A DNA stretch of 64,000 bases, taken from a virus. This document shows positions 1-64,000 of the stretch, piece after piece. The position numbers were made by a program, and so were the translations under genes. The notes under the pieces were generated by a model that did not search any database, was not told where the DNA came from, and saw nothing but the letters and a program-made list of their open reading frames with translations. The stretch lies in the IMG/VR virus record IMGVR_UViG_3300043184_000020. One strand, given 5' to 3'. How positions within the stretch are numbered: the first letter of the stretch is position 1; the number at the start of each line of letters is the position of its first letter.

Positions 1-39
1 CGTCCACGACACCATCAAAGAAGCATCGGAGCACGTAAG

Positions 40-1044
40 ATGAAACCCTTCTTCAAGCTACTGTTCGGATCACACCTCTACGGCACGAGCACTCCTGAGT
101 CTGATAAGGACTGGAAGCAGCTCTACGTCCCAAGCGCGAGGGAGATCGTGCTCGGAAGGTTTTCCAAGACCGTCCAGTCGGGAAGGAAGAAAGCTTCCTG
201 CGAGCGGAACACCAAGGACGACGTAGACGTTGAGACCTTCAGCCTGTGTAGATTCCTGGAACTCCTGATGGAAGGCCAGACCGTAGCGCTCGACATCCTG
301 TTCGGCTACCGGGTTACCGGACAGGTCAACGGAGCTGAAGGCTTCGAGATCATGGACGAGGTGTACGACAATCGTAGTCGACTGCTGACCCGAAACGTGA
401 ACGCCTTCGTAGGCTACGCCAGACAGCAAGCGGCTAAGTACGGCATCAAAGGCTCAAGACTCGACGCCCTAAAGCGCACGATGGAGATCCTGGACCAGCT
501 GCCGGAACGAGATAAGCTCTTCGACCACGTAGTCCCGATGACCGCACTGGTCGTAGCTACCAAGGAGCTGGTGTCGCTCGAGAAGAGCCCGCTGGTAGAG
601 ATCGTCATGCTCAAGGGTCCGGACAAGGTTACCCCGATGCCTCACCTTCAGGTGTGCGGTCGCAAGGTACCCTTCGGCTCGACCGTCAAGTTCGCAAAGC
701 AGGTCTTCGGCAAGATCCTTGAAGGTTACGGTCAACGAGCTAAGAAGGCCCACCTTGAGGGGGGGATAGACTGGAAGGCGCTCTCCCACGCGGTCAGGGT
801 GAACGAGGAGGCGCTCGAGCTTCTGACCACCCACCACATCACCTTTCCTAGACCCGAGGCCGAGCTTCTCAAGCAGATCAAGCTTGGTCAGCTTCCCTAC
901 GAGCAGGTTGCCACCATGATCGAGGAGGGACTTTTACGCTTGACTCAGGCCCACGAAAAGTCTACCCTCAGAGAAGAACCCGATCAGGAGTGGGCTGACG
1001 ACCTGATCTTCAAAGTCTACTCAAGAAAGGTAACCCAGACATGA
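40..1044 (+). CDS. Pol-beta-superfamily nucleotidyltransferase (RlaP/PF10127-like)
   Basis: 334-aa ORF; N-terminal LFGSHLYGTSTPESDKD fits the G-S...D-x-D minimal nucleotidyltransferase signature; GGAG about 9 nt upstream of ATG. Confidence 0.6.
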   Translation: MKPFFKLLFGSHLYGTSTPESDKDWKQLYVPSAREIVLGRFSKTVQSGRKKASCERNTKDDVDVETFSLCRFLELLMEGQTVALDILFGYRVTGQVNGAEGFEIMDEVYDNRSRLLTRNVNAFVGYARQQAAKYGIKGSRLDALKRTMEILDQLPERDKLFDHVVPMTALVVATKELVSLEKSPLVEIVMLKGPDKVTPMPHLQVCGRKVPFGSTVKFAKQVFGKILEGYGQRAKKAHLEGGIDWKALSHAVRVNEEALELLTTHHITFPRPEAELLKQIKLGQLPYEQVATMIEEGLLRLTQAHEKSTLREEPDQEWADDLIFKVYSRKVTQT

Positions 1045-1403
1045 AGCACGAAGAACTTACCAGAGCCTTTGAACTGATGTTTAAGGCCATCGGCCTGAGC
1101 GGAATGCAGCTTGAGGTTCGAGTTGACGCCTCCCGCTACGACCGAGTATCCGTAGGCCTGTTCACAAGCGTGCAGGTGAGCCCTTTAGACGCCCGTCCGT
1201 CTTTTGCGAAGTTTGAGGAAGAGCTACACAACAACGTATTGAACTCCCAGCTCGTAACTGGCGAGATCCAAGAATGGAAGGATAGGCTACAAGTCTCCCA
1301 GTCAAAGCGGGACGAGCTTGAGCGGGAGAATCAAGAACTCGAGAAGTACAAGACCCACTACGACCTCCAGTTCAACCTCCAGCACGGGAAGAAACCGACA
1401 TGA
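1041..1403 (+). CDS. hypothetical protein, C-terminal coiled coil
   Basis: ATGA overlap with upstream ORF; heptad-like KRDELERENQELEKYK segment. Confidence 0.5.
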   Translation: MKHEELTRAFELMFKAIGLSGMQLEVRVDASRYDRVSVGLFTSVQVSPLDARPSFAKFEEELHNNVLNSQLVTGEIQEWKDRLQVSQSKRDELERENQELEKYKTHYDLQFNLQHGKKPT

Positions 1404-1675
1404 CGGAGACCAAGATCAACTGGAAGAAGGTCAAGAGGGACGCGGACGAGTTTCAGCACATGCAGAAGGCCCACGTCGAGATCTTCGGACCCTGGCTCAA
1501 GGAGCGGGGGTGGGCTCAGTGGTACAACGAGCACGCCTGGTACAAAGAGCCCCTTAACGACACCTACTCCTGCGTCCCCGCCGACGTCGCGGTCATGCTC
1601 GAGCTTGGGCTCAAGAAGGTCCGGGGCTCTTTCTTAAACCAACCGGTCTTCGACAACAGAAGGGATGAAGCTTGA
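1400..1675 (+). CDS. hypothetical protein
   Basis: 4-nt overlap coupling with both neighbours in a + strand operon. Confidence 0.5.
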   Translation: MTETKINWKKVKRDADEFQHMQKAHVEIFGPWLKERGWAQWYNEHAWYKEPLNDTYSCVPADVAVMLELGLKKVRGSFLNQPVFDNRRDEA

Positions 1676-2109
1676 GCAAGCTCATCAGACTCCTCCGACG
1701 AGCCCACGCCATAGAGGTGGGAGCTTACCACGCCTACGAGGGACACTGGCGCTCCGTCAAACCTGTGAGCGATCCGGTCAGGGGTAAGATCAAGGACATC
1801 CAGATAGACGAGCTTATCCATCGGGAGAATCTGTTTCGGATGCTCTCAGAACTCAACTCCAAGCCCAGTCGCGCCCAGGACCTAATCCTGCTCCTCGTCG
1901 GAAAACTGGTATCTGCATCCTGTCGGATACTCCCACGGCGCTTGGCTGCCTACGGAGCTTACGTCATGGAGATCCTAGGAGACGTATGCTACGCCCAGCT
2001 CGCTCAGGTTGCGAGGGACGAGGGATATCCTGCCATGGCGGTCGAGCTTGACTACATGCAGCGGACCGAACAAGAACACAAGAGCTTCATGAAAGCTTTA
2101 TCAAAATAG
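1672..2109 (+). CDS. ferritin-like di-iron protein (COQ7/rubrerythrin-like fold)
   Basis: TTG start overlapping the upstream stop; two E-x-x-H motifs (DELIH, EQEH) plus EVGAY and MEILGD helices typical of four-helix-bundle di-iron proteins. Confidence 0.45.
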   Translation: MSKLIRLLRRAHAIEVGAYHAYEGHWRSVKPVSDPVRGKIKDIQIDELIHRENLFRMLSELNSKPSRAQDLILLLVGKLVSASCRILPRRLAAYGAYVMEILGDVCYAQLAQVARDEGYPAMAVELDYMQRTEQEHKSFMKALSK

Positions 2110-2569
2110 TCAACTAATATACCTAGAAACCTACACACATGACGACCCTACAGGGGGTAATAACCTGTTGACCAAACCCAAGCAACCTGGTAAGGTCGTA
2201 AGTGAGCCCTGGTCAGTACCGTAGCGTGAGGATAGTGTGGCGTAGCCAACGGTGTCACCTATCACCAGGCATGGTGTGAGAAAGGAAGTTCATCACCCAT
2301 GAAGCTCAAACCCGTCACCTGGGTATCGAAGTGGTGAGGCTGGCTGGCCTTGAAGGACGCAAGTTTGATACCGAGCCGTACTTGCCGTGAGTCCCCTACG
2401 ACAGTGGGGACACCCACCGCTAGATCACTATCACGCTTGCAGAAACATTACGCAGAGCGATCCCGAGCCCTCAGACCACCATAAACACCTAGTCCCGTCA
2501 AACACTTAGCCACGGGGCGTATAGAGCGTATAACGAAACATTACGCATGATGGGGTGGGGTTAATATAG

Positions 2570-2597
2570 TTGACTGGATTAGAGGGGGACTTATAAA
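2570..2597 (+). promoter_or_regulatory. sigma70-like promoter, TTGACT-N16-TATAAA
   Basis: Best -35/-10 match in the ORF-free region; fires into ORF-free sequence. Confidence 0.5.
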
Positions 2598-2805
2598 AAG
2601 GTCCCATGGTGTGGGAGGGAACTAGGTACCCTACATGGGGGGTCGGACACAGTGTCAGGGACTACCCCCCCGGCCTATCTATCGGATACCATTAGAGAAT
2701 AGGCCGCAAGCTTAGGCCTAACGCGGTCTAGGCTTGATAATGTATGTTATCGCGCCGGTTATCGGGTTAGACCATGCGTCTAGTTCAACGATTAATCCCA
2801 TACGT

Positions 2806-2820
2806 TGGCACGGATCTTGC
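2806..2820 (+). promoter_or_regulatory. sigma54-type -24/-12 element, TGGCACGgatcTTGC
   Basis: Exact match to TGGCACG-N4-TTGC. Confidence 0.45.
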
Positions 2821-2835
2821 GTGCGTCGGGATAGT

Positions 2836-2961
2836 CCCTAGGCTAACCCCCTAAACCCTAACCCCATACCCTTTCCAGTGATACCAATACCTTAACCCTT
2901 GCAAGCCTTAGCCCTAACCCTTTAAACCCCTAAACCCTAACGCCTAACCTATCGCTAACCC
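2836..2961 (+). repeat. unidirectional array of about 12 degenerate TAACCC/CCCTAA units
   Basis: ccctaggctaaccccctaaaccctaacccc...ccttaaccc...ccttagccctaaccctttaaacccctaaaccctaacgcctaacctatcgctaaccc. Confidence 0.8.
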
Positions 2962-2972
2962 ATGCTAGGCCT

Positions 2973-2988
2973 TGGCACGCTGTATGCA
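2973..2988 (+). promoter_or_regulatory. sigma54-type -24/-12 element, TGGCACGctgtATGCA
   Basis: GG and GC dinucleotides at the canonical 10-nt spacing. Confidence 0.4.
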
Positions 2989-3125
2989 TGCGTTATAGGT
3001 GTCTAAGCCTTTGACGCATGCCTATAAGTTGTGCAGCTGATATCCTTAGGGTTTTCCCGTTTTCGCCTATTCCCTTGACGCGTCCGTTATGACCCATCCT
3101 TGAAACCCTTAGGGAATATCCCGGC

Positions 3126-3308
3126 ATGACCCTTGCTTTCACTATATGCATGAAAGTCTATCAGATTGAACTTGAAAGCGGACGGGTCGAATTTATAAAG
3201 GCGTCAACTAGTACGCAAGCGGTCAAGGCGTTATGCGAGTCTATGCGCAAGCGTGGCCGTCCCGTATATATCAGGGTCAAGCGTATCAGCATGGTTAAGG
3301 GTTTTTGA
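3126..3308 (+). CDS. hypothetical protein
   Basis: 60-aa ORF, first ORF after the ORF-free region; weak RBS. Confidence 0.3.
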   Translation: MTLAFTICMKVYQIELESGRVEFIKASTSTQAVKALCESMRKRGRPVYIRVKRISMVKGF

Positions 3309-3317
3309 TAATAATAC

Positions 3318-3346
3318 TTGACGGGTTTAATAAGGCTTGATATCCT
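3318..3346 (+). promoter_or_regulatory. early promoter, TTGACG-N17-TATCCT
   Basis: Shared architecture AATACTTGAC...GGC(C)TTGATATCCTG with the promoter at 5598. Confidence 0.5.
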
Positions 3347-3367
3347 GTTAATGAAAGGTAGGACGTT

Positions 3368-3658
3368 ATGCGTAGATTTTTTTTGATGCGAAAGGTAGAC
3401 GTTTCCGGGACTAGCGGCGTGGGGGTCGTGGCCGAAGGGGTCGTATTTGATAACGGCAAGGCCGCCATGACTTGGCTTTCAGACGTCAAGTCGGTTACGT
3501 GTTTCGACCGCTTGACCGAAGTTATCAAGATTCACGGGCACGGCGGCGCGACGGTCATGGTACTGGAAGGCCGCAAGTCGGACGCGAAAGCTTTCGAGTC
3601 ATGCCTTGACGCGGTACGGGCACGAAAGGCCAAGGCTAAGCATGCGGGGGTCATATGA
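3368..3658 (+). CDS. hypothetical early protein
   Basis: GAAAGG RBS, preceded by TTGACG-N17-TATCCT promoter. Confidence 0.6.
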   Translation: MRRFFLMRKVDVSGTSGVGVVAEGVVFDNGKAAMTWLSDVKSVTCFDRLTEVIKIHGHGGATVMVLEGRKSDAKAFESCLDAVRARKAKAKHAGVI

Positions 3659-3885
3659 TCGACCGAAGGCGTCCCGAAGCGTATAGGCTAAGGGTTTATA
3701 TCGATGCGATTAAGGAAGTCGAAAGCATGACCGATGCGGCGTGGCTTGACCGGTACGTGCAAGCGGCCTTGATCAATCGCAATGCGGCATGGTTTCCGCG
3801 TTTCGCGTGGCTTGAATATCTTAAGGCTTGCGCCTTGCGTGAGTCTGAAAGCTTGCTAGCGGCGTCTGAAAGGGACGCGGCCTAG
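3655..3885 (+). CDS. hypothetical early protein
   Basis: ATGA overlap with upstream ORF. Confidence 0.55.
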   Translation: MIDRRRPEAYRLRVYIDAIKEVESMTDAAWLDRYVQAALINRNAAWFPRFAWLEYLKACALRESESLLAASERDAA

Positions 3886-3898
3886 GCAAAAAAACCCC

Positions 3899-3927
3899 TT
3901 GACGGGTCGACCGTCCGGGGATAACCT
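3899..3927 (+). promoter_or_regulatory. early promoter, TTGACG-N17-TAACCT
   Basis: Same spacing class; directly upstream of the conserved RBS block. Confidence 0.45.
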
Positions 3928-3952
3928 GAAAGGGAAAGGAAAGGGAAAACGT

Positions 3953-4414
3953 ATGGGATACACTCACTATTGGAACTTTGCGAAAGCGCCGAAGGGCAAG
4001 GCGTCGGAAACCGAAGCGGCCTATCAAGCGGCGTTAATTGAATGTCAAAGGATCGTCAAGGCCTATTATCGCGAAAACGGCGGCCTTTCAGGCTATACCG
4101 CGCACGCTAAAACCGGTCAATACGGCGGCCTTAACGTCAACGGTAAGGGGGACGATGCGCACGAAACTTTCGCGATGCGGGAACACTTCAGCGAAAACGA
4201 CGGTTTCGGTTTTTGTAAGACGGCGCGGAAACCCTATGACGTCGTCGTGACGGCATGCCTTGCCGTGCTAGCGTACCGCTTGCCGGGACTAGTCACGGTA
4301 TCAAGCGACGGACGGCCTAAAGACTGGACCGAAGGCGTGGCGCTTGCGCGAAAGGTGTTAAGGCGAAAGGTACCTAACCCGATCGGCGGCGAGTCTGAAG
4401 CTAAGGCCGCCTAA
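3953..4414 (+). CDS. hypothetical early protein
   Basis: ORF track starts at 3899, but the conserved GAAAGGGAAAAC-RTATG initiation region places the start at ATG 3953 (MGYTHYW...). Confidence 0.6.
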   Translation: MGYTHYWNFAKAPKGKASETEAAYQAALIECQRIVKAYYRENGGLSGYTAHAKTGQYGGLNVNGKGDDAHETFAMREHFSENDGFGFCKTARKPYDVVVTACLAVLAYRLPGLVTVSSDGRPKDWTEGVALARKVLRRKVPNPIGGESEAKAA

Positions 4415-4484
4415 GGTTTAGACGATCGTCTAAAAGTTATGCGCCGTTTTTGTCACGGCGCTAACGATATCAACGGGTTAAGCG

Positions 4485-4500
4485 TGGCACAGGCCTTGCT
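4485..4500 (+). promoter_or_regulatory. sigma54-type -24/-12 element, TGGCACAggccTTGCT
   Basis: Consensus match about 25 nt upstream of the ATG at 4526. Confidence 0.5.
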
Positions 4501-4525
4501 TGATCATAACTGAAAGGGAAAACAT

Positions 4526-4654
4526 ATGACTAACTTGATGATGACCGAAACCGTCCGAAACCTTGAGACCGTGTTAACCGTGACCTATGTCATCGTGACC
4601 ATATCCATGGGGGTCATGGTCGCGGGTATCGTGGCGAGTTTCAGAAAAGAATAG
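4526..4654 (+). CDS. small membrane protein (42 aa)
   Basis: Below the ORF-track cutoff; same 26-bp RBS and start block as the next gene; MTNLMMTETVRNLETVLTVTYVIVTISMGVMVAGIVASFRKE has one TM helix. Confidence 0.5.
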   Translation: MTNLMMTETVRNLETVLTVTYVIVTISMGVMVAGIVASFRKE

Positions 4655-4683
4655 TTGACTAAACGCATAGGCCTTGAGATCAT
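4655..4683 (+). promoter_or_regulatory. early promoter, TTGACT-N17-GATCAT
   Basis: TAGTTGACT...GGCCTTGA aligned with the other early promoters. Confidence 0.4.
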
Positions 4684-4727
4684 AAAACTAAGCCGGGGAT
4701 GATCCCGGCGCATGAAAGGGAAAACAT

Positions 4728-5543
4728 ATGACTAACTTAATCCTGAACACTAACCCGATCGAAGCGGTCAACCCCGCGTCTCACCTTAACCCCGAAACGT
4801 ACGGTTTCACGTCGACGCGTGAGATTCTAGACGCTTTCGCGGCGCATGGATGGACGCCGGTTTCGAAGCAAGTTGCACGCGTCCGAAACTCGGACCGCCA
4901 AGGGTTTCAAAAACACCTTATCCGACTTGAAAACCCCGCGTTTCAAGGTATCGAAGGCCTTTCGAGCGGTAACGCTTCCCGGCCTCAACTTGTAGTCCTA
5001 AACTCACATGACGGGTCGTCTAGCCTACAGATTTTTTGGGGGTTAGTCCGCATCGCGTGCCTTAACGGTATCATTGCGGGGTCGTCGCTTTCGAGTTTCC
5101 GCTTGATTCACTCTAAGCGAGTCACGGACCGCTTGCCCGAAGCGATAGAACACCTAGTCGGAAACTTCCCGGCCTTTATCAGTCAAGTTCAAAGCTTGCA
5201 AGGCCTCAAGTTTTCCGACGCGGCCTTGACCGAACTAGTCCGGACCGTGTACGATGCACGCTTGCAAGGCGTCGGGAAGGTGTTAGCGGTCGACTATTCC
5301 TTGCCTAACCTTGCACGCGCCGAAGATAACGCGACGGACGCCTTCACGGTTTTTAACCGTGTTCAGGAAGTTCTAATCCGTGGCGGTATCCGGTACCGCG
5401 CCGAAAGGAATAGGCTTGACGATAACGGGCAAGTTATCGAGACGCGCATCGTCGACGCTAAGACTCGAAAACTTTCGAGCGTCACGCAACAAGTCAATCT
5501 AAACCGTGTCGTGTATGACACGGCCTTGAAGCTTGCGGCCTAA
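4728..5543 (+). CDS. DUF932-family protein
   Basis: LNSHDGSSSLQIFWGLVRIACLNGIIAG resembles the NSHDGS...R.vC.NG core of DUF932 (PF06067) phage/plasmid proteins. Confidence 0.55.
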   Translation: MTNLILNTNPIEAVNPASHLNPETYGFTSTREILDAFAAHGWTPVSKQVARVRNSDRQGFQKHLIRLENPAFQGIEGLSSGNASRPQLVVLNSHDGSSSLQIFWGLVRIACLNGIIAGSSLSSFRLIHSKRVTDRLPEAIEHLVGNFPAFISQVQSLQGLKFSDAALTELVRTVYDARLQGVGKVLAVDYSLPNLARAEDNATDAFTVFNRVQEVLIRGGIRYRAERNRLDDNGQVIETRIVDAKTRKLSSVTQQVNLNRVVYDTALKLAA

Positions 5544-5556
5544 CTGAAAACCGGCG

Positions 5557-5592
5557 GCGTCGGGGTCAAAAAACCCCGGCGCTTGCCGTTTT
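5557..5592 (+). terminator. terminator-like hairpin
   Basis: GCGTCGGGG-tcaaaaaa-CCCCGGCGC stem (one G-T wobble), then ttgccgTTTT. Confidence 0.4.
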
Positions 5593-5597
5593 AATAC

Positions 5598-5626
5598 TTG
5601 ACTAGTTTTATAGGCCTTGATATCCT
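5598..5626 (+). promoter_or_regulatory. early promoter, TTGACT-N17-TATCCT
   Basis: Follows a terminator-like hairpin and precedes the RBS of ORF 5647. Confidence 0.5.
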
Positions 5627-5646
5627 GAAAGCGAAAGGGAAAACAT

Positions 5647-6363
5647 ATGCAAAAAATTATAGGTTTCGAAAACGCGAAAACTTCTAAGGGTACCGCGCAC
5701 GGGTACCTAACCGGTATCGTCTACCTTGCGCCGTATAACCTAAGCGGCGTCAACTTGTGCCCGAAGGCGTCTAAGGGATGCGCGGCGGCGTGCCTTTACA
5801 CGGCGGGTCGTGGCGCTTTCAAGTCGATTCAAGCGGCGCGTATGGCAAAAACTCAATGGTTTTTGAATGACCGCGCCGGTTTCGTCGATCAACTTAAGCG
5901 TGAGATTAAGGCCGCGCAAAAACGCGCCGCGAAACTAGGCCTTAAGCTTGCGATAAGACTCAACGGGACGTCGGATATCGTATGGGAAAGGATAACGGAC
6001 GTTATCCAAAGTTTTCCGGACGTGCAATTCTATGACTATACAAAAATCGCAAAGCGTTTCCTTTGGGACCGTCCCGCTAACTATGACTTGACGTTTTCCC
6101 TTTCAGAGGATAACGAAACGGACGCCGCTTTCGTGCTAGCGCGTGGCGGTCGGGTCGCGGCGGTTTTCCGTGACCGAAACTTTCCCGCGTCGTTCTTAGG
6201 CGTGCCCGTGGTATCAGGCGATGACCATGACTTGCGTTTCCTAGACGCGTCCGGGGTCGTTGTCGGACTATACGCGAAAGGCAAGGCGCGAAAGGATGCG
6301 TCGGGTTTCGTACGGGATACCGAAACCGCGAAAGGATGCGACGGCCTCAAGGCCGCCGCTTAA
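5647..6363 (+). CDS. conserved phage protein, possibly GP88 (PF17338)-like
   Basis: 238 aa; Cys-rich N-terminus (LCPKASKGCAAACLYTAGRG), NGTSD and YDYTK motifs recalled from that family; family assignment is from memory only. Confidence 0.4.
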   Translation: MQKIIGFENAKTSKGTAHGYLTGIVYLAPYNLSGVNLCPKASKGCAAACLYTAGRGAFKSIQAARMAKTQWFLNDRAGFVDQLKREIKAAQKRAAKLGLKLAIRLNGTSDIVWERITDVIQSFPDVQFYDYTKIAKRFLWDRPANYDLTFSLSEDNETDAAFVLARGGRVAAVFRDRNFPASFLGVPVVSGDDHDLRFLDASGVVVGLYAKGKARKDASGFVRDTETAKGCDGLKAAA

Positions 6364-6375
6364 GGGGGTCAAGTC

Positions 6376-6573
6376 ATGACCGCGTCAAAGCTTGATCAAC
6401 TTAACCAACTAAGGCAAGCAATACATAACTTGCGCATGCGGTTTCCGATCGGTATCAAGTCGATCACCGACGCGCACGACGCTAAGCTTGACCGCTTGCA
6501 AAAACTGCTAGAACTTCAGACGAAAGGGGTTAACCATGAAAGCAAAAAACAAAAACGAAACGCTAACACTTGA
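6376..6573 (+). CDS. hypothetical protein
   Basis: AAGGGGG RBS; 38-nt overlap with the next small ORF. Confidence 0.4.
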   Translation: MTASKLDQLNQLRQAIHNLRMRFPIGIKSITDAHDAKLDRLQKLLELQTKGVNHESKKQKRNANT

Positions 6574-6703
6574 AACGCTGAAACGCTTAGTTTCAGACTT
6601 TCCCGGCCTATCGGACGGGGAAACCGAAGTCAACGGCGCGGACCTAGTCGACGCCTTGACCGAAGCGGTCGAAAACTTGAAACGGAAAGGGGTTAAGTTA
6701 TGA
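6536..6703 (+). CDS. hypothetical protein (55 aa)
   Basis: Below the track cutoff; GAAAGGGGTTA RBS repeated three times in this stretch; ATGA coupling to the 6700 ORF. Confidence 0.45.
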   Translation: MKAKNKNETLTLETLKRLVSDFPGLSDGETEVNGADLVDALTEAVENLKRKGVKL

Positions 6704-6933
6704 CGGTCAATCGGGTTTATATCGTGCGACGCGGTCCCGTGCATCGTCGCCTTAGGGTTAAGATTGACGGGAAAACGTACACTTGCGGTCAATCGGTACG
6801 ATGCGCAAGCGGCGCGGCGTTTTATATCCACGCGATACATGCAAGCGGACTAGTCGAATTCAGGACGTCGCATGGGTTAGGGTTTTCGATCGAAACGAAA
6901 GGGGTTAGTCATGGTCAAAGTTCTATCGGTTAA
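6700..6933 (+). CDS. hypothetical protein
   Basis: GAAAGGGGTTAAGTT-ATG initiation region. Confidence 0.4.
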   Translation: MTVNRVYIVRRGPVHRRLRVKIDGKTYTCGQSVRCASGAAFYIHAIHASGLVEFRTSHGLGFSIETKGVSHGQSSIG

Positions 6934-7045
6934 GCGACGCGACGCGTCGACGGTTATGGTCAAGGTTTCGGTACCCTTCGAAGCGTGAAAACACGCGGCG
7001 AAAACCGGAAACCTAGGTTTTCTCTATGGGGTCGATATCTCAAAC

Positions 7046-7279
7046 TTGATCTATAGGACGCACGGGGTCGCGGCGTATAACCCGACCGTGGACGATACCG
7101 CGAAACCGTCAAGCGGGGTCAAGGTCATTGACCTATACTATCAGGACGCCGCATGGGTCGAAAGGCCGCTAGCGGACGTTATCCGGGTTGACTTCAAAGC
7201 ACGGCGGCGCATAACCGAAGGCGAGACCGCGCAAGCGCTCGAAACCTTGCCGAAGGGTACCGGGAAAGGGTTAGCATGA
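7046..7279 (+). CDS. hypothetical protein
   Basis: TTG start, weak RBS; coupled to the downstream ORF. Confidence 0.3.
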   Translation: MIYRTHGVAAYNPTVDDTAKPSSGVKVIDLYYQDAAWVERPLADVIRVDFKARRRITEGETAQALETLPKGTGKGLA

Positions 7280-7515
7280 GACCGCGCAAGCTTCGAAAGC
7301 TTAAGGCCTTGCATGCCGCTTTCATGCAAGCGATTATCGACCGCGCCGATACCGAAGCGGCGGACTATTGGAAGCGTGAAAACTTCAGGTTTCAGCATGG
7401 GGTTAACCCCCCGACGTCCGAAGCGGTTAAGCGGTCGGCGGCAAGGCTAGACGCCACGCGGGACGCCTTGCGCCGCGCATGGGGTCATGACCGAAGGCCT
7501 CAAGGGAAAGGATGA
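7276..7515 (+). CDS. hypothetical protein
   Basis: GGGAAAGGG RBS, ATGA overlap. Confidence 0.5.
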   Translation: MRPRKLRKLKALHAAFMQAIIDRADTEAADYWKRENFRFQHGVNPPTSEAVKRSAARLDATRDALRRAWGHDRRPQGKG

Positions 7516-7518
7516 CTC

Positions 7519-7899
7519 ATGGGATACAAGAACTATGCCAGTCAAGAATCGTGCCAAGACGGGGACCGTGTCACGGAAGACGCACGTCAAGCCGGACATG
7601 GGTCCGATCCGACACGTGTCACCGATGACACAGGTCAACTTGGACGCGTGTCCGACGAGACACAGGACGCCTTTGCAATGCTCGTGCCAGCCCGAGATTT
7701 TAAGCTTGGCACGCGATATGCAGGGACTCCCGTCGGAGAGTTTCAGCGCGACGCGGACGGTCGCTATTGGTGGCGACGGGTAGACGGCTCTATCATGGAA
7801 GTTTTCCCCCATCCTTCGGCATTGTTCATGCCTTTGAAAGCGGGGGGATCGGTAGCGGACCCGTATCATGGAGAACTAGACACGCGGGGAGACGCCTAG
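7519..7899 (+). CDS. hypothetical protein
   Basis: GGAAAGGA RBS; preferred over the overlapping frame 7487..7783. Confidence 0.5.
   Translation: MGYKNYASQESCQDGDRVTEDARQAGHGSDPTRVTDDTGQLGRVSDETQDAFAMLVPARDFKLGTRYAGTPVGEFQRDADGRYWWRRVDGSIMEVFPHPSALFMPLKAGGSVADPYHGELDTRGDA
7707..7722 (+). promoter_or_regulatory. sigma54-type -24/-12 element, TGGCACGcgatATGCA (intragenic)
   Basis: Same motif inside ORF 7519..7899, upstream of the tandem 27-bp motifs. Confidence 0.3.
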
Positions 7900-8005
7900 C
7901 GTAGAGAATTCAGCACGCGGGGAGAATCACCCTATAGAGAACTCTGTAGGTGGGTAAGATCGGACACCCCACCCCCTATAGAGAACTTAACAAGCGGGGA
8001 GAATC
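7869..8005 (+). promoter_or_regulatory. four tandem copies of the 27-bp motif (T/G)(A/G)GAGAA(C/T)-N9-GGG(G/T)A(G/A)(A/G)(A/C)(T/G)C
   Basis: Copies at 7869-7895, 7902-7928, 7935-7961 and 7979-8005, each with a 9-nt spacer. Confidence 0.5.
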
Positions 8006-8015
8006 GAGGTTTCAC

Positions 8016-8222
8016 ATGTTTAAGAGTTTCCCATACCCTAACGCCACGCCTTCAAAGGTTCGCATGGTATACGACGCCGCACGACTCCTAGGCTATCCCG
8101 CGCCTTCCTACCTGAAAGCTCAGGAAGCGGCGCACAAGTTCACAGCTGAGGAACTCGAAAGGCTAGTCCGCATCGGTTCACGTCGAAAACTTGCGAGAAC
8201 ACGCTTGACCGTGGTCAAGTAG
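8016..8222 (+). CDS. hypothetical protein (68 aa)
   Basis: Track ORF 7950..8222 trimmed to ATG 8016, which lies 10 nt after the third tandem copy of the 27-bp motif. Confidence 0.5.
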   Translation: MFKSFPYPNATPSKVRMVYDAARLLGYPAPSYLKAQEAAHKFTAEELERLVRIGSRRKLARTRLTVVK

Positions 8223-8276
8223 TTTGATAAGGTGAGTCTATCCCCGAGACGTTCCCCCTAACGTCTCTCCCCCCGA

Positions 8277-8326
8277 CCCCTGAGAGGTTCCCCCCCCCCC
8301 CTTTCGCCTCTCGGGGGTTTTTTTTG
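8277..8326 (+). terminator. rho-independent terminator with C12 tract in the loop
   Basis: CCCCTGAGAGG ... CCTCTCGGGGG 11-bp stem (one G-T wobble) followed by T8; ends the early block. Confidence 0.65.
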
Positions 8327-8417
8327 TCCTTAGACTTACTGTCAAACATCTTTACAGCTGCTGAAAAGTTCGACGACATACCGACGACACGGCCTAAGGA
8401 TTTCAAATACTTACAGC

Positions 8418-8433
8418 TGGCACGGTCGATGCA
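8418..8433 (+). promoter_or_regulatory. sigma54-type -24/-12 element, TGGCACGgtcgATGCA
   Basis: In the intergenic region after a terminator, flanked by 16-bp direct repeats, upstream of ORF 8488 and rIIA. Confidence 0.45.
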
Positions 8434-8487
8434 TTAACTATCTGTAACGGCGACGACATACCGACGCCGCAAACGAAAGGACCGAAC

Positions 8488-8658
8488 ATGGGAAACAAGA
8501 TCAAAGGTTACGAGTGGGAAGGCATGAGTCTTGCAATGTACGCCGAGGGTAACACCTTCCGCGTGGTGTCGATCTGCGACGGTTTTCGTAGCGACAAGAT
8601 TTTTATTGACTACTCGGAAGCCTCAAGTTACTTTGATGGTGTACTCACGGGGAACTAA
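8488..8658 (+). CDS. hypothetical protein (56 aa)
   Basis: Below the track cutoff; GAAAGGA RBS; downstream of a sigma54-like promoter. Confidence 0.45.
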   Translation: MGNKIKGYEWEGMSLAMYAEGNTFRVVSICDGFRSDKIFIDYSEASSYFDGVLTGN

Positions 8659-8679
8659 TCCTAACGAAAGGGAAAGAAT

Positions 8680-10710
8680 ATGAGACTAGCACAGCACGCA
8701 AACAAGCTCGAAACTAACGTCCAGGTTGAAAGTCAAAACTTCGGAATCGGTGACGCATCGGTCGTCATCGAGATCTTGAGAAACCGACTCTATCAGCATA
8801 AGATTCGCACGCTCGTTCAAGAGTATATCTGTAACGCGAGGGATGCCCATAGAGAAGTTGACTCGCGGGAAAAATTGATCGTGACGGTACCTAACCGCTT
8901 GAATCCTATCTTTAAGGTTCGAGACTTCGGTCCTGGTATCTCTCCCGACCGCATGCGCGACGTGTTCATCATGTACGGCGCTAGCACTAAGCGCGGGACT
9001 AACAAGCAGACCGGCGGTTTCGGCATCGGTGCAAAGTCAGCATGGAGCTACACCGACTCTTTCACGATCGTGTCGATCACCGAAGGCAAGCGTCGCACCT
9101 ACGTGGCGCATACCGGAGTGAACAACAACGGACGCCTTGACCTCATCGAGACCGTCGACACGGACGAGCCTAACGGCACCGAGATTCAGGTTTCCGTCAA
9201 GCCTAGCGACCTCGAAGAGTTTAAGAACTCAGTGCTCCGAGCTATCCACTTCTGGCCTCAAAAACCTACGCTCAAGGGTTTGGTGGACGCTCCTACTGAC
9301 TCAGGCTTACAGCAAGGTCTGAGCCTTGAACTCGGAAAGCACTTCGAACTCGTGACCGGACTCCCATGGTACGTATCAGGTTCGAACTCATACAGCCGTG
9401 ACCTAATCGCGGTCATCGATGGAGTACCTTACGCTATCAATAGAGAACTTCGCGAGCGGGTAGCTTCGCTTGATGAACTCGCTACCTTGTGCCGTCAGCA
9501 CATGATCTTTCACGTAGGTAACGGACTCATCGAAGTTTCGGCGTCCCGTGAATCTATCGCGGACTCAAAGCAGACGATCGAAGCGCTTGACAAGCTTGCC
9601 TCTGCAGCTATCAAGGAAGTGAAAGCCTACGTCAAGGCCGAGTTTGACAAGGTGAGATCGGTTCACGATTTCATGGGTACGTATTCCCGACTAGAAAAGT
9701 ACGTTACGCTTGACGCGAGCCTCGCTGAGTTTCAAGGCTACAAGATCGAACGCGGAGCCATGAGTAACGCTACGCTTGAGCCTCACTACTTGAAGGAGAC
9801 CGTATCGCCTCAGTATCGCAGTAACTCGGTGGCCGACGGCGTGCGTCGTAACGACAAGACCTCGAAACCCTTCGCGCTTGCAGACTACGGAAACATCTAC
9901 TACGTCGACGTGGTGGAGTCTCGGGTCATCGAGAATCGTCGCCTACGCACTATCCTGGCAACGGCTCGAAACGGTTTCGTACTGATCAAGAAGCACGACA
10001 AGAGCGACCCTAAGCTTTGGAATCAGCTGATCACGGACCTCAACGCTATCCCGCTTTCAAGTGTTCAGATGACGAAAGCCGCTCCGGTTCAGCGAGTCGC
10101 TAAGGCCGTAACCGAGATCACGGTTCACATCCCACGGTCTAACAATCGCGAGACGGCGACCATCAACATAACTTCCAGCATGCACGACTACGTGTACGTG
10201 GAAACGCAAGCCGGTGAGTTTTTGGGATACCGACGCGAAGACCTCACAGATCTTGCCCGGTATCTCGATCAGCACCACGGCGTCAAGCTCGTAGGCTTGG
10301 CACCTTTGACGATCAAGAAGGTCCAAGGTCTGAGCAACTTCCAGTCTCTCGAAAGTTTCTGGAAGGCGTACAAGCCTGAGACTAAGGACCTACGCATCGC
10401 GAAGCGTACACTTTCGAAGAGCTTCGAGATCATGTCGGCTCTTAGTAAAGGTCCGAAGACGCGCTGTAAGTTCTTCTCAAAGATGCAGCTGGAGTATGCA
10501 GACATCGCAAGCTTTGCGAACGAGAGTACTCCTAAGATCATGATCAAGGTTCTTGAGAAGCTCGACGAGGTTAAAGACTTCGTAGAGAACGACTCCAAGC
10601 TCCAAGGTCAGATCGAAACTAAGTACAAGCTGCTCAAGATGTTTGACGCTTATAACCGATTCCGTGGAGATTCTGCAGAGTGGGTTGAATATATTAACGC
10701 TAAGTCCTAA
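8680..10710 (+). CDS. rIIA: rIIA-like protein (GHKL ATPase fold)
   Basis: N-box ICNARDA, G1 box VRDFGPGIS and G2 box GGFGIGAKS; 676 aa; directly upstream of an rIIB homolog. Confidence 0.75.
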   Translation: MRLAQHANKLETNVQVESQNFGIGDASVVIEILRNRLYQHKIRTLVQEYICNARDAHREVDSREKLIVTVPNRLNPIFKVRDFGPGISPDRMRDVFIMYGASTKRGTNKQTGGFGIGAKSAWSYTDSFTIVSITEGKRRTYVAHTGVNNNGRLDLIETVDTDEPNGTEIQVSVKPSDLEEFKNSVLRAIHFWPQKPTLKGLVDAPTDSGLQQGLSLELGKHFELVTGLPWYVSGSNSYSRDLIAVIDGVPYAINRELRERVASLDELATLCRQHMIFHVGNGLIEVSASRESIADSKQTIEALDKLASAAIKEVKAYVKAEFDKVRSVHDFMGTYSRLEKYVTLDASLAEFQGYKIERGAMSNATLEPHYLKETVSPQYRSNSVADGVRRNDKTSKPFALADYGNIYYVDVVESRVIENRRLRTILATARNGFVLIKKHDKSDPKLWNQLITDLNAIPLSSVQMTKAAPVQRVAKAVTEITVHIPRSNNRETATINITSSMHDYVYVETQAGEFLGYRREDLTDLARYLDQHHGVKLVGLAPLTIKKVQGLSNFQSLESFWKAYKPETKDLRIAKRTLSKSFEIMSALSKGPKTRCKFFSKMQLEYADIASFANESTPKIMIKVLEKLDEVKDFVENDSKLQGQIETKYKLLKMFDAYNRFRGDSAEWVEYINAKS

Positions 10711-10711
10711 A

Positions 10712-10738
10712 TAGAGAACGAAAGAAGAGGGTAAAATC
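10712..10738 (+). promoter_or_regulatory. 27-bp motif copy, TAGAGAAC-N9-GGGTAAAATC
   Basis: Ends immediately before the rIIB ATG. Confidence 0.45.
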
Positions 10739-11551
10739 ATGAACTACATCATCCTAAACGACTCGATGGTACTGAACTACGGCGGTAAGACGATCTCGAT
10801 CGCTAACACTGACGAACGATACACGAAGGTCATCGACCTGATTCGAGACAACAAGCTGGAAGAGATCCCAGCGGTCATCGAAGCGCAAGCCTTAGCCTTC
10901 AGCGGCGAAGGTGTGGAGCTGCGAGACGGAGTCATCGTGGTTGACGGCGTGGCTATCCCGCACGAGCTTTCCGATCGAGTGTTGAAGTTCCGTGAACAGA
11001 AGCTTCCCTTCGAACCACTTTTGAACTTCTGGCGTAACCTGAGGAAGAATCCTTCCTTTAACTCTCGTCAGATGCTCTACAAGTTTCTGGAGCATAACGG
11101 TCATCCGATCACTCCGGACGGCTGCTTCATCGCGTACCGTGGCATCCGAGACGACCTGAAGGACATGCACACCGGTACCTTTAACAACGCGCCTGGACAA
11201 GTGTGTGAGATTGCTCGCGATCAGGTTGATGACAATCCGAATAACACTTGCTCGCACGGTCTTCACGTGGCATGCTTCGACTACGCCAAGGGTTTTGGTC
11301 AGAAGCTCGTAGAGGTTAAAGTTAACCCTTCGGACGTGGTCGCGGTACCCACCGACTACAACGGCACCAAGATGCGGGTTTGCAAGTTCGAAGTTCTAAA
11401 CCTGATCGATAAGCCAAGAGCCGAAGAGCTTGCATCCGACGTGGAAGGTTCGGACTACATGACCGAGGACGAGGTTGACGAGCAGGAAGCTAACGACTGG
11501 GACAGCGAAGATGATTACCACAGCTGTGACTGTGAATTCTGCACGGAATAA
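10739..11551 (+). CDS. rIIB: rIIB-like protein
   Basis: NNTCSHGLHVA...VKVNPSDVVAVPTDYNGTKMRVCKFEV closely parallels the T4 rIIB C-terminus (TCSRGLHV...VKVHPRDVVSIPIDYNDAKMRTCQYEV). Confidence 0.85.
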   Translation: MNYIILNDSMVLNYGGKTISIANTDERYTKVIDLIRDNKLEEIPAVIEAQALAFSGEGVELRDGVIVVDGVAIPHELSDRVLKFREQKLPFEPLLNFWRNLRKNPSFNSRQMLYKFLEHNGHPITPDGCFIAYRGIRDDLKDMHTGTFNNAPGQVCEIARDQVDDNPNNTCSHGLHVACFDYAKGFGQKLVEVKVNPSDVVAVPTDYNGTKMRVCKFEVLNLIDKPRAEELASDVEGSDYMTEDEVDEQEANDWDSEDDYHSCDCEFCTE

Positions 11552-11566
11552 GAAAGGAAGAATGTT

Positions 11567-11902
11567 ATGAACGCTTTAAAAGTAAGAAGTTGCAAGCACT
11601 GCGGAGAGTCTAAACACATGCGAAAGCTTGTGGACGCTGAGTATGGAATCTTCAGTGAGCGATACTGGACCTGTTTCCAGTGTCATCCTGAGCTTGACTC
11701 GTCGGCTATCAACAACAGCGGTCAGAGTGGTGGACTCAAGGCGATGCGAAGCGAAGACGACGGTATGGGCGACGTATACTGCGACAGCTTTGATAAAGAT
11801 CTTGACGAGGAAGCTCAAGAAAAGTATGCTGATGAGGATACGGAGCTTGAACTCGAAGACGATACCGTAGAGAACTTTCAAGGTGGGGAGAATCATGGGT
11901 AG
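11567..11902 (+). CDS. zinc-ribbon protein with acidic tail
   Basis: CKHCG...CFQCH four-Cys ribbon; D/E-rich C-terminus. Confidence 0.5.
   Translation: MNALKVRSCKHCGESKHMRKLVDAEYGIFSERYWTCFQCHPELDSSAINNSGQSGGLKAMRSEDDGMGDVYCDSFDKDLDEEAQEKYADEDTELELEDDTVENFQGGENHG
11868..11894 (+). promoter_or_regulatory. 27-bp motif copy, TAGAGAAC-N9-GGGGAGAATC
   Basis: Ends immediately before the HNH endonuclease ATG. Confidence 0.5.
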
Positions 11903-12272
11903 AAGCGGAGACCTGAAGGCGGTGAACGACGACTTGATTCGTCAGCTGCTAGAAGATCCGCTCTACGAGGTGAGACCCGACGGTACAATCCTGACGCTGA
12001 AAACGGTTACTGGAAAGGTAAGTGCAAACAGTGTGTGGAGAAAAGCTGGCAGGTACGAGTCTAACGGTTACGTCCAGATATCGTATGCAGGTAAGCGGTT
12101 ACTAGCACACAGAATCGTATATCAGAAGTTTAAAGGAGGACTCAAGTGCGATTTAGTAGTTGACCACGGTAACGGAATAAGAGATGATAATAGGCCTGAG
12201 AACCTAAGTTTGGTTACAGCAAAGTCAAATCACTTCTACGTGAAGAGGAGAAAAAGCAATGAAAGTTCGTAG
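11895..12272 (+). CDS. HNH homing endonuclease
   Basis: LAHRIVY...VVDHGNGIRDDNRPENL (HNH_3-type motif); start moved to ATG 11895 directly after the 27-bp motif. Confidence 0.8.
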   Translation: MGRSGDLKAVNDDLIRQLLEDPLYEVRPDGTILTLKTVTGKVSANSVWRKAGRYESNGYVQISYAGKRLLAHRIVYQKFKGGLKCDLVVDHGNGIRDDNRPENLSLVTAKSNHFYVKRRKSNESS

Positions 12273-13155
12273 TTTGTATCTTATGGTGATGATCGCGGCC
12301 CTCGTGGGTTGTGGTCCTGATCGAGAAGTCGTTCAGGTTTACAAGGGAGATCCTGGTCAGAACGGGACGTCGTGTTCCGTAGGACCCGCCCTCGACGAAG
12401 AAACCTTCTCGGTGATTGGAGCAAAGATCTCGTGTACCGACGGTTCATCGTCGCTAGTACTGAACGGCGCTCAAGGCCCACAAGGCGTTCAAGGCCCTCA
12501 AGGTCAGCAGGGTATCCAAGGCCCGGTCGGTCAGACCGGCGCAGCTGGAGCGAGCTGTCAAGCGTATCGATCCATCCTCTTCTCAGGAGTATGGCTTGCA
12601 TGTCCTAACCAGTTTCCGGTCTTGATCAAAGACGGCGAAGATGGAGAAGACGGCGAAGATTGTAAGGTGAAACAGTTGTCTAACGGCGCACGCATCACAT
12701 GCGGAAGTTCAGTGGCCTACGTTTACAACGGACAAAACGGTCAGAACGGGACTTCATGCTCTATCAGCAACGCGACCGGAGGAGCGCAGATCACTTGCGG
12801 AAGCACGAGTCAGATGATCTACGACGGTCAGAACGGAGCTGTCGGACCAGTTGGCCCCCCCGGACCTCAAGGACAGCCTGGACAGAACGCACTTGCTAAC
12901 GCTATCGGAATCAAAGGCTACATCTATCCATGCGGTCAAGAGTTTGCAAACGATGAGATCTTCTTGCGACTCACGGACGGAAAGATTTTGGCTCTCTACG
13001 ATGGTGGACCTCACGAGGATCGATTGGCACTTCTCGCACCGGGTAACTACATCACGACGGACCGTAACAAGAACCAGGCTTGTCAGCTCACGGTTGACTC
13101 TAACCTTAACGTGACGTCTAACCCACCGACTACTGGTCTCGGGTTGAACAACTAA
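12259..13155 (+). CDS. lipoprotein with collagen-like G-X-Y repeats
   Basis: Lipobox ALVGC; GAQGPQGVQGPQGQQGIQGPVGQTGAAGAS and GQNGAVGPVGPPGPQGQPGQN tracts; internal (I/A)(S/T)CG repeats. Confidence 0.75.
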   Translation: MKVRSLYLMVMIAALVGCGPDREVVQVYKGDPGQNGTSCSVGPALDEETFSVIGAKISCTDGSSSLVLNGAQGPQGVQGPQGQQGIQGPVGQTGAAGASCQAYRSILFSGVWLACPNQFPVLIKDGEDGEDGEDCKVKQLSNGARITCGSSVAYVYNGQNGQNGTSCSISNATGGAQITCGSTSQMIYDGQNGAVGPVGPPGPQGQPGQNALANAIGIKGYIYPCGQEFANDEIFLRLTDGKILALYDGGPHEDRLALLAPGNYITTDRNKNQACQLTVDSNLNVTSNPPTTGLGLNN

Positions 13156-13160
13156 GGAGT

Positions 13161-13652
13161 ATGAACATGAAGTACCTAATCATTGCGATGCTTGTGAGTT
13201 TTGGAGCCCACGCAGCTGAGCCTGTGTGTAGCGAGGAGAACAGCCAAGAGGTGGCTACTGAGACGAAGGAGATCACTACCGACGTTCCAAGCCATCTTAA
13301 GGGAGCTACGATCATCGTTCGTACTGCGGACGGTCGTGAATCCTCGGTCCCAGCTGAGAAGTTCAAGGTCGTTCCTCGTAAGCAGCAGTTCATCGTGACT
13401 AAGACTGAGAAGGCTAAGGTCCTAAGCTGTACTACGAACGAGCCTAAGAAGAACCGAGTGGCCGTACTAGGCGGGCACGGTGCTCAAGGTGGTTTGAAGT
13501 CTAGTCAGTCGGGGTCGACCGTTGAAGTTGAGTCCAAGACCGGGGCTGTAGGCGGATTACAGTACCAGCGAATGCTGAACGACACGTTGTCGATTGGTGT
13601 TCAAGGTCAGACTAACAAGACAGGATCACTGCTCATCGGCATCGACTTCTAA
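13161..13652 (+). CDS. secreted protein, possible small outer-membrane beta-barrel
   Basis: Signal peptide ...SFGAHA-AEP; Gly/Ser-rich alternating C-terminal half ending in a terminal Phe (LLIGIDF). Confidence 0.5.
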   Translation: MNMKYLIIAMLVSFGAHAAEPVCSEENSQEVATETKEITTDVPSHLKGATIIVRTADGRESSVPAEKFKVVPRKQQFIVTKTEKAKVLSCTTNEPKKNRVAVLGGHGAQGGLKSSQSGSTVEVESKTGAVGGLQYQRMLNDTLSIGVQGQTNKTGSLLIGIDF

Positions 13653-13715
13653 CAAAGTTCCTTGGTGGACCAAACGTCAGGCTGGCGTGACAGGCGGGGA
13701 GAGACCCGCACCTAA

Positions 13716-13742
13716 TAGAGAACTTTACAAGAGGGGAGAATC
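13716..13742 (+). promoter_or_regulatory. 27-bp motif copy, TAGAGAAC-N9-GGGGAGAATC
   Basis: Ends 2 nt before the lipoprotein ATG at 13745. Confidence 0.5.
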
Positions 13743-13744
13743 GA

Positions 13745-13984
13745 ATGAGACTCTTTTTACTAGCTTCTGTACTGCTAATGACAACGGGTTGTGGTGACAT
13801 CAAAGTTACGCAGCCGAAAGACTTCGTAGTGAAGCATCAGGTAGATCTTGAGAACTTGGAAGTCTACTTCCGAAAGCTCTGCGAAGAGGAGTTGTCTCAA
13901 GACGGAACGTACGAACCCACTGCGCTTGAAGTAGATACCTGTGTTGACGTTAAGATCGCAGAGTTCTTAGACGCGATCACTTAG
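13745..13984 (+). CDS. small lipoprotein
   Basis: Lipobox LMTTGC; start 2 nt after the 27-bp motif. Confidence 0.6.
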   Translation: MRLFLLASVLLMTTGCGDIKVTQPKDFVVKHQVDLENLEVYFRKLCEEELSQDGTYEPTALEVDTCVDVKIAEFLDAIT

Positions 13985-14174
13985 ACTGATTGACGAAGGT
14001 CTTCAGCTCGTTGACGAACTGTAGGCCTTCCTTTTCAAGACGATCCAAAACTCTAACACCTTTGGTCTTAGAGTCTAGAAACTTCTCTACGTCCCTAAGC
14101 GCCAAACCTTCTGACGCTAGGAAGTGGACAAGCTGTGTGAGGGCTATCTCGAAGTCACTCAGCTCCCTGTTCAT
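13977..14174 (-). CDS. hypothetical protein
   Basis: Last ORF of the long minus-strand block; its 3' end overlaps the convergent + strand ORF by 8 nt. Confidence 0.4.
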   Translation of the reverse strand: MNRELSDFEIALTQLVHFLASEGLALRDVEKFLDSKTKGVRVLDRLEKEGLQFVNELKTFVNQSK

Positions 14175-14979
14175 CCTGTGGCGCTTCTTCTTGCTGAATA
14201 GGCTCGTAAGGTTTTACAGGAGCTTCGACGTCTACGAAGAACTTAACGTACTGCTGAGGAACTAAGACCCCGTAGTGTAGTTCTCTAGATCCGGAAGCGA
14301 AGACTAGACCAGCGATATGACCTTCTGAGTCAAAAACCGCAGAGCCTGAGTTACCTGGTAGTACCAGAGCGGAGGTGTGTTGAGAGTCGTACTTCTTGGT
14401 TACAGGAAAGCCGAAAAGACACTGAAATCCGTGCTCTTCAAACTCTTCTTTGGTGCATGGACGAACGTCAACTACGATCTCAACTTCCATTCGATCACCA
14501 AAGGTGCCCCTAGAAACCGTGTGAGGGTAGAGTCTAGGATGTCCAGAGATGATAGCAGCATCTCCGAACTCGGGTGCCTTCTTGGAAACTTCAGTGCGGA
14601 TCTTCAGGTTTTCTTTGATCTTAACCAAGCAGAGATCATGCTGCTCAGACTTCTTAAGTGCGATGACTTTATGCTTACCCTTGCGAGAGACGACTACGCC
14701 ACCCTTCTCAGCAACCTCACAGACGTGTCGGTTGGTCAGGATCTCAGAGCCAGTCTCGTCGGAGTTGAGGATAACTCCGCTACCTCCACCGTTCTCCTTC
14801 AGGTTCATGATCTTGACGGAAGTCTCCGCAAGCTCCTGAGTCGTGGTAGGTTCGATAAGCTTGGTGCTCACTGCTTGGTGATAGGTCCCAAGACCCAGCG
14901 CAAGCACGATAGCGACCATGGAAGCACGAACGGCCCTACGACCGGGTTTCAGTTTGGAGGCCAACTTTTTTAAACTCAT
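14155..14979 (-). CDS. membrane-anchored trypsin-like (S1) serine protease
   Basis: N-terminal signal anchor; TNRHV (His), HDLCLV (Asp) and GNSGSAVF (Ser) triad context; no PDZ domain. Confidence 0.75.
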   Translation of the reverse strand: MSLKKLASKLKPGRRAVRASMVAIVLALGLGTYHQAVSTKLIEPTTTQELAETSVKIMNLKENGGGSGVILNSDETGSEILTNRHVCEVAEKGGVVVSRKGKHKVIALKKSEQHDLCLVKIKENLKIRTEVSKKAPEFGDAAIISGHPRLYPHTVSRGTFGDRMEVEIVVDVRPCTKEEFEEHGFQCLFGFPVTKKYDSQHTSALVLPGNSGSAVFDSEGHIAGLVFASGSRELHYGVLVPQQYVKFFVDVEAPVKPYEPIQQEEAPQDEQGAE

Positions 14980-14981
14980 TA

Positions 14982-15248
14982 CTAGTTCACACTTTCAGTC
15001 ATGGGATTAACTTCAGTGTGAGCTTGACTGAGCGCCATACTCACCTGCGTGACGTTCTGAAGATGAGCTGCGGATAGCTGCATCAGAGTTTTACGCAGTT
15101 CAGGGTCCATCGCTTTAGAACCCCTGATCTCTTGGAACTCCACTCCCATGACCTGAATGACGTCCGACAAGATCTTCAAAGCCAGGAGATACTCCCGCCT
15201 TTTGACGATCATAACATCTTTGATTTGCTGTTTTTTCTTACGACCCAT
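14982..15248 (-). CDS. hypothetical protein
   Basis: Track ORF trimmed to ATG 15248, 1 nt after the ClpP stop. Confidence 0.4.
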   Translation of the reverse strand: MGRKKKQQIKDVMIVKRREYLLALKILSDVIQVMGVEFQEIRGSKAMDPELRKTLMQLSAAHLQNVTQVSMALSQAHTEVNPMTESVN

Positions 15249-15249
15249 C

Positions 15250-15828
15250 TTAGGATTCTGACACAATCCGATCGATAAGTCCAAGTTTGAGGGTTTCTTC
15301 AGAGGTAAGGTAGCAGTCCCGTTCGCAAAGCTTCTCGAAAGTTCGAGCTTTAGTGGTACCTTTTGAGAACTCTTCGTACATCATGCACATCTGTTTCTCT
15401 AATGTTTCCGTATGCTTAAGCTGAATCTTAAGGTCAGACAGCGTGCCCTTAATCCAGTCGGAGATCTCATGGATCATGAGCCAGGAATGCCTACCCATCA
15501 AGCGTTCGTCACCCGCCGCAAGGATGAAGGTGGCTGCAGACATGATCTTACCCCACCCCCGAGTGATGATATGGCAGGGAGAGGACCTGATACGATCGAC
15601 GATGCCCATCATGTCGTAGACCGAACCGCCGTAGGAGCTGATCTCTATTCGGATCTGAGCCTCTGGATTCTTGTCCATCTCGTCGAGAGCCTTCATGACA
15701 AGCTCAAGGGAGCACTCGTCGACGTCGTCGTTAAGGTAGATTACTCGTTCTCTGAAGTTGACGTTGCGCTCGAAGATGTTGTCATAGTGATCGGTGTTTC
15801 TTTCACGAGCCACATCGTCTCCTTTCAA
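15250..15828 (-). CDS. ClpP-family (S14) serine protease
   Basis: ISSYGGSVYDMMGIVDRI...GKIMSAATFILAAGD...WLMIHE matches the ClpP core with Ser and His in place; start uncertain (TTG 15828 or GTG 15813 after AAGGAG). Confidence 0.8.
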   Translation of the reverse strand: MKGDDVARERNTDHYDNIFERNVNFRERVIYLNDDVDECSLELVMKALDEMDKNPEAQIRIEISSYGGSVYDMMGIVDRIRSSPCHIITRGWGKIMSAATFILAAGDERLMGRHSWLMIHEISDWIKGTLSDLKIQLKHTETLEKQMCMMYEEFSKGTTKARTFEKLCERDCYLTSEETLKLGLIDRIVSES

Positions 15829-16021
15829 GTATTAAAAGTTAGGCCGATCTCCCACGGTAGGAGTTATCGCGCTCGGCTATCACACACGATAGAAGCTACC
15901 CTCGAGCCTCTAAACAGAGAGCAGTATCGGATCACTGACTAAGATCGCCTGGTCTACGTACCAAGTCCGCCGAGCAACCTCGATTTACGTGATGCCGCTA
16001 AGTCACGGATACCCGTCGGTA

Positions 16022-16714
16022 TCAAGCTTGAGAAGTAGATTCTGGGGAAGCTTCAGCTTGCTTCGCAGCCTCTTCTGCTTCCTTAGCCTTAGCAGCGGCT
16101 TCCGCAGCAGCTTTAGCTTGGAGTTCTGCCTTGAGTCGGTTGTGCTGTTTGATCAGCTCGCCAACTACAGAAGTCTTGTAAGGAGTACGAACTTCGTGGA
16201 TGTGAAGATAAAACTTAGCTTTGCGGCTCTTAAGATGCTCAGGGTAGTTCTCAGGGAATTGAACCGTGACCTCGATCTCTTCACCAGCCTTACGACCGAT
16301 GAGAGCGTCTTCAAAGCCAGCGATCATCTTGCCCGTTCCGAGTCCGTTCAGGATGAACAGCTCGCTGTTACCACCGTCGAACAGGGCTGGAACTCCAGGA
16401 GCAAGCTCTTCCATGGAGCCGTCTTCCTTGAGCAGCACACCAGCGTAGTCCATCAGGACGTTGTCGCCAGCTTTGGAAGCTTCAGTGGTAGCTACGGAAG
16501 CTTCCCACTCTTGGATCTGACCAAGATTCTGAGTGACTTCTTGTTGAAGTCGAGAATGACCTTGAAGCAAGCTCATGATCATCTGACCTTGACGTTGAAG
16601 GATCGACTCGTGCTTCTGAGCGATCGTGGCGTTCTCTTGCATCACCTGCCCTTTGGTGGGCTGGGGAGCTTGTCGAAAACCTTTGCGGAACTGACTGACG
16701 TTATCGTTGGACAT
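16022..16714 (-). CDS. trigger-factor-like FKBP-type PPIase domain protein
   Basis: GDNVLMDYAG...GKMIAGFEDALIGRKAGEEIEVTVQFPENYPEHLKSRKAKFYLHIHEV parallels the E. coli Tig PPIase domain (RVTIDFTG...[49 protein letters not shown]); AAGGAG RBS. Confidence 0.75.
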   Translation of the reverse strand: MSNDNVSQFRKGFRQAPQPTKGQVMQENATIAQKHESILQRQGQMIMSLLQGHSRLQQEVTQNLGQIQEWEASVATTEASKAGDNVLMDYAGVLLKEDGSMEELAPGVPALFDGGNSELFILNGLGTGKMIAGFEDALIGRKAGEEIEVTVQFPENYPEHLKSRKAKFYLHIHEVRTPYKTSVVGELIKQHNRLKAELQAKAAAEAAAKAKEAEEAAKQAEASPESTSQA

Positions 16715-16741
16715 GTATAGTTCTCCTTTTAGAGTTACAGT

Positions 16742-17275
16742 TTAGCTGATGAAGGTTAGATCGTCAAGAGGGATCTTCATCATCCCCCCTCTTCGTGAGT
16801 GAACCGCAGACACCATACCGTGTACGTCGGTCTTATCAGGGTCCGGCACGTAGACTTCGTCATCGATGACGGCGTACTTACGAGCCTCGCCACGGATGTT
16901 CTCTGTGATCTGAATCTTGGCCTTCTTAGGCTCAGCAATCTTTTGAGGTTTGGGAGCTTCCGGGATGGAGGTAGGCTGTGAGGCTTGAGGAGTAGGAGCT
17001 TCAGACTTAGGCAAGGTAGAGCGCTTCATGGCAGCTGCAGCTACAAGCTTTAGGGTCTGAACTTCATCTGAACTAAAGGTTTCAGGGGTCGAACTATAAG
17101 AGTTTTCGCCCATAGCCAGCTTCTGGGCTATGTCACACAAGCGTTGTGTCACTTCTTGTGTCACATCTTCTGGGAGCTTGGCGGTCTTTGGAAAGTTGAT
17201 CTGAACACTCTGGTAAGCTTTCTTCAAAGCCACCTCGCGCTCTAGCTGCTTGATCTTAGATTCTAAATCGCTCAC
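16742..17275 (-). CDS. hypothetical protein (coiled-coil N-terminus, Pro-rich linker; possible scaffold)
   Basis: Track ORF starts at 17491 with no RBS; GGAGG lies 5 nt before GTG 17275; the upstream 216 nt use atypical codons. Confidence 0.45.
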   Translation of the reverse strand: MSDLESKIKQLEREVALKKAYQSVQINFPKTAKLPEDVTQEVTQRLCDIAQKLAMGENSYSSTPETFSSDEVQTLKLVAAAAMKRSTLPKSEAPTPQASQPTSIPEAPKPQKIAEPKKAKIQITENIRGEARKYAVIDDEVYVPDPDKTDVHGMVSAVHSRRGGMMKIPLDDLTFIS

Positions 17276-17520
17276 GAGACCTCCGATTAAGTGTACGGGC
17301 AGGGCGCTACTCCTACTCCAGTCGTTAACTGGGGGCATTAACGCCTGACTTACGCCCGACGTTGCACCGCGTGTCTCCAGTAGCTTAGGTCGCCCATCAT
17401 GAACCGATTGCATGACATTCACGACTACGGTCCCATTCAGCACCAAGGCAATCTCGGATGCGCCACTACAGCTTTCCACGCCGCCGTACATTATGAGGTT
17501 AGCAATTTAGATGATTAAGG

Positions 17521-18357
17521 TCAAGCTTTTTTCTTAGGCTTGTGGACGTGCAGCTGACAGCGGCATCGCGGGTGAGTCGGTCCTACCGTAGGCAACCAGT
17601 CTCGCTTCTTCTTTCCGAAGTTAGAGCCGTTTGCTTGGAGTTCCGATAACTTATAGAGCTTGGGCGTACCGTCAGCGTTGGTGTAGAACCTTCTGCACCA
17701 TTGACATAGACGAGCATCGCTGATAACAGTCTTGTAGACGAGTTGGTCCTTGGGAGCTTCCCCGGTGAACAAGCTGTCTGAGGTGGCGTTGTCTAGGATG
17801 GCGTCGTTTACGACGTGCGTTAGCGTGGTGGTGAACCCTCGTTCGAACTGACTGGCTACGGAAGCCATGATGATAGGAATATAGTTTAGAAGTTCTTGCT
17901 TCTCGGCTTGGAGACGTTCTTGAACTTGTTCGGGAGACGTCACACGGTTAACGGCGACGACCTGTCGGTGCTTGCGGTTGGCGTCTACCAGCTTCTGTCT
18001 GAGCTGCTTCTTAAGCTCTTCTCTGCTGGTCTCTATGACGTCCGTGAAGGCCGCCTTAGCGGTGTCGAGAGTGCCTTGCTGAGCATCGTTCAGGATAGGA
18101 AGTGTTCGAAGTCTGGCTTGGTCTAGTAAGCTTGAGATGGAAGAGTTCTTAGGGTACCCGTTGTCTGGTCGGTTCCTGAGAAGCACGTAAAGGAGTTCTA
18201 TGACAGCTCTCTGGCCCAGTATGAGACCTAGTTGTTCTACCTTGATCTTGTCCTCGTCAGACATCAAAGCGTCACCGACGAGCGCAAACAAGAGCCCTAA
18301 GTAGGCCTTGTCTACGATCTCGTCGATGTTCTTGTAGAGCCGTCTATCAGCGAGCAT
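17521..18357 (-). CDS. MuF/SPP1 gp7-like head morphogenesis protein
   Basis: C-terminal THPRCRCQL (H-x-x-CRC motif of PF04233); position just after the portal gene. Confidence 0.7.
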   Translation of the reverse strand: MLADRRLYKNIDEIVDKAYLGLLFALVGDALMSDEDKIKVEQLGLILGQRAVIELLYVLLRNRPDNGYPKNSSISSLLDQARLRTLPILNDAQQGTLDTAKAAFTDVIETSREELKKQLRQKLVDANRKHRQVVAVNRVTSPEQVQERLQAEKQELLNYIPIIMASVASQFERGFTTTLTHVVNDAILDNATSDSLFTGEAPKDQLVYKTVISDARLCQWCRRFYTNADGTPKLYKLSELQANGSNFGKKKRDWLPTVGPTHPRCRCQLHVHKPKKKA

Positions 18358-18565
18358 GGCGTTCGATCTCCTGCCTTATCTCGCTCTCGATCTGTTCAAG
18401 CGTAGCGGCGTGCATCTTTAGAAGGTCGTCGTGAAGCTTGTTCAACCATTCGTCGGAGTACTTCTCTCCGTCCGTACAGTCGTGCTTAGCTTTGAGCGCC
18501 TTCTCTAGAAACTCGTCAGCATCTTCCGGATGCTCGTGCGGTAAGAGTTCAATCTTGACCTTCAC
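18347..18565 (-). CDS. hypothetical protein
   Basis: 72-aa acidic ORF between the portal and MuF-like genes. Confidence 0.45.
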   Translation of the reverse strand: MKVKIELLPHEHPEDADEFLEKALKAKHDCTDGEKYSDEWLNKLHDDLLKMHAATLEQIESEIRQEIERHAR

Positions 18566-18568
18566 GAC

Positions 18569-20359
18569 TTAATCTTCCTTGATGAAGTATTCGATAGCTA
18601 CCGCTTGCGATTTCTTTGTTTCTTCTTTGGAGCTTGCTTCGGCAGCTTTACTGTCGGCTTCAAGCTCTTTTGACACTTCGTCAACCGCTGTACTAATCGC
18701 TTGATCGAGAGAGTCAACGTCTTCACCAAGTGAGCCGTCAACATCTTGACCTTCTGAATTATCTTGTCCATCTGGACCCCCTTCTGGTCCACCGTCCATC
18801 ATCTGCTGCTCAGCTTGTTCCTGAGCTTGCTTCTGCGCCAAGTACTGAGTGTACGTAGCGTTTAGCACGATGTCCCCGTTATCGATAGGCGGATACCCCA
18901 TCTCGATCCGCACTTCGTTCAGCGTCTTATACGTCTGAACTTCTTCCTTCAAGCGATCGAGTTCTTGTTTTCTCGATTCCGCCTGAAACCCTACGAACTT
19001 AAACTTGTACTTAGCCGCATACTCTTTGTTCCAGTAGCGGATGATATGATTGTTGAGCAGGTTCTCGATCATGTCGAGAAGAGGTCTGAGACCTTTGTCG
19101 CGAGACTGCTTTAGTCGCTGCTCGTTGTTAGCTTCTTGGAGCGTACTGGTGCCCGTCTTAGAGATGTCAAAGTTGATCTCCGCCGGATCGATCTGAAACA
19201 CCGCGCAGCAGATCTTGATGAGGTAGTTCATCCACTGCTCAAACTCCATCTCCTTATTGGTCTGAGCAAGCGAGACCCACTTAACCTCTTCAGCCATACC
19301 GATGATCGGTGGGCGGAAAGCGTTACGAGAGTTTACGACCTGGTTGAACCACTGACGCTTGAAGGCCTCGAGCTGAGAACGGCTGATGTTGTCGCCCTTG
19401 ATGTGAAGGATACCTTTGGTACCGATACCTTGCGTGAAGAAGTTTCTGTTGTGAGCTTCCGCGTAGAGGTGTGCGGTGATGATGTTGATCAGGAACTCAA
19501 GCTCACCCGGCGCGTAACCGTTATCCTCAGGATCAATAGTCGGAGTTGCGGGTTCGAAGATCAGTTCGTCTTCGGTGAAAGCAGCAACGACCTTTCCTCG
19601 AAGGATCTGGACGTATCTGAAAGGCTTCTTAGCGTCGAAACGCTTCTTGGTACGACGACGCTCCGCATCGTTTCGCATGATCTCATCGTTCTGCTTTTGA
19701 TTACGCTGAGAAACGTAACGGATGGTGCCGGAAGATATCGGATAGTAGTGGTGAAGCTTCTCGCCGTCGCGAGTAGGCACAAGCTCCACGCCCATGTAGT
19801 TGTAGGTCAAACGATCTTCTACGATGGCGGTAACGAACTTGTCGAAGTCCCATCGGCGTTCTGTGGTGTCAGTCTCGTCAGGAGCCATACCGCAGTGAGA
19901 GATGAACTCGCAGATCTCCATGATCTCTTTTCTCTGAGCTTCTTTGAGCTTCGAGAGCTTCTGGTCCATCTCGTACTTGAGGTCAGCGTAGGTCTTCTCG
20001 TCCAGGTTAGGGTCCGCGAGCTTAAGCTTATCTTCAGGAGATAGGTCAGCTGGCTCCACGGCTTCGATGACCCAACCCTCAGAGTAGCGGTCTTTCTGAG
20101 GTTTAGTAAAGGTTTTTACTTGAGCAAGACGCGTGTTGATGATAGATCTTATGATGGAATCCTTACGGGCCATGCTCTTGAGCACGTTAGGTCCGATCAA
20201 CCCGGCCTTCTCCTTCCAACCGTACTGCTCGTCGTCAGGGTACGACAGGTCCACGAAACCTTTACGTTCCGCACCCTCTGCCGTGGTGGTCTTAGCCTTC
20301 GTGATGTAGGTGTCCAGCGCCGCGTTAGTCGCGTCTAGAACTTTTTGGAATATGCTCAT
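18569..20359 (-). CDS. portal protein
   Basis: 596 aa, immediately downstream of TerL, acidic C-terminal tail; assigned by size and synteny, not by motif. Confidence 0.7.
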   Translation of the reverse strand: MSIFQKVLDATNAALDTYITKAKTTTAEGAERKGFVDLSYPDDEQYGWKEKAGLIGPNVLKSMARKDSIIRSIINTRLAQVKTFTKPQKDRYSEGWVIEAVEPADLSPEDKLKLADPNLDEKTYADLKYEMDQKLSKLKEAQRKEIMEICEFISHCGMAPDETDTTERRWDFDKFVTAIVEDRLTYNYMGVELVPTRDGEKLHHYYPISSGTIRYVSQRNQKQNDEIMRNDAERRRTKKRFDAKKPFRYVQILRGKVVAAFTEDELIFEPATPTIDPEDNGYAPGELEFLINIITAHLYAEAHNRNFFTQGIGTKGILHIKGDNISRSQLEAFKRQWFNQVVNSRNAFRPPIIGMAEEVKWVSLAQTNKEMEFEQWMNYLIKICCAVFQIDPAEINFDISKTGTSTLQEANNEQRLKQSRDKGLRPLLDMIENLLNNHIIRYWNKEYAAKYKFKFVGFQAESRKQELDRLKEEVQTYKTLNEVRIEMGYPPIDNGDIVLNATYTQYLAQKQAQEQAEQQMMDGGPEGGPDGQDNSEGQDVDGSLGEDVDSLDQAISTAVDEVSKELEADSKAAEASSKEETKKSQAVAIEYFIKED

Positions 20360-20373
20360 AGAACCTCACTCAT

Positions 20374-20402
20374 ATAATACCAGGGAAGTAGGGATATGTC
20401 CA
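20374..20402 (-). promoter_or_regulatory. promoter, TGGACA-N17 with extended -10 TGgTATTAT
   Basis: Minus-strand reading of the terL-portal gap. Confidence 0.5.
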
Positions 20403-20404
20403 GC

Positions 20405-22183
20405 TCAGAAAGTGAACCAGAAATCTCCATCCTCGTCTTCCTTCTCTTTTTGTTCCTGCTCTTTACGACCGTCGTAAAACTGCGTTAAACCTTGGATGTC
20501 CGCGATGTCTTGGGCTGTGGGAGTCCCGATGTAGTTACCTAACGCGTCCTTGTTGCTTGCTGACCCGTCGTCCTCATCGTCACGGCTGTACCCGATGTAG
20601 ACCGGAGATGTCTTATCAAATTGGTAAACTACTCCTGCTATGACGATAGCGTAGTCGTCATGACTGTTCGCCGCAGCTGCGATCTGAACCTTGTTTGATA
20701 TGGCGCTTCGCCTCTCCCGAAGATCCTTAAGATGCTGAACGGCGATAGGGTTATGCACCATGAGGAAGCTCTTCGTGTTGAGCGCTACCTGCAGCGAGTA
20801 CATCATCTTGATCTTGGAGGAGTTGTGAAGCGTGTACTCCTTGAGCACGATACCTTCTTTGGCGAACAGAGGTTTGAGCGCTCCGAAGGCGTATTGATCG
20901 GCGAGACAGAACGGCACCTGATACTTCTTAAGGATGTGGCAGATCTCGGGAACGACCTCTGCGGGGTCAAGCTCTGCTCCGTCGCTTCCTCTCCAGTGTA
21001 CTAGGACGTCGCAGTACACCTTCTCGAGCTTGTCCTTGGAGTTAGGGTCCATGACGTACTCTTTGTGCCCCACCGCGAGAGTCCAGTAGTCGTTTCGAGT
21101 AGCGTAGTCGATCATGGCTACGTAGCGGTAACCTTTCTGGTAGTCCAGCTCTTCGGTTCCTCGGATGATTCCAAGCTCGATGAGGTTCGGGTCCAAGTAG
21201 GAAGCTTCAGAAGCCGTGTACTCAGCTCCGTACTCTCGGTTGAAGTAGTTCATCCCCTTCTTCTTCTGCTTCTCAAGGTAGCTTACGGCAAGCTTAGGGT
21301 TAGCGTACCAGGAGGGAACTTGTAGGTGTAATACGTCTTTGTCGGTGCGGCCTAGGTAGTCGTTGAACTGAAGCCCGGCTTGTCCGTTCGGAGACGAGAT
21401 CTTAAGCACGAGCGCCATACCCTCGATCTGTTGAAACTGCGAGAGGGCCGGGGCTAGAGCTTCGTAGATACCTTTGTCGGTGTTCTTCGTGTCGTTACCC
21501 TCAACTCCGAAGAAGCAGTTCTCGTCCAGGATCGCGAAAGGTACGGCCATACCTCGGATCTTTGAGACGTCAGCAGCCATGACCTTGATCACGACCTTGT
21601 TGTTGAGCTTGATCTGTCCACCCTTGATGGAGCCTGGGTTCTTGAGGTCTTCCTCAGAGTACTCGGCCTGGATGTTGTCGATCTTACCGTCGAGGAACTT
21701 ATCGAATATCCAAGGAGATTTCAGGCAGAAGTTCTTGATCGCAGCGAACACCTCACCGGCCTGTTCTTTCGTGGCCGAGATGATCGGAATGGTTGCGTGA
21801 GGAGAAGTACCAAGGTAGGGTATATAGTCAAACTGGGTGGCGTAATACAAGGCGAGCCCCGCTCCGATGGTCGTAGACTTACCCGAGCGTCGACCAAAGC
21901 ACAGCGAGGCGTCGGAGTAGTGCTGCATCGCGTAGCTCTCCTTGCCGGAGAAGTGCAGGAACATCTCGATCTCGTTCTTGAAAACGTAGGTCTCCCCATC
22001 TTCCGCAGTGTACGCGAACGGAGATTCCTGATAGACGTGAGACTTCGGGATAGGTGCGAAAGCGTCCAGCGGCTCACAGCGGATGGCCTTCAGCGTAACC
22101 TTCTGAACAGGAGAAAGGTTCGTGACGTCTAGGATGGTCTCGAAGAAGTCGATGATGGGAAGTTGGTGAAGCTTGGTGCTCAC
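20405..22183 (-). CDS. terL: terminase large subunit
   Basis: Walker A GRRSGKST, Walker B AILDE, C-terminal nuclease-type acidic residues; 592 aa. Confidence 0.9.
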   Translation of the reverse strand: MSTKLHQLPIIDFFETILDVTNLSPVQKVTLKAIRCEPLDAFAPIPKSHVYQESPFAYTAEDGETYVFKNEIEMFLHFSGKESYAMQHYSDASLCFGRRSGKSTTIGAGLALYYATQFDYIPYLGTSPHATIPIISATKEQAGEVFAAIKNFCLKSPWIFDKFLDGKIDNIQAEYSEEDLKNPGSIKGGQIKLNNKVVIKVMAADVSKIRGMAVPFAILDENCFFGVEGNDTKNTDKGIYEALAPALSQFQQIEGMALVLKISSPNGQAGLQFNDYLGRTDKDVLHLQVPSWYANPKLAVSYLEKQKKKGMNYFNREYGAEYTASEASYLDPNLIELGIIRGTEELDYQKGYRYVAMIDYATRNDYWTLAVGHKEYVMDPNSKDKLEKVYCDVLVHWRGSDGAELDPAEVVPEICHILKKYQVPFCLADQYAFGALKPLFAKEGIVLKEYTLHNSSKIKMMYSLQVALNTKSFLMVHNPIAVQHLKDLRERRSAISNKVQIAAAANSHDDYAIVIAGVVYQFDKTSPVYIGYSRDDEDDGSASNKDALGNYIGTPTAQDIADIQGLTQFYDGRKEQEQKEKEDEDGDFWFTF

Positions 22184-22785
22184 TTAGTCTCCGAGTTCTT
22201 CGCGTGCTGCGCAGCGATGAGTGCCATGGCTTCCTGGACGGTGATGTGCTTGCCAGCCTTCTTCATCTCGAGCGCTAGTCGAACAGCATCGTCCATGTCG
22301 ACCTTCTGGATATGAACCACTTCCTTACGCTCAACGCCGTCGGTCTTGATCGACTGATCGGTCTTTACGAGCTTCTCAAGCATCGCGGTGTACTTGTTCA
22401 GCGAGTCGGCCATGGCCATAGCGGTCAGGTCAGGAGCCTTCTCAGAACCGATGTCCCGCATCAACTTGGCTAGGTTCATGCCTTGGATCTTGAGCAGGAG
22501 TTTCAGGTTTCCTTCAGCTACGGCCTTAGTGGTGGAGTCTTCGCGAAGTAGGTGTCTGATGGAGTCGCGGTACTTGCTCATGAGGTCTAGCTCACGATCA
22601 CGCTCCTCCTTCCAGCCCTTCTCTCTGGCCCAACGGTACAACGTAGCTTCGACCATCCCGTACTCTCTTGCGAGCTGTGGGATGCCTTTTCCTCGTATGT
22701 ACTCTTCTCTCACGGCCTCTAGGTTAGGCGGGCTATCTTCCCTCTCCTGCTCGGCTTGCGAGGGTTGTGTGTTTTCTTCGGACAT
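22180..22785 (-). CDS. terS: terminase small subunit (HTH)
   Basis: HTH IPQLAREYGMVEATLYRWAREKGW; 4-nt overlap with terL. Confidence 0.6.
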   Translation of the reverse strand: MSEENTQPSQAEQEREDSPPNLEAVREEYIRGKGIPQLAREYGMVEATLYRWAREKGWKEERDRELDLMSKYRDSIRHLLREDSTTKAVAEGNLKLLLKIQGMNLAKLMRDIGSEKAPDLTAMAMADSLNKYTAMLEKLVKTDQSIKTDGVERKEVVHIQKVDMDDAVRLALEMKKAGKHITVQEAMALIAAQHAKNSETK

Positions 22786-23311
22786 CTGGCAACCTCTTGA
22801 TAACTTTCAAGTGGGTATGCAGCTTCTCTTTGTAGACCGTTCTCAGGCTTGGAGTAAAGCTGTGGAACCGTGTATACCATACCCGACCGTTCCTGGCATC
22901 TATCATAGCATACTTCTGCTTAAGATCTGATAGGTACCTAGCAGTTTCTTCGATCGCGTACCGTTTGTCGGTTAGTAGACGACCTAAGTCAAGTTTTAGG
23001 TGACGAATAGTCTTATGGTTGAACTGCGAGATCCCGTAGTCGTGAGACTCCCAGTTGACCGCCTTGTAGTTGAAGTTAGACTCCTGCTTCACTATCGCGA
23101 TGATGACCCACCACTCGACGTTGTGCTGCTTAGCGGCGCTCTCTACGTGGTAGGCGAGCTTGTCAGCGTAGGCCTGATCAAGACTTGGGGTCAGCTTTAG
23201 GATCGCTTGCTTGATCTCCTGGTTCACCTTCGGCTTTGTCTGCTTCGCCTGACCGACCTGGGTCGGCGTCCAAAGAAACATCAAGGTCGCGAGCATTGCT
23301 AGGTATCTCAT
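22733..23311 (-). CDS. lytic transglycosylase (SLT domain) with signal peptide
   Basis: IVKQESNFN...YGISQFN SLT motifs; start set to ATG 23311 after GGAG. Confidence 0.75.
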   Translation of the reverse strand: MRYLAMLATLMFLWTPTQVGQAKQTKPKVNQEIKQAILKLTPSLDQAYADKLAYHVESAAKQHNVEWWVIIAIVKQESNFNYKAVNWESHDYGISQFNHKTIRHLKLDLGRLLTDKRYAIEETARYLSDLKQKYAMIDARNGRVWYTRFHSFTPSLRTVYKEKLHTHLKVIKRLPDVRRKHTTLASRAGEGR

Positions 23312-23660
23312 GTGATTTCTCCACACCTTTCTTGTATCGTCTCAACTCCACCGTGATCTCGTAGCCAGACAGGTATTCCCGAAGGAATTCGGTTACCCGA
23401 GTGACCAGTTTGTCGCGGTTAGAGAAGAGCAGAGTTAAAGTCGGGAAGTATAGCACCACCAGTACCCTCCGAGCGTCTGGATTGCGAGGTAGGAAGTACT
23501 CTACATACCTGACCTTCGGAAAGGCTACGTACAGGTTTGCCACGATCGCGTTGTGCGCGAAGGAGGTGACTACGCCGTACTTGCGTAGCCATGCATCACC
23601 TGCGGCGATGACAGCTTCGAGTTCGGTTGGACCTGGTTTAGACTTTCCGTCGTTCATCAC
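23178..23660 (-). CDS. hypothetical protein
   Basis: GTG 23660 or ATG 23657 start; disordered acidic tail overlaps the SLT gene by about 134 nt in another frame. Confidence 0.4.
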   Translation of the reverse strand: MMNDGKSKPGPTELEAVIAAGDAWLRKYGVVTSFAHNAIVANLYVAFPKVRYVEYFLPRNPDARRVLVVLYFPTLTLLFSNRDKLVTRVTEFLREYLSGYEITVELRRYKKGVEKSHEIPSNARDLDVSLDADPGRSGEADKAEGEPGDQASDPKADPKS

Positions 23661-23665
23661 CTACT

Positions 23666-23694
23666 AAGGTAGCAGGTTTTACCTTACCGGTCAA
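23666..23694 (-). promoter_or_regulatory. promoter, TTGACC-N17-TACCTT
   Basis: -10 hexamer ends 5 nt before GTG 23660 and 8 nt before ATG 23657. Confidence 0.4.
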
Positions 23695-23857
23695 GAAAGA
23701 ATGTACTTAATGATATCAGGTACTTAGAGTGGTCGGTTGACGTCCGGGGGTTCCTCTCCTACCCGGTCCTCATGCTTACGCGAACACCATCCGCTTCTTT
23801 ACGCGGACACGCCAACCTAGGTCGGCACCTTCGGAGGCGCGACCTTACTTGAGTATA

Positions 23858-24463
23858 TCACTTGTCTACGTGTTCAAGCCATGCAGTACCCAACGCGATA
23901 GCATCCACTTCGTCCGCGTCGGTGTCGTTCTCCCATACGTTGAAGGTCTTCTTGAAGCGCACGTTTACCCAACGCTGCGCAAGTACTTTCCAGTCGATCA
24001 GAGGGGACTTCTCAGAGGCTTTCTTTCGTCGATTCTTGAGGCGCAAGTTGGCGTTCACCTCTTTGTCAGTATCAGACAGCTTGAGACCAAGCATACCTCT
24101 CCAACCTTTGCGACCGTTAGAGTCGATGTACTGCCAGGTCTTAACGAGATCAGGACGAACCATCATCACGTAGTCTAGTACGAAGAAGTGTAGAGCGTCA
24201 AGACCTTTCTGCGAAATCCTTCCGATGCCACGGTTAACTTCTTCGCATACGATGATCTCGGGAGCAAGCTCAACGACGAGGTCTCTTACCTGAGAAGCGA
24301 CCGACTTCATCTTAGCAAGTACGGCCTCAGGGTATTTAAGCTTGTGAACTCCGGGCACCTTAGGTTTGATAACACCATGCTTGATGGGCTTCTTAGTCTT
24401 TCGGTCGAACACCGCGAAGCCTGTAGACGACGTGCTAAGGTCTAAGGCCAGCATCGTGGTCAT
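23858..24463 (-). CDS. RuvC-like Holliday junction resolvase
   Basis: LALDLSTSSTGFAVF (Asp1), IIVCEEVN (Glu), DEVDAIALG (C-terminal Asp pair). Confidence 0.8.
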   Translation of the reverse strand: MTTMLALDLSTSSTGFAVFDRKTKKPIKHGVIKPKVPGVHKLKYPEAVLAKMKSVASQVRDLVVELAPEIIVCEEVNRGIGRISQKGLDALHFFVLDYVMMVRPDLVKTWQYIDSNGRKGWRGMLGLKLSDTDKEVNANLRLKNRRKKASEKSPLIDWKVLAQRWVNVRFKKTFNVWENDTDADEVDAIALGTAWLEHVDK

Positions 24464-24648
24464 ACCTGCTTCTCCAGCACCGTCTTGTAGTGATCAAACA
24501 GCTTCTTAGCGCAGTTCTGTAGGTCTTTGAGTTCTTCTTGGATCTTCTTACGAGCTTCCTCGTTTCGAACGCGAACGAGCTGACCCTCGATCCTCTGAAG
24601 ATCTAGGTGTATCTCGCTCAGCACTTTGAGGTTAAGCTTTAGGTTCAT
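24460..24648 (-). CDS. hypothetical protein
   Basis: Coupled to ruvC-like gene by a 4-nt overlap. Confidence 0.45.
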   Translation of the reverse strand: MNLKLNLKVLSEIHLDLQRIEGQLVRVRNEEARKKIQEELKDLQNCAKKLFDHYKTVLEKQV

Positions 24649-24958
24649 CTTTCTTCTCGAACAAGTCCTCAGGTTCTACCCACTTAGATAAGGTTACCTT
24701 CAGCTCCACGATACCACACTCAGACCAGCAAGTTCGCTTGGCTTTTAGCTTCTCAACGCTGGAATACAAAGGCATCCTACCTTCTAGGTCAGGAGCCTCT
24801 CCCATCTCGTGCCGCCAGTCTACTCCGCACGAGTACATCAACTTCGTCACGCGCTTTATCTTTCGCCTTGCGGCGGTTCGCTTTCTTCGTGGTCTTTCGC
24901 TCTTTGGTGCAGAGGAAGCAACCGTCTCCTTTGATCTTTTTCGACTTCTTGTAGCCAT
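24632..24958 (-). CDS. hypothetical basic protein
   Basis: 108-aa ORF with a K/R-rich N-terminus. Confidence 0.4.
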   Translation of the reverse strand: MATRSRKRSKETVASSAPKSERPRRKRTAARRKIKRVTKLMYSCGVDWRHEMGEAPDLEGRMPLYSSVEKLKAKRTCWSECGIVELKVTLSKWVEPEDLFEKKDEPKA

Positions 24959-24964
24959 AAGGTT

Positions 24965-25273
24965 TCATACCTTCTTCACTTTCTTGGTCCACCCTGAACG
25001 AACGGCGTCTTCTAGACCGTGTTGGTCGATCTTTCGCTCAAGCTCATGCCGATCATGATGATCGTTGTAGCGCTTCTTGAGCTGTTGATCCAACCCTTTC
25101 TTAACCTGGACACCTCGGTAGGCGTCTCTGGTCTCCATCGTGGTAGACGTCATGGTTGTTGGAAGTTGAGGTTCAAGCCATCCTCCGCACTGACACATGA
25201 TAGAATCCCGCTTAGACATAAGCTTCTTTTCTTCTCTTCCACAGTCTTCACACTGAAGCTTAAATATAGGCAT
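24965..25273 (-). CDS. zinc-ribbon protein
   Basis: CEDCG...CQCGG four-Cys motif. Confidence 0.5.
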   Translation of the reverse strand: MPIFKLQCEDCGREEKKLMSKRDSIMCQCGGWLEPQLPTTMTSTTMETRDAYRGVQVKKGLDQQLKKRYNDHHDRHELERKIDQHGLEDAVRSGWTKKVKKV

Positions 25274-25638
25274 TACTCCTCCGTCTTACCAGGCTCGTAC
25301 TTCTTCATCTTGGTCCTGCGGTTACACCCATCACATACCCTTTGGTAGTGTGGGCCGTCTAACCTGTCCCAGACCTTAAGCCTGAGCGTTCCTTGGTTAC
25401 AGCTCCAGCACTTCCACTTCTCTATGGAGATCTGCTTCTCGCGCTTACGAGCTTCCTGCTCCATCTCGATCTCGTCGATGCGGTCAAGAGCTTCTTTGAA
25501 GGACTGGAACCGGTCAAGGTCCAACCTAGCTATCTGTTTTCTGAGCTTCCCTAGCTCGCGCTTGAGCTTCGAGTTCTCATGCTTCAACCGTTGCAGCTGA
25601 TCGTTCTCAGAATCAGCGTAGCTTCGCCTACGAGACAT
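25273..25638 (-). CDS. coiled-coil zinc-ribbon protein
   Basis: CWSC...CDGC motif; AAGGAG RBS. Confidence 0.5.
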   Translation of the reverse strand: MSRRRSYADSENDQLQRLKHENSKLKRELGKLRKQIARLDLDRFQSFKEALDRIDEIEMEQEARKREKQISIEKWKCWSCNQGTLRLKVWDRLDGPHYQRVCDGCNRRTKMKKYEPGKTEE

Positions 25639-25658
25639 CTAGGTCTCCTTCTTAAAGT

Positions 25659-25667
25659 ATCTTATCA
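25659..25667 (-). promoter_or_regulatory. extended -10, TGaTAAGAT
   Basis: In the 46-bp gap upstream of ORF 25273..25638. Confidence 0.35.
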
Positions 25668-25684
25668 GGTTGCAGGTTTTGTGT

Positions 25685-26692
25685 CTAGCGGATATGGTTC
25701 TTCTTGAAGTCTTCCAGAGCAGCTTTGTCTGCGGGAAGCATCCCAGAAGCCACGGTATAAACCGTGGAGATCGCCATCACGTGCGAGATGTGGTTCTTCT
25801 TGACCTCGATCTTAGTCTCAAGGCCTATGACCAGATCTTTACCCTTGACGGTAGCGCTGAGGTCGCGTACCCTACGAAGCCGAATGTTCAAGGCGCAGCT
25901 GTAAGGGGCACCGTCCCCTCCGTAAGGAGTCTCCACGCTCGGAGCTGGAGGCATGGGCATAGACTGGTATGACTGGTTGAGAAGCAAGATCCCGCATCGC
26001 TGACGAACCTTTGAGAGGAGGTGGTTGATTCGTTTCGTCAAGTTCTTGATAGCCTTTGCTGGCTTACCCATCGACTTGTCCCAGTCGGTGTGGTCGTACT
26101 CCATCTCGGACTCAGACATAGTATTACCCAGAGAGTCCATGAAGATGAAGCAGTCTTGGTTCGTCATGTCCATGACCTCGTCCTTCTCCTCGCCTTCGAT
26201 CACGATCTGACCTACAGAGAGGTCTCGAAGGATCTTCTCCATGAAACCGTACGCTTGCTCGATAGAGTCGGCGTGGAACACGAGGATAGCTTCTGGGTCC
26301 GCGCCCATGAACTTAGGGAGCCTGGTGAAGTCGAACTTGTGCTCGGTCAAGATCAGGATGGGAAGGATACCCTGCTTCTGAGCCTGAGAGATGGCCTCCA
26401 TCAGCATCGTCGTCTTTCCGGTGTTAGGCTTACCGTAGACGTGCGTGATGTTACCGAACGGGAGTCCTGGAAGCTGAATGGCTTCCGAGAACGCCGTAGG
26501 CATCTTGAGCCACTTCGACACCGTGACCTTGGCGATCGTTGCGGTGTCGGGTGTGTACGCGACGCTGTCGTTGTACTGAGCGTTCATGTACTTCTTGAAC
26601 TTAGAGGCGACGGACTTGAGCTTCTGCATCCCTTCGTCTTCTGTAGGCTTAGGGGCTTCTGCGTCGACCAGTTTGATGTCTTTCTTACTCAT
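25685..26692 (-). CDS. uvsX: UvsX/RecA-like recombinase
   Basis: Walker A GKPNTGKT; FMDSLGNTMSESE and TPYGGDGAPYS parallel T4 UvsX FIDSIGNMASKKE and MTGGTGVMYS. Confidence 0.8.
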   Translation of the reverse strand: MSKKDIKLVDAEAPKPTEDEGMQKLKSVASKFKKYMNAQYNDSVAYTPDTATIAKVTVSKWLKMPTAFSEAIQLPGLPFGNITHVYGKPNTGKTTMLMEAISQAQKQGILPILILTEHKFDFTRLPKFMGADPEAILVFHADSIEQAYGFMEKILRDLSVGQIVIEGEEKDEVMDMTNQDCFIFMDSLGNTMSESEMEYDHTDWDKSMGKPAKAIKNLTKRINHLLSKVRQRCGILLLNQSYQSMPMPPAPSVETPYGGDGAPYSCALNIRLRRVRDLSATVKGKDLVIGLETKIEVKKNHISHVMAISTVYTVASGMLPADKAALEDFKKNHIR

Positions 26693-27150
26693 GTCAGTTC
26701 CTTCCTCAAGTTTGCGCTCAGATCTTTAAGCATCTCGTGTCTCTGAGCAAAAGCTTTCACGATGCCTTCAAATTCTACCTCGAGTTCCTTTGCGTCGGCA
26801 AGCTCGGTCTTAAGCTTCTGGATGGTCTCGTCCTTACAGACCATGGCCTGAACTTCAGCAACCTTGCGACCCTTACCGTCGCTCGAGAGTTCCATGACGA
26901 GCTGACTCTCTCGGTAGTCGAGCTGCTGCTCTACGGCTGCAACTTTTCGTTTGATCTTGGCAAGCTCACGAGTGTACTTTCGAAAGTACAATGGTTGGTC
27001 CATGATCTCTTCGTTCAGGTAGTTCTGGTCTATAGACAGCTCCTGATCGATGCCTTCTTTGATCACCTCACGACGCTTGATGCGCGGAGGTTCTGCAGGT
27101 TTGTCGAAACCGCCAGCTGTCTTCTGCTTACTGTTAAAGATTCTCGACAT
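26689..27150 (-). CDS. hypothetical coiled-coil protein (possible UvsY-like mediator)
   Basis: 153 aa, coupled downstream of the recombinase; only loose resemblance to UvsY. Confidence 0.3.
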   Translation of the reverse strand: MSRIFNSKQKTAGGFDKPAEPPRIKRREVIKEGIDQELSIDQNYLNEEIMDQPLYFRKYTRELAKIKRKVAAVEQQLDYRESQLVMELSSDGKGRKVAEVQAMVCKDETIQKLKTELADAKELEVEFEGIVKAFAQRHEMLKDLSANLRKELT

Positions 27151-27352
27151 CGTACACCTTCCAGTTCTTAACCTTATCCTTAGGAATGTAGTGACTCTCC
27201 GGGTTGAAGTCGATCACGAAGGGCTTCTTCGGATTAGTGATGTTCAACCAGATCACCTTAACCTTCCAGGCTTGCTTCTCTTCGATCCAGTAAGATTTGA
27301 GCACCTGCATTGCAACGTCAGTGTTGCATACATGCTTGTATACACCTTTCAT
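27134..27352 (-). CDS. hypothetical protein
   Basis: 72-aa ORF. Confidence 0.45.
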   Translation of the reverse strand: MKGVYKHVCNTDVAMQVLKSYWIEEKQAWKVKVIWLNITNPKKPFVIDFNPESHYIPKDKVKNWKVYDVENL

Positions 27353-27525
27353 CGCGCCATCTCCTGGTAGAGTTGTATAAGATCTTTCTGACCGTTCAGT
27401 TGATTACCAAGCTCCGAAAGCCAAGTGCTGAAGGTGAACATGAAGATAGCAGCAACGATCGCTATAGCTAGCGAGTAGCCTAGGATGAACGCGTTTCTTA
27501 ATGCGGCGGTAAGCTTATCGCGCAA
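27349..27525 (-). CDS. small single-TM protein (58 aa, TTG start)
   Basis: Not in the track; fills an apparent gap; FILGYSLAIAIVAAIFMFTFSTWL helix; its stop overlaps the downstream ATG (ATGA). Confidence 0.35.
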   Translation of the reverse strand: MRDKLTAALRNAFILGYSLAIAIVAAIFMFTFSTWLSELGNQLNGQKDLIQLYQEMAR

Positions 27526-27910
27526 GCTGACCTGCCCCCCACACAGCTAAGCTGGTGGCAACAACTCCGATTCCGAAGTACAACCACTGGTTCGTAGACT
27601 TTAGACGCTCCATGCTGTTGACTCGATCTTCAAGCTTGAACGCGGTGTTCATCCACTTGTCAGCACGCTCTTCCTGAACCTTGATTCCTAGGTCTTTAAG
27701 CTCGATGGTCTTCTCAAGCTTAGCAACCTGCTCCTCACGATCCTTAAGATCTTCCTGGATCTTTCCGACCTTCTTGTGACAGTCGGGGGTGTAAAGGTAA
27801 CCACCCTCAACCTTGGTGATACCTTTACTAAAGTCGCAGTCAGCTGCTGCCTGAAGCGGGGCTAGAGCTATGCTCAGGGCCAGAGCTACGGCGAGAAGTA
27901 GCTTACTCAT
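27515..27910 (-). CDS. secreted coiled-coil protein with C-terminal TM anchor (spanin-like topology)
   Basis: Signal peptide MSKLLLAVALALSIALAPLQA, central coiled coil, C-terminal WLYFGIGVVATSLAVWGAG helix. Confidence 0.45.
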   Translation of the reverse strand: MSKLLLAVALALSIALAPLQAAADCDFSKGITKVEGGYLYTPDCHKKVGKIQEDLKDREEQVAKLEKTIELKDLGIKVQEERADKWMNTAFKLEDRVNSMERLKSTNQWLYFGIGVVATSLAVWGAGQLAR

Positions 27911-28205
27911 CTTTAGGAACTCCGGTCTCACAGTCGAACTCCTTCATCTCACCGTTATGGTAAGACTTACGAACTTCTTTCTTAGGAGCTTCCATCGGGA
28001 TGGTGATCATACCGTTAGAGGCCATGATTAAGTAGTTGTTCTTGTTCTCGTCAAGGATCATCAGCTGAACGAGCATGCCGTTACCTGCGTTGACCACGAA
28101 GCACTTACCCTTTAGGTCTACGGTCGCCTTCCGGTACTCCGTCACTCCAAGTCCGATACCGATCGCCAGTACTAGTGTCAGTGCGGCCAGTGTGATCTTC
28201 TTCAT
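27903..28205 (-). CDS. N-terminally anchored periplasmic protein
   Basis: Start set to ATG 28205 after GGAGAG; MKKITLAALTLVLAIGIGLG anchor. Confidence 0.45.
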   Translation of the reverse strand: MKKITLAALTLVLAIGIGLGVTEYRKATVDLKGKCFVVNAGNGMLVQLMILDENKNNYLIMASNGMITIPMEAPKKEVRKSYHNGEMKEFDCETGVPKDE

Positions 28206-28289
28206 GTTTCTCTCCATCCTTAACATCCCCTTGGGTTGTGGCCGGGTGAACCAGGGGAGCGGTCCATCGGTCGTTGTATTCTTTCCTTC

Positions 28290-28580
28290 TCATGACTTCT
28301 TGTGCCAGTCCTCGTCGACGTCTTCTTCTTTCCTGTCGGCGATGCGCTTACCAGCGGCGTCAGCTTCAGCCTTCGTGATTGCAGCTTGCTTATCAAGCTC
28401 GTCGGCCTGAGCCTTAAGCTTGTCGTCTTCCTTTCGAGCCTCATCAGCAGTCTTCCTAGCAGAGCTTGCGAGCAGCGAGAAGAGTACGTCCTTGAATATC
28501 CAAAGAGCGATCAGGGGGATCAGAAGGAAGAACAAGATCTTGTTGTTGTTGTTCCAGAGGTTCTTAATCTTCTCGTCCAT
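28290..28580 (-). CDS. single-TM coiled-coil protein
   Basis: ILFFLLIPLIALWIF helix followed by a K/E/A-rich coiled coil; AGGAG 6 nt before ATG 28580. Confidence 0.45.
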   Translation of the reverse strand: MDEKIKNLWNNNNKILFFLLIPLIALWIFKDVLFSLLASSARKTADEARKEDDKLKAQADELDKQAAITKAEADAAGKRIADRKEEDVDEDWHKKS

Positions 28581-28650
28581 GTTCATCTCCTTTGATGATC
28601 CACCAGGTTATTCCGAGGGCCAAAAGTAATAGTAGGCCTAGGGCTTCCAT
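28564..28650 (-). CDS. micro-ORF, 28-aa TM peptide
   Basis: TGATG coupling to the upstream stop; MEALGLLLLLALGITWWIIKGDEHGRED. Confidence 0.3.
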   Translation of the reverse strand: MEALGLLLLLALGITWWIIKGDEHGRED

Positions 28651-28973
28651 CACTTAGGCTCCGTGGGAGCGTCTACCGAAGCTCCGTCGATGCTGATCTT
28701 CTTACCGTCACCTTGAAACTTTCGCCCCAGGTACCCACCCAGGCTCACGCCGAGCAGCCATAGTGCGTTGTTGTAGTCTACATCTCCGACTACTTTGGTC
28801 ACCTTACCAGCAAGCAAGATCACGCACACACCGAAGGACACGACCGTCATGGTGGCGGTGATGGAGCCTTTACCTGACTTCGGGTCTCGGATGGTAGGAA
28901 CAGGGATACCGTCAGCGTTACCGGACGCTACAGCTTTCTTAAGGGACTCTACGATCTTGTTTGCGATGCTCAA
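28650..28973 (-). CDS. two-TM membrane protein (holin candidate)
   Basis: TTG start after AGGAG; two hydrophobic helices (ITATMTVVSFGVCVILLAG and ALWLLGVSLGGYLG). Confidence 0.4.
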   Translation of the reverse strand: MSIANKIVESLKKAVASGNADGIPVPTIRDPKSGKGSITATMTVVSFGVCVILLAGKVTKVVGDVDYNNALWLLGVSLGGYLGRKFQGDGKKISIDGASVDAPTEPK

Positions 28974-29314
28974 GGGGACTCCTTCTTGCGGAAGAGGTTT
29001 TCAACGTCTATGTAAGCATAGCCCGGTTCGCCCGTCTGTGTCAAGCCCGGACCGATGTCTAAGCTTAGCCACGCGACCGATCTTTTAGCTTGTTCTTTGC
29101 TGAAGCACTTTCCAGTCTTAACAGCCCAGTCGATCGCGATGTCTACCAACTTTTCGTTGTCCTTCATAGTAACCTTGACAGCGGATACGTTGATGTATTG
29201 TCCTTCCGGGATACCACCAACCTTCTTTGCGGCCATCATGTGAACTCTGGTGTAGGGGTCGTATTTCTTGCTGTGCTTCTTGAGAGCTTCCCAGCTGATC
29301 TTGAACCTCTTCAT
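28970..29314 (-). CDS. hypothetical protein
   Basis: Track start 29416 replaced by ATG 29314, which lies 5 nt after GGAGG and 2 nt after the CYTH stop. Confidence 0.45.
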   Translation of the reverse strand: MKRFKISWEALKKHSKKYDPYTRVHMMAAKKVGGIPEGQYINVSAVKVTMKDNEKLVDIAIDWAVKTGKCFSKEQAKRSVAWLSLDIGPGLTQTGEPGYAYIDVENLFRKKESP

Positions 29315-29316
29315 GC

Positions 29317-29949
29317 CTACCTCCGATACATCTCCCATAAGGATCTGCGCATGCGCTTCTGCGGCGTTATCCCGAGCGGAGACAAGATCTTCTCGTACTT
29401 CTCGATGATACCCCACGCCTCTGCCTCGGTCAATCCTTCTTTACTGATCTTCTCTTCTGAGACTTCGATCTCTACGAAGTGATCTACTCGGTTGGAGGTC
29501 TCACCTCCGGTGATGTCGTATACCGTGTAGTACACCAGGGTCGCATCTTCAAACTTGTAGATGTGGCAGTTCTTCGTGATCACGAAGTTAGGCTTGAAGC
29601 CCATCAGCTCTACACCGCGTTTGATGTCTTCCTCAGGAGTCTTATCCACTCGCCAGTTGATCTCTAACCTCTGAATGCTGTTCTTGGCACCCTTAGGCTT
29701 AAACTTAACAGTCCACTCGGCTCGCCCGCCGTCCAGCCCAAACGAAGGCCTACGGTACCTACCGAAGGATGAGTCGTCGAAGTCTGGATGCGAGTAGTAG
29801 CAGTCAGGGCCTTCTACGTACAGGAAAGCTTGGATGTCCGAGAGCTGTTCTACCAGCTTCTTGAACATAGGCTGTACGTTCTGCTCGACCCTGTACTTGC
29901 ACTCGAACTCGGTGTTCTGGTCAAGTTTAGGACTCGTTTGCATCTTCAC
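29317..29949 (-). CDS. CYTH-domain protein (triphosphate tunnel metalloenzyme)
   Basis: N-terminal E-x-E-x-K (EFECKYRV) and C-terminal FVEIEV strands characteristic of CYTH/CyaB-ThTPase. Confidence 0.6.
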   Translation of the reverse strand: MKMQTSPKLDQNTEFECKYRVEQNVQPMFKKLVEQLSDIQAFLYVEGPDCYYSHPDFDDSSFGRYRRPSFGLDGGRAEWTVKFKPKGAKNSIQRLEINWRVDKTPEEDIKRGVELMGFKPNFVITKNCHIYKFEDATLVYYTVYDITGGETSNRVDHFVEIEVSEEKISKEGLTEAEAWGIIEKYEKILSPLGITPQKRMRRSLWEMYRR

Positions 29950-30688
29950 GCCTCACGTACCGGAACTTGGACTCCGGTTTATCCTCGCTAGGTGTTCCTA
30001 GGTCTAGCTTCTTAAGCAGCGACTCAAGCTCCTTCAAGCTTCCAGAGTTGTCGATCACAGACTCGGTGAGCAAGGATCGAATCTTCTGCGTCTCAAGCTC
30101 AGATGGGTGAGTGGCTTCGGCAAGCTTCTCGTCAGCTTCAGGACGGCTGACGTAGTAGGCTTTGTATGCTGAACCGAACTTTGAGCTTAGAAACTCGTGC
30201 TCGTTCAGGAAACGAACGTCGGTTACGCAGTAGGTTCCGCTCTTCTTAAGCTTCTTCGTCGCTTCAGGCGAGAAGGCAGCTTCCATGTGAAAGTTCTTGT
30301 AGAGACGGTCTCGGATGAGATCGGTACCGATGACCTGCATGAGTTCTCGAGGAGTCTTGAACACGCGACCTTCCAAGCCGACTACAGAAAGCGCGGCTGG
30401 GTTATACTTGATGTACCCGTCTTCGGTTACCGGATCTACGTACTGCTCACACAGGTCGCGAATAGCGCGGATGTGTTTGAGGTTGAGCGTGATGGGTTCC
30501 TTCAGCTCCTTCTCCTTCAAGATTGGGTCGTTGAGAAGGTTGACGTGAAGCCCGAACACCTGCTCGCAGATCTTCTTAAGGGGTCCAGCGAAGCTGATCT
30601 TACCGTCTACACGCTTAAGCTCCTGAAGAAGCTCGAAGCTTGTGTCTTTGCCGCTGCCTTTGGGTCCGATGAGTCCGATAATTCGCAT
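29927..30688 (-). CDS. dNMP kinase (T4 gp1-like)
   Basis: P-loop GPKGSGKDT; LMQVIGTDLIRDRLYKNF and IDNSGSLKELESLLKK parallel T4 gp1 LMQALGTDLIVNNFDRMYW and ITNDGSLEELFSKIK. Confidence 0.85.
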   Translation of the reverse strand: MRIIGLIGPKGSGKDTSFELLQELKRVDGKISFAGPLKKICEQVFGLHVNLLNDPILKEKELKEPITLNLKHIRAIRDLCEQYVDPVTEDGYIKYNPAALSVVGLEGRVFKTPRELMQVIGTDLIRDRLYKNFHMEAAFSPEATKKLKKSGTYCVTDVRFLNEHEFLSSKFGSAYKAYYVSRPEADEKLAEATHPSELETQKIRSLLTESVIDNSGSLKELESLLKKLDLGTPSEDKPESKFRYVRREDANES

Positions 30689-30699
30689 GAAAGTTCTCC

Positions 30700-30912
30700 T
30701 TAGATGTCGCGACGGATTAAGTTGTTCTCTGCAACAATGATACCAAAGTCTTTCTTAAGAGCTTGAAAAGTCTTAAGAAGAGTAAAACTATGTTCAGTAT
30801 CTGGGATGATCAAGACACGTTTATTGTCGATATCATCCTCGTAAACTCCGACGCATCCAGCGTATCGGCCTTTTACGATCGTAACCTTGTCACCGTAGTT
30901 AAGTTGTTTCAT
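30700..30912 (-). CDS. hypothetical protein (KOW-like motif)
   Basis: GDKVTIVKGRYAGCVGVY resembles a KOW motif. Confidence 0.35.
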   Translation of the reverse strand: MKQLNYGDKVTIVKGRYAGCVGVYEDDIDNKRVLIIPDTEHSFTLLKTFQALKKDFGIIVAENNLIRRDI

Positions 30913-30932
30913 AAGATCATCTCCTTAAGATG

Positions 30933-30961
30933 ACCTTATCAAATCCTTGTACCTAGGTCAA
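30933..30961 (-). promoter_or_regulatory. promoter, TTGACC-N17-TAAGGT
   Basis: In the 57-bp gap upstream of ORF 30700..30912; followed by an AAGGAG RBS. Confidence 0.45.
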
Positions 30962-30969
30962 GAACTTTC

Positions 30970-32259
30970 TTACAGCTTAGCTTTGAAAGGTTTGATGATG
31001 AGATCGAGCTTCTCGTTGGTGTCCGCGTCCCGAAGTCGGATTAAACGGATGTCACCTACTGCGTGGCCCTTAACGACCTCAAACAAGGTCTGGGTAGCGT
31101 TCTTAGAGAAGATGCCCAAAGACTGGGCGTAGGCATCAAGACCTGACATGGTCCCGTTGATAAGCAGCATGGTGCCGCCTTCAGTCTCCTGAACCGTAGG
31201 GACGTGTACGTGCCCCACCACGATCGCAGCGAAGTTCTCGTCCCCGCGTATCAGCTGAGAGTTGACCTTGTTGATCTGCTCGTTGATGGACTTCATGTTC
31301 AGGTTCTTACCTGGGTTACCGACGTTGATCACGGTGTCTCCGTGAGTCACGAGGAACTTATGTCCCTGGATGTCCACGATGGCGTACGGTGCTTCAGGAA
31401 TCACGAACTCCACGTTCTTAAACTTACCCTTCATGATCTCGCGAAGTGCTACGTAGATCATGTTCTCGTAAGAGTCCCACTTGTGAGTCATGGCTCGGTC
31501 CTTAGCGGACTTGTGCATGGCCCTACCGTGGTTACCTGGAGTACACACTACTCGAACCTTCCCGAAGCTCTGAGCGGCGTAGCTGATGGCTTGGACGAAG
31601 ATGTTGATGGCCCCGGCGAACTGCGTGGTGAGTAGGTCAACTGCCCACTCTTGGTCATGGATCACTCCAGCGATGATGTCGCCGTTGATCAGCATGACGA
31701 GTTCTGTCTGGTCGCGGTATTGAGGCTTGTAGGTTACGACCTGATCCATCAGGAGCGCGGTTCGGCGAGCAGCGATGGTCCAGCTGTACTCGTTGATGTT
31801 GTTCAGCTCCTCACGGTCGATGTTGCAGCCGAAGTGAGTGTCTGAGAAGTGAACGACTAGGGATCTTTGAATCTTGGTAGCGGTCTTCTTCTGAGGCTTA
31901 ACCGGAGCATGAATCGATACGGGGTTCTTCTCCATGACCTCTCGAAGCACGTTCAGGAACTCGTCTTTCAGGAAAATCTCACGACCGTACTGAGACTCAA
32001 GCTTGTTACGATATCCTCGCACTAGCTTAGAAGCGGAGTCCAGGATGATGTTCTTCTCTGGAGGGAAGTAGATGTCCATCAGCTTCTTAAAGCCGCCGAT
32101 CTTTCGCATCTCCCACTCGGAGAGCGTCGACTTGATCTGAGCTGTAAAGTAGTCAGCCTTACTGACCTCTTTCGGCTCGACGCCAAGCTCGTTCGCTACG
32201 TCGCACACAGATTTGTAGAACTTATCACCGATAGAGTCTGGCTTCTTACGCTTCTTCAT
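30970..32259 (-). CDS. calcineurin-like metallophosphoesterase (Mre11/SbcD-class nuclease candidate)
   Basis: Motifs HFSDTHFG, NGDIIAG, GNHGR, VTHGD, VGHVHV in canonical order. Confidence 0.75.
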   Translation of the reverse strand: MKKRKKPDSIGDKFYKSVCDVANELGVEPKEVSKADYFTAQIKSTLSEWEMRKIGGFKKLMDIYFPPEKNIILDSASKLVRGYRNKLESQYGREIFLKDEFLNVLREVMEKNPVSIHAPVKPQKKTATKIQRSLVVHFSDTHFGCNIDREELNNINEYSWTIAARRTALLMDQVVTYKPQYRDQTELVMLINGDIIAGVIHDQEWAVDLLTTQFAGAINIFVQAISYAAQSFGKVRVVCTPGNHGRAMHKSAKDRAMTHKWDSYENMIYVALREIMKGKFKNVEFVIPEAPYAIVDIQGHKFLVTHGDTVINVGNPGKNLNMKSINEQINKVNSQLIRGDENFAAIVVGHVHVPTVQETEGGTMLLINGTMSGLDAYAQSLGIFSKNATQTLFEVVKGHAVGDIRLIRLRDADTNEKLDLIIKPFKAKL

Positions 32260-32267
32260 GCAATATC

Positions 32268-32297
32268 ATCCTAACACTTTCTGATTGGCTGTTGCAA
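32268..32297 (-). promoter_or_regulatory. promoter, TTGCAA-N18-TAGGAT
   Basis: In the 44-bp pol-phosphoesterase gap; ATG 32259 begins 9 nt after the -10; no SD. Confidence 0.4.
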
Positions 32298-32303
32298 GTG
32301 AAA

Positions 32304-34700
32304 TCACTTAGCTTCAGCGAAGTTATCGCTGATGACCGGTTCCGCCAAGATGGGGATGTCGATCTGCTCAGTGATGGGGTTGTTCTCCATAGCGTCTTGC
32401 AAGAGTTGTGCCGCCTTCTCGGCGTGATCCTCTCGCACGATACAGGTGATCTCGTCGTGAACCTGTAAAGCGATGTAACCGTCGATCTCAAATTCATCAA
32501 AGAGATCAGCGAGTTTAATCATAGCGGCGTTCGCCACGTGTCCGGCAGTGCCTTGAATGGGGTGGTTAGTTGACAAGTTTAGGTAACCTCTGTACTCGTA
32601 GTACGTCTTGGTACCAAACTCCTCACCGTAACGCTCCACCATCTTCTTCTTGCTCTTAAGCAGGGTGCCAAACTTTCGGTAGATCTCTCTCGCCTTCGGT
32701 AGTCGTCGGACCCGACCGAACGGAGTTTCGACCTTGCCACGAGTCGTGGCTCGAACGTGCTGGGTCGTGATGTAGTTCTTGAGTCCAGGGTAGGCGTTGA
32801 GATACTTGTCGATGATCTGCTGAGCTTCCATGTAGTCGACCTTCATGAGGCCAGCGATCCTACCCGCACCTGCGCCGTAAGCGACGGCGAGAGCGAACGT
32901 CTTAACCTTCTGTCGATACTCAGGCATGACCTTCTTCAGGTAGTTAGGAGCAGACTCGTCAGCGGATACGCCTTCTAGCCCGAACACGTCGATCGCGATC
33001 TGCGAGTACAGGTCAAGCTTCTTTCTCCAGATGTCCTTCAAGCCTTCGTCTCCAGAAACCCAGCTGAAGATCCTAGGCTCAAGAGCTGAGAAGTCGGCGT
33101 TTACGACCTTGTATCCAGGAGGAGCGATGAAGCCCTTCTTGATCCGCTTGTCGTCGCGAGGAAGAGTTTGCAAGTTCAAACCACCAGCGCAGGAGTAGCG
33201 TCCAGAAGTAGTTCCGAACTGGAGCATGCCTGGATAGAGCCAACCGTCGACGTGCTTCTCTAGAATTGGACGTACGTAGGTTGACAACAGCTTCTCGGTC
33301 TTCTTAAGCTCAAGCAGCTTCTTGATGAAAGGTAGGTCGTCGTAGGTTTCAAGTGAGTTCTTGTCGACCGTAGGTTTGCCGGTCTCCTTGGAGTGTGAAC
33401 GCGGCTCGACGCCGTAGCACTCAAAGAGTAGCCATGACAGGTCTTCGTTAGATGACAAGTTAAAAACGTGAGGGAGGTCGGGATCTTTCTCTACAAAGAT
33501 CTCCCGCTTCACGGCATAGCGAACCTGGTCCGGGATCGTCGGTGCGCCTTCAGGTAATGGTAACGGCACCTTGCGTTGCTTGGTGACCGTTATCTTAGTT
33601 CCGTCCGGCTGCTCAACCTCTTCTGTGTAAGTCTCTACGTCGAACGGAGGGTCGTAGAGTAACCACAGAATGGCAGGGTGCTCAGGAAAGGCTTCGAGAA
33701 GAGGTCGCAGCTCACTTTTAGCCAGTGTGGGCTTTCCCGTCCGTTTATTTGTAGGAATCGGGATCGAATAATGCTGCAACAACCGCTCGGCATATTTGCC
33801 TGTCCTGGTCTCCTTCACGGCTTCGTCGAGAAGTTGCCGAACGTAAGGTTCAGCTTTCTCTTCGATGACCGAGAAGATCTCACCAGTCAGCTTCAGTATA
33901 TCATCTTGGAGTTCCTTTTCCAACTTGCGGAAGTATTCTACGTCGACGAATATCCCACCTAAACGCATGGGTATGGTAGCCTTCTTGTAGAGAGGCATGA
34001 CCTCTTCGTCGTAGAAGAACTCTTCTAAACCTTCTTCGGACAGTTTAGGGTGTAAGTAGTTGAAAAGCTTGAGAGTTAGGTCGGTATCGGCACACGCGTA
34101 GGTCCCTATGATCTGAGGGTCCCCCATGTAGATGTCTTTGTTCTCTTTGTTCCACTTCCCACCGCGAGCTATGACCGACTCCTTCAGTAGCTGCTGTTCT
34201 TGGTTAGCTGCTTCCTCTGCGGTGAAGCCGATGTACTCCTTGTACTTCTCTGCGATCTCTTTGAGACCGAAAGGGCGCTCCTCGTCTAGCGTATGCTTGA
34301 GCACCGTGGTATCGGCTACCAGAGCTTCTGTCAGGTTTACCTTGTACCGATGATGGATGACCGCGATGTCGAACACTCCGTTGTGCATGACGAGGTTCTT
34401 CTTAAGAAGGATGTCGCAGAGCCACTGCATCAGGTCCTTCTCTTCCTGCTCGGGAAGTAGGGCTACTAGCTTCTTGTTAACCTCGTCCCACTCTCTCAGA
34501 ACGATGTACGCGCCTTGGTTCTCTTCCCAGGAGAACGACACACCGATGACGTTACAACGCACCTCGACGAGACCATCCGTCTCGATGTCGAAAGATACTA
34601 GGTCGTCTGCAGCTTCAAGCTCGTTAAGAAGAGCGATCGTTGCGTCGACGTTGGTTGTACGCACCACTCGGTACTGTTTGCCGTTCATCATCCCTCGCAT
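32304..34700 (-). CDS. family A DNA polymerase with 3'-5' exonuclease domain
   Basis: Exo I FDIETDGL, Exo II HNGVFD, Exo III YACADTD; Pol motif A DFSALEPRI, motif B RQKVKTFALAVAYG, motif C QVHDE. Confidence 0.95.
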   Translation of the reverse strand: MRGMMNGKQYRVVRTTNVDATIALLNELEAADDLVSFDIETDGLVEVRCNVIGVSFSWEENQGAYIVLREWDEVNKKLVALLPEQEEKDLMQWLCDILLKKNLVMHNGVFDIAVIHHRYKVNLTEALVADTTVLKHTLDEERPFGLKEIAEKYKEYIGFTAEEAANQEQQLLKESVIARGGKWNKENKDIYMGDPQIIGTYACADTDLTLKLFNYLHPKLSEEGLEEFFYDEEVMPLYKKATIPMRLGGIFVDVEYFRKLEKELQDDILKLTGEIFSVIEEKAEPYVRQLLDEAVKETRTGKYAERLLQHYSIPIPTNKRTGKPTLAKSELRPLLEAFPEHPAILWLLYDPPFDVETYTEEVEQPDGTKITVTKQRKVPLPLPEGAPTIPDQVRYAVKREIFVEKDPDLPHVFNLSSNEDLSWLLFECYGVEPRSHSKETGKPTVDKNSLETYDDLPFIKKLLELKKTEKLLSTYVRPILEKHVDGWLYPGMLQFGTTSGRYSCAGGLNLQTLPRDDKRIKKGFIAPPGYKVVNADFSALEPRIFSWVSGDEGLKDIWRKKLDLYSQIAIDVFGLEGVSADESAPNYLKKVMPEYRQKVKTFALAVAYGAGAGRIAGLMKVDYMEAQQIIDKYLNAYPGLKNYITTQHVRATTRGKVETPFGRVRRLPKAREIYRKFGTLLKSKKKMVERYGEEFGTKTYYEYRGYLNLSTNHPIQGTAGHVANAAMIKLADLFDEFEIDGYIALQVHDEITCIVREDHAEKAAQLLQDAMENNPITEQIDIPILAEPVISDNFAEAK

Positions 34701-36891
34701 CTTGTTCCTGCTGTTGAGCTAACCGCTTAACCTCAGAACTCAAGGTTTCATCTTTCAAAACTTCTTTGACTCGGTCGACCGTGGACTTCTCCTTGCTCTT
34801 AAAGATCCTAGGAGCACGATTCTCCTTAGGAGGCATAGAGCCAAACTTACCAGCACTGCGTCCGCGATCAGCTACCGGAACATCATCCTCTTTGTTAGGC
34901 TCGTCGAACCAGTTAAACTTCGGCCTGTCGAGACCAGCTTGCTCCATGGCTACGCAGTAGTCTTCAAACTCGTCTTGTCTAAGCTCGTACACGGTACCAG
35001 TCTTACCTTCCCATCCGAACACGTTCTCGCCTAGAGGACCGGAGCGGTTCTTTGCCACGTAGATGTGTATGTACTTATCTTCTCCGTCTACGCCGCTTCC
35101 TAGCGGTCTCCAGCACGTGAGCACGCAGGTAGCGTTCTCTTCCCAAGCTCCGGAGTCCTTCGAAACCCGGCTAGACCTGAGAGGGTCCGTATGGTCACCG
35201 TTCTCTCGAGAGACCTGAGCTAAGAAGAGGAAGTGACAGTTCGTACGCTTGGCCACGTCGTTAGCCATCATAGCGTTCTGGGTAGAGGAGGCGTATTGGT
35301 TTTCGAACTCGCCCATCAACCGACCAGCGTAGTCAACGATAGCTAGCTGAAGGTTGTCGTACACCTGCTTAAGACTCATCACGGTCTGCTCGATGTACTG
35401 AAGTGTGACCGCTGAGCTAAAGTCGAACAAGGTGAAAGGCATTCTATCCTTCACGGCCTTCATAACCTCAGCGATGATCACGGAGTTTCTAGTGTTCACG
35501 TTGAACGCAGCTTCGATCTGACGCTGAGAGTACTGAGTGTACTTAGCTCCTAGCTTCTCGAAGATCGAAGAGTCCGCCATGTCCATGGAGAAGAACACGT
35601 GAAAGATCTTCTGATCGTTCAGAGCCTCCATCGTCTGGATCATCAGAGACGTTTTACCTGACCCGTTTGCTCCAGCAAGGATGCTGAAGTTCTTAGGTCG
35701 AAGTCTGACTCGCTCGTCGAGCCAAGGTATGCCCATCTTGGGGTAGGAAAGCTTCGCCTCTTCGCCGTACTTGACGTACCTGTTAGCAAGCTGTTCGATC
35801 GAGATTACGTTTCGGATCTTGACCTTAGCATCGTTATAGCAAGGACCGTTACCATGGTCACACTTGGACTGCAGCAAGGTGTCGGTCTTACATGAGTAGG
35901 TACCGCCCTTCCAATCCTTACCGTACACCTGGTCGATCTCTCGGTTAACCTCGGCCTCGTCGACCTGGTTAGCTTCTGGAAACAAGGATGAACGGTTATG
36001 AAGCGCCTGTTCGATCAGCTCACCTGCATACTCACGAGAGTAGCTTTGACCCTTGTAGTACGCCGCAAGCCTGAGTACAGCTTCGTGCCTCTGACCTGGA
36101 GTGATATCACCTTGCTCTAAGGCGTATACGCAGCGCCTATGACCTGGAGGGCATAAGCTGAAGTCTACGATAGGCTCTGAGAAGACTTGCTCAGTCTCGC
36201 CATCCACACCACCCTCGCTGAGTCGTAAGGGAGTCTTACGCTTAGGATGAGCGACGATGTTGGCGTACTTTTTCTTGAGCGCCTCTGCGTCTACAGGCTG
36301 GATGTCGAACTCTTCCTCACGAAGCTCCTTCGCCATGTCCTTGATCACTTCCAGCTTAAGGTCTTTTAACTCCTCTATGCTGATAGGAATCTTGTACAGC
36401 TTGGACTTCTGATGCCTGGTGTTGGGAATTCGGAAGATCCGCGTCACGTTGTAAACTGAGGTGTCGAAAACGTCCTGCGGGACCCCAGCTTCCATGGCCA
36501 AGTTATAACACACCGCTGAGACCTCGGTGGGCAAGAACCTAGACTTGGTGTGAAGAATGACGTGGAAGCCTTTAGACCCAGAGAAGAATATCTCTAAAGC
36601 CTTTGAGAAGCCCAACCCAGCAAGATGATCACAGAGTGCGATGGCGGCCTTACGAGCCTTTCCAGTGTCCGTCTCTGAGTCGAGATCGAACCACAGGATA
36701 GACGAGTAAGTCTCTCCGTTGTACCCTTTGATGCTCTCTTCGTTGGCTTCCCAGTAGTCCTTGGCGTCCTCGCCGTAAACGTAGGCGGAGCGGTACCAGT
36801 CGACCTCGCGGTCGGTGATTACCTTGGACACATCCGAAGGACGTACCAGTACACCACGGTCGTTGACCGTTCGTGTTACCCGTACGTACAT
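34624..36891 (-). CDS. AEP prim-pol / DnaB-like helicase fusion
   Basis: AEP motifs WFDLDSE and SGSKGFHVILH; helicase Walker A GANGSGKTS and Walker B LAIVDYAG. Confidence 0.85.
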   Translation of the reverse strand: MYVRVTRTVNDRGVLVRPSDVSKVITDREVDWYRSAYVYGEDAKDYWEANEESIKGYNGETYSSILWFDLDSETDTGKARKAAIALCDHLAGLGFSKALEIFFSGSKGFHVILHTKSRFLPTEVSAVCYNLAMEAGVPQDVFDTSVYNVTRIFRIPNTRHQKSKLYKIPISIEELKDLKLEVIKDMAKELREEEFDIQPVDAEALKKKYANIVAHPKRKTPLRLSEGGVDGETEQVFSEPIVDFSLCPPGHRRCVYALEQGDITPGQRHEAVLRLAAYYKGQSYSREYAGELIEQALHNRSSLFPEANQVDEAEVNREIDQVYGKDWKGGTYSCKTDTLLQSKCDHGNGPCYNDAKVKIRNVISIEQLANRYVKYGEEAKLSYPKMGIPWLDERVRLRPKNFSILAGANGSGKTSLMIQTMEALNDQKIFHVFFSMDMADSSIFEKLGAKYTQYSQRQIEAAFNVNTRNSVIIAEVMKAVKDRMPFTLFDFSSAVTLQYIEQTVMSLKQVYDNLQLAIVDYAGRLMGEFENQYASSTQNAMMANDVAKRTNCHFLFLAQVSRENGDHTDPLRSSRVSKDSGAWEENATCVLTCWRPLGSGVDGEDKYIHIYVAKNRSGPLGENVFGWEGKTGTVYELRQDEFEDYCVAMEQAGLDRPKFNWFDEPNKEDDVPVADRGRSAGKFGSMPPKENRAPRIFKSKEKSTVDRVKEVLKDETLSSEVKRLAQQQEQDARDDERQTVPSGAYNQRRRNDRSS

Positions 36892-36904
36892 GTGATACTC
36901 CGTA

Positions 36905-37312
36905 TTAGTCGTTTGCTTTCGAGATCTTTCCTACGACGAACTCCTTGTCCTTGTCGCTGACTCGGAAGTCGACGAGAAGACGATCGCCCGTACGAAGCTC
37001 GACAGACTCAACACCTTTGGGAAGATACACGCTGCAGTTCAGCTTGATAGCCTCGTTACCGCGCATATCGTTAAGGATGGCGTCACGAGTGTCGTCGTCG
37101 ACCGACTTAGCAACCGTCAGGGTGCCAAGCTTGGTGAAGGCGTAGTCCTTGTTACCACGAGACTGGCCTGGACGACTCTCACCACGATCAGAGTCACGAG
37201 AGTTGCGGGAAGAATACCCACCACTGCTACGACGCTCCGAACCACCTTCCGAGCGGTTGCTTCCGCCACCACCACGGCTAAAACGCGAACTGTTACGCTT
37301 AAAGTTACTCAT
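36905..37312 (-). CDS. RGG/SR-rich protein with C-terminal beta-rich domain (possible ssDNA-binding protein)
   Basis: 55-aa N-terminus of R/G/S repeats; position between the primase-helicase and recombination-type genes. Confidence 0.3.
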   Translation of the reverse strand: MSNFKRNSSRFSRGGGGSNRSEGGSERRSSGGYSSRNSRDSDRGESRPGQSRGNKDYAFTKLGTLTVAKSVDDDTRDAILNDMRGNEAIKLNCSVYLPKGVESVELRTGDRLLVDFRVSDKDKEFVVGKISKAND

Positions 37313-37317
37313 ACTAC

Positions 37318-37779
37318 TTACTCCTCATTGTTTTTGCTCTTATTGAGCGGTTTGAACACACGTGCCGGTCGGAGAGACTTGGGAACCTCAGGAGAGTCAG
37401 AAACCTCCCGAGATCCCCTAGCGTCAGCCTCCGCCTTAGAACTTTTTCGATCTTGAAACTTAGCCATCTCCTCAGAGCTGGCGATAGACTTCTCGACCTG
37501 AAAACCTGCTAGCGCAAGCGCCCTACCTACCGACACCGTTTCAGTATATTCGCCAACCTTCTCACCGTCAAGGTTATCTAGGAAGGCGTGGCCCATAGAA
37601 AAGGGCTTATCGTCGTCAGGCTTACGGAAGAGCTTTGCTTCCATGACCAGACGTCCATCGATGATGCTGTAGTGCGTCTCGACACGGCCTTCTGGATGTT
37701 TACTCCAGAACTCCATGAGTCGAGTGTTTACGCTTACGTAGGATTCCTTATCAAAATCGTCGTCGTTTCGAAAGCTCAT
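37318..37779 (-). CDS. hypothetical protein
   Basis: 153-aa ORF; TETVSVGRALALAGF segment recalls phage DNA-binding/annealing accessory proteins, but this is not assignable by eye. Confidence 0.35.
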   Translation of the reverse strand: MSFRNDDDFDKESYVSVNTRLMEFWSKHPEGRVETHYSIIDGRLVMEAKLFRKPDDDKPFSMGHAFLDNLDGEKVGEYTETVSVGRALALAGFQVEKSIASSEEMAKFQDRKSSKAEADARGSREVSDSPEVPKSLRPARVFKPLNKSKNNEE

Positions 37780-37907
37780 GGAGCCTCCTTGGTGATCAGG
37801 GCTTTAGTTCCCCGATCGATCTGTTGTGGGTTGAAGTGCTTAGTTCCTAGGATCACTGCTGCGGCGAAAAGCGCTGCGATGACCACTGAATAGAATGACT
37901 CGGTCAT
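37776..37907 (-). CDS. small TM protein (43 aa)
   Basis: Track ORF trimmed to ATG 37907, 4 nt after AAGGAG; SVVIAALFAAAVILG helix. Confidence 0.45.
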   Translation of the reverse strand: MTESFYSVVIAALFAAAVILGTKHFNPQQIDRGTKALITKEAP

Positions 37908-37908
37908 G

Positions 37909-39012
37909 TTACTCCTTCGCTTTCTTGTCTTCGAGATACGAGATCTCTTCGAGCTTCTTACGACCCCAGCAGTGCTCGTAGAACTCACACGGTTTTCCGT
38001 AAGCCATACAGCTTGTGGGGTTCTTGAAGTTAACCTCGTTCTTGATGGCGGCCACGACGTTTGCGTAGTCTTCCATCAGGTCCTCGATCTCTTCTTCGGA
38101 ATACTCTTTGAACACGAGCTGCGTCTCTCCTCGAAGCTTAGCGATCGTGTACTGACCCTTGCCGCACTTCTTGCAGTTCTTGGCCATACCTTCGCGCTCT
38201 GCACCGCAGTTGTCGCAGGACTTGTCGATCTTAACCTTCTTGAGAAGGATGGCGTAACCTGCTTTGTTAGACCCGATCTCGTTACCAAGCGCGGCTACGT
38301 AGGTTCTGAGCTGCTCAGACGACTCAAGCGCATGCCGGTCGTAGGGGTAAGAAGCTGTCTTCAAGTCTAGGATCAGCCAGCCGTGAGTCTTGTGAAAGAC
38401 TACGTAGTCGACGTACCCAGAGATCTTGTCGCCTTTGTCCCCGACCATGGCGATCTCTCGCTGCTTTGCGAGATGCTCGGTCTTGGTCATGTCAAGCTCA
38501 GGAAGGATCTCACGCTCGAACGCCTCGACCATGGCGTTACCACGAATACGGCAACACTCCCAGATGACTCGGTTGTAGAAGGCAAGCTCGGAGTCGGTGA
38601 CTCCCTTAGGAGACTTGATAGCCTCACCAACCTCCTCGAAAGCCTCAAGCCATCGCTTCTCTGGTCCGATAAGCTCAGCTGCCCAAGCGTCGAGTTTTGC
38701 TTCATCTTGAGCGGTCGCGAACAGGTTCTTGTCGAAGTCTGACGCGTAGAACTGGATCTCAAGGTTGTCGAAGATCTGTCGATACTCGCTACCTTTGATG
38801 TGCTCGACCTCCCAGTTAGCCGCAAAGGCTTGCTGAGCGTCCTCTAACGTGCCGCCGTCCATCAGAACGTCAACGCCCTTCTCGACCGCCTTACCGAAAG
38901 GAAAAGCTGACGAGATGCGTCGGTCTTGCCAACGCTTCGAGAGGAAGAACTTGGTAGGGCACTGCTTGTACTTAGAAGCTCCCGAGTAAGAAACGAAAAC
39001 AGGTCTGCTCAT
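37909..39012 (-). CDS. PD-(D/E)XK nuclease, Cas4/RecB-like, with inserted zinc ribbon
   Basis: GYVDYVVF...ILDLKT nuclease core; N-terminal Cys plus C-terminal C-x6-C-x5-C (Fe-S-type); internal CDNCG-x10-CKKCG ribbon. Confidence 0.7.
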   Translation of the reverse strand: MSRPVFVSYSGASKYKQCPTKFFLSKRWQDRRISSAFPFGKAVEKGVDVLMDGGTLEDAQQAFAANWEVEHIKGSEYRQIFDNLEIQFYASDFDKNLFATAQDEAKLDAWAAELIGPEKRWLEAFEEVGEAIKSPKGVTDSELAFYNRVIWECCRIRGNAMVEAFEREILPELDMTKTEHLAKQREIAMVGDKGDKISGYVDYVVFHKTHGWLILDLKTASYPYDRHALESSEQLRTYVAALGNEIGSNKAGYAILLKKVKIDKSCDNCGAEREGMAKNCKKCGKGQYTIAKLRGETQLVFKEYSEEEIEDLMEDYANVVAAIKNEVNFKNPTSCMAYGKPCEFYEHCWGRKKLEEISYLEDKKAKE

Positions 39013-39119
39013 GATTGCACCGCCCAGTTAATTAAGGTTAGGGCAAAGAAGAGCGCTGCCCAGTGATAAGCCTTGTCTAGAAGATTTACTACGCACATGA
39101 TCGCCATGAGGTACGTCAT
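39009..39119 (-). CDS. micro-ORF, 36-aa TM peptide
   Basis: ATGA overlaps at both ends (GroEL stop and nuclease start); MTYLMAIMCVVNLLDKAYHWAALFFALTLINWAVQS. Confidence 0.4.
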   Translation of the reverse strand: MTYLMAIMCVVNLLDKAYHWAALFFALTLINWAVQS

Positions 39120-40777
39120 CCCATCAACCCCGCTAGAGGATTAGGCATTCCGTCCTTAGACTCGGCATCAGCTACGATAGCGCCTCCGGTCGTAAGAAGC
39201 AAGCCTACGATCGATACCGCGTTCTCGAGGGCGGACTTCGTGACCTTGAGGGGGTCGATGATTCCTGACTCGAGAAGATTTACGAACTCCTTCTTACGCG
39301 CATCATAACCAACGCCCGGTTTTCCTTCATAGGAAAGCTTGGTCAAGATGACCGAAGGATCTCCTCCGGAGTTTGCGATGATCCGCTTGATGGGCTCCTG
39401 AAGAGCCTCGTGCATGATCTGTCTGGCTACGGTGTTAGTGTCCATGGCCTGAGCGATCCGGTACAGGGAGTAACCTCCACCGGGGAGCACACCTTCCGTG
39501 ATCGCAACTTTTGCGGCGCAGAGCGCGTCTTCGATGCGGTCCTTGCGCTCCTTCATCTCAAGCTCTGAAGCTCCGCCGACTCGAATGATGGCGACACCGC
39601 CGGTAAGTTTACCGATACGTAGCCTGAGGTTGTCCTTGTCGAACTCGTGAGCGGTCTCTTCGAGCTGCTTCTTAAGATCGTCAACACGACTAAGCACAGC
39701 TTCCTCAGAACCTTCTCCGCCGTAGAACACGGTCTCTTCCGGACCGATTACCACACGCTCGCAGCATCCAAGATGCTCGTCTGAGATCTTTGACAGGTCC
39801 AAGATTCCTCGAGCCATGACGGTTCCGCCTAGGAGAGCCGCGAGATCTTCCATCATCTGGGTCCTGGTGTTAGGAGAACCATCGAAAGGGGCTTTGATGG
39901 CCGCGATGGGCATCTTACCTTGAACTCGTAAAGCCATGAGATGGTTCTTCACGTCGTCAGAGTAGTCGTAAGCGATGAACAATATAGGAAAGGGAGCTAC
40001 CTGAGGCATCCCACTCTCGTCTAGCTGCCAGAGTCTCTTAAGAACGTCAGACACCTCAAGCTCAGTCTTGATCTCACCTGCGTAGGTTAACACGGCGGGA
40101 CGCTCAAGATCGCAGATGTTGCGAGCACGGTTGTTCACCATGTGGAAGCCTAGAGGGCCAAACTTACGCCAACCTTGTTTGTAGTGTGCGCCTTCGATCT
40201 TCTCAAGCTTCGTGTCTCGGGAGTAGCCGTCTTCGAGCGAGATGTGTCCATCTTCGCCTACAGCCTTGATGGCTTCGGCTACGACCTGAGCAGTCTCCTC
40301 GTCTCCGTTTGAGGAGATGCGGGCCACGTCTACCAGACGCTCCTCAGAGATCGGTACCGACATCTTGACGAGGTAGTGAACCACTTCGTCCTTCAGCTGC
40401 TTAAGCTCCTCGTAGAGCCCGATGCCGTTGATACCTTGACGAACGTGCTTAAGCCCAGCGCGGAGCATAGCGTCCGCAAGTACGATGGAGGTGGTAGTGC
40501 CGTCACCGGCCTGGTTTACGGTGTTCTTAGCGACCTGTAGGATGGTCTGCGCGATGGTATTCTTAGTGTGATTACGATAAGTTACGTGCTCTGCGACGGT
40601 CACGCCGTCTTTGGTGATGACAGGAGACTTAGGGTTTCCGTAGGGATCGGTTCCGTGCTGCTCGAGGATGATCGGGTTACCGCCTGGGCCGAGGGTCTGG
40701 CCTACGATCTGAGCGATCTCAGATACGGTCTCCTGAGCGATCTGGCGGGCATCCTGAGCGCCTACGATCTTACGCAT
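39116..40777 (-). CDS. groEL: GroEL-type chaperonin
   Basis: AGDGTTTSIVLA, GGVAIIRVGGASELEMKERKDRIEDAL and EGVLPGGG match GroEL signatures; 553 aa; C-terminal tail PNPLAGLMG instead of GGM repeats. Confidence 0.95.
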   Translation of the reverse strand: MRKIVGAQDARQIAQETVSEIAQIVGQTLGPGGNPIILEQHGTDPYGNPKSPVITKDGVTVAEHVTYRNHTKNTIAQTILQVAKNTVNQAGDGTTTSIVLADAMLRAGLKHVRQGINGIGLYEELKQLKDEVVHYLVKMSVPISEERLVDVARISSNGDEETAQVVAEAIKAVGEDGHISLEDGYSRDTKLEKIEGAHYKQGWRKFGPLGFHMVNNRARNICDLERPAVLTYAGEIKTELEVSDVLKRLWQLDESGMPQVAPFPILFIAYDYSDDVKNHLMALRVQGKMPIAAIKAPFDGSPNTRTQMMEDLAALLGGTVMARGILDLSKISDEHLGCCERVVIGPEETVFYGGEGSEEAVLSRVDDLKKQLEETAHEFDKDNLRLRIGKLTGGVAIIRVGGASELEMKERKDRIEDALCAAKVAITEGVLPGGGYSLYRIAQAMDTNTVARQIMHEALQEPIKRIIANSGGDPSVILTKLSYEGKPGVGYDARKKEFVNLLESGIIDPLKVTKSALENAVSIVGLLLTTGGAIVADAESKDGMPNPLAGLMG

Positions 40778-40973
40778 CGGAAGACTCTCCAGGCTGGTTA
40801 GAAGCTAGGCGCTGAGCGTCCATGGCGGCTGCTGCGCGTTTGATCTCGGCTTCTGAAAGCTTGGAAAGGATGAACGCTTCAAGCTCCTCAACCTGGCCTT
40901 TACGGATGTTGGAAAGCTTTCCCTGCGTCACCCAGCTGTATAAGAACTTCATGCAATCGTCTCTTAGGTTCAT
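40770..40973 (-). CDS. hypothetical protein (not GroES-like)
   Basis: 67-aa helical ORF; ATG 40973 lies 7 nt after a -10-like hexamer. Confidence 0.45.
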   Translation of the reverse strand: MNLRDDCMKFLYSWVTQGKLSNIRKGQVEELEAFILSKLSEAEIKRAAAAMDAQRLASNQPGESSDA

Positions 40974-40980
40974 GTTTAAG

Positions 40981-41009
40981 ATCCTACCTTCTTAGTGGTT
41001 CTAGGTCAA
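40981..41009 (-). promoter_or_regulatory. promoter, TTGACC-N17-TAGGAT
   Basis: ATG 40973 begins 8 nt after the -10; no SD; divergent from the helicase promoter. Confidence 0.45.
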
Positions 41010-41023
41010 GAGTTTTTTATTAG

Positions 41024-41052
41024 TTGACTGTCTCACCGTGTTATGGCATCCT
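41024..41052 (+). promoter_or_regulatory. promoter, TTGACT-N17-CATCCT
   Basis: ATG 41059 begins 7 nt after the -10; no SD. Confidence 0.4.
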
Positions 41053-41058
41053 AGTTAC

Positions 41059-42486
41059 ATGGTTAAGCTTACCGTCCAGAACAGCTACTGTCAAGTCGAA
41101 GGTCTCACCTCAGAGCTTGAGAAGCGCCTTAAGGAAGAGATGCGCTACATGAACCAGTCGGTAGCTTACACCTACCACTCGAACCAGCGCGAGATCAACA
41201 GAATCCAGGCCATCCTGAACGACAAGTCGATGAAGCACGACGGATCTCTAGAAGGTCGTCTGAAGTTCTTGGAAGCTCAGAATCGTGGGTTGTTTCGAGA
41301 TCTCTACAAGGTCTTGTTCCGAGACGGACAGTTTCCCACCGGACTTCTTCCTAAGTTTAAGTCCATCATGGACGGATGCGGAGCAGAGTATCAAGTATCT
41401 GATCTGAGGCGTGAGCCCAAGAAGAAGCAGCTGAACTTCGTGCTCGCTAGGAGCTTCCCTCTTATGCGCTACTACCAGAGAGCGGCGTCTAGGGTCGCGA
41501 TGGAGAAGGGTCGTGGTATCGTGGTCGCGCCGACGGGTACCGGCAAGACCTTGACCGTGGCACGTATGATCTGGGAGATGGGCGTTAAGACTCTGATCAT
41601 CACACCTAACAAGGCGATCACGGACAACATGCTAGATACTCTTACTCACTACTTCGGTAAGGGTAAGGTAGCAAAACTTTCAACTAAGTCTGTAAAGACC
41701 AAGGCCATAAACGTGGTCAACATCCAAGCTCTGATCAAGATCGACGCTAAGGTTTTCGAAGACGTCGACATGGTCATCATCGACGAGTTTCACCACGCTG
41801 CGGCGGCTACGTACCTAGAGGTTAATCAGAATCATCTGAAGAACGTGTACTACCGCATCGGTCTTACGGCTACGAACTTTCGAAACGACGGTGCGGACAT
41901 CGCTTTAGAGAGTGTGCTGTCGGAAGTTCTGTACGAGTACACCATCAAGCAAGCCATCGCTGATGAGTTTTTAGTTAAGCCCGAGTTCGAGATCGTGCCC
42001 ATCGAGCATGAGGGTAGGTCAAACTATCAGACTGAGTACAAGGAGTGTCTGGTCGAGAACGACGAGCGTAACGGTGTGGTAGCTGAGATCGTGGAACATC
42101 ACAAGAACGACTCGGTGATCGTGCTGGTTCAACAGATCGAACACGGTGAGCGCTTGGAGAAGCTCGTCAAAGGCTCTAAGTTCATCCACGGTGAAGAGAA
42201 GGATGATGTTCGTCAGAAGGCTATGGAAGACTTCCGGGCTGGTAGGCTAAAGTGCCTGATCGGGTCTAGCGTGATCGGTGAGGGTGTGGATCTTCCGAGA
42301 GCTAACATCCTGATCATGGCGGGTGGAGGTAAGGCTAGGTCTACGGTGATGCAGCAGATCGGTCGAGTGCTTCGACCTTTCGAAGGTAAGACGAAGGCCG
42401 TAGTGTACGACTTCAGCGACGAGGGTGCTTCGTACTTAGAAGAACACTCTGTACTTAGACAGGAGATCTACAATACTTATGCTTAA
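41059..42486 (+). CDS. SF2 DNA helicase (DEAD/DEAH, ResIII-type)
   Basis: Motif I APTGTGKT, motif II DEFHH, motif III TATNFR, motif VI QQIGRVLR; start moved from GTG 41038 to ATG 41059. Confidence 0.85.
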   Translation: MVKLTVQNSYCQVEGLTSELEKRLKEEMRYMNQSVAYTYHSNQREINRIQAILNDKSMKHDGSLEGRLKFLEAQNRGLFRDLYKVLFRDGQFPTGLLPKFKSIMDGCGAEYQVSDLRREPKKKQLNFVLARSFPLMRYYQRAASRVAMEKGRGIVVAPTGTGKTLTVARMIWEMGVKTLIITPNKAITDNMLDTLTHYFGKGKVAKLSTKSVKTKAINVVNIQALIKIDAKVFEDVDMVIIDEFHHAAAATYLEVNQNHLKNVYYRIGLTATNFRNDGADIALESVLSEVLYEYTIKQAIADEFLVKPEFEIVPIEHEGRSNYQTEYKECLVENDERNGVVAEIVEHHKNDSVIVLVQQIEHGERLEKLVKGSKFIHGEEKDDVRQKAMEDFRAGRLKCLIGSSVIGEGVDLPRANILIMAGGGKARSTVMQQIGRVLRPFEGKTKAVVYDFSDEGASYLEEHSVLRQEIYNTYA

Positions 42487-42724
42487 GTTTCAGTGTGAGT
42501 GCCGCTACTGCGGGTTCAGATGGGTTAAGCAGGTTACCGAGTACGCCGCCAGGACCGGAGACCTTGATGGTATCCGCTGCACGAACGGTAGCTGTAACGA
42601 TCGTAACGTGAAGGTTACGGAACTTAGTAAGTCTGGAGGAGACGCGTTTGGTTATCGCTTCAGTCCAGACTTTCCTAAGGAAGATTTCAGCGGTCCTGGT
42701 TACTGGGGTCAGTATTCGGACTAG
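42479..42724 (+). CDS. zinc-ribbon protein
   Basis: CECRYCG...CTNGSC motif. Confidence 0.45.
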   Translation: MLKFQCECRYCGFRWVKQVTEYAARTGDLDGIRCTNGSCNDRNVKVTELSKSGGDAFGYRFSPDFPKEDFSGPGYWGQYSD

Positions 42725-45372
42725 ATCTCTGAGATCGTAAGTTCTGAATCTGAGCCAGACAGGGTAGCCGTACCACCGTTTACGCGCCAGTACATGTCAA
42801 GCTTGTGAACTCCGGCTGGAAGGTAGATCTGTTTTGACAAGTTTACTGGAAAGTTTCTGTTGGCTGTCGGGACTTCTACGACCCAGCGTGTTCCTGATAC
42901 CGGCGCTGAGTTTGCGTACAACTGCATTATGATCTGGTTGTTAGCGCCGTTGTTTGAGGCGTTTGCTCCGAAGTCCACTTTGAACCATCCGCCTTTAGAG
43001 GGTACGGTTAAAGACATGTCTGGAAGAGGGATAACGGTAGTGGATGTGGTGGTAGGGCTGCTAGTTACTCCAGTAGCAACTCCTCTGAACTTCTGCCGCT
43101 CTACCAAGCTCTCTACAGGGGAACGCTTCCTGGAGTCTGCGATAGCGCAGCTTCCGATAGGAAGAGTGTTCTGGATCTCGACGTTGCTAGCGACAGGTGA
43201 GTGGACAGGAGTGATGACGTCTACCGTGTCGATCCAGTGAACCGACGTAGTGTTGTTCTGAATTCGAAGTCTGTAAAGAGCTAGAGGTAGGCCACTTACT
43301 CGCATCATGTGTCCGTCGCCAGATCCAGTAGTCATGTTCAAGACGCCGGTCGTGTTGGTGAAGGTCCACCCAGACGTAGAAGAGGACACCAAGGATGGGA
43401 AGTTAGCTAGGGTCAGGTTAACTCCGTTTAAGGAAAGCTGCACGTTGTTAGCTAAAGACCCACCAGCCTCTCCTCGAATTTCAAATCCGGTTCCGTAAAA
43501 CGAGAGTTCTCGAGCAGAACCGCTCGCGTTACTTCCGGCTTCGTACCCCGCGATGTTTGCGGCTGGACTAAATCCTACAGACCACGAAGCGCCCAAGTAC
43601 GTAAACTCTCTGGTCGCCGTCTTGCGAAGAAGACCTGAGCCGATCGAGTGAACGCTAGCTGCGCTGGTGGGTACGTAGTCAGCCATCAGGAAGTGTTCAG
43701 CAAGTTCGATGGCTCCAGATGGGATGGACGGTTTCTTAGGAGCGTAGGTGATAAACCTCGAGATCCAAGGGCTGTTGGTGCCACCCAGTAAGTTTTGAAA
43801 ACGAACAACGTGAGTGCCGTAAGGAAGTCCAGACACAACCTTGCGGAGCTGTCTGACAGATCCCGAGGTTGAGATGGTTCCGATAGAAGTGTTGTTGACG
43901 AACACTTCCATACTTAGGGTACCACCACTTGCTAAGATCTCTACGTCAAGTCCGGTTCCCACGAACGTCAGGGATACAAAGTTTGAGGTGCCGTCGTGAG
44001 CAGCTACGCCTTCAACTCCGTTAACAGGGTCGATACGGCCTTGTAGGGCGGTGAGTGTCGTAGTACCGTCTTCAAGCGTGAAAGCTCGACTAGAGTTTGT
44101 AGGAGTCAAGGTGCTGAAGTCGTCAGAACGGTTTGCTCCGAATTCCCTAGGGCGATATACGCGGATGATGTCTTCGTAGGTGTGGTCAGCTGATGTAAGG
44201 TTCGCTTGCGCGGAGTTCACCGCCGTAGCAGCCTTAGCTACCGACCCGTCAGACTTAAGGTATGTAACTACGCGAGCACCGCGTGCTCCGATGGTGCTTA
44301 CAGAAGCGCCGTCTCTAACGATGGACTCAAAGCCGGTGGTCAAAGCTTGTTGAGCCTCGGAGATCAGGCTGATCTTCTTTGCAGAAGCTGATGCGGTTCC
44401 TGGACGAACTCGCACGTTCTGAGTTTCGCACAGAATCTCAACTCCACTTACTCCGAACGACCACGCTGGAGCGTTAGCCAGTCTGACCTTCACGGTATGA
44501 AGTCCCAGAGCGAGGTTGCTCGTAGCAGGGATGACGTTGTTTGGGTTGTAGTTTCGACCTGAAAGAAGAGTGTTCGCCACAGGCCAGATGTTACCGCCTT
44601 CTGCGCCTCCGTCTACGGACACGCGAACATCGGGGCTAGGGCTTCCGCTACCACCAAGAACTAGGAGGTTAAGTGCCGTTCCGTAGAAGGTAACTTCAAG
44701 ATAATCACCGCTCGTGGTGCTGATGGGCCTGAAGCCGTTTGCGTCGATGGTGTTGGTCCAGCCGTATCCTACGAAGCGAATGAGGTCTCGAGAGTCTCCG
44801 AGCACGCTGAACACTCGCTCACCTGCAGGTCCAAACTCGTTCTCGGTCTCAGTCACGCGGTTGATCGCGATACGCTCGACGCCGAAACGAGCTTTTAGGT
44901 CGTTGGCTAGGTCCGGGATGCGTTTACGGTTTACGATCTGAGTGTTAGGAACTGCGATGGTAAACGATTCGTCTACGAAAGCTTCAAATCCTTTTCCCAT
45001 CACGTCGTAGAGCTGTGTGAAGCGGGAGTCAGTCTGAAGCTCCTGGTCACGCTTAGCTCCGAGCTTGATCACCTCGATGGAGGTGCCTTCGGCCATAGGG
45101 GCGTTAAGGGTGATCTGTGAGCTATTACCTGACTGGTCTACTGAGGTAAAGGAGTAGTTACCGGTCTTAGAAAGAACCTTACCGTCGATGATGACTAGGA
45201 TGTTGTCCGAGTCGGATGCCTGGACGCTGAAGTTAAGGTTGATCACGGACTGCGCTGCGGTGGCAGCGGCCTCAAAGCGGTTCATCACCGGCATTCCCAG
45301 GTTCTGTGGGATGTCGGCGTTGGTTCTCTGCTTGATGTTTACCTTACGATTCAGGTCTAGAGTTTTTGGCAT
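42721..45372 (-). CDS. tail fibre / receptor-binding protein, paralog A
   Basis: 883 aa; shares a module of about 740 aa with two neighbours, including IVNR(K/R)RIPD, VRVSVDGGAEG and four F-x-GTG...G-x-H repeats. Confidence 0.65.
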   Translation of the reverse strand: MPKTLDLNRKVNIKQRTNADIPQNLGMPVMNRFEAAATAAQSVINLNFSVQASDSDNILVIIDGKVLSKTGNYSFTSVDQSGNSSQITLNAPMAEGTSIEVIKLGAKRDQELQTDSRFTQLYDVMGKGFEAFVDESFTIAVPNTQIVNRKRIPDLANDLKARFGVERIAINRVTETENEFGPAGERVFSVLGDSRDLIRFVGYGWTNTIDANGFRPISTTSGDYLEVTFYGTALNLLVLGGSGSPSPDVRVSVDGGAEGGNIWPVANTLLSGRNYNPNNVIPATSNLALGLHTVKVRLANAPAWSFGVSGVEILCETQNVRVRPGTASASAKKISLISEAQQALTTGFESIVRDGASVSTIGARGARVVTYLKSDGSVAKAATAVNSAQANLTSADHTYEDIIRVYRPREFGANRSDDFSTLTPTNSSRAFTLEDGTTTLTALQGRIDPVNGVEGVAAHDGTSNFVSLTFVGTGLDVEILASGGTLSMEVFVNNTSIGTISTSGSVRQLRKVVSGLPYGTHVVRFQNLLGGTNSPWISRFITYAPKKPSIPSGAIELAEHFLMADYVPTSAASVHSIGSGLLRKTATREFTYLGASWSVGFSPAANIAGYEAGSNASGSARELSFYGTGFEIRGEAGGSLANNVQLSLNGVNLTLANFPSLVSSSTSGWTFTNTTGVLNMTTGSGDGHMMRVSGLPLALYRLRIQNNTTSVHWIDTVDVITPVHSPVASNVEIQNTLPIGSCAIADSRKRSPVESLVERQKFRGVATGVTSSPTTTSTTVIPLPDMSLTVPSKGGWFKVDFGANASNNGANNQIIMQLYANSAPVSGTRWVVEVPTANRNFPVNLSKQIYLPAGVHKLDMYWRVNGGTATLSGSDSELTISEI

Positions 45373-45398
45373 CTTTCTTCTCTTATTCTTTAGGCTTC

Positions 45399-45407
45399 AT
45401 TATACCA
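45399..45407 (-). promoter_or_regulatory. extended -10, TGgTATAAT
   Basis: Upstream of fibre paralog A. Confidence 0.5.
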
Positions 45408-45413
45408 GGTTCT

Positions 45414-47699
45414 TTAAAGCTCTTTAACTGTGAAGCTTCTATTACCACCTACCATAGTAGATGTTCCGGAACTTGTTCTCCAGTAAACGTCAAGCTTATG
45501 AGTGCCTGGGGGAAGATATGTTATCAGCGAGTCGGCTAGGACTCCGGTAGCTCCAGCTGTATACGACATAAAGTTACGCTCGGAAGAAATTATAGATCCG
45601 TTAAGCGAGATGGACGCTATGGTTTGAACCCCCGCCACGCTACCGGATGCTGTTCCAGAGTAAGAGATCTCAAACCAACCGCCTTTAGAAGGTACGGTTA
45701 AGGACATGTCCACCATCGGTACTGAAGAAGTGCTTGTGGTGGTCGGGCTTGAGGTAATTGCGTTTGCTGTTGCCCTAAATTTTCTATCGGACGGATTCAC
45801 ACTAGCGTTTAGTACACGACGATCTGCCATGGACATAGATCCGATAGGCAGCGAGTTTTGCAACTCGACCGCCGACTCAGAGTAGCTATGCGTAGGAGTA
45901 ATGATGTCGAGCGTATTTACGATCACGAAGCTGCTAGCGGTGTTGTTGTTGAACCTGACCGTGTAACGAGCTAGAGGCAATCCACTGATTCTTAATCCTG
46001 CGCCTACTGTGGTAGATGCGTCGTTCTGGTCAAGGGTCCCTGACGAGAACGTGACTCCAGTTCCGTAAACACTAGAAGCGAGCGTAGGGAAGTTAGCGGT
46101 AGTTGCAGCAAGGCCGTTGAGCGTTACGCTGATGTTTGTGGATCGGTTAGAAGACGCTCCGAACCTTAGCTCGAATCCAGTTCCGAAGAACGTGTGTTCA
46201 ATGTATGAGTTAGTTCTATCCGATCCAACTTCTACAAATCCGATCGCGCTTGTGTTGACGGTTACGGGAGAGTTAAAGTTCTGAGTTCCACCCGTTCCGT
46301 TTACGTAGATGAACTCTCGGCTGCATTGTTTTCTGAGAACTCCGGTAGCAATCGTATCAAGCCCCGCTGTCGCGTTAGCAACGAAGTCTGCCATGACGTT
46401 GTAGTCGGCTAGTTCGATAGCTCCAGCTGGGATGGAAGGTTTGCGAGGTTGATAAACGGTAAAACTTCTAAAAAAGATTCCTGGGAAAGAAACTCCGCTA
46501 CGAGTAATTCTTACGACATGAGTTCCGTAAGGAAGACCAGACACTAACTTAGTGACTCGAGTACTAAGCGACTGAGTTGATATCGTACCTATACTAGATC
46601 CGTCCACAGACACCGTATAAGTGTCGATTGTGCCGCCTTGGTAGGTAATCTCTGCATCAAGACCAGTTCCCACGAAGGTTAAAGCTATAAAAGAAGTGTC
46701 TTGAAGTTGTATCGCTTCTCCGTTATTAGAAGGAGTTTGACCGACTAAAGTAGTGGTTCCGTCTTCTAAAGTAAAAAATCTACTAGAAGCGGAAGTTCCC
46801 AGCGTACTAAAGTCAGTGGACAGTCCCGCGCCAAACTCGCGAAAGTTATACACACGTGCGATCTCTTCGTTTGCGTGATCGGCTGCGGCGAGGTTCTGTT
46901 GAGTTGCGTTTACAGGTTGTACCGCAGACTGGATGCTTCCTGCAGACGCGAAGAGGACAACTCGTCCACCTCGAGATCCCGTAAGAGCTGTAGGCTTAGG
47001 AGGTAGTGTGACATCGCTTGCGTTGGTTACACGCCGTTGGTTCTGGATCAGAGAACCTTGAAGAACACGTACGTTGGTCGCTTCGTTTAGGATCTCAAAG
47101 CCCCAAGTGTTCATGTACTGAACAGCTGTATGGTTCTTACGAATTCTTACCGTATGAACTCCGGGAGACAGGCCGGAAACTACGGGAAGAATTACGTTAG
47201 CGTTCGTGTTCAAACCGTAAAGATTGATAGACCCACTTACAGCTGTAGCTGCTGTGATATTTGAGCCTTCAGCGCCTCCGTCTACGGACACGCGAACGTC
47301 CATAGAAGCTAGGCCTCCTGGAGCACACAACCAGTTAAGACTTGTTCCATAGAAGGTGATTTCGATGTATGAAGTGGTGTCGTTAGTAGCGCCTACTGCG
47401 CGGTCTACTCGAGCGCCTGAGTTATCGTTCGAGTTCTGCCAGTTTCCTACAAAGCGGATACGATCTTGTACTTCTCCGAGCGGAGCGTACACTCGTTCTC
47501 CGTTCGGACCAAACTCGTTCTGAAGAAGCTCAGCTCGATTGAACTGAACTCGCTCGACTCCGAACACCGCAGCCATAGATTTAGCTGGGTCTGGGATTCT
47601 TCGGCGATTAACGATCTGCGTAAAAGGCACGGCGATCGTAGACGCGTCCTGGAAGGAGACGTCTGGACTGCCTACGAAGTGTTTACCTAATGCCTTCAT
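45414..47699 (-). CDS. tail fibre / receptor-binding protein, paralog B
   Basis: 761 aa; begins directly at the shared module and has no N-terminal extension. Confidence 0.65.
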   Translation of the reverse strand: MKALGKHFVGSPDVSFQDASTIAVPFTQIVNRRRIPDPAKSMAAVFGVERVQFNRAELLQNEFGPNGERVYAPLGEVQDRIRFVGNWQNSNDNSGARVDRAVGATNDTTSYIEITFYGTSLNWLCAPGGLASMDVRVSVDGGAEGSNITAATAVSGSINLYGLNTNANVILPVVSGLSPGVHTVRIRKNHTAVQYMNTWGFEILNEATNVRVLQGSLIQNQRRVTNASDVTLPPKPTALTGSRGGRVVLFASAGSIQSAVQPVNATQQNLAAADHANEEIARVYNFREFGAGLSTDFSTLGTSASSRFFTLEDGTTTLVGQTPSNNGEAIQLQDTSFIALTFVGTGLDAEITYQGGTIDTYTVSVDGSSIGTISTQSLSTRVTKLVSGLPYGTHVVRITRSGVSFPGIFFRSFTVYQPRKPSIPAGAIELADYNVMADFVANATAGLDTIATGVLRKQCSREFIYVNGTGGTQNFNSPVTVNTSAIGFVEVGSDRTNSYIEHTFFGTGFELRFGASSNRSTNISVTLNGLAATTANFPTLASSVYGTGVTFSSGTLDQNDASTTVGAGLRISGLPLARYTVRFNNNTASSFVIVNTLDIITPTHSYSESAVELQNSLPIGSMSMADRRVLNASVNPSDRKFRATANAITSSPTTTSTSSVPMVDMSLTVPSKGGWFEISYSGTASGSVAGVQTIASISLNGSIISSERNFMSYTAGATGVLADSLITYLPPGTHKLDVYWRTSSGTSTMVGGNRSFTVKEL
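46374..46454. repeat. 81-bp perfect repeat, copy 1 (in fibre paralog B)
   Basis: Identical to 49134..49214 by direct comparison of the printed sequence. Confidence 0.95.
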
Positions 47700-47742
47700 A
47701 CACTGATCCCTTCATTCTCGAGTTTAAGCCCGTCGGTCACCA

Positions 47743-48123
47743 TTACAGTCCGAGAGCTTCGTCGCTGACTTCAGAGTCAAGGCTAAGATACAACTTGCGC
47801 TCAACCGAGTCCATGTTTGCCCAGGTCTTCTCAAGCATTCCGATCTTCTTGAGTCGGATAGCTTCTGCACGAGCTTCAGACTGAGCCTGAACCTGTGCCC
47901 TAGACCTGTAGCTGACAACCATCTCATGTTGATCGTCGTCAAGCTCGTCCCACTTTGCGCGGATTGCGTCTTCTTGGGCCTGAGAGTCTTCGGTGAGATG
48001 CACCACACACTTGGAGTGCGCAGAAACACCAGTACAGTCGCTGTTAGCTCTGCACCACTGCTCGAACGCGCTCAAGTTCACGTTGTGCGCTTTCCATTCC
48101 AGTTCTACGTTACGTTTGATCAT
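47743..48123 (-). CDS. hypothetical protein between fibre paralogs
   Basis: 126-aa ORF with AAGGAG RBS. Confidence 0.45.
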   Translation of the reverse strand: MIKRNVELEWKAHNVNLSAFEQWCRANSDCTGVSAHSKCVVHLTEDSQAQEDAIRAKWDELDDDQHEMVVSYRSRAQVQAQSEARAEAIRLKKIGMLEKTWANMDSVERKLYLSLDSEVSDEALGL

Positions 48124-48141
48124 TGATCGTCTCCTTCTTTG

Positions 48142-48170
48142 ATCTTACCCTTATGGGTAACTTTTTACAA
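48142..48170 (-). promoter_or_regulatory. promoter, TTGTAA-N17-TAAGAT
   Basis: In the 41-bp gap upstream of ORF 47743..48123. Confidence 0.4.
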
Positions 48171-51100
48171 TTCTTTGACTGTTAGTTGTCTAGTAGCTGA
48201 CGAATCGTCTACGTTACTAGTAAACTGTAATGTTCCAGTACTCGTTCTAAACTGAACCTGCAGATGGTGTACTCCTGGAGGTAGGTAGAATACCGCCTTA
48301 TGAGTAAACTGGATCACAGAACCGATTGAAGGCGGTTGAGTGTAGGTAGGTTGTCCTACGGGAGATCCGTTCACCGTAAACCTGATGTAAGCAGCTCCGT
48401 TAGCGACGGTGCTGTATGCTCCGGTCAAGAAGTCAGCTTCAAACCAACCACCTTTAGACGGAATGATGATCTGAGTGTTCGGTACCGGTACGAAGCTGGT
48501 AGAGCTTGTCGAAGGGTTAGTTAGACCGTACGAAACCGCTCTAAACTTGCGCTGCTCTTGAAGATCGAGGATGCTGGTCTTACGAGTGTCTCTGATTCCG
48601 ATGCTACCTACAGGCAGCGTGTTAGAGATGTCGAAAGGTTCCTCTGAAAGAGGGCTATGAACAGGGGTGATGACGTCAAGAGCTGCGACGTCCATAACGG
48701 CAGTTCCGCCAGAGTTCTGAGTAGCTCTGAAGGTGTAAAAACCTAACGGTAGTCCAGAAACTCTCAAAGTTCTTTCAGGTCCGTTGGTTGCGCTTTGTGA
48801 CAAAACACCTGTTGCCGAGTTGAACGTAGCCGGAGAAGTTACGCTGAAGGTAGCCGTCGGGAAGTTGGCAGTAGTTGCAGCAAGACCGTTGATCGTGATC
48901 AGGTTGTTAGAGGAGTAGCTAGGATCTGTGTAGAACCTAAACTCAAATCCAGTTCCGAAGAACGGAAGCTGAGCAAAAGATCCGTTTGCTACGGAGCCTC
49001 CGGCGGGAGTAAATCCACCTGAGTAGTTCTGAGGGGCAACAGAAGACATGCTCCAGCCGCCTTGATAAAAGAACTCTCTTACAGGGTACTTCCTAAGAAC
49101 ACCTGTCCCCATGGTGCCTAGACCGGAGGTAGAGTTAGCAACGAAGTCTGCCATGACGTTGTAGTCGGCTAGTTCGATAGCTCCAGCTGGGATGGAAGGT
49201 TTGCGAGGTTGATAGACTATTAATCTAGAGATGGAGCCGGAGTCAAAAGTACCGCCGCTCAAGCTAGCGTTTCTAATCCTAACCGTGTGGGTTCCATAAG
49301 GAAGGCCGGATACTGCTTTGTACTGGATAGCTCGATCTAGTGCGCTTGGTGCTCCTCTAGTTCCTACGGACACGCCGTCTACTATGATCTCGAGCCTAGC
49401 GTTGGTCTCGTAATCTTCGATCACGTAATCCAACCCGGTTCCTACGAACGTGATCATGAGAGAGTCTGTGGTGTTGGATAGGTAGATACCTTCCGCCCCA
49501 GAAAATAGGATAGAAGTTCCGGCGTTAGTTGCAGCTAAAGATGTGGTTCCGTCTTCTAGCGTGAAAGCTCGGTTAATGACAGAAGTTCCGGCGCTAAAAT
49601 CATCGGAACGACCTGCGCCGAACTCTCTAGGATTGTAGCTTCTTAATACTTCTTCATAGGTATGATCTGCCGATCCAAGATTACCCTGAGCAGAGTTTAC
49701 CGCGTAGGCAGATTTACCGATCGTACCGTCAGATTTAAGATAGGTTACGACTCGAGCACCGCGTGCTCCCAATGTTCCTACCGAGGCTCCTTCGCGAGTG
49801 ATCGAGTCAAACGTAGCACTTGGTGAGATGTTCTGGGCAGATGCTAGTGCAACTTTTCTTCCGGAAGCAAAGGCTGAGCCGGGTCGTACGTTAATGTTTG
49901 CGGATTCGTTAAGAATCTCGAAACCATAGAAGTACATCCCGTTAGCCGAGTTGCTTCTGATCTTTACCGTGTGAAGTCCGAGAGCAAGGTTCGAGGTGAT
50001 CGGTACTATCGTGTTAGCAGAGTAGTTTCTGTTATAAAGAACTCCAGATATAGAAGCTGGGTTGATGTTAGCTCCTTCGGCTCCACCATCCACAGAAACT
50101 CTATAGTCACGAGTTGTAGAATCTAGTCCCATCAAAGCGTTCAAACCCGTTCCGTAGAAGGTAACTTCTACGTAATCGTTGATCGTGGATACGGTTCCGG
50201 CTCGCTGACCAGTTGCTCCAGCGAAAGTCGACCAAGTTCCTACGAACCTGATCTGGTCGGTATTGTCGTTTACAGGCTTCCAAACTGCTTCACCTTGTGC
50301 TCCAAACTCGTCCTGTACTAGTGCGATCTGGTTTACGTGAACACGACGAACGCCCATGCGAGCGGAGAGGTTGTTAGCCAGGTCTGGAATTCGTCTGCGA
50401 TTTACGATGGCAGTAAACGGTACGGCTACTGTTGCCGACTGGTCTACGAGACCATCGATACCAGAAGCGATCATGAGTTGTTGAAGCGAGCTGATGTTCG
50501 AAGCGTTTACGCTGGTGTTGTCGATGACGCCTACGGTGCGTTTGATCAGGAGCGAGAGTCCAAGACCGCTGTAGTCGCTGTCAAGCTCGATGACGCTGTC
50601 AGAAACTTCAACGTAGTAAGCGTCTGCGGTGATCGTAGAGTCTACGAAGCGAGGAAGAAGCTTACCGTCAAGGTAAACTTCCAGAGAACCTTGCGCCTGT
50701 CCTGCGCTGATTCCTACAGGGTAGCTCCAGCTAAGCTGAACTCGAGTCTTTCCTGACGAGGAAGAAACAGAGCAGTTTAGTTCAGTTCCGCTTCCGTCGG
50801 TTAAGCAGTACGCCTGGTTAAGAACGTCGCCTGAGGTAGCAAAGGCTTCTTCGTGTAAGAAAACCTTATAGTCAAGAAGGTTTACGAAACCGCTTCCAGA
50901 GGACTTGTTCGAGAAGAATCGAAAGCGAGCTTGAGAACCAGCAACGGGTACAGACTGGATGGACTCGTCAGTAGTCAGGTCGGTCACTCGGGTGAGCACG
51001 CTCGAGAACGTAGAGTTGTCTGCGGAGGCTTGGTACGCGACGAGCGGTGTGACGCCTTCATCGAAGATGATGTCTCCGTCAGCTTCAGAGTCACGGTAGA

Positions 51101-52142
51101 ACATCAAGAAGCTGGAGAGGTTATCAGAGATAACGTCGTTGATAGCAAGTCCTTCACCAGACGCGTCGAAGTCTCTGAGGTCTACCGTGTGAACCGCTTG
51201 CGATACGGTACATGCAGCGGAAGATAGGTTAGAGCTGAAAGCTGATTCTAAGGTATAAGAGGTCTGAGAAGAGATCGAAGCGATCCTACGAGCCTCGGTT
51301 CCGGAGCGAACGATGTCACCAGCTTTAACCGTAAAGGTCGGAGCTGCGGACATGGTAGCTGCGGTACCAGTAGTGCTGACAGTCTTAGTAGCGTCGTAAG
51401 CAAGTCTGAAGTATTCGGAAACGACTGAGTACAGGCTTCCGTCGGTGAAGCCAGCGGTTTGGTTGACCGCATCGACGTCAGAGAAGTCTTCTCCGAAGCT
51501 AGCCTTGAAACGAAGGGTTCCGAGATCATCCCCGAGACCAGACCCAGAAGTTGAAGAACCGCCACCAGCTCCTGCGCCGAAACGATAGATCTGTGCGTTC
51601 TCGATGATGTTGGTAACCGAACCTGCGGTCTTAAAAAAGCCTGACGAGTTCGTACACTCAAGATCGATGTAACCAAGCGGGATTCCAGAAGAAGCGAACA
51701 GGCTGCCAGCGTTAGCTAGTGCGCCTTGAGTTGCTGCTTCAGCTGAGAAGATGACTTGAATCTTGCCGGAGCCGATCAGGCTGAAACCTGCTCTTCGGAA
51801 CTGTCCCACGGTGTTTGACACCGGCCAGGTGATTACGAAGTCGGCTACGTTAGATAGTGCTTGAGTTTGAAAGTTGATGAAAGCGCCGGAGAGTGCGGTG
51901 AACACCTGCTTCTTGACGGGAGAAGCTACTCGCTTAGCTCCGTCGGCTACGGTGATCTGAGAGTCAGCAAAGTTGAGTCTGGCGTCTGCGGTAGGGAAAG
52001 ATGCGTGTAGGCGTAGAGGTGCTTCAACCTCCAGCGCGATCTTAGCGTTTAGATCGGACTGGACAGTACCGGCCACAGCTCCGAGTTGTTTCAGAGCTGA
52101 ACGGTTGATAACTTGCCTTGAAGCTGGTCTGGTTAATGGCAT
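48165..52142 (-). CDS. tail fibre / receptor-binding protein, paralog C with long N-terminal extension
   Basis: 1325 aa; the C-terminal part (about 760 aa) is collinear with paralogs A and B. Confidence 0.65.
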   Translation of the reverse strand: MPLTRPASRQVINRSALKQLGAVAGTVQSDLNAKIALEVEAPLRLHASFPTADARLNFADSQITVADGAKRVASPVKKQVFTALSGAFINFQTQALSNVADFVITWPVSNTVGQFRRAGFSLIGSGKIQVIFSAEAATQGALANAGSLFASSGIPLGYIDLECTNSSGFFKTAGSVTNIIENAQIYRFGAGAGGGSSTSGSGLGDDLGTLRFKASFGEDFSDVDAVNQTAGFTDGSLYSVVSEYFRLAYDATKTVSTTGTAATMSAAPTFTVKAGDIVRSGTEARRIASISSQTSYTLESAFSSNLSSAACTVSQAVHTVDLRDFDASGEGLAINDVISDNLSSFLMFYRDSEADGDIIFDEGVTPLVAYQASADNSTFSSVLTRVTDLTTDESIQSVPVAGSQARFRFFSNKSSGSGFVNLLDYKVFLHEEAFATSGDVLNQAYCLTDGSGTELNCSVSSSSGKTRVQLSWSYPVGISAGQAQGSLEVYLDGKLLPRFVDSTITADAYYVEVSDSVIELDSDYSGLGLSLLIKRTVGVIDNTSVNASNISSLQQLMIASGIDGLVDQSATVAVPFTAIVNRRRIPDLANNLSARMGVRRVHVNQIALVQDEFGAQGEAVWKPVNDNTDQIRFVGTWSTFAGATGQRAGTVSTINDYVEVTFYGTGLNALMGLDSTTRDYRVSVDGGAEGANINPASISGVLYNRNYSANTIVPITSNLALGLHTVKIRSNSANGMYFYGFEILNESANINVRPGSAFASGRKVALASAQNISPSATFDSITREGASVGTLGARGARVVTYLKSDGTIGKSAYAVNSAQGNLGSADHTYEEVLRSYNPREFGAGRSDDFSAGTSVINRAFTLEDGTTSLAATNAGTSILFSGAEGIYLSNTTDSLMITFVGTGLDYVIEDYETNARLEIIVDGVSVGTRGAPSALDRAIQYKAVSGLPYGTHTVRIRNASLSGGTFDSGSISRLIVYQPRKPSIPAGAIELADYNVMADFVANSTSGLGTMGTGVLRKYPVREFFYQGGWSMSSVAPQNYSGGFTPAGGSVANGSFAQLPFFGTGFEFRFYTDPSYSSNNLITINGLAATTANFPTATFSVTSPATFNSATGVLSQSATNGPERTLRVSGLPLGFYTFRATQNSGGTAVMDVAALDVITPVHSPLSEEPFDISNTLPVGSIGIRDTRKTSILDLQEQRKFRAVSYGLTNPSTSSTSFVPVPNTQIIIPSKGGWFEADFLTGAYSTVANGAAYIRFTVNGSPVGQPTYTQPPSIGSVIQFTHKAVFYLPPGVHHLQVQFRTSTGTLQFTSNVDDSSATRQLTVKEL
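49134..49214. repeat. 81-bp perfect repeat, copy 2 (in fibre paralog C)
   Basis: Identical to 46374..46454; encodes the YQPRKPSIPAGAIELADYNVMADFVAN segment. Confidence 0.95.
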
Positions 52143-52170
52143 CTTCTTATCCTATTCTTATTCTTACCTT

Positions 52171-52200
52171 ATATTACCACGTAGGGTCAAGAGCTTTCAA
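52171..52200 (-). promoter_or_regulatory. promoter, TTGAAA-N18 with extended -10 TGgTAATAT
   Basis: Upstream of fibre paralog C. Confidence 0.5.
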
Positions 52201-52500
52201 CTAAGCGCCTCTGTCAACGCGGAATCGGTAACGATCGTTTACCTCTAGGTTAAAAGTGAACTGAATCTGAGTTCTGGGGGGGCTTCCGACGTAGACGTAG
52301 TCTTCGACCGGTGTCGCTCGGACCCCGTTCAGATACACTTCAAGCTCGTCATCTTCGTAGGTTTGTCCACCAGGTAGCGTTATGTTGGTACCAGCAGTGA
52401 TAGGAGAAGCTACGTCAACGAACTGGTCATAGATCGCTGGGTTGCCTGACTCCTCAAAACTGCGTAGGATACCGTTGACTATCCTGGTAAACTTTGCCAT
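52201..52500 (-). CDS. small fibre-domain protein
   Basis: 99 aa; ITAGTNITLP...LEVYLNGV...FNLEVNDRYRFRV matches a domain inside the 778-aa protein (ITAGTNISLP...LEVFLNGV...VDLEVDDELTFRL). Confidence 0.5.
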   Translation of the reverse strand: MAKFTRIVNGILRSFEESGNPAIYDQFVDVASPITAGTNITLPGGQTYEDDELEVYLNGVRATPVEDYVYVGSPPRTQIQFTFNLEVNDRYRFRVDRGA

Positions 52501-52507
52501 TCAAACC

Positions 52508-54307
52508 TTAGTTTACACCAACTACGTTGGGTTGGACAAGGATGCGGGTGGTAGTTTCTACCATACCAACTCGGGTTACCGCATGGTTAGCCGTAGAAGG
52601 TGCGGTTACCGAGAATGCTCCCGAAGCCGTCAAGAACACTGGTTTACCGATGTCAGCGGCTAGGAACGCGGAGTCGCTAGATCCAAGGTCATGAGATCCT
52701 AGGAGGGTTACGGTAACCGAATCTCCAGCGTTTACGGCTACCGTAGACATCACCACGCCGACAACGTAGAAGTTGTCAGCCGAGGTTGCGTCCCTGTCAG
52801 CCTTGTACACGCGTCCAGCAGATTCGCCGCTTCGGGCCATCCTGACCAAAAAGGTCGTGTTGGCCGCCATGGATTCACCTGCGAGCATGTTCTTACGAAC
52901 GGCTGGTGCTCTCTGAACCGCAAGCGCGGTGCCAGCTCCACCTGTAATAGTTGACTGATCTGCTACGTTGCTGTTAAGCTTGTCAGCGTTTACCGCACCG
53001 TTCTGGATCTTGGCCGTGATGACCGAATCCGTAGCAAGATGAGTAGAACCGATGCCGAGAGCTTTAACTCGAAGCGCGTTCGCGTTTCGCTCGATCGTAG
53101 CGTCATCAACCTGAACAGCTAGGCCTGAAGCTCCGGAAGCGATTGCTCCAGCGGCGTCAAGCTTAGCTTTAAGCTCGTTAGAGCCGTTGATCTCAAGAGT
53201 TGGGTTAGAAGCTTCGAGCTTGATCCTGAGCTGACCGCCAGCGTTGCCTGGGTTGGTAGACTCAAGGCCTGACACGGAAGCAAGATCGATAGTGATGGTC
53301 GATCCGCTGACGGTGATCATGTCACCGCCGATCAAGCTTGCGATCGGGTTGTAGAAGTCAAACAGGATAGGGTCAGTGCCGAGAGTAGCTACTGCGCCGT
53401 ACTGAACGTATACGCGTCCTTTGTTGACGGTACCGTTCTGAACAGGAACCCAAGCTCCGTTGATCTCGTCGATAGGAGACAGACTGTCGAAGTCCGTAGC
53501 GCGAGTCCACGCTCCAGCTGCTACGACGTAGATACCGTTCTGAGAGGTTGTGGATTGATCCTTAACGAGAACTCGATCCCCTGCGATGACCGACTCTCCG
53601 TCGATAGTCTGAGTACCTGAAAGAGTGATGTTTCCAGTGGTAGCAGCTCGAACACCTTTCTTAGGAGCGAGTCCAAGGGCAACGGCATCGACGTAAGCTT
53701 TGGTGGCCGCGTCTTGTGCGGCTGTGGGGTCTGCCACGCTGGTAAGCTTAAATCCACCGAGAGACTGATCTGCCGTGAAAGCTACCGAACCATCACGTTG
53801 AATCGCTGTAGCAACCAAGCCAAGGTTGACGTCTGCGTCCGGCATGGTGATGGTGCGGACTGTAGAAGCTGAGATGGCCGAAGCTTGGAAAGCGATCTTC
53901 TTAGAAGGTGTGGCGTCGTCGCTGATGCGGAACACGTTATCCGCGAAGTCGGTTCCACCAGCGCTGGCGAGAGCTGTATCGATAGCTTCGAGGTGGGCTC
54001 GAACATGGTTCTGAGCGGGAGTATAGTTAGTAGGGGTGGTGCCGATACCGATGCGCTCTGCGCCCATGGTGCCAGAGATCGATCCAAGCTCAGTCTCGGT
54101 AAAGTAGCGACCATCGTGCGTGTGGTACGTAGCGTCGACGTCTGAGCCGTTCTGAAGAGCGATCAGACGATCCAGGATAGTTTTCGTAAGCTCCGTAGGA
54201 GTCGAGGTACCAACCTTGAGGCTTCCGACTACCAGAGTATTCTGGGATATGTCGATGTTGCGTTGGACGCCATCGACTAATCTTGAGATTAGAGAAATAT
54301 CAGCCAT
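52508..54307 (-). CDS. tail fibre protein
   Basis: THDGRY and AAQDAATKAYVDA motifs, recalled from memory as common in phage fibre shafts; Gly/Ala/Thr/Ser-rich beta composition. Confidence 0.6.
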   Translation of the reverse strand: MADISLISRLVDGVQRNIDISQNTLVVGSLKVGTSTPTELTKTILDRLIALQNGSDVDATYHTHDGRYFTETELGSISGTMGAERIGIGTTPTNYTPAQNHVRAHLEAIDTALASAGGTDFADNVFRISDDATPSKKIAFQASAISASTVRTITMPDADVNLGLVATAIQRDGSVAFTADQSLGGFKLTSVADPTAAQDAATKAYVDAVALGLAPKKGVRAATTGNITLSGTQTIDGESVIAGDRVLVKDQSTTSQNGIYVVAAGAWTRATDFDSLSPIDEINGAWVPVQNGTVNKGRVYVQYGAVATLGTDPILFDFYNPIASLIGGDMITVSGSTITIDLASVSGLESTNPGNAGGQLRIKLEASNPTLEINGSNELKAKLDAAGAIASGASGLAVQVDDATIERNANALRVKALGIGSTHLATDSVITAKIQNGAVNADKLNSNVADQSTITGGAGTALAVQRAPAVRKNMLAGESMAANTTFLVRMARSGESAGRVYKADRDATSADNFYVVGVVMSTVAVNAGDSVTVTLLGSHDLGSSDSAFLAADIGKPVFLTASGAFSVTAPSTANHAVTRVGMVETTTRILVQPNVVGVN

Positions 54308-54313
54308 TGTAAA

Positions 54314-54541
54314 TTACCCCTGCTTCTTACGAGTTGCCTTCTTCTTAGAAGGTTTCTGAAGTTCATGTTCAAGGACCAGCTGCATCTTAGCTGACATCCC
54401 GTAAACCTTAAGGAAAGCGTTAGCTTTCTCTACGGCTTCGTCTGCGATAGTTCGCATTCGTTTACCAATTTGCTCGGCTAAAACGTCCACCTGATCTGCG
54501 CTCATCTTGGTCACATCAAGCTTCTTTTCTCGCTGAATCAT
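54314..54541 (-). CDS. hypothetical protein
   Basis: 75-aa helical ORF with AGGAAGG RBS. Confidence 0.45.
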   Translation of the reverse strand: MIQREKKLDVTKMSADQVDVLAEQIGKRMRTIADEAVEKANAFLKVYGMSAKMQLVLEHELQKPSKKKATRKKQG

Positions 54542-54565
54542 AGTATACCTTCCTAACCCTTATCC

Positions 54566-56902
54566 TTACAGCTGCCCAACTACCTGTACGTTCACGATCA
54601 GATTCTTCTGAGTCGGAACGGCAGGGTCCCGCGAGACTACCCCAATCCTAATTACGAAGTCACCAGCTACGAAGCTGTTCACGCCGATAGACGGCTTGGT
54701 GGCTGTTAGGTTTCCGGCCTTGTCGACGTACAGCACGTCGCCGTTGTTAAATCCTGACACGTTAAGTACGATACCTGAGACGGTTACGCTACCTTGAGCT
54801 GCGTTGGCGATGCCGTCTGTTACGACGCCTACCGTACCGATGCAGTCGGCCTCTACAGCTACGTCAACAGTATCCAAGAACCCGTTACTGTCAATACGAA
54901 CTGGAGTAAGCTTTGGAAGGTTTCCGCCTGACTGGTTTTCGAGAGTCAAAGCGTTAGCAGCCGAAGAGCCGCCGCCAGAGATAGCGGTAGACACGTTCGT
55001 GATGCTTGAGCCGTTCTTCTTGTACATCAGGTCGCCAGCAGCGTTAACGTACAGGCCGTCTTGGGCTGGAAGCGGGTCGGACGACTCTCGAGTGAACGTG
55101 ATACCTTTCGGGTCGATGACGCCAGATACGTCCATGTCACCGTTAACTTTTAGTAGTTTTCCAGAAGGGCCGCTGATCTCAACTGGGTTACCAGCAGTGA
55201 CCGTGATGGTACGACCAATGTTGTAAGCGTCTTGTAAAGATCCAGAGCCGCTGCCAGAAGCAAAACCTCCGGCGGTGTCGAGTCGGAACGTAAGTTCGTC
55301 GTCAACCTCTAGGTCAACTTGAATCTGAATGGTGCTTGACGAAGCTCCAGAAAGTCCGACAGGAGTCCAGTCGATACCTTCAAACAGGTACACACCGTTC
55401 AAGAAGACTTCAAGATCTCCTCGACCTACGATGTAGACTTGAGTCGTGTTGCTGTCTCTAGAGTCTAGCGGAAGAGAGATGTTAGTTCCGGCGGTGATCG
55501 GGCCAGTAACTTCGTTATCGTTGGCAGGTGCGCCGCTGACTACCAGAAGACGCTCGTCGTAGACGTTACCGGCAAGGATGGCTGCCAAGTAGTTAAGGTC
55601 GTCAGAGATCGCGCTGATCGCGGTGACCAGCGAGTCAGAGATCGTGAAGGTAGAAGGAAGAAGTACGCTTGGGACCGAGGTATAAGGAACTGAGGTTGCG
55701 GTCTCTGGATCAAATCCTAAAAACTCTCTCAGAACTTCGGTCATCTCGTCGCTGATCTGATGCGATTCTCCAGCTTCAAGCTCACCAAGGCCGCGAACGT
55801 AGATACGGCTACCAGCGTCGCGGAAAGCAAGCCAGTACACGTTATCGTTGTTCGGTACGGAACCGCGAGGAGTAATTCTGTAGTTCAGCGAAGTTACGCC
55901 TACAGAGTCGTAGGTGACGTTCGCTAGCGGATCGGGAAGCTCGACCCACAGCACGTTGTCTGCAGGGATCGTGATCGCACCAGCTGCTTGCTGGCGGGTA
56001 AGAGATAGTACGTTGGTAGAGTTGAAGAGTCTGATATACGCGAGGACATCGCTATCAAGCGGAGTTCCTGAGTCATCGCTGATGCTGAGCTGAGTACCAG
56101 ACCAGCTGAATCGAGCAGACGAGGTGGCGGCAGTAATGACGCTTAGACCTACGTTTTGAAAGATCCCGCTAAGAGTTACCGGAGCAAGCTCGAACCAGTA
56201 TGCAGTGCCTTTGATCTCACGGATAGAGTCCATGAGAGCTGCGTTCATCTGTCTCTGATTCTTGATGTCCTTATCAGCTCCTGAGAACTGCGTGTTAGCG
56301 GGTTCTGTGCGAGAGGACCAAGAATATCCAGAAAGCGGGTTTGAACCGCTGCCCAAGCGATATAGAAGATCTCTAGAGTCACGAATCGCGGTGATGACTC
56401 CGGAGCCGTTGACGTCGACTTCACAAACCTTAACCTTGTCTGGATCTCCAGAGAAGTTAGAGGTCGAGATGCTCAACTCTGCTTTAAGATATGTAAAAGT
56501 GTCGACGATCTGAGAGAACTCTGCACCAGCACCGCCAGCCGCAGTTGGGTCCCAGAAAGCTCGAGAATCTGCTCCGCCTGTGTCCTGATCGAGCGTGATC
56601 TCTACGTAGTTCGTAGTTCCAGGAGAGAGGCTTGTGGTTTGAAGGGCTGCAAGAGAGGGTGCTCCAACAAACAGTGCGCCGTCGTCTGCGCCTACGAGAC
56701 AGGCAGCGTCTGCTACAGCTACCGATAGAGTATTGGTACCGATGCCGGTGGCGAGAAAGCCTTCGACTACGAAGTTGGCGGAAGCCTGTGTCTTCTTTAG
56801 GATTTGTTTGAGATCTGCGCAAACGAAGTCCTCGATCCGTTTAAAATCCGGAAGGTCAAGTCTCTCGTTTGGAAGTATCCTAACTCGTTGGAGTAATGCC
56901 AT
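54566..56902 (-). CDS. tail fibre-like structural protein
   Basis: 778 aa; shares the leader and extended -10 signals with the fibre paralogs and a domain with the 99-aa ORF. Confidence 0.55.
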   Translation of the reverse strand: MALLQRVRILPNERLDLPDFKRIEDFVCADLKQILKKTQASANFVVEGFLATGIGTNTLSVAVADAACLVGADDGALFVGAPSLAALQTTSLSPGTTNYVEITLDQDTGGADSRAFWDPTAAGGAGAEFSQIVDTFTYLKAELSISTSNFSGDPDKVKVCEVDVNGSGVITAIRDSRDLLYRLGSGSNPLSGYSWSSRTEPANTQFSGADKDIKNQRQMNAALMDSIREIKGTAYWFELAPVTLSGIFQNVGLSVITAATSSARFSWSGTQLSISDDSGTPLDSDVLAYIRLFNSTNVLSLTRQQAAGAITIPADNVLWVELPDPLANVTYDSVGVTSLNYRITPRGSVPNNDNVYWLAFRDAGSRIYVRGLGELEAGESHQISDEMTEVLREFLGFDPETATSVPYTSVPSVLLPSTFTISDSLVTAISAISDDLNYLAAILAGNVYDERLLVVSGAPANDNEVTGPITAGTNISLPLDSRDSNTTQVYIVGRGDLEVFLNGVYLFEGIDWTPVGLSGASSSTIQIQVDLEVDDELTFRLDTAGGFASGSGSGSLQDAYNIGRTITVTAGNPVEISGPSGKLLKVNGDMDVSGVIDPKGITFTRESSDPLPAQDGLYVNAAGDLMYKKNGSSITNVSTAISGGGSSAANALTLENQSGGNLPKLTPVRIDSNGFLDTVDVAVEADCIGTVGVVTDGIANAAQGSVTVSGIVLNVSGFNNGDVLYVDKAGNLTATKPSIGVNSFVAGDFVIRIGVVSRDPAVPTQKNLIVNVQVVGQL

Positions 56903-56931
56903 CTTCTTATACCTTATTCTTCTCTAGGTCG

Positions 56932-56940
56932 ATTTTACCA
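56932..56940 (-). promoter_or_regulatory. extended -10, TGgTAAAAT
   Basis: Upstream of the 778-aa fibre-like gene. Confidence 0.45.
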
Positions 56941-56955
56941 CAGGTCGACCTTAGG

Positions 56956-58842
56956 TTAAAACACCAGCGGTCCTTGTCCGGTCCTTGCACCTTGGTAGCT
57001 TGCAAGCTCAGGAGGTCCGCAGTCTCTGCACACGCATTCAAAAAGAGCTTCTGGGAAAGCTATGATGAAACGGATCACTACGCCAGCGGCTAGAAGCTGT
57101 CTTATGAGCTTCTGAGCGGCTGCCCGAGCTTCCTCAGTTCCTACGACGTACACTGGGTAATCGGCTCCCGTAGCCCTAGGAATCGTGGGTTGATCAGAGA
57201 TCAGGTTTACTTTCCTACCAGCGACGTGTTGATTCTGAAACGTGTAGCTGGCGTCGATAAGTAAAGTTGAGTTATTTGGTCTAGCGTTGTACTGAATCGG
57301 GCCTTCCTGCTCACTTCGTCCGAAGTTCAGCAATATCTTTCCGGGCTGGTTTGGAAAGCTTGCGGCGTTCGATAAAGAGATGCTGGGTTGAATAGAACCC
57401 GCTGAGATGTTCGAGGCTAGCTCTGTACTCGTACCGGTTACCGTAAACAGCTGTCCCACCGGATCAAAGATGTAAGCCGAGGGGTAGTTAGACAGGATCA
57501 GGTCTGGGTCTTCTTGAAGTGAGGTTGCGAAGGCTAGCAAGGTGTTAGCCGTGCCTCCTGTGATCTGATACTCTGCGGCTCCTGCAGAAGTTCGAAGTCC
57601 TACAGTCTTGTACTGATCACGAGTAGCGGTGAACGCTTCCAGGAATGGAACCTGAGCGTTGATGACGTCAACGATCTCTTCGGCAAGAACTCGAGTAGGA
57701 TCTGCGAAGTCTGATGCGTGGTTAAAGTTTACAGTAAACGGTGAACTATCAACCGTGAGGGTAAGGGTAGAAGTTGGCCCTAGGGTCGAGAAGTCAAAAA
57801 CTTCTTCCGAAGAGAAGATCTCTGTCTTAGTCTGCTTAGGGTGCGCCGAGCCAAGTAGCGATCGTCTGAGAACTGGAACAGAGCTTGGGATCTTTACCAC
57901 GATCTCGTTCGGGTTAACCTCAAACACCGAGCATCGAACGTCTGTCTGCTTGGTCAGAGAGAAGTTCAATCTTGCTGGGCTGTTAGCATCGCCTCCGGTG
58001 ACCTGGATAGCTCCTAGAAGACCTGCGGTGTTAGTACGGATGTTCAAGCGGTTACCAGCGATAGGATCTAGGTACTTACTTGCCGTGATGAACTTAGAGT
58101 GTTCGGGGCTTGCGTTGATAAACGCTACGAGTTCGTCTACGGTTACGGCAGTGATGTTGGCGAAAGCGTTTGGTGTAAATCGTATGGTACGTTCTTCTCT
58201 AGAATCTGAAGAGTAGGAAAGCTCTCTGATGACTCCTTTTGACACGGCTACGTTGACAGCTACGGGGCTGTTCCATGGCGTGCTAAGTTCTAGAAGAGTG
58301 TTGTTGAAGATCGCCGAAACTTTCTGATAGGTGTATCCGGACGCCGTGGCTACCTTGATGTAGTCGCCTGGGTTCAGTTCCGTAGTAAACGAAGTCCCTA
58401 CGCCTTTTACGCGGTTGTCGCCTTTCACGAAAGAAGCGGTTCCAGTCAGTACGGACGCGGGACCAAAGTTGTAAGTCTCTACGTTGCCGCTGTTCACGTT
58501 AGGTCTGGTAAACCCCTGACCCCAGAACACGTCAAGCAAGGCGATGATAGTCTGACGAACTTGTTTCGGAAAGAAGGACAGAACAGGAATCAAATTCCTG
58601 AAGTCATCGTCGCCTAAGCCTAAATCTGGATCTCTGGGAACGCCTACGTTGTTGCCGAGATAGTCTAGGTATCGACCTTCAGCTTCGTCTACGAACAGCT
58701 GAGACTTAGTATTCTTGATCTGAATGTCAATCTCGTCGTCGGACAGACCCCAAGCCTGGAGTAGTCCTCGGATCATAGTGTTCGTTTCGGCCTTGTAGAA
58801 CCCCGGAAGAGTTCTAGCCATGCGTTCAAACTTTGATGGCAT
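56956..58842 (-). CDS. baseplate/tail structural protein
   Basis: 628 aa; shares modules of about 65 aa and 55 aa with the adjacent baseplate-J-like giant protein. Confidence 0.5.
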   Translation of the reverse strand: MPSKFERMARTLPGFYKAETNTMIRGLLQAWGLSDDEIDIQIKNTKSQLFVDEAEGRYLDYLGNNVGVPRDPDLGLGDDDFRNLIPVLSFFPKQVRQTIIALLDVFWGQGFTRPNVNSGNVETYNFGPASVLTGTASFVKGDNRVKGVGTSFTTELNPGDYIKVATASGYTYQKVSAIFNNTLLELSTPWNSPVAVNVAVSKGVIRELSYSSDSREERTIRFTPNAFANITAVTVDELVAFINASPEHSKFITASKYLDPIAGNRLNIRTNTAGLLGAIQVTGGDANSPARLNFSLTKQTDVRCSVFEVNPNEIVVKIPSSVPVLRRSLLGSAHPKQTKTEIFSSEEVFDFSTLGPTSTLTLTVDSSPFTVNFNHASDFADPTRVLAEEIVDVINAQVPFLEAFTATRDQYKTVGLRTSAGAAEYQITGGTANTLLAFATSLQEDPDLILSNYPSAYIFDPVGQLFTVTGTSTELASNISAGSIQPSISLSNAASFPNQPGKILLNFGRSEQEGPIQYNARPNNSTLLIDASYTFQNQHVAGRKVNLISDQPTIPRATGADYPVYVVGTEEARAAAQKLIRQLLAAGVVIRFIIAFPEALFECVCRDCGPPELASYQGARTGQGPLVF

Positions 58843-58851
58843 TACTCCTCC

Positions 58852-61800
58852 TTATCCGATGATCAGGTCCGCTTGAGCAAGACGTGCAAGCTCCCCGTCC
58901 GCGATCACGATGTTGTTAGTGTGGTTAGAGATCTCCACGTCATAGACTCCTGCAACGGACTGAGCTGCGGCTACGATCTCCGAAAGAACGACATCTTGGC
59001 CTACACCTCTAGAGTTGATGTACTCCGAAACCGCTGTTCTGATGCCGTCGCTTACCGAGGACAAGCTGATGCCTTCTTCCGTAGTGACGTCGATGATGAG
59101 CTTGATACGAACCAAGACTGGAGGGAGAACTTCAAACTGAGTTCCCGCAGCTCCGACGCCTGGATAGTTTGTGGCATCGCGGTCGAGACCGTCGATGGTC
59201 CACTGCGCTTGCTGAATAAGTCCGGTGTAGAACTTGTAACCGTCAACACCTTCTACCTGTACGCTTGAGAAGTTCAGACCATTAACGTCTCGAATGGTTC
59301 CCTTACGTCCGGGAGTAAATCCAGTGACGTCGATGAGAGCGTTTGCTTGGTCGTTGAAGTTGATGGTGTAGGGCGCTGTCGTTCCAACGATGTCTGACAC
59401 GTAGGCTGTTCTACTGATACGGAACGTGTCGTTGACGTTGAGCGCGTTTGGAGCGGCGCTAGTAAGCACGATTTGGCCGGTCACGTTGTTGTAAGACGCG
59501 ATCGTAGTTTTATGTCCCTTACTTCCACCCGACAAGATCTCGATGGTCATGCCGGTGAAGTAGTTAGGAATAGCAGTAATCATAGAAGTGTCTACGATCG
59601 TATCGTAAGGAGCAGATACGTCTCCGGTCGTGATAACGCCGTCAACGGACAGCAGCACGAACAAGCCTTTAGCAAGACCTGCCTTAGACTGTGTCTCCAC
59701 GTCGTTGATAGGAGATCCTCCGGGAACTCCCGAGATGGCGATGCCTAGACTGTTGGCAGTTCCTCCGGTCACGAAGACTTTGCCCTGACTTCCAGGAGTC
59801 TTGGTAGAAAGCTGAACAACGTCACCAGTGATACCTACGACTTCAGGACTTGCGACGACCGAGATGGTCGTAGTGTTTAGATCCTTAAGAAGCTTCACGA
59901 CGTTCTCTGCCGTTCTAGGTACAAGGCTGAACTGGTCTCCAACCGCGATAGGGTTAGGGAGTGTGTTAGGAAACACGTCAGAGTAAGTAAACACTCCAGA
60001 AGTACCGGTGTAACCCGTAACCCTTTGAACAGAACCTTCGTTAGCGCCTGAGGTCCAGTAGATCCAGAAGTCTACGAAGTGACCGTTAGTTAGGTATTTA
60101 GCTCCTAGCGCAAGTGCTGCGAACGTGGTGAGCGTTACGGTGGTGACGGTGCCTTTGACCTCAACCGGAACAGAGAAGGTCTTGTTAAGGTTGTCGCCAT
60201 CAAAGATGGCTACCAGGGTCTGATTAGGTCCTAAGGTGAACCCTTCAGAAGCTGGGTTACCGCCTTTGTCGTCGTTGTCTGTGATGACGAACGCGGTGTT
60301 GTTTAGTTGATTAACTTGCTCAGACGTAGGAAAAGCTAAGACGCTGTTTGCAGTTCCGCCTTTGATCTGGACCTTTCCGATCTCAGAAAAGTTGGCGGTC
60401 TTGACTCGAACCTTAAGAAGGTTGGTGACCTCTGCGATTGCTCCAAGAAGCTGTGAGTTAAGCGCTGCTGCTACTTCGGTCGCCTGTGCGTTTGCGGGAT
60501 CGGCAAAATCTGTGGCGTGAGTAAAGGTTACGATCTGACACAGGACAAATTTGTCCCCGATGGAGATGGGGTTCGTAAAACCGGCTGTGGTCGTGATCTG
60601 ACCGGTAGCGGTGTTGTAGGTTGTTACGGTGGAGGTCTGTCCTATGTTAAGGCCGCTGATCCACTCGATGTGGAATCCGACGAACAGGTTAGCTTCATAT
60701 CCGATGAGCCCTGTGTCGATGAAGTTGTCGTAAGGAGCACTACCATCTCCGGTAGATACTGTTCCTTCAAACCCACCGTCTACGCACACGATAAGATCAG
60801 AGCTAGCGCCTAGTCCGGTGAAGTCATAGGTCTCTGGAATGGAGTCTACCAAAGCTCGGGTATTGATGGAGCCCGCTGTAAGCGAGTCTCCCGCGACCAA
60901 AGCTGAAGCAAGCTCGATCTGTCCGTTGGATCGGTTGAGGGTATAGTCTTTGTTTTTACCTTGTGCTACCTCGCCAAAGTTCATCTTGGACGCCGGAACA
61001 CCTGAGAGGTCATCTCCTCGGTAACCTTCCGCTAAGTACAGTACGGTATTGCTTTCGATGCTCTCGATCTTAGTCCAAGAGCCAGTACCGTCTGCGTTAG
61101 CTTTGATCCACTGACCTTCAGAAAGTTCCGTCAAGAAGGCTGTGCCTACGCCGGTCACAACCTGGCTGTTTCCGACAAAGCTTAGAGTTCCGGTCAAAGC
61201 TGCAACGCTACAGAAGCCAAGGGCAGAGGCTGCGCCACCGCCTACAACCTGCATCTTAGACTCTGCGCTGTTCTCAAGCTCAGAGATGAACTTGATGCGA
61301 GAGTTGTTTACGGCAAGCTCAACTTTAGAAAGATTAAGCTCCTTGTCGACTCTTGCAAAAACCTCGTCAGCAAGCGCTTGGCTTGCGTTCGAGAAATCGT
61401 TAGGTCCAAACGAGATGATCTCCGTCTCGTAAAGGTCACCGTTCGCGGCTACTTCTAGTTGCGGCGAGTTCCATATGATGACGTTGCCTAAACCGCCTCC
61501 GGTTGCAGGGTACGCTTCTTCCAAGATGAGCTTGGTAGCAGAAACGATGGTCTTAACTTTTCGGTAGAAGATGTCTGCGTCGGTAGAAAACTTAACGTAG
61601 TCACCTGGGCTTAACAGCTCATCGAAAGGCTCGGTACCAGACACCGCCTTAGTGACGATTCTAGAATTAGGGGTCACGGTGATGTCTGAGTCCGTACTTG
61701 TATACACAGTAGCTGCTAGGTTGTATGGTTGCGCAAGGCTGATCACCGAAGCCGTTACGCCGTCTTTAGTCAGAAGCTTGTCGTTCTTGTAAAGCTTAAG

Positions 61801-63207
61801 CGTGGCTACTTCAAGCTCAGAAAAGTTCAAAGCTGTCTGTGCGGTTGATGCTGAGTCTATCTGAACCTCTTCGTTGGTTCTTGCGCGAGGGGTGATGATA
61901 ACTTTTCGTCCTAAAGATTCGGTAACAGTTCGAGCTTCGACAAGCGTTGAACGGTTATTGATGGCTTCTGAGATCTCAGTTGCCAAAGCCTTTCCTAAGG
62001 TTTCAAAATCAGAAGCCAAGAAGGTAAAGGTCTCTTCGTCTGTACCAACTCGTACGATGATGGTTTCTGTTCCTGACAGAGCAAAGGGTTCGATGTTCTG
62101 AGATACCAAGCTCGCTTTAAGAAGCGGAAAATTTTGCAGCTGAAAGAACTGCTCGCCTCCGGTTGCTTGCGTCATCAAAGTTTCAAGGCCTATGCCAGTA
62201 AAGCTAGGTTCTAAGCCACGACCGTTGTCGATGTAGACCTTAGTCGGACCGTCTGCCAAGTTCACGGGAGGAACGACGTTTGCGCTGACGATGCTTGAGT
62301 TAGTAGCTTCGTCTACCAATCCTAGGATTCCGTTCTGGATAGATTGACGGGTTCCGCGAGAAAGAGATTGAATGGTGTTGCGGATTCTATCTCTAAGTTG
62401 TTGGTCAGTTTCTTGATCTCTGCCGTTCACGAACGGAAGCGGGTTGTTGACCGCAGCTCCGGTGAAAGGAATGTTAGGAAACGAGATAATCGAGTTCGCG
62501 GGGACTCGGTATCCGCCAGCTTGTAGCGCGGTTACGAGTACGTTCTCAAAAGTGTCTTCGCCGTCTAACAGCTCGATAGACTGGTTAAGCTCAAACTTGA
62601 TGGCCTCGCTGACGTCGCTCTCTGGAATCTCTACTTCGGTTCCGGCGTCTACAACTCGACTACCGCCCTGTGCAAGCACTACCGTCTCGTCAGTTCCGTG
62701 ATCGTTGATCAAAGCTGAGTCGAGCGTAATCTCCCAGTAGGAGGTGTTGTCCACAGGAGCTGCTGAGTAGGTTGTAGATTCAGAGTTTACAGTACCACGA
62801 CCTATGTAGATGGTTCCGGCAGCTGGTAGGTCAGACGCATCATCTACGAAGATGCTGATAGAACCTGCGGTAGGTCCGGGAAGACCTGCATAGATCTTGG
62901 TTGAGATCTTGGTAAACGTAAGATCCTTGATGGTAACAAAACCGGTATGAGACTGAGCTTGAAGTCTGGTAAGACCAAACTCGGACGCACGCTTGTCGAG
63001 GTCTTCGCCTTCAGTAGTATCTAAGTTGTAGTTCCGGATGATGTTAAGCATCTGGACGTAAGCTTGAAAATCTTCCTGCGCGGCGGCTTCTAAAAGGGTG
63101 AGGATCACCGAGCCGTCGGTAAAATCGTTGATGGGAGTCTCAGCAGCCACCTTGGCGGCCATCGAGCCTACGATTTGCGGAAAAGATTTTAGTGTCAGCT
63201 TTGCCAT
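58852..63207 (-). CDS. baseplate J-like protein with large repeat-module insertions
   Basis: N-terminus DFTDGSVILTLLEAAAQEDFQAYVQMLN...TTEGEDLDKRASEFGLTR fits the Baseplate_J (P2 gpJ / Mu gp47) pattern; 1451 aa. Confidence 0.65.
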   Translation of the reverse strand: MAKLTLKSFPQIVGSMAAKVAAETPINDFTDGSVILTLLEAAAQEDFQAYVQMLNIIRNYNLDTTEGEDLDKRASEFGLTRLQAQSHTGFVTIKDLTFTKISTKIYAGLPGPTAGSISIFVDDASDLPAAGTIYIGRGTVNSESTTYSAAPVDNTSYWEITLDSALINDHGTDETVVLAQGGSRVVDAGTEVEIPESDVSEAIKFELNQSIELLDGEDTFENVLVTALQAGGYRVPANSIISFPNIPFTGAAVNNPLPFVNGRDQETDQQLRDRIRNTIQSLSRGTRQSIQNGILGLVDEATNSSIVSANVVPPVNLADGPTKVYIDNGRGLEPSFTGIGLETLMTQATGGEQFFQLQNFPLLKASLVSQNIEPFALSGTETIIVRVGTDEETFTFLASDFETLGKALATEISEAINNRSTLVEARTVTESLGRKVIITPRARTNEEVQIDSASTAQTALNFSELEVATLKLYKNDKLLTKDGVTASVISLAQPYNLAATVYTSTDSDITVTPNSRIVTKAVSGTEPFDELLSPGDYVKFSTDADIFYRKVKTIVSATKLILEEAYPATGGGLGNVIIWNSPQLEVAANGDLYETEIISFGPNDFSNASQALADEVFARVDKELNLSKVELAVNNSRIKFISELENSAESKMQVVGGGAASALGFCSVAALTGTLSFVGNSQVVTGVGTAFLTELSEGQWIKANADGTGSWTKIESIESNTVLYLAEGYRGDDLSGVPASKMNFGEVAQGKNKDYTLNRSNGQIELASALVAGDSLTAGSINTRALVDSIPETYDFTGLGASSDLIVCVDGGFEGTVSTGDGSAPYDNFIDTGLIGYEANLFVGFHIEWISGLNIGQTSTVTTYNTATGQITTTAGFTNPISIGDKFVLCQIVTFTHATDFADPANAQATEVAAALNSQLLGAIAEVTNLLKVRVKTANFSEIGKVQIKGGTANSVLAFPTSEQVNQLNNTAFVITDNDDKGGNPASEGFTLGPNQTLVAIFDGDNLNKTFSVPVEVKGTVTTVTLTTFAALALGAKYLTNGHFVDFWIYWTSGANEGSVQRVTGYTGTSGVFTYSDVFPNTLPNPIAVGDQFSLVPRTAENVVKLLKDLNTTTISVVASPEVVGITGDVVQLSTKTPGSQGKVFVTGGTANSLGIAISGVPGGSPINDVETQSKAGLAKGLFVLLSVDGVITTGDVSAPYDTIVDTSMITAIPNYFTGMTIEILSGGSKGHKTTIASYNNVTGQIVLTSAAPNALNVNDTFRISRTAYVSDIVGTTAPYTINFNDQANALIDVTGFTPGRKGTIRDVNGLNFSSVQVEGVDGYKFYTGLIQQAQWTIDGLDRDATNYPGVGAAGTQFEVLPPVLVRIKLIIDVTTEEGISLSSVSDGIRTAVSEYINSRGVGQDVVLSEIVAAAQSVAGVYDVEISNHTNNIVIADGELARLAQADLIIG

Positions 63208-63219
63208 GATTCCTCGCCG

Positions 63220-63639
63220 TTATGTTGGTACAGCAAACTGAAGCGGTACTTCAATTCCAGTATTGGCCAACGTCACTCTCAAGTCTACTAGGATGACGTC
63301 TCCTAAAACTTGAACGGTTACGTCTACGTTATCAAATCTTGCGTCCCTAGTCAACGACTGCAGGATCTGCGTCTTGATCTCTAAGGCGTTCTTGGTCTTC
63401 TCTCCGATCTGAAGACTCGTCCCAAGCTCGGGGTGGTATACCAGACCGCCCGGCTCAACATTAAGCTTAACATAAACAGCTTGAGCAGCGTTCTGGACTC
63501 CGGCTACGAGCTTGAGGTCGTTCAGGTTGTTAAGCTCAAGATCGCCGTCTTGGTTAATCTTAAGGTCGACTCCAAGACTCTTCTCAAACTCGCTCAGGTT
63601 CTTAGTAAGTGCGTTTTCTGGGCCGCGTAAGATTGCCAT
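63220..63639 (-). CDS. baseplate wedge protein candidate (gp25/W or DUF2634-like)
   Basis: 139 aa, directly upstream of the baseplate J-like gene; GVQNAAQAVYVKL...GTSL pattern. Confidence 0.4.
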   Translation of the reverse strand: MAILRGPENALTKNLSEFEKSLGVDLKINQDGDLELNNLNDLKLVAGVQNAAQAVYVKLNVEPGGLVYHPELGTSLQIGEKTKNALEIKTQILQSLTRDARFDNVDVTVQVLGDVILVDLRVTLANTGIEVPLQFAVPT

Positions 63640-63642
63640 ACG

Positions 63643-63993
63643 TTACGCTCCTGGTACCAGCAAGGTGTCGCCGTACTTCTTGACTCCGTCGGCTGTGTTA
63701 GCGTCTACGTACGGAGCTTTCAGCTTGTTCAAGATCACAAGCTCAACCCACCGGGAAGCGTCGTTAAGTTCTCGAGCAGCGATGCGCTCAAGGGTGTCGT
63801 TCTGGCGGATGCGAACCTGGCGCACGGTTGCGGGTTTTGTGATGTTGAAGAAGTTCTGATTCACCACTCCACCTGAAGAGAAGGCTTCGTTGGCTTCGTC
63901 GTACGACGACTCTACGTCGCTCTGGAATGACTCGTTGGTGGCGAGTACTTGGTTGAGCGAATCGGTCATGTTCTGCATGTTACCTAAGATCAA
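63643..63993 (-). CDS. LysM-domain tail protein (P2 gpX / XkdP-like)
   Basis: NDTLERIAARELNDASRWVELVILN is LysM-like; position in the baseplate cluster. Confidence 0.5.
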   Translation of the reverse strand: MILGNMQNMTDSLNQVLATNESFQSDVESSYDEANEAFSSGGVVNQNFFNITKPATVRQVRIRQNDTLERIAARELNDASRWVELVILNKLKAPYVDANTADGVKKYGDTLLVPGA

Positions 63994-64000
63994 GAACTCA

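Follow-up and report, generated by a model that had tools for sequence, protein, structure and literature searches.

An untranslated 1-kb segment with a conserved core and promoter-type elements as a candidate control region before the early genes of an uncultured phage

The longest ORF-free gap in the 64,000-nt stretch of phage DNA analysed here (hereafter the window), positions 2110–3125, does not code for protein. Its promoter elements comprise one sigma-70-like site and two of the sigma-54 type, and alignment of three related phages shows its central 250 nt to be under purifying selection at the sequence level. We regard the segment, with about even confidence, as an untranslated terminator/insulator and promoter region heading an early block that comprises a 60-aa ORF and the Acb5-like, DUF932, GP88 and rIIA/rIIB genes. 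An earlier note on this DNA had proposed a non-coding regulatory boundary with promoter-type elements before early genes, which stood, and had raised physical-end, origin and structured-ncRNA readings, which found less support. None of the tests run gave evidence of a genome end, an origin or a structured RNA. Feature coordinates are collected in Table 1.

Table 1. Coordinates of the features of the segment and of the promoter at its right flank (strand "." denotes features without strand).
Feature	Position	Strand	Description
Untranslated segment	2110–3125	.	rubrerythrin/COQ7-like gene (1672–2109) on the left, 60-aa ORF (3126–3308) on the right
Left part	2110–2520	.	phage-specific; holds hairpin 2391–2411, repeat copy 2442–2454 and C>G tract 2412–2511
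Promoter-like site	2567–2597	+	TAGTTGACT -35 box 3' of A/T-rich stretch, N16, TATAAA
Conserved core	2600–2845	.	~250 nt; homologous to untranslated gaps, L005 9333–9585 and L089 1738–1992
Imperfect palindrome/hairpin	2730–2756	.	invariant; GATAAT-GTAT-GTTATC flanked by GGC/GCC
Sigma-54-type element	2806–2820	+	TGGCACGGATCTTGC; exact pattern match
CTAACCC/CCCTAA array	2843–2965	+	C-rich, G-poor; resembles rut (Rho-loading) tract for + strand RNA
Sigma-54-type element	2973–2987	+	TGGCACGCTGTATGC; exact match; relatives with near-consensus sites
Inverted repeat, 17-nt arms	2983–3024	.	2983–2999/3008–3024; core GCATGCGT / ACGCATGC; 82% complementary, 8-nt loop
Two diverged tandem units, ~64 nt	3003–3125	+	each with a CTTGACGC box and a TGAnAnCCTTAGGG box
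Canonical promoter	3318–3346	+	TTGACG-N17-TATCCT with TG; just outside the segment, 5' of the Acb5-like gene

The segment spans 1016 nt, compared with 313, 273 and 181 nt for the next three gaps in the window, and an ORF scan confirmed that it holds no ORF of 60 aa or more on either strand. Neither similarity nor a gene remnant was found by tblastx against all compared loci, and no match was returned by a PHROG search with its 33–52-aa ORFs, by Rfam and tRNA searches, or by blastn against phages, plasmids and E. coli genomes. The change in gene content that had been described across the segment was borne out, with an RlaP nucleotidyltransferase and a rubrerythrin/COQ7-like protein upstream and Acb5-like, DUF932, GP88, rIIA and rIIB genes downstream. 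The Acb5-like gene (3368–3658) was assigned through precomputed Pfam PF26761. The flanking genes share the + orientation, and the + strand block extends at least 8 kb further upstream.

Genes for a baseplate-J protein, a portal, PolA, a DnaB/prim-pol protein and GroEL are present in the phage, whereas the scan of ORFs in the window brought up no RNA polymerase. Megablast and blastn searches of public phage, plasmid and E. coli records returned no close relative, and PolA, terminase and helicase are just 20–35% identical to those of isolated phages. The lineage is uncultured, with contigs of about 100–124 kb, and the contigs of this phage measure 109,981 and 116,349 bp. Untranslated gaps of ~580–700 nt occupy the same place in relatives, directly 5' of a small ORF and the Acb5-like gene in L005, and 5' of the first small early ORFs in L089. 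Two other routes to homologous gaps were set aside: synteny through the rubrerythrin/COQ7-like gene led to relatives without the gap (L001, L003 and L004), and Acb5-like relatives in other phages (L009–L015) lack it and lie in a different context.

The core was matched to the gaps of L005 and L089 by blastn (E = 3e-8 and 5e-8), and a three-way alignment was built. Identity of the core to L005 is 62–67%, against 66–68% for the helicase gene and 49% for shuffled controls, and between L005 and L089 it is 77–80%, against 76% for the helicase gene. Invariant boxes were found at 2609–2671 (GTGnGGG..CTAGGTAC..GGG..CACAGTG..TAnCCCCC), at 2730–2756 (AGGCnTnATAAT-N4-GTTATCGnGCC) and, as GGGATAG, within 2826–2836, along with a weaker box, GAGCGTATAA, at 2524–2533 just 5' of the core. 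An nhmmer profile of the core detected a single copy in each of the three phages and none in ~170 other loci. The core was not found in the helicase-anchored (66) and exonuclease-anchored (seven) IMG/VR loci by blastn, tblastn and nhmmer, or in 80 bacterial genome loci by the nhmmer profile. Exact-pattern scans of IMG/VR and JGI metagenomes, four with the conserved boxes and another with a 35-mer of the window, gave no match. A micro-ORF in this region (HS..YPP, frame from 2648), with eight residues common to the three phages, was rejected as weak because its start, length and upstream frame are not conserved (there is a stop in L005 and a 1-nt indel in L089).

On both sides of the core, 2110–2520 and 2846–3125 align with the relatives no better than shuffled sequence; for the left part, global identity to the L005 counterpart is 53%, with shuffled controls at 49% (maximum 54%). 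The left part is also T-poor, resembling the upstream coding strand in base composition, and its C>G tract ranks fourth highest in the 64 kb. Together with the lineage-specific array, the poor alignment and the T-poor composition would suit a reading of much of the segment as neutral spacer: a gene would have decayed in the left 400 nt, the CCCTAA array would have arisen by slippage, and only a short promoter region would be of consequence. We consider this improbable, given that the central core is clearly constrained, that tblastx found no remnant of a gene, that C-rich composition is maintained in the relatives' gaps, and that phage genomes seldom tolerate as much neutral DNA as the relatives' gaps would represent.

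The three hairpins listed in the earlier note were located at 2391–2396/2406–2411, 2637–2643/2664–2670 and 2672–2678/2699–2705, but to call the segment dense in such structures overstates the counts, which are near background: it has 15 perfect 6-bp stems, where other 1016-nt windows have 8.4 ± 4.8 (rank 7 of 63), and six 7-bp stems, where they have 1.9 ± 1.9 (rank 4 of 63). Folding z-scores were ordinary for 2110–2600 (-0.8) and 2600–3000 (-1.5), and only 2901–3100 stood out (z = -3.9). Long-range pairing of the G-rich stretch 2548–2647 with the C-rich array was discarded, as the 401-nt fold was no stabler than shuffles. None of the Rfam 15 covariance models reached its gathering score in the window or E ≤ 1 in L005, L089 and L093, and positions 1900–3500 gave no match even at E = 10. 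Covariation computed with RNAalifold was unfavourable (+2.23 kcal/mol for the + strand and +0.57 kcal/mol for the - strand), on three sequences only, which are too few for a genuine test of covariation and to which the wider searches added no homologue. The stem at 2730–2756 is retained in the three phages, yet without compensation, because its two variable pairs differ on one side only. The suggestion of a structured ncRNA thus found little support; of the comparison with homologues that had been proposed as a check, conservation was found, in that the core matches L005 and L089, and covariation was not. On this alignment, the core is conserved by sequence and not by structure.

It is possible, though unlikely, that the segment encodes at least one ncRNA all the same, for example a 300–400-nt transcript from 2570 made up of the core and an unstructured C-rich tail, or, in L005 and L089, a - strand RNA from a -24/-12 site. 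Through single-stranded C-rich motifs, such an RNA would base-pair with ribosome-binding sites rich in G, or would titrate a factor, and this reading would overlap in part with our preferred explanation. Promoter-like elements do align just 5' of the core in the three phages, the core is conserved as much as coding genes, and the phage's own early ribosome-binding sites are G-rich, with GAAAGGGAAAACATATG occurring three times. At the equivalent position, moreover, the distant relative L093 has a textbook small RNA (TTGACA-N17-TATAGT, intrinsic terminator, z = -7.0), the hairpin of which bears a 22-nt C-rich loop with CCUCC. The window, however, has no + strand intrinsic terminator here, its -10 at 2592 is defective, the putative promoter does not lie on the same strand in the window as in the relatives, and folding z-scores reach just -1.5 to -2.4; the lack of an Rfam family, the unfavourable covariation on both strands and the one-sided variation of the single shared hairpin likewise argue against it.

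The TAACCC repeat array was present as claimed, and TRF scores it weakly. Five of the 12 + strand copies of CCCTAA in the 64 kb sit within 2849–2940. Positions 2843–2920 form the top 78-nt C/G window of the 64 kb (34 C and 5 G, a ratio of 6.8, with C regularly spaced), every one of the 60 windows whose C/G exceeds 4 falls within 2831–2968, and 2845–2944 contains 43 C and 6 G. The only two canonical four-tract C-run patterns (i-motif or opposite-strand G4) that a G4 scan found in the window lie at 2847–2871 and 2912–2937, and the C-rich tract is largely unpaired in the MFE fold. Because the array itself is not conserved in L005 or L089, where C-rich composition alone is kept, its extreme form may be a recent functionless expansion. 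The C-rich, G-poor + strand tracts in the relatives' gaps have no sequence similarity to it, and by rank they are second of 20 kb in L005 (9576–9675), first and third in L089 (1506–1605 and 1979–2078) and first in L093 (263–362).

Rho-dependent terminators are predicted by RhoTermPredict from a 78-nt window with C/G > 1 and C every 11–13 nt, followed by a hairpin within 150 nt (PMC6407284). Positions 2843–2920 have these properties, and the inverted repeat at 2983–3024 lies within 150 nt downstream; the tract is a degenerate heptamer array whose C/G of 6.8 is far over the tool's threshold of 1. This repeat overlaps the -12 box and a TTGACG box, and might act as a hairpin at which RNA polymerase pauses, or as an operator. 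No intrinsic + strand terminator was found between 2109 and 3125. The region resembles Rho-dependent terminators in being ribosome-free, with a tract of at least 78 nt in which regularly spaced C far exceeds G and a hairpin no more than 150 nt on, and it resembles Rho-dependent leaders in its place, with a promoter or upstream operon on one side and the next genes on the other. An example of a Rho-dependent terminator/insulator in an untranslated leader is lambda tR1, which lies 3' of PR and has rut sites. Unlike in lambda-type leaders, no boxA/boxB-type nut element or antiterminator gene was identified here.

The array also bears on whether the genome has a physical end in the segment, be it the boundary of a direct terminal repeat or a packaging site. 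The left end of T7 combines a terminal repeat, arrays of short heptamers (CCTAAAG-type), the early promoters A1–A3 and the anti-restriction gene 0.3. The layout here is analogous, in that the heptamer-like array at 2843–2965 is followed by host-type promoter elements and then by an anti-defence-type gene, the Acb5-like gene, as second ORF; the segment is also the largest non-coding gap in the window, and no 40-nt stretch of the 64 kb is richer in AT than the one at its left edge. If DNA entered from the segment, the anti-defence and early genes would be expressed first. We nonetheless think a genome end here improbable. A packaging signal should be conserved, and the array is not conserved in L005 or L089; genes are co-oriented on both sides, with the long + strand block upstream; and the phage is not T7-like, having a baseplate-J protein and a genome of ~116 kb rather than ~40 kb, with neither T7-type gene order nor, among the ORFs scanned, a single-subunit RNA polymerase. 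The homologous place is also interior to the contig in all four assemblies examined, although contig position speaks neither for nor against a genome end because terminally redundant assembly graphs close into circles.

A second comparison is offered by the iss region of T5, a sizeable untranslated stretch of repeats which has eight ordered DnaA boxes, TT(A/T)TNCACA, within the 10-kb terminal repeat by the pre-early genes A1/A2/dmp (bioRxiv 10.1101/866236). Like iss, the segment adjoins the genes expressed first in a phage of ~120 kb and is conserved among relatives more than some adjoining ORFs; this iss-type conservation of a non-coding region is seen in the core and not in the flanking repeats. 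Unlike iss, the segment has no DnaA box, and the phage has a baseplate-J protein. Homologues of A1/A2/dmp were not noticed in the Pfam or PHROG scans, and the sole relatedness to T5 seen was that of PolA, at ~29% identity to T5-like phages. Should a terminus map here, the segment would define the DNA entry polarity of the lineage.

Among the promoter-type elements, the TTGACT-N16-TATAAA site lay at 2570–2597 as reported, but could not be called strong, since the conserved final T of its -10 is missing. Its -35 box fits the phage's own promoter type; none of the three -10 registers (N16 TATAAA, N17 ATAAAA and N18 TAAAAA) has both A2 and T6, and a consensus promoter scanner did not list the site. 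It aligns with TTGAGT-N15-TATAGT in L005 and with TTACCA-N16-TACTAT in L089. The copies of TAGTTGACT that had been pointed out at 2567, 4652 and 41021, and inverted at 2108–2116, were all recovered, and a fifth was found at 52948 (five in 64 kb against 0.65 expected). Further right, the first of the two tandem units holds TGATATCCT (3038–3046), the extended -10 of this phage's canonical promoters, which occurs exactly only at 3038, 3338 and 5618. It stands 24 nt from TTGACG and so does not make up a canonical promoter, being an extended -10 that has no -35; nor do the TTGACG boxes at 3011 and 3075 have a -10 at the proper distance. The sole canonical sigma-70 promoter after the array is that at 3318–3346, which has a near-identical twin at 5598–5626.

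The same elements could be accommodated in a replication origin, with a promoter priming or activating unwinding in the manner of promoter-dependent phage origins, and GCGTATA (twice), the 13-nt repeat, GTTATCG (twice) and the TTGACG boxes serving as initiator-binding iterons. The 13-nt direct repeat GAAACATTACGCA was verified at 2442–2454 and 2535–2547 (exact 13-mer pairs expected in 1 kb, ~0.007). It is one of several short direct repeats and palindromes which promoter-like elements adjoin, and the most extreme windows of the 64 kb in G>C (2548–2647) and in C>G both lie here. We nevertheless judge an origin, which the earlier note had offered as an alternative, to be highly improbable. DnaA boxes are missing from the segment (the only TTWTNCACA of the 64 kb is at 46846), and its sub-segments, at 50–53% GC, hold no extended AT-rich unwinding tract beyond two 40-nt windows at 25–33% GC (2086–2125 and 2560–2599); cumulative GC skew makes no turn here, the repeats are few and irregular and form no regular iteron array, and there is no adjacent initiator gene.

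Both sigma-54-like sites that had been claimed, at 2806 and 2973, were present, with GG at -24 and GC at -12 in fixed spacing (TGGCAC-N5-TTGCW). The exact pattern TGGCAC-N5-nTGC occurs seven times in the 64 kb, against 0.31 expected, and none of 100 shuffles reached seven. The consensus G follows TGGCAC in eight of the nine exact sites of the window, L005 and L093, and sites lie outside called genes in four of six cases in L005 and three of three in L089. Near-consensus + strand sites by the right end of the gap, at 9778 in L005 and 2185 in L089, keep TGGCA and TGCA with a diverged 5-nt spacer; these two and the site at 4485 in the window stand 40–44 nt 5' of a start codon. Nothing in the relatives corresponds in position to the 2806 site; they carry a - strand site near the equivalent position instead (L005 9533 and L089 1938). 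The palindrome core ACGATCGT was considered as an activator site (six copies against 1.6 expected) and rejected, as it has no fixed relation to the sigma-54-type sites.

These elements resemble sigma-54 promoters in their TGGCAC(G)-N4/5-TGCA form with exact GG-to-GC spacing, in being enriched and mostly intergenic, and in conserving the boxes and not the spacer. They differ from known sigma-54 promoters in that no enhancer-binding protein or upstream activator site was identified here: the scanned ORFs and the precomputed Pfam lists gave no PF00158 (Sigma54_activat) hit, though some 52 kb of the genome extends beyond the window and an activator may come from the host. The motif could instead be an activator site, because several copies lie 40–55 nt 5' of a TAGTTGACT box. 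Pseudomonas phage YuA provides a published phage precedent for sigma-54 promoters (PMC10914365). We put forward only as a doubtful extension that the -24/-12 elements are working sigma-54-dependent promoters, through which the lineage's early programme, including small membrane-peptide ORFs and the leader before the Acb5-like gene, would run partly via the host's enhancer-dependent sigma factor, with the core as an activator-binding enhancer platform.

In the terminator/insulator and promoter reading that we prefer, each functional step is one that we infer from sequence. RNA polymerase from the upstream + strand operon, meeting no intrinsic terminator past the stop at 2109, would produce ~1 kb of ribosome-free RNA. 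Rho, whose presence in the host is assumed, would load on the C-rich, G-poor tracts at 2412–2511 and, above all, 2843–2965, and termination at or past the 2983–3024 hairpin would insulate the early block from upstream transcription; transcripts from starts at 2570 or 2806, within the segment, would be stopped in this way too. Early transcription would restart at the right edge from the -24/-12 element at 2973 (RpoN being assumed in the host), the extended -10 at 3038 and the promoter at 3318. The invariant boxes of the core would most simply be protein-binding or promoter-proximal DNA sites that regulate these right-edge starts.

The core represents a new non-coding element of no described family and a defined target for deletion or binding work. 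If the sigma-54 extension were true, the sigma-54-type boxes, which three phages conserve, would broaden a promoter class that has so far been described in very few virulent phages (YuA), and would tie early expression of the phage to a host stress or nutrient sigma factor. If our overall reading is right, the segment is the early-gene control region of an uncultured lineage with no close relative in the phage collection searched, and it would reveal how the phage shields its anti-defence and host-takeover genes from upstream transcription and how it switches them on.

The segment at 2110–3125 is the longest stretch of the 64 kb without an ORF of at least 60 aa (1016 nt; the second longest is 313 nt). 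Its six-frame translations matched none of the comparison loci, and its ORFs of 33–52 aa found no match in PHROG. It sits within a long plus-strand gene block, and we hold with moderate confidence that it is an untranslated control region heading the early gene block. The 13-nt repeat, three hairpins, TTGACT-N16-TATAAA site and CTAACCC/CCCTAA array described in the earlier note were all recovered in place, as was the recurrence of the TAGTTGACT box, with five copies against 0.65 expected. Two of its descriptions were too strong. Hairpins are moderately more frequent than the window average rather than dense (6-bp stems, 15 against 8.4 ± 4.8; 7-bp stems, 6 against 1.9 ± 1.9), and the promoter at 2570, called strong, has a perfect family-type −35 box but lacks the final T of the −10 that is present in every other promoter of the phage (TATCCT, GATCAT, CATCCT). 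No other 40 nt of the 64 kb are as AT-rich as those at the left edge of the segment (2086–2125, 25% GC), which take in both the inverted TAGTTGACT box and the stop codon at 2109.

Over its first 12.1 kb the window shows complete identity with a stretch of the 109,981-bp Logan contig SRR13020431_38772, and the same proteins were found on a 116,349-bp JGI contig. The Logan contig breaks off at window position 43029, within the 883-aa tail-fibre-like gene; assuming a genome of about 116 kb and a circular assembly, ~6.4 kb of the tail-fibre region would be absent from it. Megablast and blastn searches returned no isolated phage close to the window, and PolA, terminase and helicase share only 20–35% identity with isolated phages. 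The gene content includes a portal, a baseplate-J protein, PolA, a DnaB/prim-pol protein, a GroEL-like chaperonin, rIIA and rIIB. Relatives of the helicase are numerous on contigs of about 100–124 kb, so the phage belongs to a sizeable uncultured lineage. The replication module (helicase, GroEL-like, PDDEXK, DnaB/prim-pol and PolA; 14155–40777) has the same orientation in the window phage and L095, opposite to that in L093, L094 and L005, and the helicase is left as a lone plus-strand gene that has a TAGTTGACT promoter to itself, at 41021. Several helicase homologues of ~800–830 aa (P0143, P0169, P0215, P0223 and P0224) carry intein or homing-endonuclease domains (PF05203, PF05204, PF14528); inteins have therefore invaded this helicase family.

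Relatives of the upstream rubrerythrin/COQ7-like gene lacked the gap, and homologous gaps were reached through the Acb5-like gene (L005, Logan SRR29109021_87632) and the helicase list (L089, Logan SRR8936462_353788). L005, whose exonuclease, helicase and Acb5-like protein are 74%, 64% and 61% identical to those of the window phage, has 645 nt free of called genes, followed by a 39-aa ORF and the Acb5-like gene; L089 has ~700 untranslated nt upstream of small early ORFs. A core at 2600–2845 aligns with L005 9333–9585 and L089 1738–1992. Its identity between the window and L005 is 62–67%, compared with 66–68% for the helicase gene, 63–67% for the Acb5-like gene and 49% for shuffled controls, and between L005 and L089 it is 77–80%, compared with 76% for the helicase. 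Constraint on the core is thus comparable to that on coding sequence. The outer parts of the segment (400 nt on the left and 280 nt on the right) aligned with the relatives no better than chance, and no further copy of the core was found in IMG/VR, JGI metagenomes or GTDB genomes, or by an nhmmer profile over all collected loci. That the segment is mostly neutral spacer is unlikely, being contradicted by the constrained core, by the gaps still present in the relatives and by the C-rich composition kept there. All three phages share, in one frame, a short peptide-like match, HS..YPP...(I/V)GY (window 2648–2695), with two changes of synonymous type; a micro-ORF there (plus frame from CAC) is unlikely, as start, length and upstream frame are not conserved.

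The earlier note's suggestion of a structured non-coding RNA met with no Rfam match for the segment, ARAGORN found nothing in it, and its folds were not more stable than those of dinucleotide-shuffled sequence (z = −0.8 and −1.5), with the exception of 2901–3100 (z = −3.9). Single-sequence z-scores were −1.9 and −2.4. The core sequence is conserved in L005 and L089, but RNAalifold covariation was unfavourable on either strand (+2.2 and +0.6 kcal/mol), a weak kind of evidence with three sequences, and nothing positive for a structured RNA emerged. The sole hairpin common to all three phages, at 2730–2756, varies by one-sided changes only. What is conserved is sequence, which suggests protein-binding or promoter-proximal DNA, or else an RNA recognized by its sequence. 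A non-coding RNA gene within the segment is a less likely reading: in its favour, the more distant relative L093 has a textbook small RNA with a C-rich loop in the corresponding position (z = −7.0); against it, covariation, a terminator and a good −10 are all lacking here. The L093 unit (236–336) comprises a TTGACA-N17-TATAGT promoter, a hairpin with a 22-nt C-rich loop containing an anti-Shine-Dalgarno-like CCUCC and a strong intrinsic terminator, followed by a sigma-54-type box and GACTAAA repeats.

The two sigma-54-like sites reported earlier turned out to be the most non-random small feature. TGGCAC-N5-nTGC occurs seven times in the window against 0.31 expected, a count reached in none of 100 shuffles, and five of the sites lie on the plus strand from 2806 to 8432. 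TGGCAY-N5-nTGCW was found six times in L005 (0.17 expected), three times in L089 (0.09) and once in L093, and the homologous gaps of L005 and L089 each hold one minus-strand and one plus-strand site. For the site at 2806, neither relative has a counterpart in the same position. Between L005 and L089, TGGCA and TGCA are retained and the spacer has diverged, which is the footprint expected of a −24/−12 promoter; sigma-54-like promoters have a published precedent in the virulent phage YuA (PMC10914365). The sites at window 4485, L005 9778 and L089 2185 lie 40–44 nt upstream of a small-ORF ATG, and a start ~12 nt past the GC would give a 14–18-nt leader with a Shine-Dalgarno sequence. Neither the scanned ORFs nor the precomputed Pfam lists included an enhancer-binding protein. 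The boxes may possibly be activator sites instead, because several stand 40–55 nt upstream of the TAGTTGACT sigma-70-type box.

Features in and around the untranslated segment and elsewhere in the window
Feature	Position	Strand	Context
Upstream genes	last ends at 2109	+	AAA protein, UDG, DEDD exonuclease, RlaP nucleotidyltransferase, rubrerythrin/COQ7-like gene
Conserved box	2609–2671		GTGnGGG..CTAGGTAC..GGG..CACAGTG..TAnCCCCC
Conserved box	2730–2756		AGGCnTnATAAT-N4-GTTATCGnGCC
Conserved box	2826–2836		GGGATAG
Sigma-54-type sites	2806, 2973	+	untranslated segment
Downstream genes	60-aa ORF 3126; Acb5-like 3368	+	followed by DUF932, GP88, rIIA, rIIB
Sigma-54-type site	4485–4499	+	intergenic gap 4415–4727; 41 nt before ATG of 42-aa hydrophobic ORF
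Sigma-54-type sites	7675–7689 (−), 7707–7721 (+)	−/+	divergent pair within called 126-aa gene
Sigma-54-type site	8418–8432	+	intergenic gap 8407–8679; 71 nt before small ORF upstream of rIIA
Sigma-54-type site	52920–52934	−	exact match
Palindrome core ACGATCGT	4417–4434, 9064, 30875, 42597, 52231, 59594

Three ~30-nt direct repeats of the form TAGAGAAYT..GCGGGGAGAATC lie at 7860–8010, in the gap that precedes the ORF at 8016. GAAAGGGAAAACATATGACTAACTT is duplicated at 4500–4535 and 4700–4740, so that the start of the 42-aa ORF (4526–4654) resembles that of the DUF932 gene (4728), which looks like a partial duplication of promoter and gene start. The first palindrome listed is a perfect 18-nt one, TTTAGACGATCGTCTAAA; its core has six copies where 1.6 are expected, of which four fall between ORFs, and it recurs in the homologous non-coding gaps at L005 9250 and L089 1657.

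Window-wide extremes of strand composition fall in the segment. Among 100-nt windows, the highest excess of C over G is at 2845–2944 (C 43, G 6), the fourth highest at 2412–2511, and the highest excess of G over C at 2548–2647. Over 78 nt the C/G ratio peaks at 6.8 (2843–2920), all 60 windows above 4 lie within 2831–2968, and the only two four-tract C-run patterns in the 64 kb are at 2847–2871 and 2912–2937. A published rut definition asks for 78 nt with C/G above 1, a C every 11–13 nt and a hairpin no more than 150 nt away (PMC6407284); the tract at 2843–2920 is a candidate that agrees with it, with the inverted repeat at 2983–3024 as the hairpin. No intrinsic plus-strand terminator was found after the upstream operon. 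Within the relatives' gaps, C-rich, G-poor plus-strand tracts rank second in 20 kb of L005, first and third in L089, and first in L093. The heptamer array is not conserved in the relatives, which, together with the phage not being T7-like, makes a physical genome end or packaging site at the segment improbable. Least probable is a replication origin, as the segment lacks DnaA boxes, an AT-rich tract and a turn in GC skew; it resembles the untranslated iss region of T5 in size, repeat content and conservation, but the DnaA-box hallmark of that region is absent from it (bioRxiv 10.1101/866236).

If the segment is a control region, upstream and internal transcripts would lose their ribosomes within it, and Rho would probably terminate the ribosome-free transcripts at the C-rich tracts. 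The early genes would then be initiated from right-edge elements at 2973 and 3038 and from the canonical promoter TTGACG-N17-TGATATCCT at 3318, which has a twin at 5598, with the regulatory sites borne by the conserved core. An early-gene control and termination region is a familiar kind of element; this one is unusual in three ways, namely its conserved −24/−12 boxes, an array of extreme C-richness and a conserved core of 250 nt that belongs to no described family.

Follow-up and report, generated by a model that had tools for sequence, protein, structure and literature searches.

IHF-type sigma54 promoters of bacteria, such as E. coli pspA and glnHp2, Klebsiella nifH and Pseudomonas Pu, combine the consensus TGGCAC-N5-TTGCW with an IHF core between an upstream block and the promoter, followed by a short leader. 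In E. coli, sigma54 motifs also occur within and antisense to genes, with a sense-strand bias, and the intragenic sites may be silent or drive long-leader transcripts (Bonocora et al. 2015, PMC4591121). Among phages, the only precedent for sigma54-type promoters that we found is Pseudomonas phage YuA. As summarized in PMC10914365, which cites Ceyssens et al. 2008, the virulent phage YuA/M6 uses host sigma54 at some of its promoters, and rpoN dependence in YuA was tested by experiment; that summary reports no activator gene.

Here we analyzed a 64-kb stretch of DNA (the window) from a novel myovirus-like phage that encodes rIIA/rIIB, GroEL and PolA. Its early region contains sites that are probably genuine sigma54 (RpoN)-type -24/-12 elements read by the host sigma54-RNA polymerase (Table 1). 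No cultured relative of the phage was found. Metagenomic relatives have an rIIA 35-55% identical to that of the window, and even in the nearest one, L002, rIIA is only 55% identical and proteins about 55%. The sole match in the genome collection is a 155-kb contig binned in an Omnitrophota MAG. A 56-aa ORF (8488-8658) precedes the rII operon of rIIA (8680-10710) and rIIB (10739-11551), with plus-strand genes continuing to about 13650; in T4, rIIA and rIIB are early/middle genes. The early region carries ordinary promoters too, as shown by the sigma70-type promoter at 3318 and its sisters at 4655-4683 and 5598-5626. The stem and T-run of the terminator-like hairpin that closes the early unit are kept in L002.

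Table 1. Putative promoter elements and associated features of the window (scores from the E. coli-derived matrix).
Feature	Position	Strand	Sequence	Score (bits)	Remarks
Sigma54-type site	2806..2821	+	TGGCACGGATCTTGCG	17.4	Exact pattern
Sigma54-type site	2973..2988	+	TGGCACGCTGTATGCA	16.6	Exact pattern
Sigma70-type early promoter	3318..3346	+	TTGACG-N17-TATCCT with TG		Repeat family D4/D8
Upstream conserved block of 4485 promoter (candidate enhancer)	4428..4443	+	GTCTAAAAGTTATGCG		
IHF-consensus core	4468..4480	+	TATCAACGGGTTA		Consensus WATCAANNNNTTR, 0 mismatches; starts 17 nt before TGGCAC
Sigma54-type promoter (putative), composite	4485..4500	+	TGGCACAGGCCTTGCT	15.0	Exact pattern
Sigma54-type site	7525..7541	-	CTGGCATAGTTCTTGTA	16.0	Matrix-only match
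Sigma54-type site	7674..7690	-	CTGGCACGAGCATTGCA	19.8	Best match in the window
Sigma54-type site	7707..7722	+	TGGCACGCGATATGCA	17.2	Exact pattern
Terminator-like hairpin and T-run (intrinsic)	8301..8325	+			Closes early unit
Upstream conserved block of 8418 promoter (candidate enhancer)	8361..8386	+	CTGAAAAGTTCGACGACATACCGACG		
IHF-consensus core	8401..8413	+	TTTCAAATACTTA		1 mismatch; begins 17 nt before TGGCAC
Sigma54-type promoter (putative) of rII operon, composite	8418..8433	+	TGGCACGGTCGATGCA	16.0	Exact pattern
Sigma54-type site, weaker	8519..8535	+	AAGGCATGAGTCTTGCA	15.1	
Pattern match	52920-52934	-	TGGCACCGCGCTTGC		Inside structural gene; below matrix threshold

An initial annotation had listed five plus-strand matches to the motif, at 2806, 2973, 4485, 7707 and 8418, all of which we recovered exactly. 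Searching both strands of the window for TGGCAC-N5-WTGC gave seven exact matches versus 0.12 ± 0.36 expected from dinucleotide-preserving shuffles, and none of 100 shuffles reached seven. The accompanying claim of confinement to the plus strand and the early region is not strictly correct, having overlooked two minus-strand matches, at 7675-7689 (within the early region) and 52920-52934. A weight-matrix scan of both strands, suggested there as a check, used a matrix trained solely on 42 ChIP-seq-mapped E. coli sigma54 sites, with no phage sequence, and a threshold of 14.7 bits. It returned eight matches at 15.0-19.8 bits versus 0.17 expected per 64 kb, scores comparable to the median of E. coli sigma54 sites (16.3 bits). 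All eight fall within 2805-8535, six on the plus and two on the minus strand, and they add two sites, 7541(-) and 8519(+), to the exact pattern. The sites cluster within 5.7 kb out of 74 kb examined, and the 10-kb segment that precedes the window contains no sigma54-type sites. A sigma70-type reading of the motif was rejected: a -35/-10 pair spaced by 16-19 bp is missing, and sigma70-like sites lie elsewhere.

The same motif recurs across the clade. Clade loci totalling 403 kb contain TGGCA[CT]-N5-NTGC[AT] at 90 plus-strand and 24 minus-strand sites, versus 0-4 per strand for gaps of 2-4 and 6-9. By strand, clade sites number 78 plus versus 15 minus, and their density is 0.85/kb in intergenic versus 0.19/kb in ORF-covered DNA. 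Part of the relatives' count is noise, since some coding matches, such as L007 1515 and 1764, arise from collagen-like Gly-X-Y repeats. Four of the five plus-strand sites (2806, 2973, 4485 and 8418) are kept in L002, at 4270, 4510, 6532 and 9753, with diverged flanks. Sixteen relatives carry a site upstream of rIIA, in the same place as 8418; in 11 of the 16, with no small ORF between, it lies 41-66 nt before the ATG. These rIIA-upstream sites share T, GG, CA, Y and TGC[A/T] without exception, but their 5-6 spacer bases are unconstrained. Matrix matches are many in about 20 rIIA loci and absent from about 40 more distant ones.

An IHF core (WATCAANNNNTTR, at most 1 mismatch) lies just upstream of 30 of 82 plus-strand clade sites versus 0.7 expected, and 24 of the 82 have it starting exactly at -17 from the motif. 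Such composite sites also carry AAAAGTT at -54 and a conserved block of about 35 bp upstream; at the 53 sites without a core, flanking conservation is nil. ATAGATA, just downstream of the -12 element, is likewise conserved in the composite class. It is not a classic sigma54 feature, and as a sigma70 -10 element it was rejected, being unable to supply both A-11 and T-7. In L078/L079 and L003, convergent sites overlap as palindromic doubles of the form TGGCAC-N5-TTGCA-N2-3-TGCAA-N5-GTGCCA. The two halves of such a double cannot both be productive, and the arrangement fits a dimeric DNA-binding protein too.

Within the window, 4485 and 8418 appear, as judged from sequence, to have the full enhancer-IHF-sigma54 layout, and the other three plus-strand sites are weaker promoter candidates. 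The ATG at 4526 follows the end of the 4485 motif by 26 nt, in agreement with the roughly 25 nt first annotated, and a predicted start at about 4511 would leave a 15-nt leader with the ribosome-binding site GAAAGGG. The genes downstream encode a 42-aa hydrophobic peptide (4526-4654) and then DUF932 (4728-5543); L085 and L013 have a composite site immediately before the DUF932 gene. The upstream block of 4485 may be a site for a DNA-binding protein. It overlaps a 16-bp palindrome (TTAGACGATCGTCTAA, 4418-4433). Its AAAAGTT stands at -53/-54 relative to the motif, a position shared with 9-12 other clade sites. Both 4485 and its L002 orthologue have an upstream TTTTTGTCAC/TTTTTCGTCAC block and an IHF core.

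Site 8418 lies past the early terminator, as first described, with a predicted start at about 8444 followed by the 56-aa ORF, rIIA and rIIB. Its upstream block has AAAAGTT at offset -54, its L002 orthologue reads TGGCACGACCGATGCA, and the block TTTCAA....TTTAC of the IHF-core region is kept there while the flanks have diverged. The 16-bp direct repeats (CGACGACATACCGACG) that had been reported to bracket the site do so: copy 1 (8371-8386) is within the upstream block and copy 2 (8451-8466, plus strand) within the predicted 5' leader, and L083 has a related CGACATACCG at the same place as copy 2. The candidate enhancer stands nearer the promoter than in many bacterial cases.

Sites 2806 and 2973 lie, as annotated, in an ORF-free region (2110-3125, without called genes), and neither has an IHF-like core, an upstream conserved block or a nearby ORF. 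For 2806, the predicted start at about 2832 is followed by about 300 nt without an ORF; the flanks conserved with its L002 orthologue read GTTAGACCAT ... TTGGCACG.A.CTTGC..GCGT.GGGATAGT. For 2973, the start is predicted at about 2999, with an ATG about 125 nt further on at 3126; it is probably orthologous to L002 4510, with TAGGC preceding both and a poor alignment there. These two conserved sites are probably sources of long-leader or non-coding transcripts that run into the early operon.

Site 7707 is intragenic (ORF 7519-7899) and without a counterpart in L002; a conserved triple repeat (7862-8010) and a 68-aa ORF (8016-8222) lie downstream. It forms a divergent pair, 17 bp apart, with the antisense 7690(-), whose exact-pattern part (TGGCACGAGCATTGC, 7675-7689) is closest to consensus and which has a weaker, intergenic counterpart in L002 (CGGCACGCGTTTTGC, 9067-9081(-)). 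Site 7541(-), within the start of the same ORF and antisense to the early genes, is a TTGTA variant, like E. coli pspA and pspG. Site 8519 is within the 56-aa ORF, 160 nt before rIIA, and has a counterpart in L002 (TGGCATGAGCATTGCA, at 9829), a conservation that is uninformative because both lie in conserved coding sequence. These four appear to be sigma54-quality sequences of uncertain use.

The annotated lack of a local activator was borne out, GAFTGA and GESGTGK being absent from all six frames of the window. Six-frame translations and Pfam and PHROG scans of most ORFs revealed no canonical activator or RpoN gene in the window, and none was found in the fetched loci of relatives. For the canonical signature this extends to the clade, whose contigs account for 0 of 36 IMG/VR contigs with HExGAFTGA and 0 of 7 with an RpoN box. 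The same Pfam and PHROG scans found no homologues of MotA, AsiA or gp55 in the window, and the rIIA-upstream and composite clade sites lack a -30 MotA box paired with a TAnnnT -10. Given sigma54 promoter sequences before early/middle genes and no recognizable activator, the phage and its clade probably borrow a rarely used host sigma54 route.

An origin by chance, or as a side effect of composition or coding constraints, is rejected for the sites taken together by enrichment (7 versus 0.12 by pattern, 8 versus 0.17 by matrix) and by the spacing control, in which only N5 is enriched. Orthologous conservation in intergenic DNA with diverged flanks, and the packing into 5.7 kb of 74 kb with none in the 10 kb upstream, make it highly improbable. 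It may nonetheless apply to single sites that are weak or intragenic, such as 52920-52934(-), 8519 in its conserved coding sequence, and the relatives' matches from collagen-like repeats. The motif could instead be the site of a phage-encoded dimeric regulator, or of a specificity factor that redirects host RNA polymerase, its likeness to sigma54 being convergent. The long palindromes formed by paired sites, the divergent 7689(-)/7707(+), the extra ATAGATA, the confinement to one phage clade and the lack of an activator in the window, fetched loci and clade IMG/VR contigs would suit such a protein. We nevertheless consider it unlikely, because the sites score like median E. coli promoters under a matrix built from E. 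coli sigma54 sites alone, the information sits exactly where sigma54 reads, with the usual C/T alternative at -21, enrichment is found only at one-helical-turn spacing, and the IHF-consensus core, in phase with the motif, mirrors together with the upstream block the bacterial enhancer-dependent layout.

Another reading accepts binding by sigma54 holoenzyme but takes several sites to be non-productive closed complexes: those of the ORF-free cluster, those that are antisense or intragenic, and the relatives' palindromic doublets. These could be decoys titrating scarce host sigma54 during phage replication, or roadblocks or occluders modulating neighbouring sigma70 transcription. Sigma54-bound sites in E. 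coli are indeed mostly intragenic and silent, and binding can repress overlapping promoters (PMC4591121); the bare 2806 and 2973, the 53 non-IHF sites without flanking conservation and the overlapping convergent sites, of which only one could fire, point the same way. This reading is rendered improbable by the composite sites at fixed short distances from ribosome-binding sites and start codons, by a strong gene-strand bias unexpected for pure decoys, and by conserved sequence directly downstream of 2806, as for a transcribed leader. Every sequence-level and comparative test run favoured the sigma54-type reading of the initial annotation, with support from matrix scores, spacing exclusivity, strand and intergenic bias, orthology, rIIA-linked recurrence and the phased IHF core.

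If host sigma54-RNA polymerase reads these sites, 4485 and 8418 would be two complete enhancer-dependent promoters. An activator may bind the upstream block (about -100 to -70), IHF at the core (-43 to -31) would bend the DNA ahead of the -24/-12 element, and a short leader would follow. Lying beside strong sigma70 early promoters, they would most likely be delayed-early or middle promoters, silent until the closed sigma54 complex is engaged by an ATP-dependent activator. Either the host would supply this activator, or it would be a phage protein unlike canonical enhancer-binding proteins. The upstream block is not known to match any activator site; it resembles the sites of NifA (TGT-N10-ACA) and GlrR (TGTC-N10-GACA) but is one base shorter.

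The middle (MotA/AsiA) and late (gp55/gp33/gp45) promoters of T4 likewise form classes that need an extra activator on host RNA polymerase, but with another sigma family and another promoter grammar. YuA is a 58.7-kb siphovirus whose three annotated -24/-12 fragments fall among its head, tail and lysis genes. With the E. coli matrix these fragments reach no more than 5.9 bits, versus 15-19.8 bits for the window sites. The window sites, in contrast, belong to the early/rII region of an uncultured, myovirus-like phage of much larger size, and they are clade-conserved, with an IHF core and upstream block. The high-scoring 7707, 7690(-), 7541(-) and 8519 recall the intragenic and antisense sites of E. 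coli but are packed in a few hundred bases, with one divergent pair, and as a set have only a weak counterpart in L002. With the bacterial IHF-type promoters, the phage sites share the consensus, the IHF core between upstream block and promoter, and the short leader. They differ in lying on a lytic-type phage genome with no cognate activator gene nearby, and in an IHF core that abuts the -24 element, which makes the module compact.

A pattern scan for TGGCAC-N5-WTGC returned seven exact matches in the 64-kb window, compared with 0.12 +/- 0.36 in dinucleotide-preserving shuffles, none of which (0/100) reached seven. Five of the matches are the plus-strand sites described in the initial annotation, found at exactly the coordinates 2806, 2973, 4485, 7707 and 8418, and the shuffles agree with its view that such an element should occur by chance far less than once. 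Its statement that all sites lie on the plus strand and only in the early region holds for these five, but two further exact matches are on the minus strand, one of them within a structural gene. The GG and GC doublets of TGGCAC-N5-TTGC stand one helical turn apart in all five sites and in the minus-strand match closest to 7707.

To score the sites, we employed a 17-position weight matrix derived from 42 intergenic, sense-oriented E. coli sigma54 ChIP-seq sites (PMC4591121, Table 1). It was trained on E. coli sites alone because circularity was to be avoided. The threshold, 14.7 bits, is the lower quartile of the E. coli promoters (median 16.3 bits). Eight window matches scored between 15.0 and 19.8 bits, all inside 2805-8535, against 0.17 expected in first-order Markov simulations of the window. 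This both-strand scan had been proposed with the original claim; it upheld the enrichment and not the strand exclusivity, since two matches are on the minus strand and six of the eight on the gene strand. The 10 kb upstream of the window added no match. With about 74 kb scanned and matches only at 2805-8535, sigma54-quality sequences are therefore limited to a 5.7-kb stretch.

Sigma54-type sites, composite-module elements and paired-site loci. Positions are in the window unless stated; starts are predicted from sequence, about 12 nt past GC.
Feature	Position	Strand	Sequence	Matrix score, bits (matrix coordinate)	Predicted start	Remark
Site 2806	2806	+		17.4 (2805)	~2832	
Site 2973	2973	+		16.6 (2972)	~2999	
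Site 4485	4485	+		15.0 (4484)	~4511	
Site 7707	7707	+		17.2 (7706)	~7733	
Site 8418	8418	+		16.0 (8417)	~8444	
Minus-strand match	7675-7689	-	TGGCACGAGCATTGC	19.8 (7690)		exact pattern match; best fit to textbook consensus; 17 bp from 7707 site
Minus-strand match	52920-52934	-	TGGCACCGCGCTTGC			exact pattern match; within structural gene
Matrix-only site	7541	-		16.0 (7541)		
Matrix-only site	8519	+		15.1 (8519)		
IHF-like core of site 4485	4468-4480		TATCAACGGGTTA			0 mismatches; at -17 from motif
Upstream block of site 4485	4428-4443		GTCTAAAAGTTATGCG			
IHF-like core of site 8418	8401-8413		TTTCAAATACTTA			1 mismatch; at -17 from motif
Upstream block of site 8418	8361-8374		CTGAAAAGTTCGAC			
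Module: conserved upstream block	~-100 to -70 from predicted start					candidate enhancer; conserved in 29 composite sites
Module: IHF-like core	-43 to -31 from predicted start					
Module: sigma54 element	-26 to -11 from predicted start					
Module: leader with Shine-Dalgarno sequence	15-45 nt					
Paired sites	L078 3622-3796 (= L079 1989-2163)					locus of a relative
Paired sites	L003 5062-5096					locus of a relative
Paired sites	L016 5943-5967					locus of a relative
Paired sites	7675-7722					

The window encodes rIIA (8680-10710), rIIB (10739-11551), GroEL, a family-A DNA polymerase, a primase-helicase and a UvsX-like recombinase, together with the large terminase subunit, a portal protein and baseplate/tail proteins, and it carries no tRNA. 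No near-identical DNA emerged when 2000-9000 was compared by Megablast with 50,697 phage records, and the best protein identities to cultured phages were 31% for PolA (Flavobacterium phage immuto) and 26% for rIIA (T4-like Klebsiella phages). In IMG/VR, neither an exact DNA search nor a scan with a single protein yielded a match. An identical rIIA is present on two metagenome contigs, the longest of 116 kb, and a 110-kb Logan contig was read; four related IMG/VR genomes of 168-177 kb are near-complete. Three consecutive large proteins (883, 761 and 1325 aa) at 42721-52142 on the minus strand each have a carbohydrate esterase 2 N-terminal-like domain and are probably paralogous fibre or host-recognition proteins. 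At 11883-12272, an HNH_3 homing-endonuclease-like gene separates the rIIB-side genes from a collagen-repeat tail-fibre-like gene (12259-13155).

The label of early region, and several landmarks that the initial annotation had placed around the sites, agree with the gene map. Small plus-strand ORFs occupy 3100-8250, are served by strong sigma70-type promoters (TTGACK-N17-TATCCT with extended TG) at 3318, 4655 and 5598, and end with a terminator at about 8300, where a terminator-like hairpin and T-run were found (8301-8325). The ORF-free region spans 2110-3125 without a called gene, the ATG said to follow one site by about 25 nt begins at 4526, 26 nt after the end of the 4485 motif, and the 16-bp direct repeats around 8418 are two perfect copies of CGACGACATACCGACG (8371-8386 and 8451-8466). 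These copies are 80 bp apart, one in the candidate enhancer and the other in the predicted rII leader, and may form an operator or leader element; a related CGACATACCG occurs in L083, a distant relative, at about 6633-6645 within the rIIA promoter's leader. Within the early ORFs, a 96-aa ORF (3368-3658) has a precomputed Pfam match to PF26761 (Acb5) and a match to phrog_7499, with none in our own Pfam search. At 6911-7279, a 25-codon ORF (6911-6987) and a TTG-started 77-aa ORF (7046-7279) stand in place of a single 116-aa ORF in the nearest relative, L002 (8691-9041), and the split may reflect a frameshift, a pseudogene or a wrongly called start codon.

The sites differ in their position relative to genes. 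From motif start to ATG, the distance is 41 nt at 4485 and 70 nt at 8418, both co-oriented with the gene. The sites at 2806 and 2973 are also co-oriented with the genes, with the next ORF 320 and 153 nt away, respectively; 7707 falls inside a gene, and both 7690 and 7541 run antisense. Between 2806 and 2973 lies a telomere-like (CCCTAA/CCCTAAA)n tract (2844-2949), C-rich and G-poor on the plus strand. RNA from 2806, if transcribed, would cover this tract and resemble a Rho-utilisation site.

To explore conservation, we read relatives over +/-10 kb around rIIA. They were obtained only via protein database and profile-based scans, and the rIIA profile search gave 80 metagenome loci, 36 IMG/VR loci and one genome-collection locus. 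L002, with an rIIA 55% identical, is syntenic with the window through RlaP, the ORF-free region, small ORFs, DUF932, Gp88, rIIA and rIIB. Its exact gene-strand motifs are at 4270, 4321 and 4510, in the ORF-free region, and at 9753, upstream of a 56-aa ORF and rIIA; a TGGCAT variant is at 6532. Alignment and flanks identify the orthologous window/L002 pairs 2806/4270, 4485/6532 and 8418/9753, and window 2973 probably pairs with L002 4510. In these alignments the motif is an island of identity, the surrounding non-coding DNA having largely diverged. The minus-strand site at 7689 has a weaker, intergenic counterpart in L002, and for 7707 the counterpart is missing. A tRNA-Ile (anticodon TAT) is located within the ORF-free region of L002, at 3781-3856.

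Relatives with an rIIA at least 35% identical carry a gene-strand TGGCA[CT]-N5-NTGC[AT] upstream of rIIA, 41-66 nt from its ATG in 11 loci and 102-262 nt where a small ORF or a longer leader intervenes. Across 16 such sites, T1, G2, G3, A5, Y6, G14, C15 and W16 are invariant, C4 and T13 are kept in 15 of 16, and positions 7-12 vary. The bases expected to contact sigma54 are thus selectively conserved in orthologous sites. Throughout 403 kb of clade loci (rIIA 35-55% identical), this pattern occurs 90 times on the plus and 24 times on the minus strand at N5, compared with 0-4 times per strand at gaps of 2-4 and 6-9; the strand bias in clade loci was 78 plus-strand versus 15 minus-strand sites. 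Intergenic DNA is 4.5-fold denser in sites, even though the gene calls behind this figure were crude and included too many ORFs, and some coding-region matches in relatives are artefacts of collagen-like repeats. The E. coli matrix gave several matches each in about 20 rIIA loci, one strand of a 10.7-kb stretch holding as many as 12, and zero in about 40 more distant, mostly low-GC rIIA loci. In a profiling of genes near rIIA, the sites were accompanied by DUF932 and by two families of unknown function, an association confounded by relatedness and confined to +/-10 kb.

We then analyzed the flanks of all 82 plus-strand clade sites, unselected. The IHF consensus core WATCAANNNNTTR, with at most one mismatch, lies directly upstream of 30 of them (0.7 expected), and in 24 of these 30 the core begins at precisely -17 relative to the first base of TGGCAC. 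A composite class of 29 sites shares upstream conservation approximating TTTAAG-N3-5-TTGACA-NN-TGACTAAAAGTTCTACA, with AAAAGTT at -54 from the motif, and shows a weak ATA..TA preference directly after the -12 element. The other 53 sites have no flanking conservation whatever. The upstream block is conserved among phages with GC contents of 0.39-0.55, and conservation despite such different composition argues for a conserved binder, of either host or phage origin. In relatives, two or three copies of the module occur per locus, located in front of rIIA, DUF932 genes, genes for small membrane peptides and various small ORFs. The window has two examples: at 4485 and 8418 the putative IHF consensus is situated between the upstream block and the predicted promoter, as in an IHF-assisted architecture, and the core is not present at 2806, 2973 or 7707. 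Enhancer, IHF site and sigma54 promoter are the classical bacterial layout, which the composite module of this clade matches. A strict TTAGAC...GTCTAA palindrome, found at 4418-4433, was considered as the enhancer and rejected, as it fails to generalise to other sites.

Taken as a whole, the sites are probably real sigma54-type elements that would be read by the host sigma54-RNA polymerase, assuming that the host has rpoN and IHF. Chance is hardly conceivable as an explanation for the set. A sigma70 or MotA-type reading is a misfit, the TTGACA-like and TAAAAT-like words of the composite module being 22-23 bp apart; in our reading of the alignments ATAGATA is unable to provide both A-11 and T-7 of a sigma70 -10 element, and a consensus scan placed sigma70-like promoters at 3318, 4655 and 5598 and none at the sigma54 sites. 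Recognition of the motif by a phage factor is improbable, although two observations would suit it, the palindromic doublets of L078/L079 and L003 and the extra conserved bases downstream of the motif. Such paired sites either overlap convergently as palindromes (TGGCAC-N5-TTGCA-N2-3-TGCAA-N5-GTGCCA) or stand close together as divergent pairs, and most are in regions poor in ORFs; a convergent pair could not be used by two polymerases simultaneously. That sigma54 binds at some sites without promoter function is about equally improbable.

Under the preferred reading, in which host sigma54 recognizes the sites, 4485 and 8418 would be complete enhancer-dependent promoters, adding a conditionally activated layer, probably delayed-early or middle, onto the sigma70-driven early region. 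The 2806 and 2973 elements, conserved sigma54 sites under this reading, may give long-leader or non-coding transcripts, or serve for non-productive binding. More speculatively, the antisense sites at 7690 and 7541 might disturb early transcription from the time the activator is present.

Sigma54 is the only bacterial sigma factor unable to initiate without an ATP-driven activator, an AAA+ enhancer-binding protein. The earlier observation that the window encodes none was substantiated by a six-frame search, which found no GAFTGA or GESGTGK motif. Six-frame searches of the fetched clade loci likewise showed no GAFTGA-type loop, and Pfam and PHROG scans of most window ORFs gave no Sigma54_activat, RpoN or IHF/HU domain. 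Among the 2.9 million contigs of IMG/VR, HExGAFTGA occurs on 36 and the RpoN box ARRTVAKYR on 7; none of these is from the clade, though four clade genomes are present, in a scan that divergent activator motifs would escape. The only AAA-type protein near the sigma54 sites, a 312-aa protein encoded in the DNA upstream of the window (L158 979-1917), was rejected as the activator, being Cdc48/VCP-like and without the GAFTGA sigma54-contacting loop. This ATPase has an acidic tail and is encoded in the plus-strand gene block before the ORF-free region, about 9 kb upstream of window position 1. With no activator found in the window, loci or clade contigs, it would therefore either come from the host or be a phage protein unlike the recognised types. 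The host search had as its sole genome-collection match a phage-sized contig in an Omnitrophota MAG, which does not point to a host. It is doubtful that this widespread group of uncultured, myovirus-like phages runs its delayed-early/middle programme, including rIIA-rIIB and DUF932, via host sigma54, a phage-specific enhancer and a phage-encoded non-GAFTGA activator. Were this the case, such an activator would represent a new way to unlock the sigma54 closed complex and provide a private transcription channel outlasting sigma70 shut-off.

Other conserved non-coding elements were observed in the same region. A block of about 90 nt at 2603-2692 (L002 4064-4152) is near-identical between phages with about 55% identical proteins and is preceded by a sigma70-like ATAGTTGACT-N18-TAAAAA (2566-2600). 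Folding of its RNA does not exceed what shuffles give (z +1.6 and -0.2), which makes it more likely to be a site acting in DNA or a small RNA lacking structure. A triple direct repeat, TAGAGAA-N9-GCGGGGAGAATC, at 7862-8010 is conserved in the nearest relative (L002 9238-9352); it lies downstream of the 7707 site and directly upstream of a 68-aa ORF (8016-8222) and may be an array of protein-binding sites. RNA-structure Z-scores for the two elements ranged from +1.6 to -0.6, with no Rfam matches. Short repeated words also occur near the sites of relatives, namely GTCTCA-N3-5-TGGGA in locus L087 (3300-4600) and TCAAATTGAGAC/TCAAATTGATACA in loci L019 and L083, and these may be a second class of regulatory site.

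These data suggest that near-consensus sigma54 promoters occur across an entire clade of large environmental phages, together with an IHF site and a conserved block upstream. The sigma54-type promoters front conserved early/middle operons, yet no recognisable activator gene was found. If they are real, infection would require rpoN and IHF from the host, plus an activator that is either hijacked from the host or a new kind made by the phage, and the phage would gain a transcription channel insulated from sigma70 control. The module offers a simple signature, at the sequence level, of how phages without a cultured member run part of their transcription, and may help narrow the host range to rpoN-carrying lineages.

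To our knowledge, phages have almost never been reported to use sigma54. Our literature search found Pseudomonas phage YuA as the only precedent for phage sigma54 promoters, and no account of this clade, nor of large phages with sigma54/IHF promoters. A putative sigma54-like protein of Pectobacterium phage Q19 has weak HHpred support (E-value 0.67) and is unrelated. For YuA, rpoN dependence was shown experimentally, as related in PMC10914365 (citing Ceyssens et al. 2008), whereas for the window sites it is predicted. The three annotated -24/-12 fragments of YuA, in its structural and lysis region, reach only <=5.9 bits with the E. coli matrix and could not serve as a positive control; the matrix is therefore conservative, missing the YuA case, and the window sites, at 15.0-19.8 bits, are much nearer the canonical consensus. 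Relatedness to the YuA promoters was dismissed, as the phages are unrelated, neither sequence nor genomic position is shared, and the likeness is in concept only. The antisense (7690, 7541) and intragenic (7707, 8519) window sites are reminiscent of the numerous sigma54 sites that lie within E. coli genes. The finding thus falls under a known phenomenon, host-sigma54-dependent phage promoters, and differs from YuA in that the window sites are in another part of the programme, accompanied by an IHF core and a conserved block upstream.

Follow-up and report, generated by a model that had tools for sequence, protein, structure and literature searches.

Phage T4 late promoters consist of the element TATAAATA, which is read by gp55 and gp33 with the gp45 clamp, whereas promoters of T7-type single-subunit RNAPs span positions -17 to +6, with GGGAGA from +1. 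The rIIB gene is a classic T4 middle gene. Its mRNA is acted upon by RegA, the sites of which are short, AU-rich, and poorly conserved. In T4, a MotA box precedes the sigma70 -10 element by 12 +/- 1 bp, as part of sigma appropriation, and RegB cleaves GGAG in Shine-Dalgarno sequences (PMC2988021). In PeSLs of T4-type phages, a sigma70 early promoter is joined to a stem-loop (PMC2839356, PMC4122927).

We compared with these systems a 27-bp motif in a 64,000-nt stretch of DNA (the window) from an uncultured phage lineage with genomes of roughly 130 kb, an SPO1-like portal, and rII genes. The motif shares with T4 late promoters the appearance of a short -10 element without a -35 near a ribosome-binding site (RBS), and its left block, TAGAGAAC, has 4 of 8 bases in common with TATAAATA. 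It differs in overall sequence, in its 12-nt downstream block without T4 counterpart, and in not preceding late or structural genes.

A repeated 27-bp element near the rII genes

A pattern scan with TAGAGAAC-N9-GGGGAGAATC returned 8 matches at <=3 mismatches, compared with 0.12 expected by chance, and none of 100 shuffled sequences reached 8. All 8 matches are on the + strand, between 7869 and 13742, in line with the single orientation described in the first-pass annotation. Seven copies had been listed there. These are real, and 9441 is added to them, but the sequence given is a consensus that only three copies match exactly. A scan with a position weight matrix (PWM) found six strong sites of 34-41 bits, the highest score over shuffles being 13.4, and three weak sites at 7869, 8850, and 9441. 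The copies and associated features are as follows, with positions in the related phage L002 given where an ortholog exists.

7869..7895, + strand: array copy 1, degenerate, TGGAGAAC-N9-GGGGAGACGC, 3 mismatches, 18.2 bits; inside the 3' end of ORF 7519-7899; no counterpart in L002
7902..7928, + strand: array copy 2, TAGAGAAT-N9-GGGGAGAATC, 1 mismatch, 37.0 bits; no start codon after it; L002 ortholog at 9241
7935..7961, + strand: array copy 3, TAGAGAAC-N9-GGGTAAGATC, 3 mismatches, 34.3 bits; no start codon after it; small dyad CTATAGAG/CTCTGTAG within the copy; L002 ortholog at 9274
7979..8005, + strand: array copy 4, exact consensus, 0 mismatches, 40.5 bits; 10 nt 5' of the orf68 ATG; L002 ortholog at 9318
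8016..8222, + strand: orf68, the small gene served by the array; L002 homologue at 9361-9576
8245..8325, + strand: two strong hairpins, the second (8301-8317) followed by T8, an intrinsic terminator; -38.7 kcal/mol, z = -4.6
8850..8876, + strand: weak look-alike within rIIA, 20.2 bits; in the same reading frame as 9441
9441..9467, + strand: weak look-alike within rIIA, 3 mismatches, 22.3 bits; homologous L002 codons score 9.9
10712..10738, + strand: single copy, TAGAGAAC-N9-GGGTAAAATC, 2 mismatches, 34.0 bits; fills the gap between rIIA and rIIB; L002 ortholog at 11997
11868..11894, + strand: single copy, exact, 0 mismatches, 38.8 bits; inside the 3' end of orf111; L002 ortholog at 13299, at the end of the orf111 homologue
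13716..13742, + strand: single copy, exact, 0 mismatches, 40.9 bits; 2 nt 5' of the ATG of a 79-aa lipoprotein

The two look-alikes inside rIIA were set apart. The match at 9441 coincides with rIIA residues R-E-L-x-E-R-V and, because a weak look-alike occurs at the homologous codons of L002, is probably a by-product of coding sequence and is not counted as functional; the site at 8850 may have the same origin, an assignment we make less firmly.

The distances from motif to start codon were verified: the ATG follows after 10 nt for orf68 (8016), 0 nt for rIIB (10739), 0 nt for the HNH endonuclease gene (11895-12272), and 2 nt for the lipoprotein gene (13745-13984), the last gene on the + strand. 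Copy 11868 does lie within the preceding ORF, where it occupies the last 11 codons of orf111. The N-terminus of rIIB (MNY..) is conserved in three phages, so its ATG is taken as the real start; since this ATG directly follows the motif, any transcription start must be 5' of the right half, which is also what the model in the first-pass annotation demands. No strong terminator was found between 8418 and 13984, and the motif-linked genes are therefore reachable by read-through from upstream promoters.

The array is spaced at 33, 33, and 44 bp, all multiples of 11 bp, which hints at an array of DNA-bound protein rather than independent promoters. It had been described as four tandem copies; three are good, the one at 7869 is degenerate, and the array of L002 has three. 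The gene orf68 has its own GAGG Shine-Dalgarno sequence at 8006-8009, and the terminator closes the array-orf68 unit. The orf68 protein is predicted to form a three-helix bundle with a basic C-terminal helix (pLDDT 88.7); it matches no family and has no significant fold match (E > 1), with a weak, non-significant resemblance to HTH regulators, and a homologue search returned only the protein itself.

Base conservation and distribution

The motif contains ~36 bits of information across 27 bp, unevenly distributed. Positions 9-17 hold 0.2-1.2 bits each, bar one invariant G, with a semi-conserved A at position 14. The conserved bases of the right block are G16, GGG18-20, A22, and AATC24-27, with GGG, A22, and AATC invariant, whereas those completing GGAG are freely variable. 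This right half is conserved equally in the array copies without start codons. Within the hexamer at positions 21-26, A2 is invariant and T6 is present in 12 of 13 copies, the exception being 7869, while positions 1 and 3 vary. A T at position 21 removes GGAG, but GAGG or GGAGG is rebuilt from spacer bases at 10712 and at L002 11997 and 13299; the rebuilding in these gene-proximal copies implies that the mRNA has to include the motif from around position 15.

The right half, earlier suggested to double as the Shine-Dalgarno sequence, is not a plain one. Among the 11 strong copies of both phages, five gene-proximal ones end 0-3 nt before a real ATG and overlap the Shine-Dalgarno/AUG region; five or six array copies do not. 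A plain Shine-Dalgarno sequence was rejected because of these array copies, which lack start codons, and because variation affects the GGAG bases but not AATC or A22. A structured RNA was likewise rejected: the arrays fold no better than shuffled sequences (z = -0.6 and -1.2), RNAalifold on the 11 copies yielded zero base pairs, and Rfam and tRNA scans were empty. No conserved -35 or other upstream box was found, including at 15-22 bp from TAGAGA, in agreement with the first-pass annotation.

In L002, at ~72% DNA identity, the motif is present at orthologous places: the array before the orf68 homologue, the rIIA/rIIB junction, and the end of the orf111 homologue. The three array copies of L002 have identical 33/44 bp spacing, with no indel across 111 aligned bp, whereas other non-coding DNA of the two phages is mostly unalignable or gapped. 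The left half and AATC are kept at every orthologous copy, while the Shine-Dalgarno bases vary. The order of array, small gene, and strong intrinsic terminator is common to both phages. In contrast, the gene downstream of the orthologous copy at the end of orf111 differs, being HNH in the window and a 28-codon ORF in L002, which is the behavior expected of a portable expression signal. An expression signal had been proposed, and the behavior of the motif is consistent with one: it is strictly co-oriented with genes, stands directly 5' of gene starts, is stacked before a terminator-closed small gene, and is conserved in L002.

The motif was absent from 80 metagenome rIIA loci and from the further relatives L083, L234, and L235. 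There was no exact match in IMG/VR, where a degenerate pattern gave single chance matches only, and a literature search for the sequence retrieved unrelated primers only. The scanned DNA of this phage amounts to ~91 kb of its roughly 130-kb genome, the remaining ~40 kb bordering baseplate/tail genes on one side and unannotated same-strand genes on the other. Within the ~91 kb, strong copies occur only between 7869 and 13742, marking four loci inside 6 kb rather than a genome-wide promoter class; none has a structural gene downstream, and the strand that carries the structural and replication genes has no copies. The virion genes, on the - strand, have sigma70-type or extended -10 sequences in front of them, and sigma70-type promoters are used elsewhere in the phage. 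Conserved sigma54-type promoters are found 5' of rIIA in this phage clade.

Candidate functions of the element

The explanation we tentatively prefer, at somewhat short of an even chance, is that the 27-bp element combines a compact promoter, specific to this lineage, with a leader/RBS cassette, and that it is read by a putative factor and serves a small regulon, most likely by switching on a few early or middle genes. TAGAGAA (positions 1-7 of the TAGAGAAC block) would be recognized by host RNA polymerase carrying the putative specificity factor, in a '-10-only' promoter without a -35. Transcription would start in the spacer, near the A at position 14, and the transcript would carry the right block as a purine-rich leader close to its 5' end, acting as the ribosome-binding region where an ATG comes 0-3 nt downstream. 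A stack of three or four cassettes would precede orf68 in a unit that stops at the strong terminator, and single cassettes would re-start or boost rIIB-orf111, HNH-collagen-like lipoprotein-orf163, and the last lipoprotein gene. Several features count against the cassette. Conservation to about +14 of the transcript would be unusual for a promoter of bacterial RNA polymerase, the right-block pattern [G/T]-A-n-A-A-T resembles a -10 hexamer more closely than it does a Shine-Dalgarno sequence, the regulon of four loci is very small, and read-through could serve all of the motif-linked genes.

The identity of the factor was pursued with Pfam, PHROGs, precomputed Pfam lists, and a PDB sequence search. 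No gene for a sigma factor (gp55-like or other) or a single-subunit RNAP was found in the ~91 kb, and no homologues of gp33, the sliding clamp, MotA, AsiA, RegA, or RegB were detected among the proteins scanned, many of which come from ORFs without known relatives. A 210-aa protein without known relatives was rejected as a sigma factor, its predicted structure being low-confidence, alpha/beta, and not sigma-like. Assignment to the T4 late or the T7-like single-subunit RNAP promoters, with which the first-pass annotation compared the motif, accordingly found no support.

Action at the RNA level is possible but unlikely. The element would serve as the operator of a translational repressor or activator following T4 RegA-like logic, a processing site, or a 5'-proximal ribosome-binding 'stabiliser', with the array in the orf68 leader being autoregulatory or a decoy. 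The location of every copy on the coding strand, the termination of 5 of 11 strong copies 0-3 nt before a real ATG, and the read-through available to the genes all fit this explanation, as does the precedent of RegA and RegB, whose target sites likewise lie across the Shine-Dalgarno and AUG region in several pre-replicative mRNAs, that of rIIB among them. However, array copies 1-3 are 33-110 nt from the orf68 RBS and the last copy misses its GAGG, and the strict 33/44 spacing without indels has no obvious meaning in RNA. Conserved GGAG and RNA structure are both lacking, start codons are missing after array copies, and neither RegA nor RegB has a detected homologue.

Alternatively, the copies could be DNA operators at which a transcription factor of the phage binds, perhaps orf68 itself, with cooperative autoregulation at the in-phase array and single sites at three gene starts. 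We regard this as rather unlikely. The 11-bp periodicity, exact in L002, fits such operators, the confidently predicted orf68 bundle with its basic helix and faint HTH likeness would be a candidate ligand, and specific regulators typically control small regulons. Yet the site is long, with no dyad and no true direct repeat. Operators would not be expected to be strictly co-oriented with genes or to abut ATGs, the single sites have no recognizable promoter beside them, and the fold matches of orf68 are not significant.

The geometry of the motif also recalls a sigma70 promoter that depends on an activator, as T4 middle (MotA/AsiA) promoters do, in which TAGAGAAC would be the box replacing the -35 and GGG-[G/T]A[n]AAT an extended -10, with a start ~7 nt after T26. 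The 8-bp box (positions 1-8), 12 bp, and the hexamer (21-26) agree with the 12 +/- 1 bp spacing, the hexamer keeps A2 and T6 and varies at 1 and 3 as real -10 elements do, and sigma70-type promoters are known in this phage. The motif serves rIIB, a middle gene in T4, and at the 33-bp array spacing a transcript predicted from one copy would begin immediately before the following one. We regard this explanation as distinctly doubtful. In five gene-proximal copies the ATG comes 1-4 nt after the hexamer, and initiation at the predicted site (about position 33) would begin the transcript 2-5 nt past the A of that codon, whose identity as the start is verified for rIIB by N-terminal conservation. 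The best copy (13716) precedes the last + strand gene, so that its transcript would encode nothing. Homologues of MotA and AsiA were not detected, and the box is unrelated to TGCTT. The -10 reading of the right block and an ECF-type promoter (GAAC-N17-TC) were rejected on the same ground, as their starts would fall after verified start codons.

A duplicated RBS-containing junction spread by recombination, a cassette scar like PeSL repeats kept only as a Shine-Dalgarno sequence, is very unlikely. The family does contain other RBS-linked repeats (GAAAGGGAAAACATATG in the window and TTGAAAGGA in the phage L009), gene content differs 3' of an orthologous copy, and PeSLs mediate such shuffling (PMC4122927). 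Like PeSLs, the motif is a repeated, conserved regulatory cassette flanking variable small genes in a plastic early region; unlike them, it has neither a stem-loop nor a sigma70 promoter (no -35/-10 pair). A scar without a regulatory role does not account for the conservation of the left half and AATC at ~72% DNA identity while the Shine-Dalgarno bases vary, or for the fact that both the sequence and the spacing of array copies are kept although no start codon follows them.

Finally, a promoter for a phage T7-like RNAP, with the 17 nt of TAGAGAAC+N9 as -17 to -1 and GGGGAGA initially transcribed, resembles the motif in length, high information content, single orientation, the G-run then AGA exactly 17 nt after the motif start, and a 33-bp stacking suited to a polymerase of small footprint, but is highly improbable given the lack of a polymerase gene in ~91 kb, the variable -9 to -1 region without TATA at -4 to -1, the restriction to four loci, none before structural or replication genes, and a start at G18 that would remove the GAGG/GGAGG which three copies assemble from spacer bases.

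Implications for the phage lineage

Returning to the compact promoter-leader cassette, we consider one specific version of it, which is speculative and, as a whole, improbable. A novel phage specificity factor among the ORFs without known relatives, possibly orf68, would redirect host RNA polymerase to a new bipartite element whose downstream half doubles as a ribosome-binding leader. The resulting 'transcribe-and-translate' cassette could be exploited by mobile genes such as HNH and would operate alongside the sigma70- and sigma54-type promoters.

The practical impact is limited, as the motif is carried by two genomes only, at four loci per genome. If it is a promoter, the 27-bp unit, with transcription and translation start signals together, would make a convenient part for synthetic biology. 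Beyond that, it would represent a new recognition sequence, implying a novel specificity factor, and would explain how accessory genes, such as those for the HNH endonuclease and the lipoproteins, are expressed after insertion.

Copies of the motif and their genomic setting

The window derives from an uncultured tailed phage for which no near relative was found among sequenced phages; its portal is 37–38% identical to the portals of SPO1-like phages. Besides rIIA and rIIB, it carries genes for terminase, family A DNA polymerase, primase-helicase, GroEL and baseplate, and the phage also encodes class II RNR, dUTPase and ThyX. An identical Logan contig extends the view 27 kb upstream, and ~91 kb were examined altogether. 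A tyrosine recombinase, an Rrf2-family regulator and a PagL-like lipid A deacylase are encoded upstream of the window in L233, a contig of the same phage (11485–12387, 13025–13414 and 13868–14347); the deacylase suggests a Gram-negative host.

The two-block pattern TAGAGAAC-N9-GGGGAGAATC has eight matches in the window at ≤3 mismatches, every one on the + strand, against a chance expectation of 0.12; eight matches were reached in none of 100 shuffles. The first-pass annotation had described a fixed motif present seven times: the recurrence is real, but only three copies (7979, 11868 and 13716) are exact. The motif is restricted to the last 6 kb of a rightward gene block that, in window coordinates, spans about −23 kb to +14 kb, with no further copy in the ~91 kb examined.

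Motif matches, rII genes and corresponding copies in the relative L002
7869, +, match
7902, +, array before orf68; L002 9241
7935, +, array before orf68; L002 9274
7979, +, array before orf68; L002 9318
8680–10710, rIIA
9441, +, match inside rIIA
10712, +, copy in the rIIA–rIIB gap; L002 11997
10739–11551, rIIB
11868, +, copy at the end of orf111; L002 13299
13716, +, copy before the lipoprotein gene

A weight matrix drawn from 11 good sites gave six window sites 34–41 bits (shuffle maximum, 13.4) and three others, at 7869, 8850 and 9441, weak scores of 18–22 bits. The consensus, TAGAGAAy-T..a.a.G.-GGGkArAATC, holds ~36 bits in total and has an invariant G at position 16; its degenerate 27-nt form is TAGAGAA-N8-GNGGGNANAATC. 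The look-alikes inside rIIA (8850–8876 and 9441–9467, 20–22 bits) share a reading frame, both falling on ..R-E-(V/L).. codons that use AGA GAA. The 9441 site covers codons for R-E-L-x-E-R-V, and the homologous L002 codons bear a weak look-alike, the faint echo in L002 being confined to one of the two sites. We treated both as by-products of coding sequence. Separately, the left block of the middle array copy forms a small dyad with its own spacer (window 7931–7952, CTATAGAG-AA-CTCTGTAG; L002 9270–9291, TATAGA-GAAT-TCTATA), which the other copies lack.

Conservation in a single relative

L002, a 32.6-kb JGI contig (rIIA identity 55%, coding DNA ~72%), is the sole relative with the motif, which was not found in three more distant relatives (L083, L234 and L235), in 80 metagenomic rIIA loci or in IMG/VR. 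In both phages the array copies are spaced at 33 and 44 bp, and no indel interrupts the alignment of the 111-bp array; most other non-coding DNA is gapped or unalignable. The array, the small gene behind it and a strong terminator form a unit kept in both. That gene, orf68, is predicted with confidence (pLDDT 88.7) to encode a bundle of three helices, the C-terminal one basic; it gave no significant structural match, and no homologue was detectable outside L002. Behind the orf111 copy, the window has an HNH endonuclease gene (11895–12272) where L002 has a 28-codon hydrophobic ORF (13327–13413), which suggests that a free-standing homing endonuclease was inserted behind a pre-existing expression signal.

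Candidate functions of the motif

Our tentative first choice for the motif is a cassette that combines a promoter with a leader/RBS and is read by some specificity factor. The distances to the start codons of orf68, rIIB, the HNH gene and the lipoprotein gene (10, 0, 0 and 2 nt) proved correct on re-checking, and the rIIB N-terminus MNY.., kept in three phages, marks the ATG abutting the motif as the real start. As the first-pass annotation had held, no −35 partner for the left block was found. Its proposal that the right half serves as the Shine–Dalgarno sequence stood in part. GGG, A22 and AATC of the right block are invariant, and the bases completing GGAG differ between orthologous copies; in gene-proximal copies that have lost GGAG (10712; L002 11997 and 13299), spacer bases and the invariant GGG re-form GAGG or GGAGG. 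The motif is not simply a Shine–Dalgarno sequence, since array copies without a start codon still keep the right block. A structured-RNA reading was ruled out by RNA-structure analyses.

Because the Shine–Dalgarno sequence is rebuilt from spacer bases, the translated mRNA must carry motif sequence from about position 15 on. Under the promoter–leader reading, transcription would start in the spacer, around the semi-conserved A14, 6–7 nt past TAGAGAA. The mRNA content fits such a start and also fits read-through transcripts; an RNA-level operator, processing site or stabiliser is a less probable second reading. An array of DNA operators bound by a phage regulator, as suggested by the indel-free spacing in 11-bp multiples, is unlikely. 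Marginally less likely still is a MotA-like σ70 promoter with the right block as −10 element. T4 MotA-dependent promoters have a box-to-hexamer geometry of 12 bp (PMC2988021), and here the −10-like hexamer [G/T]AnAAT lies exactly 12 bp past the left box. However, the predicted start would fall 2–5 nt inside ORFs, the transcript from the best-scoring copy, 13716, would encode nothing, and the need for the motif in mRNA from about position 15 disfavours this −10. That the copies are a non-regulatory cassette scar is improbable: strict co-orientation and the conserved array–gene–terminator unit favour an expression signal. A T7-like promoter is the least credible reading.

By membership tests the motif falls outside T7-type promoters, T4 late promoters and PeSLs, and also outside T4 middle promoters despite the common 12-bp geometry; the link to T4 late or single-subunit RNAP promoters proposed in the first pass was not supported. 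Nor did the search it had called for, for a gp55-like sigma or RNAP gene, succeed: Pfam, PHROGs, precomputed Pfam lists and a PDB sequence search revealed no sigma factor, gp55/gp33, MotA/AsiA, RegA/RegB or phage RNA polymerase in the ~91 kb seen. The remaining ~40 kb reach from the baseplate end of the window to the far end of L233, whose genes there are unannotated and lie on the same strand; we infer that this stretch is mostly tail genes.

Other regulatory signals

The same gene block carries σ70-type early promoters (TTGACT-N17-TATCCT) with a common leader, GAAAGGGAAAACATATG. Most + strand genes have a GAAAGG-type RBS, against AAGGAG for − strand genes. The virion and replication genes (− strand) are preceded by an extended −10 (TGGTATAAT/TGGTATTAT/TGGTAAAAT) or by (A)nCTTGACC-N17-TAnnnT promoters. 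σ54-type −24/−12 sites (TGGCACG-N4-TTGCA) number five in the window at ≤1 mismatch, against 0.13 expected.

Other signals in the window and relatives
3318–3346, 4655–4683, 5598–5626: σ70-type promoter-like repeats, TTGAC(T/G)-N17-(ggccTTGa)TATCCT/GATCAT
3928–3957, 4512–4528, 4714–4730, 5633–5649, 8666–8682: near-identical leader
20359, 45372, 56902, −: extended −10 at gene starts
17491, 30912, 40973, 52142, −: TTGACC promoters at gene starts
2806–2821, 2973–2988, 7707–7722, 8418–8433, +: σ54-type sites
7674–7689, −: σ54-type site
L002 9753; L083 9796; L234 ~9070; L235 4065: σ54-type sites

One σ54-type site lies just 3′ of the orf68 terminator, ahead of orf56–rIIA. In the closest relatives such a site stands 41–66 nt upstream of rIIA, as seen in six metagenomic loci (L003, L005, L007, L008, L009 and L063) and in L234; 9 of the 68 loci scanned have one, with none on the opposite strand. 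L083 and L235 have a similar site there. No σ54 activator gene was seen, and a literature search found no paper describing a lytic phage that uses σ54 promoters.

Between the orf68 terminator and orf56 (8324–8487), two copies of a direct repeat, CGACGACATACCGACG, flank a σ54-like site. About 1 kb without ORFs (2110–3125) holds two σ54-like sites, C-rich runs and telomere-like CCCTAA(A)C short repeats (2835–2960); an origin, a terminus or non-coding RNA genes could occupy this stretch, and L002 has a comparable gap at 3506–4681. In L083, ~20 tandem small genes (290–4620, − strand) each contain TGGAG(C/T)TGG (peptide W-S-W); they form a paralogous family in the early region of that relative rather than a regulatory motif.

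The phage seems to rely largely on the host σ70 polymerase. The motif, lineage-restricted (two genomes) and with a small regulon (four loci), functions most like a phage class-specific promoter; for this lineage, the σ54-type sites may be the more unusual of the two.
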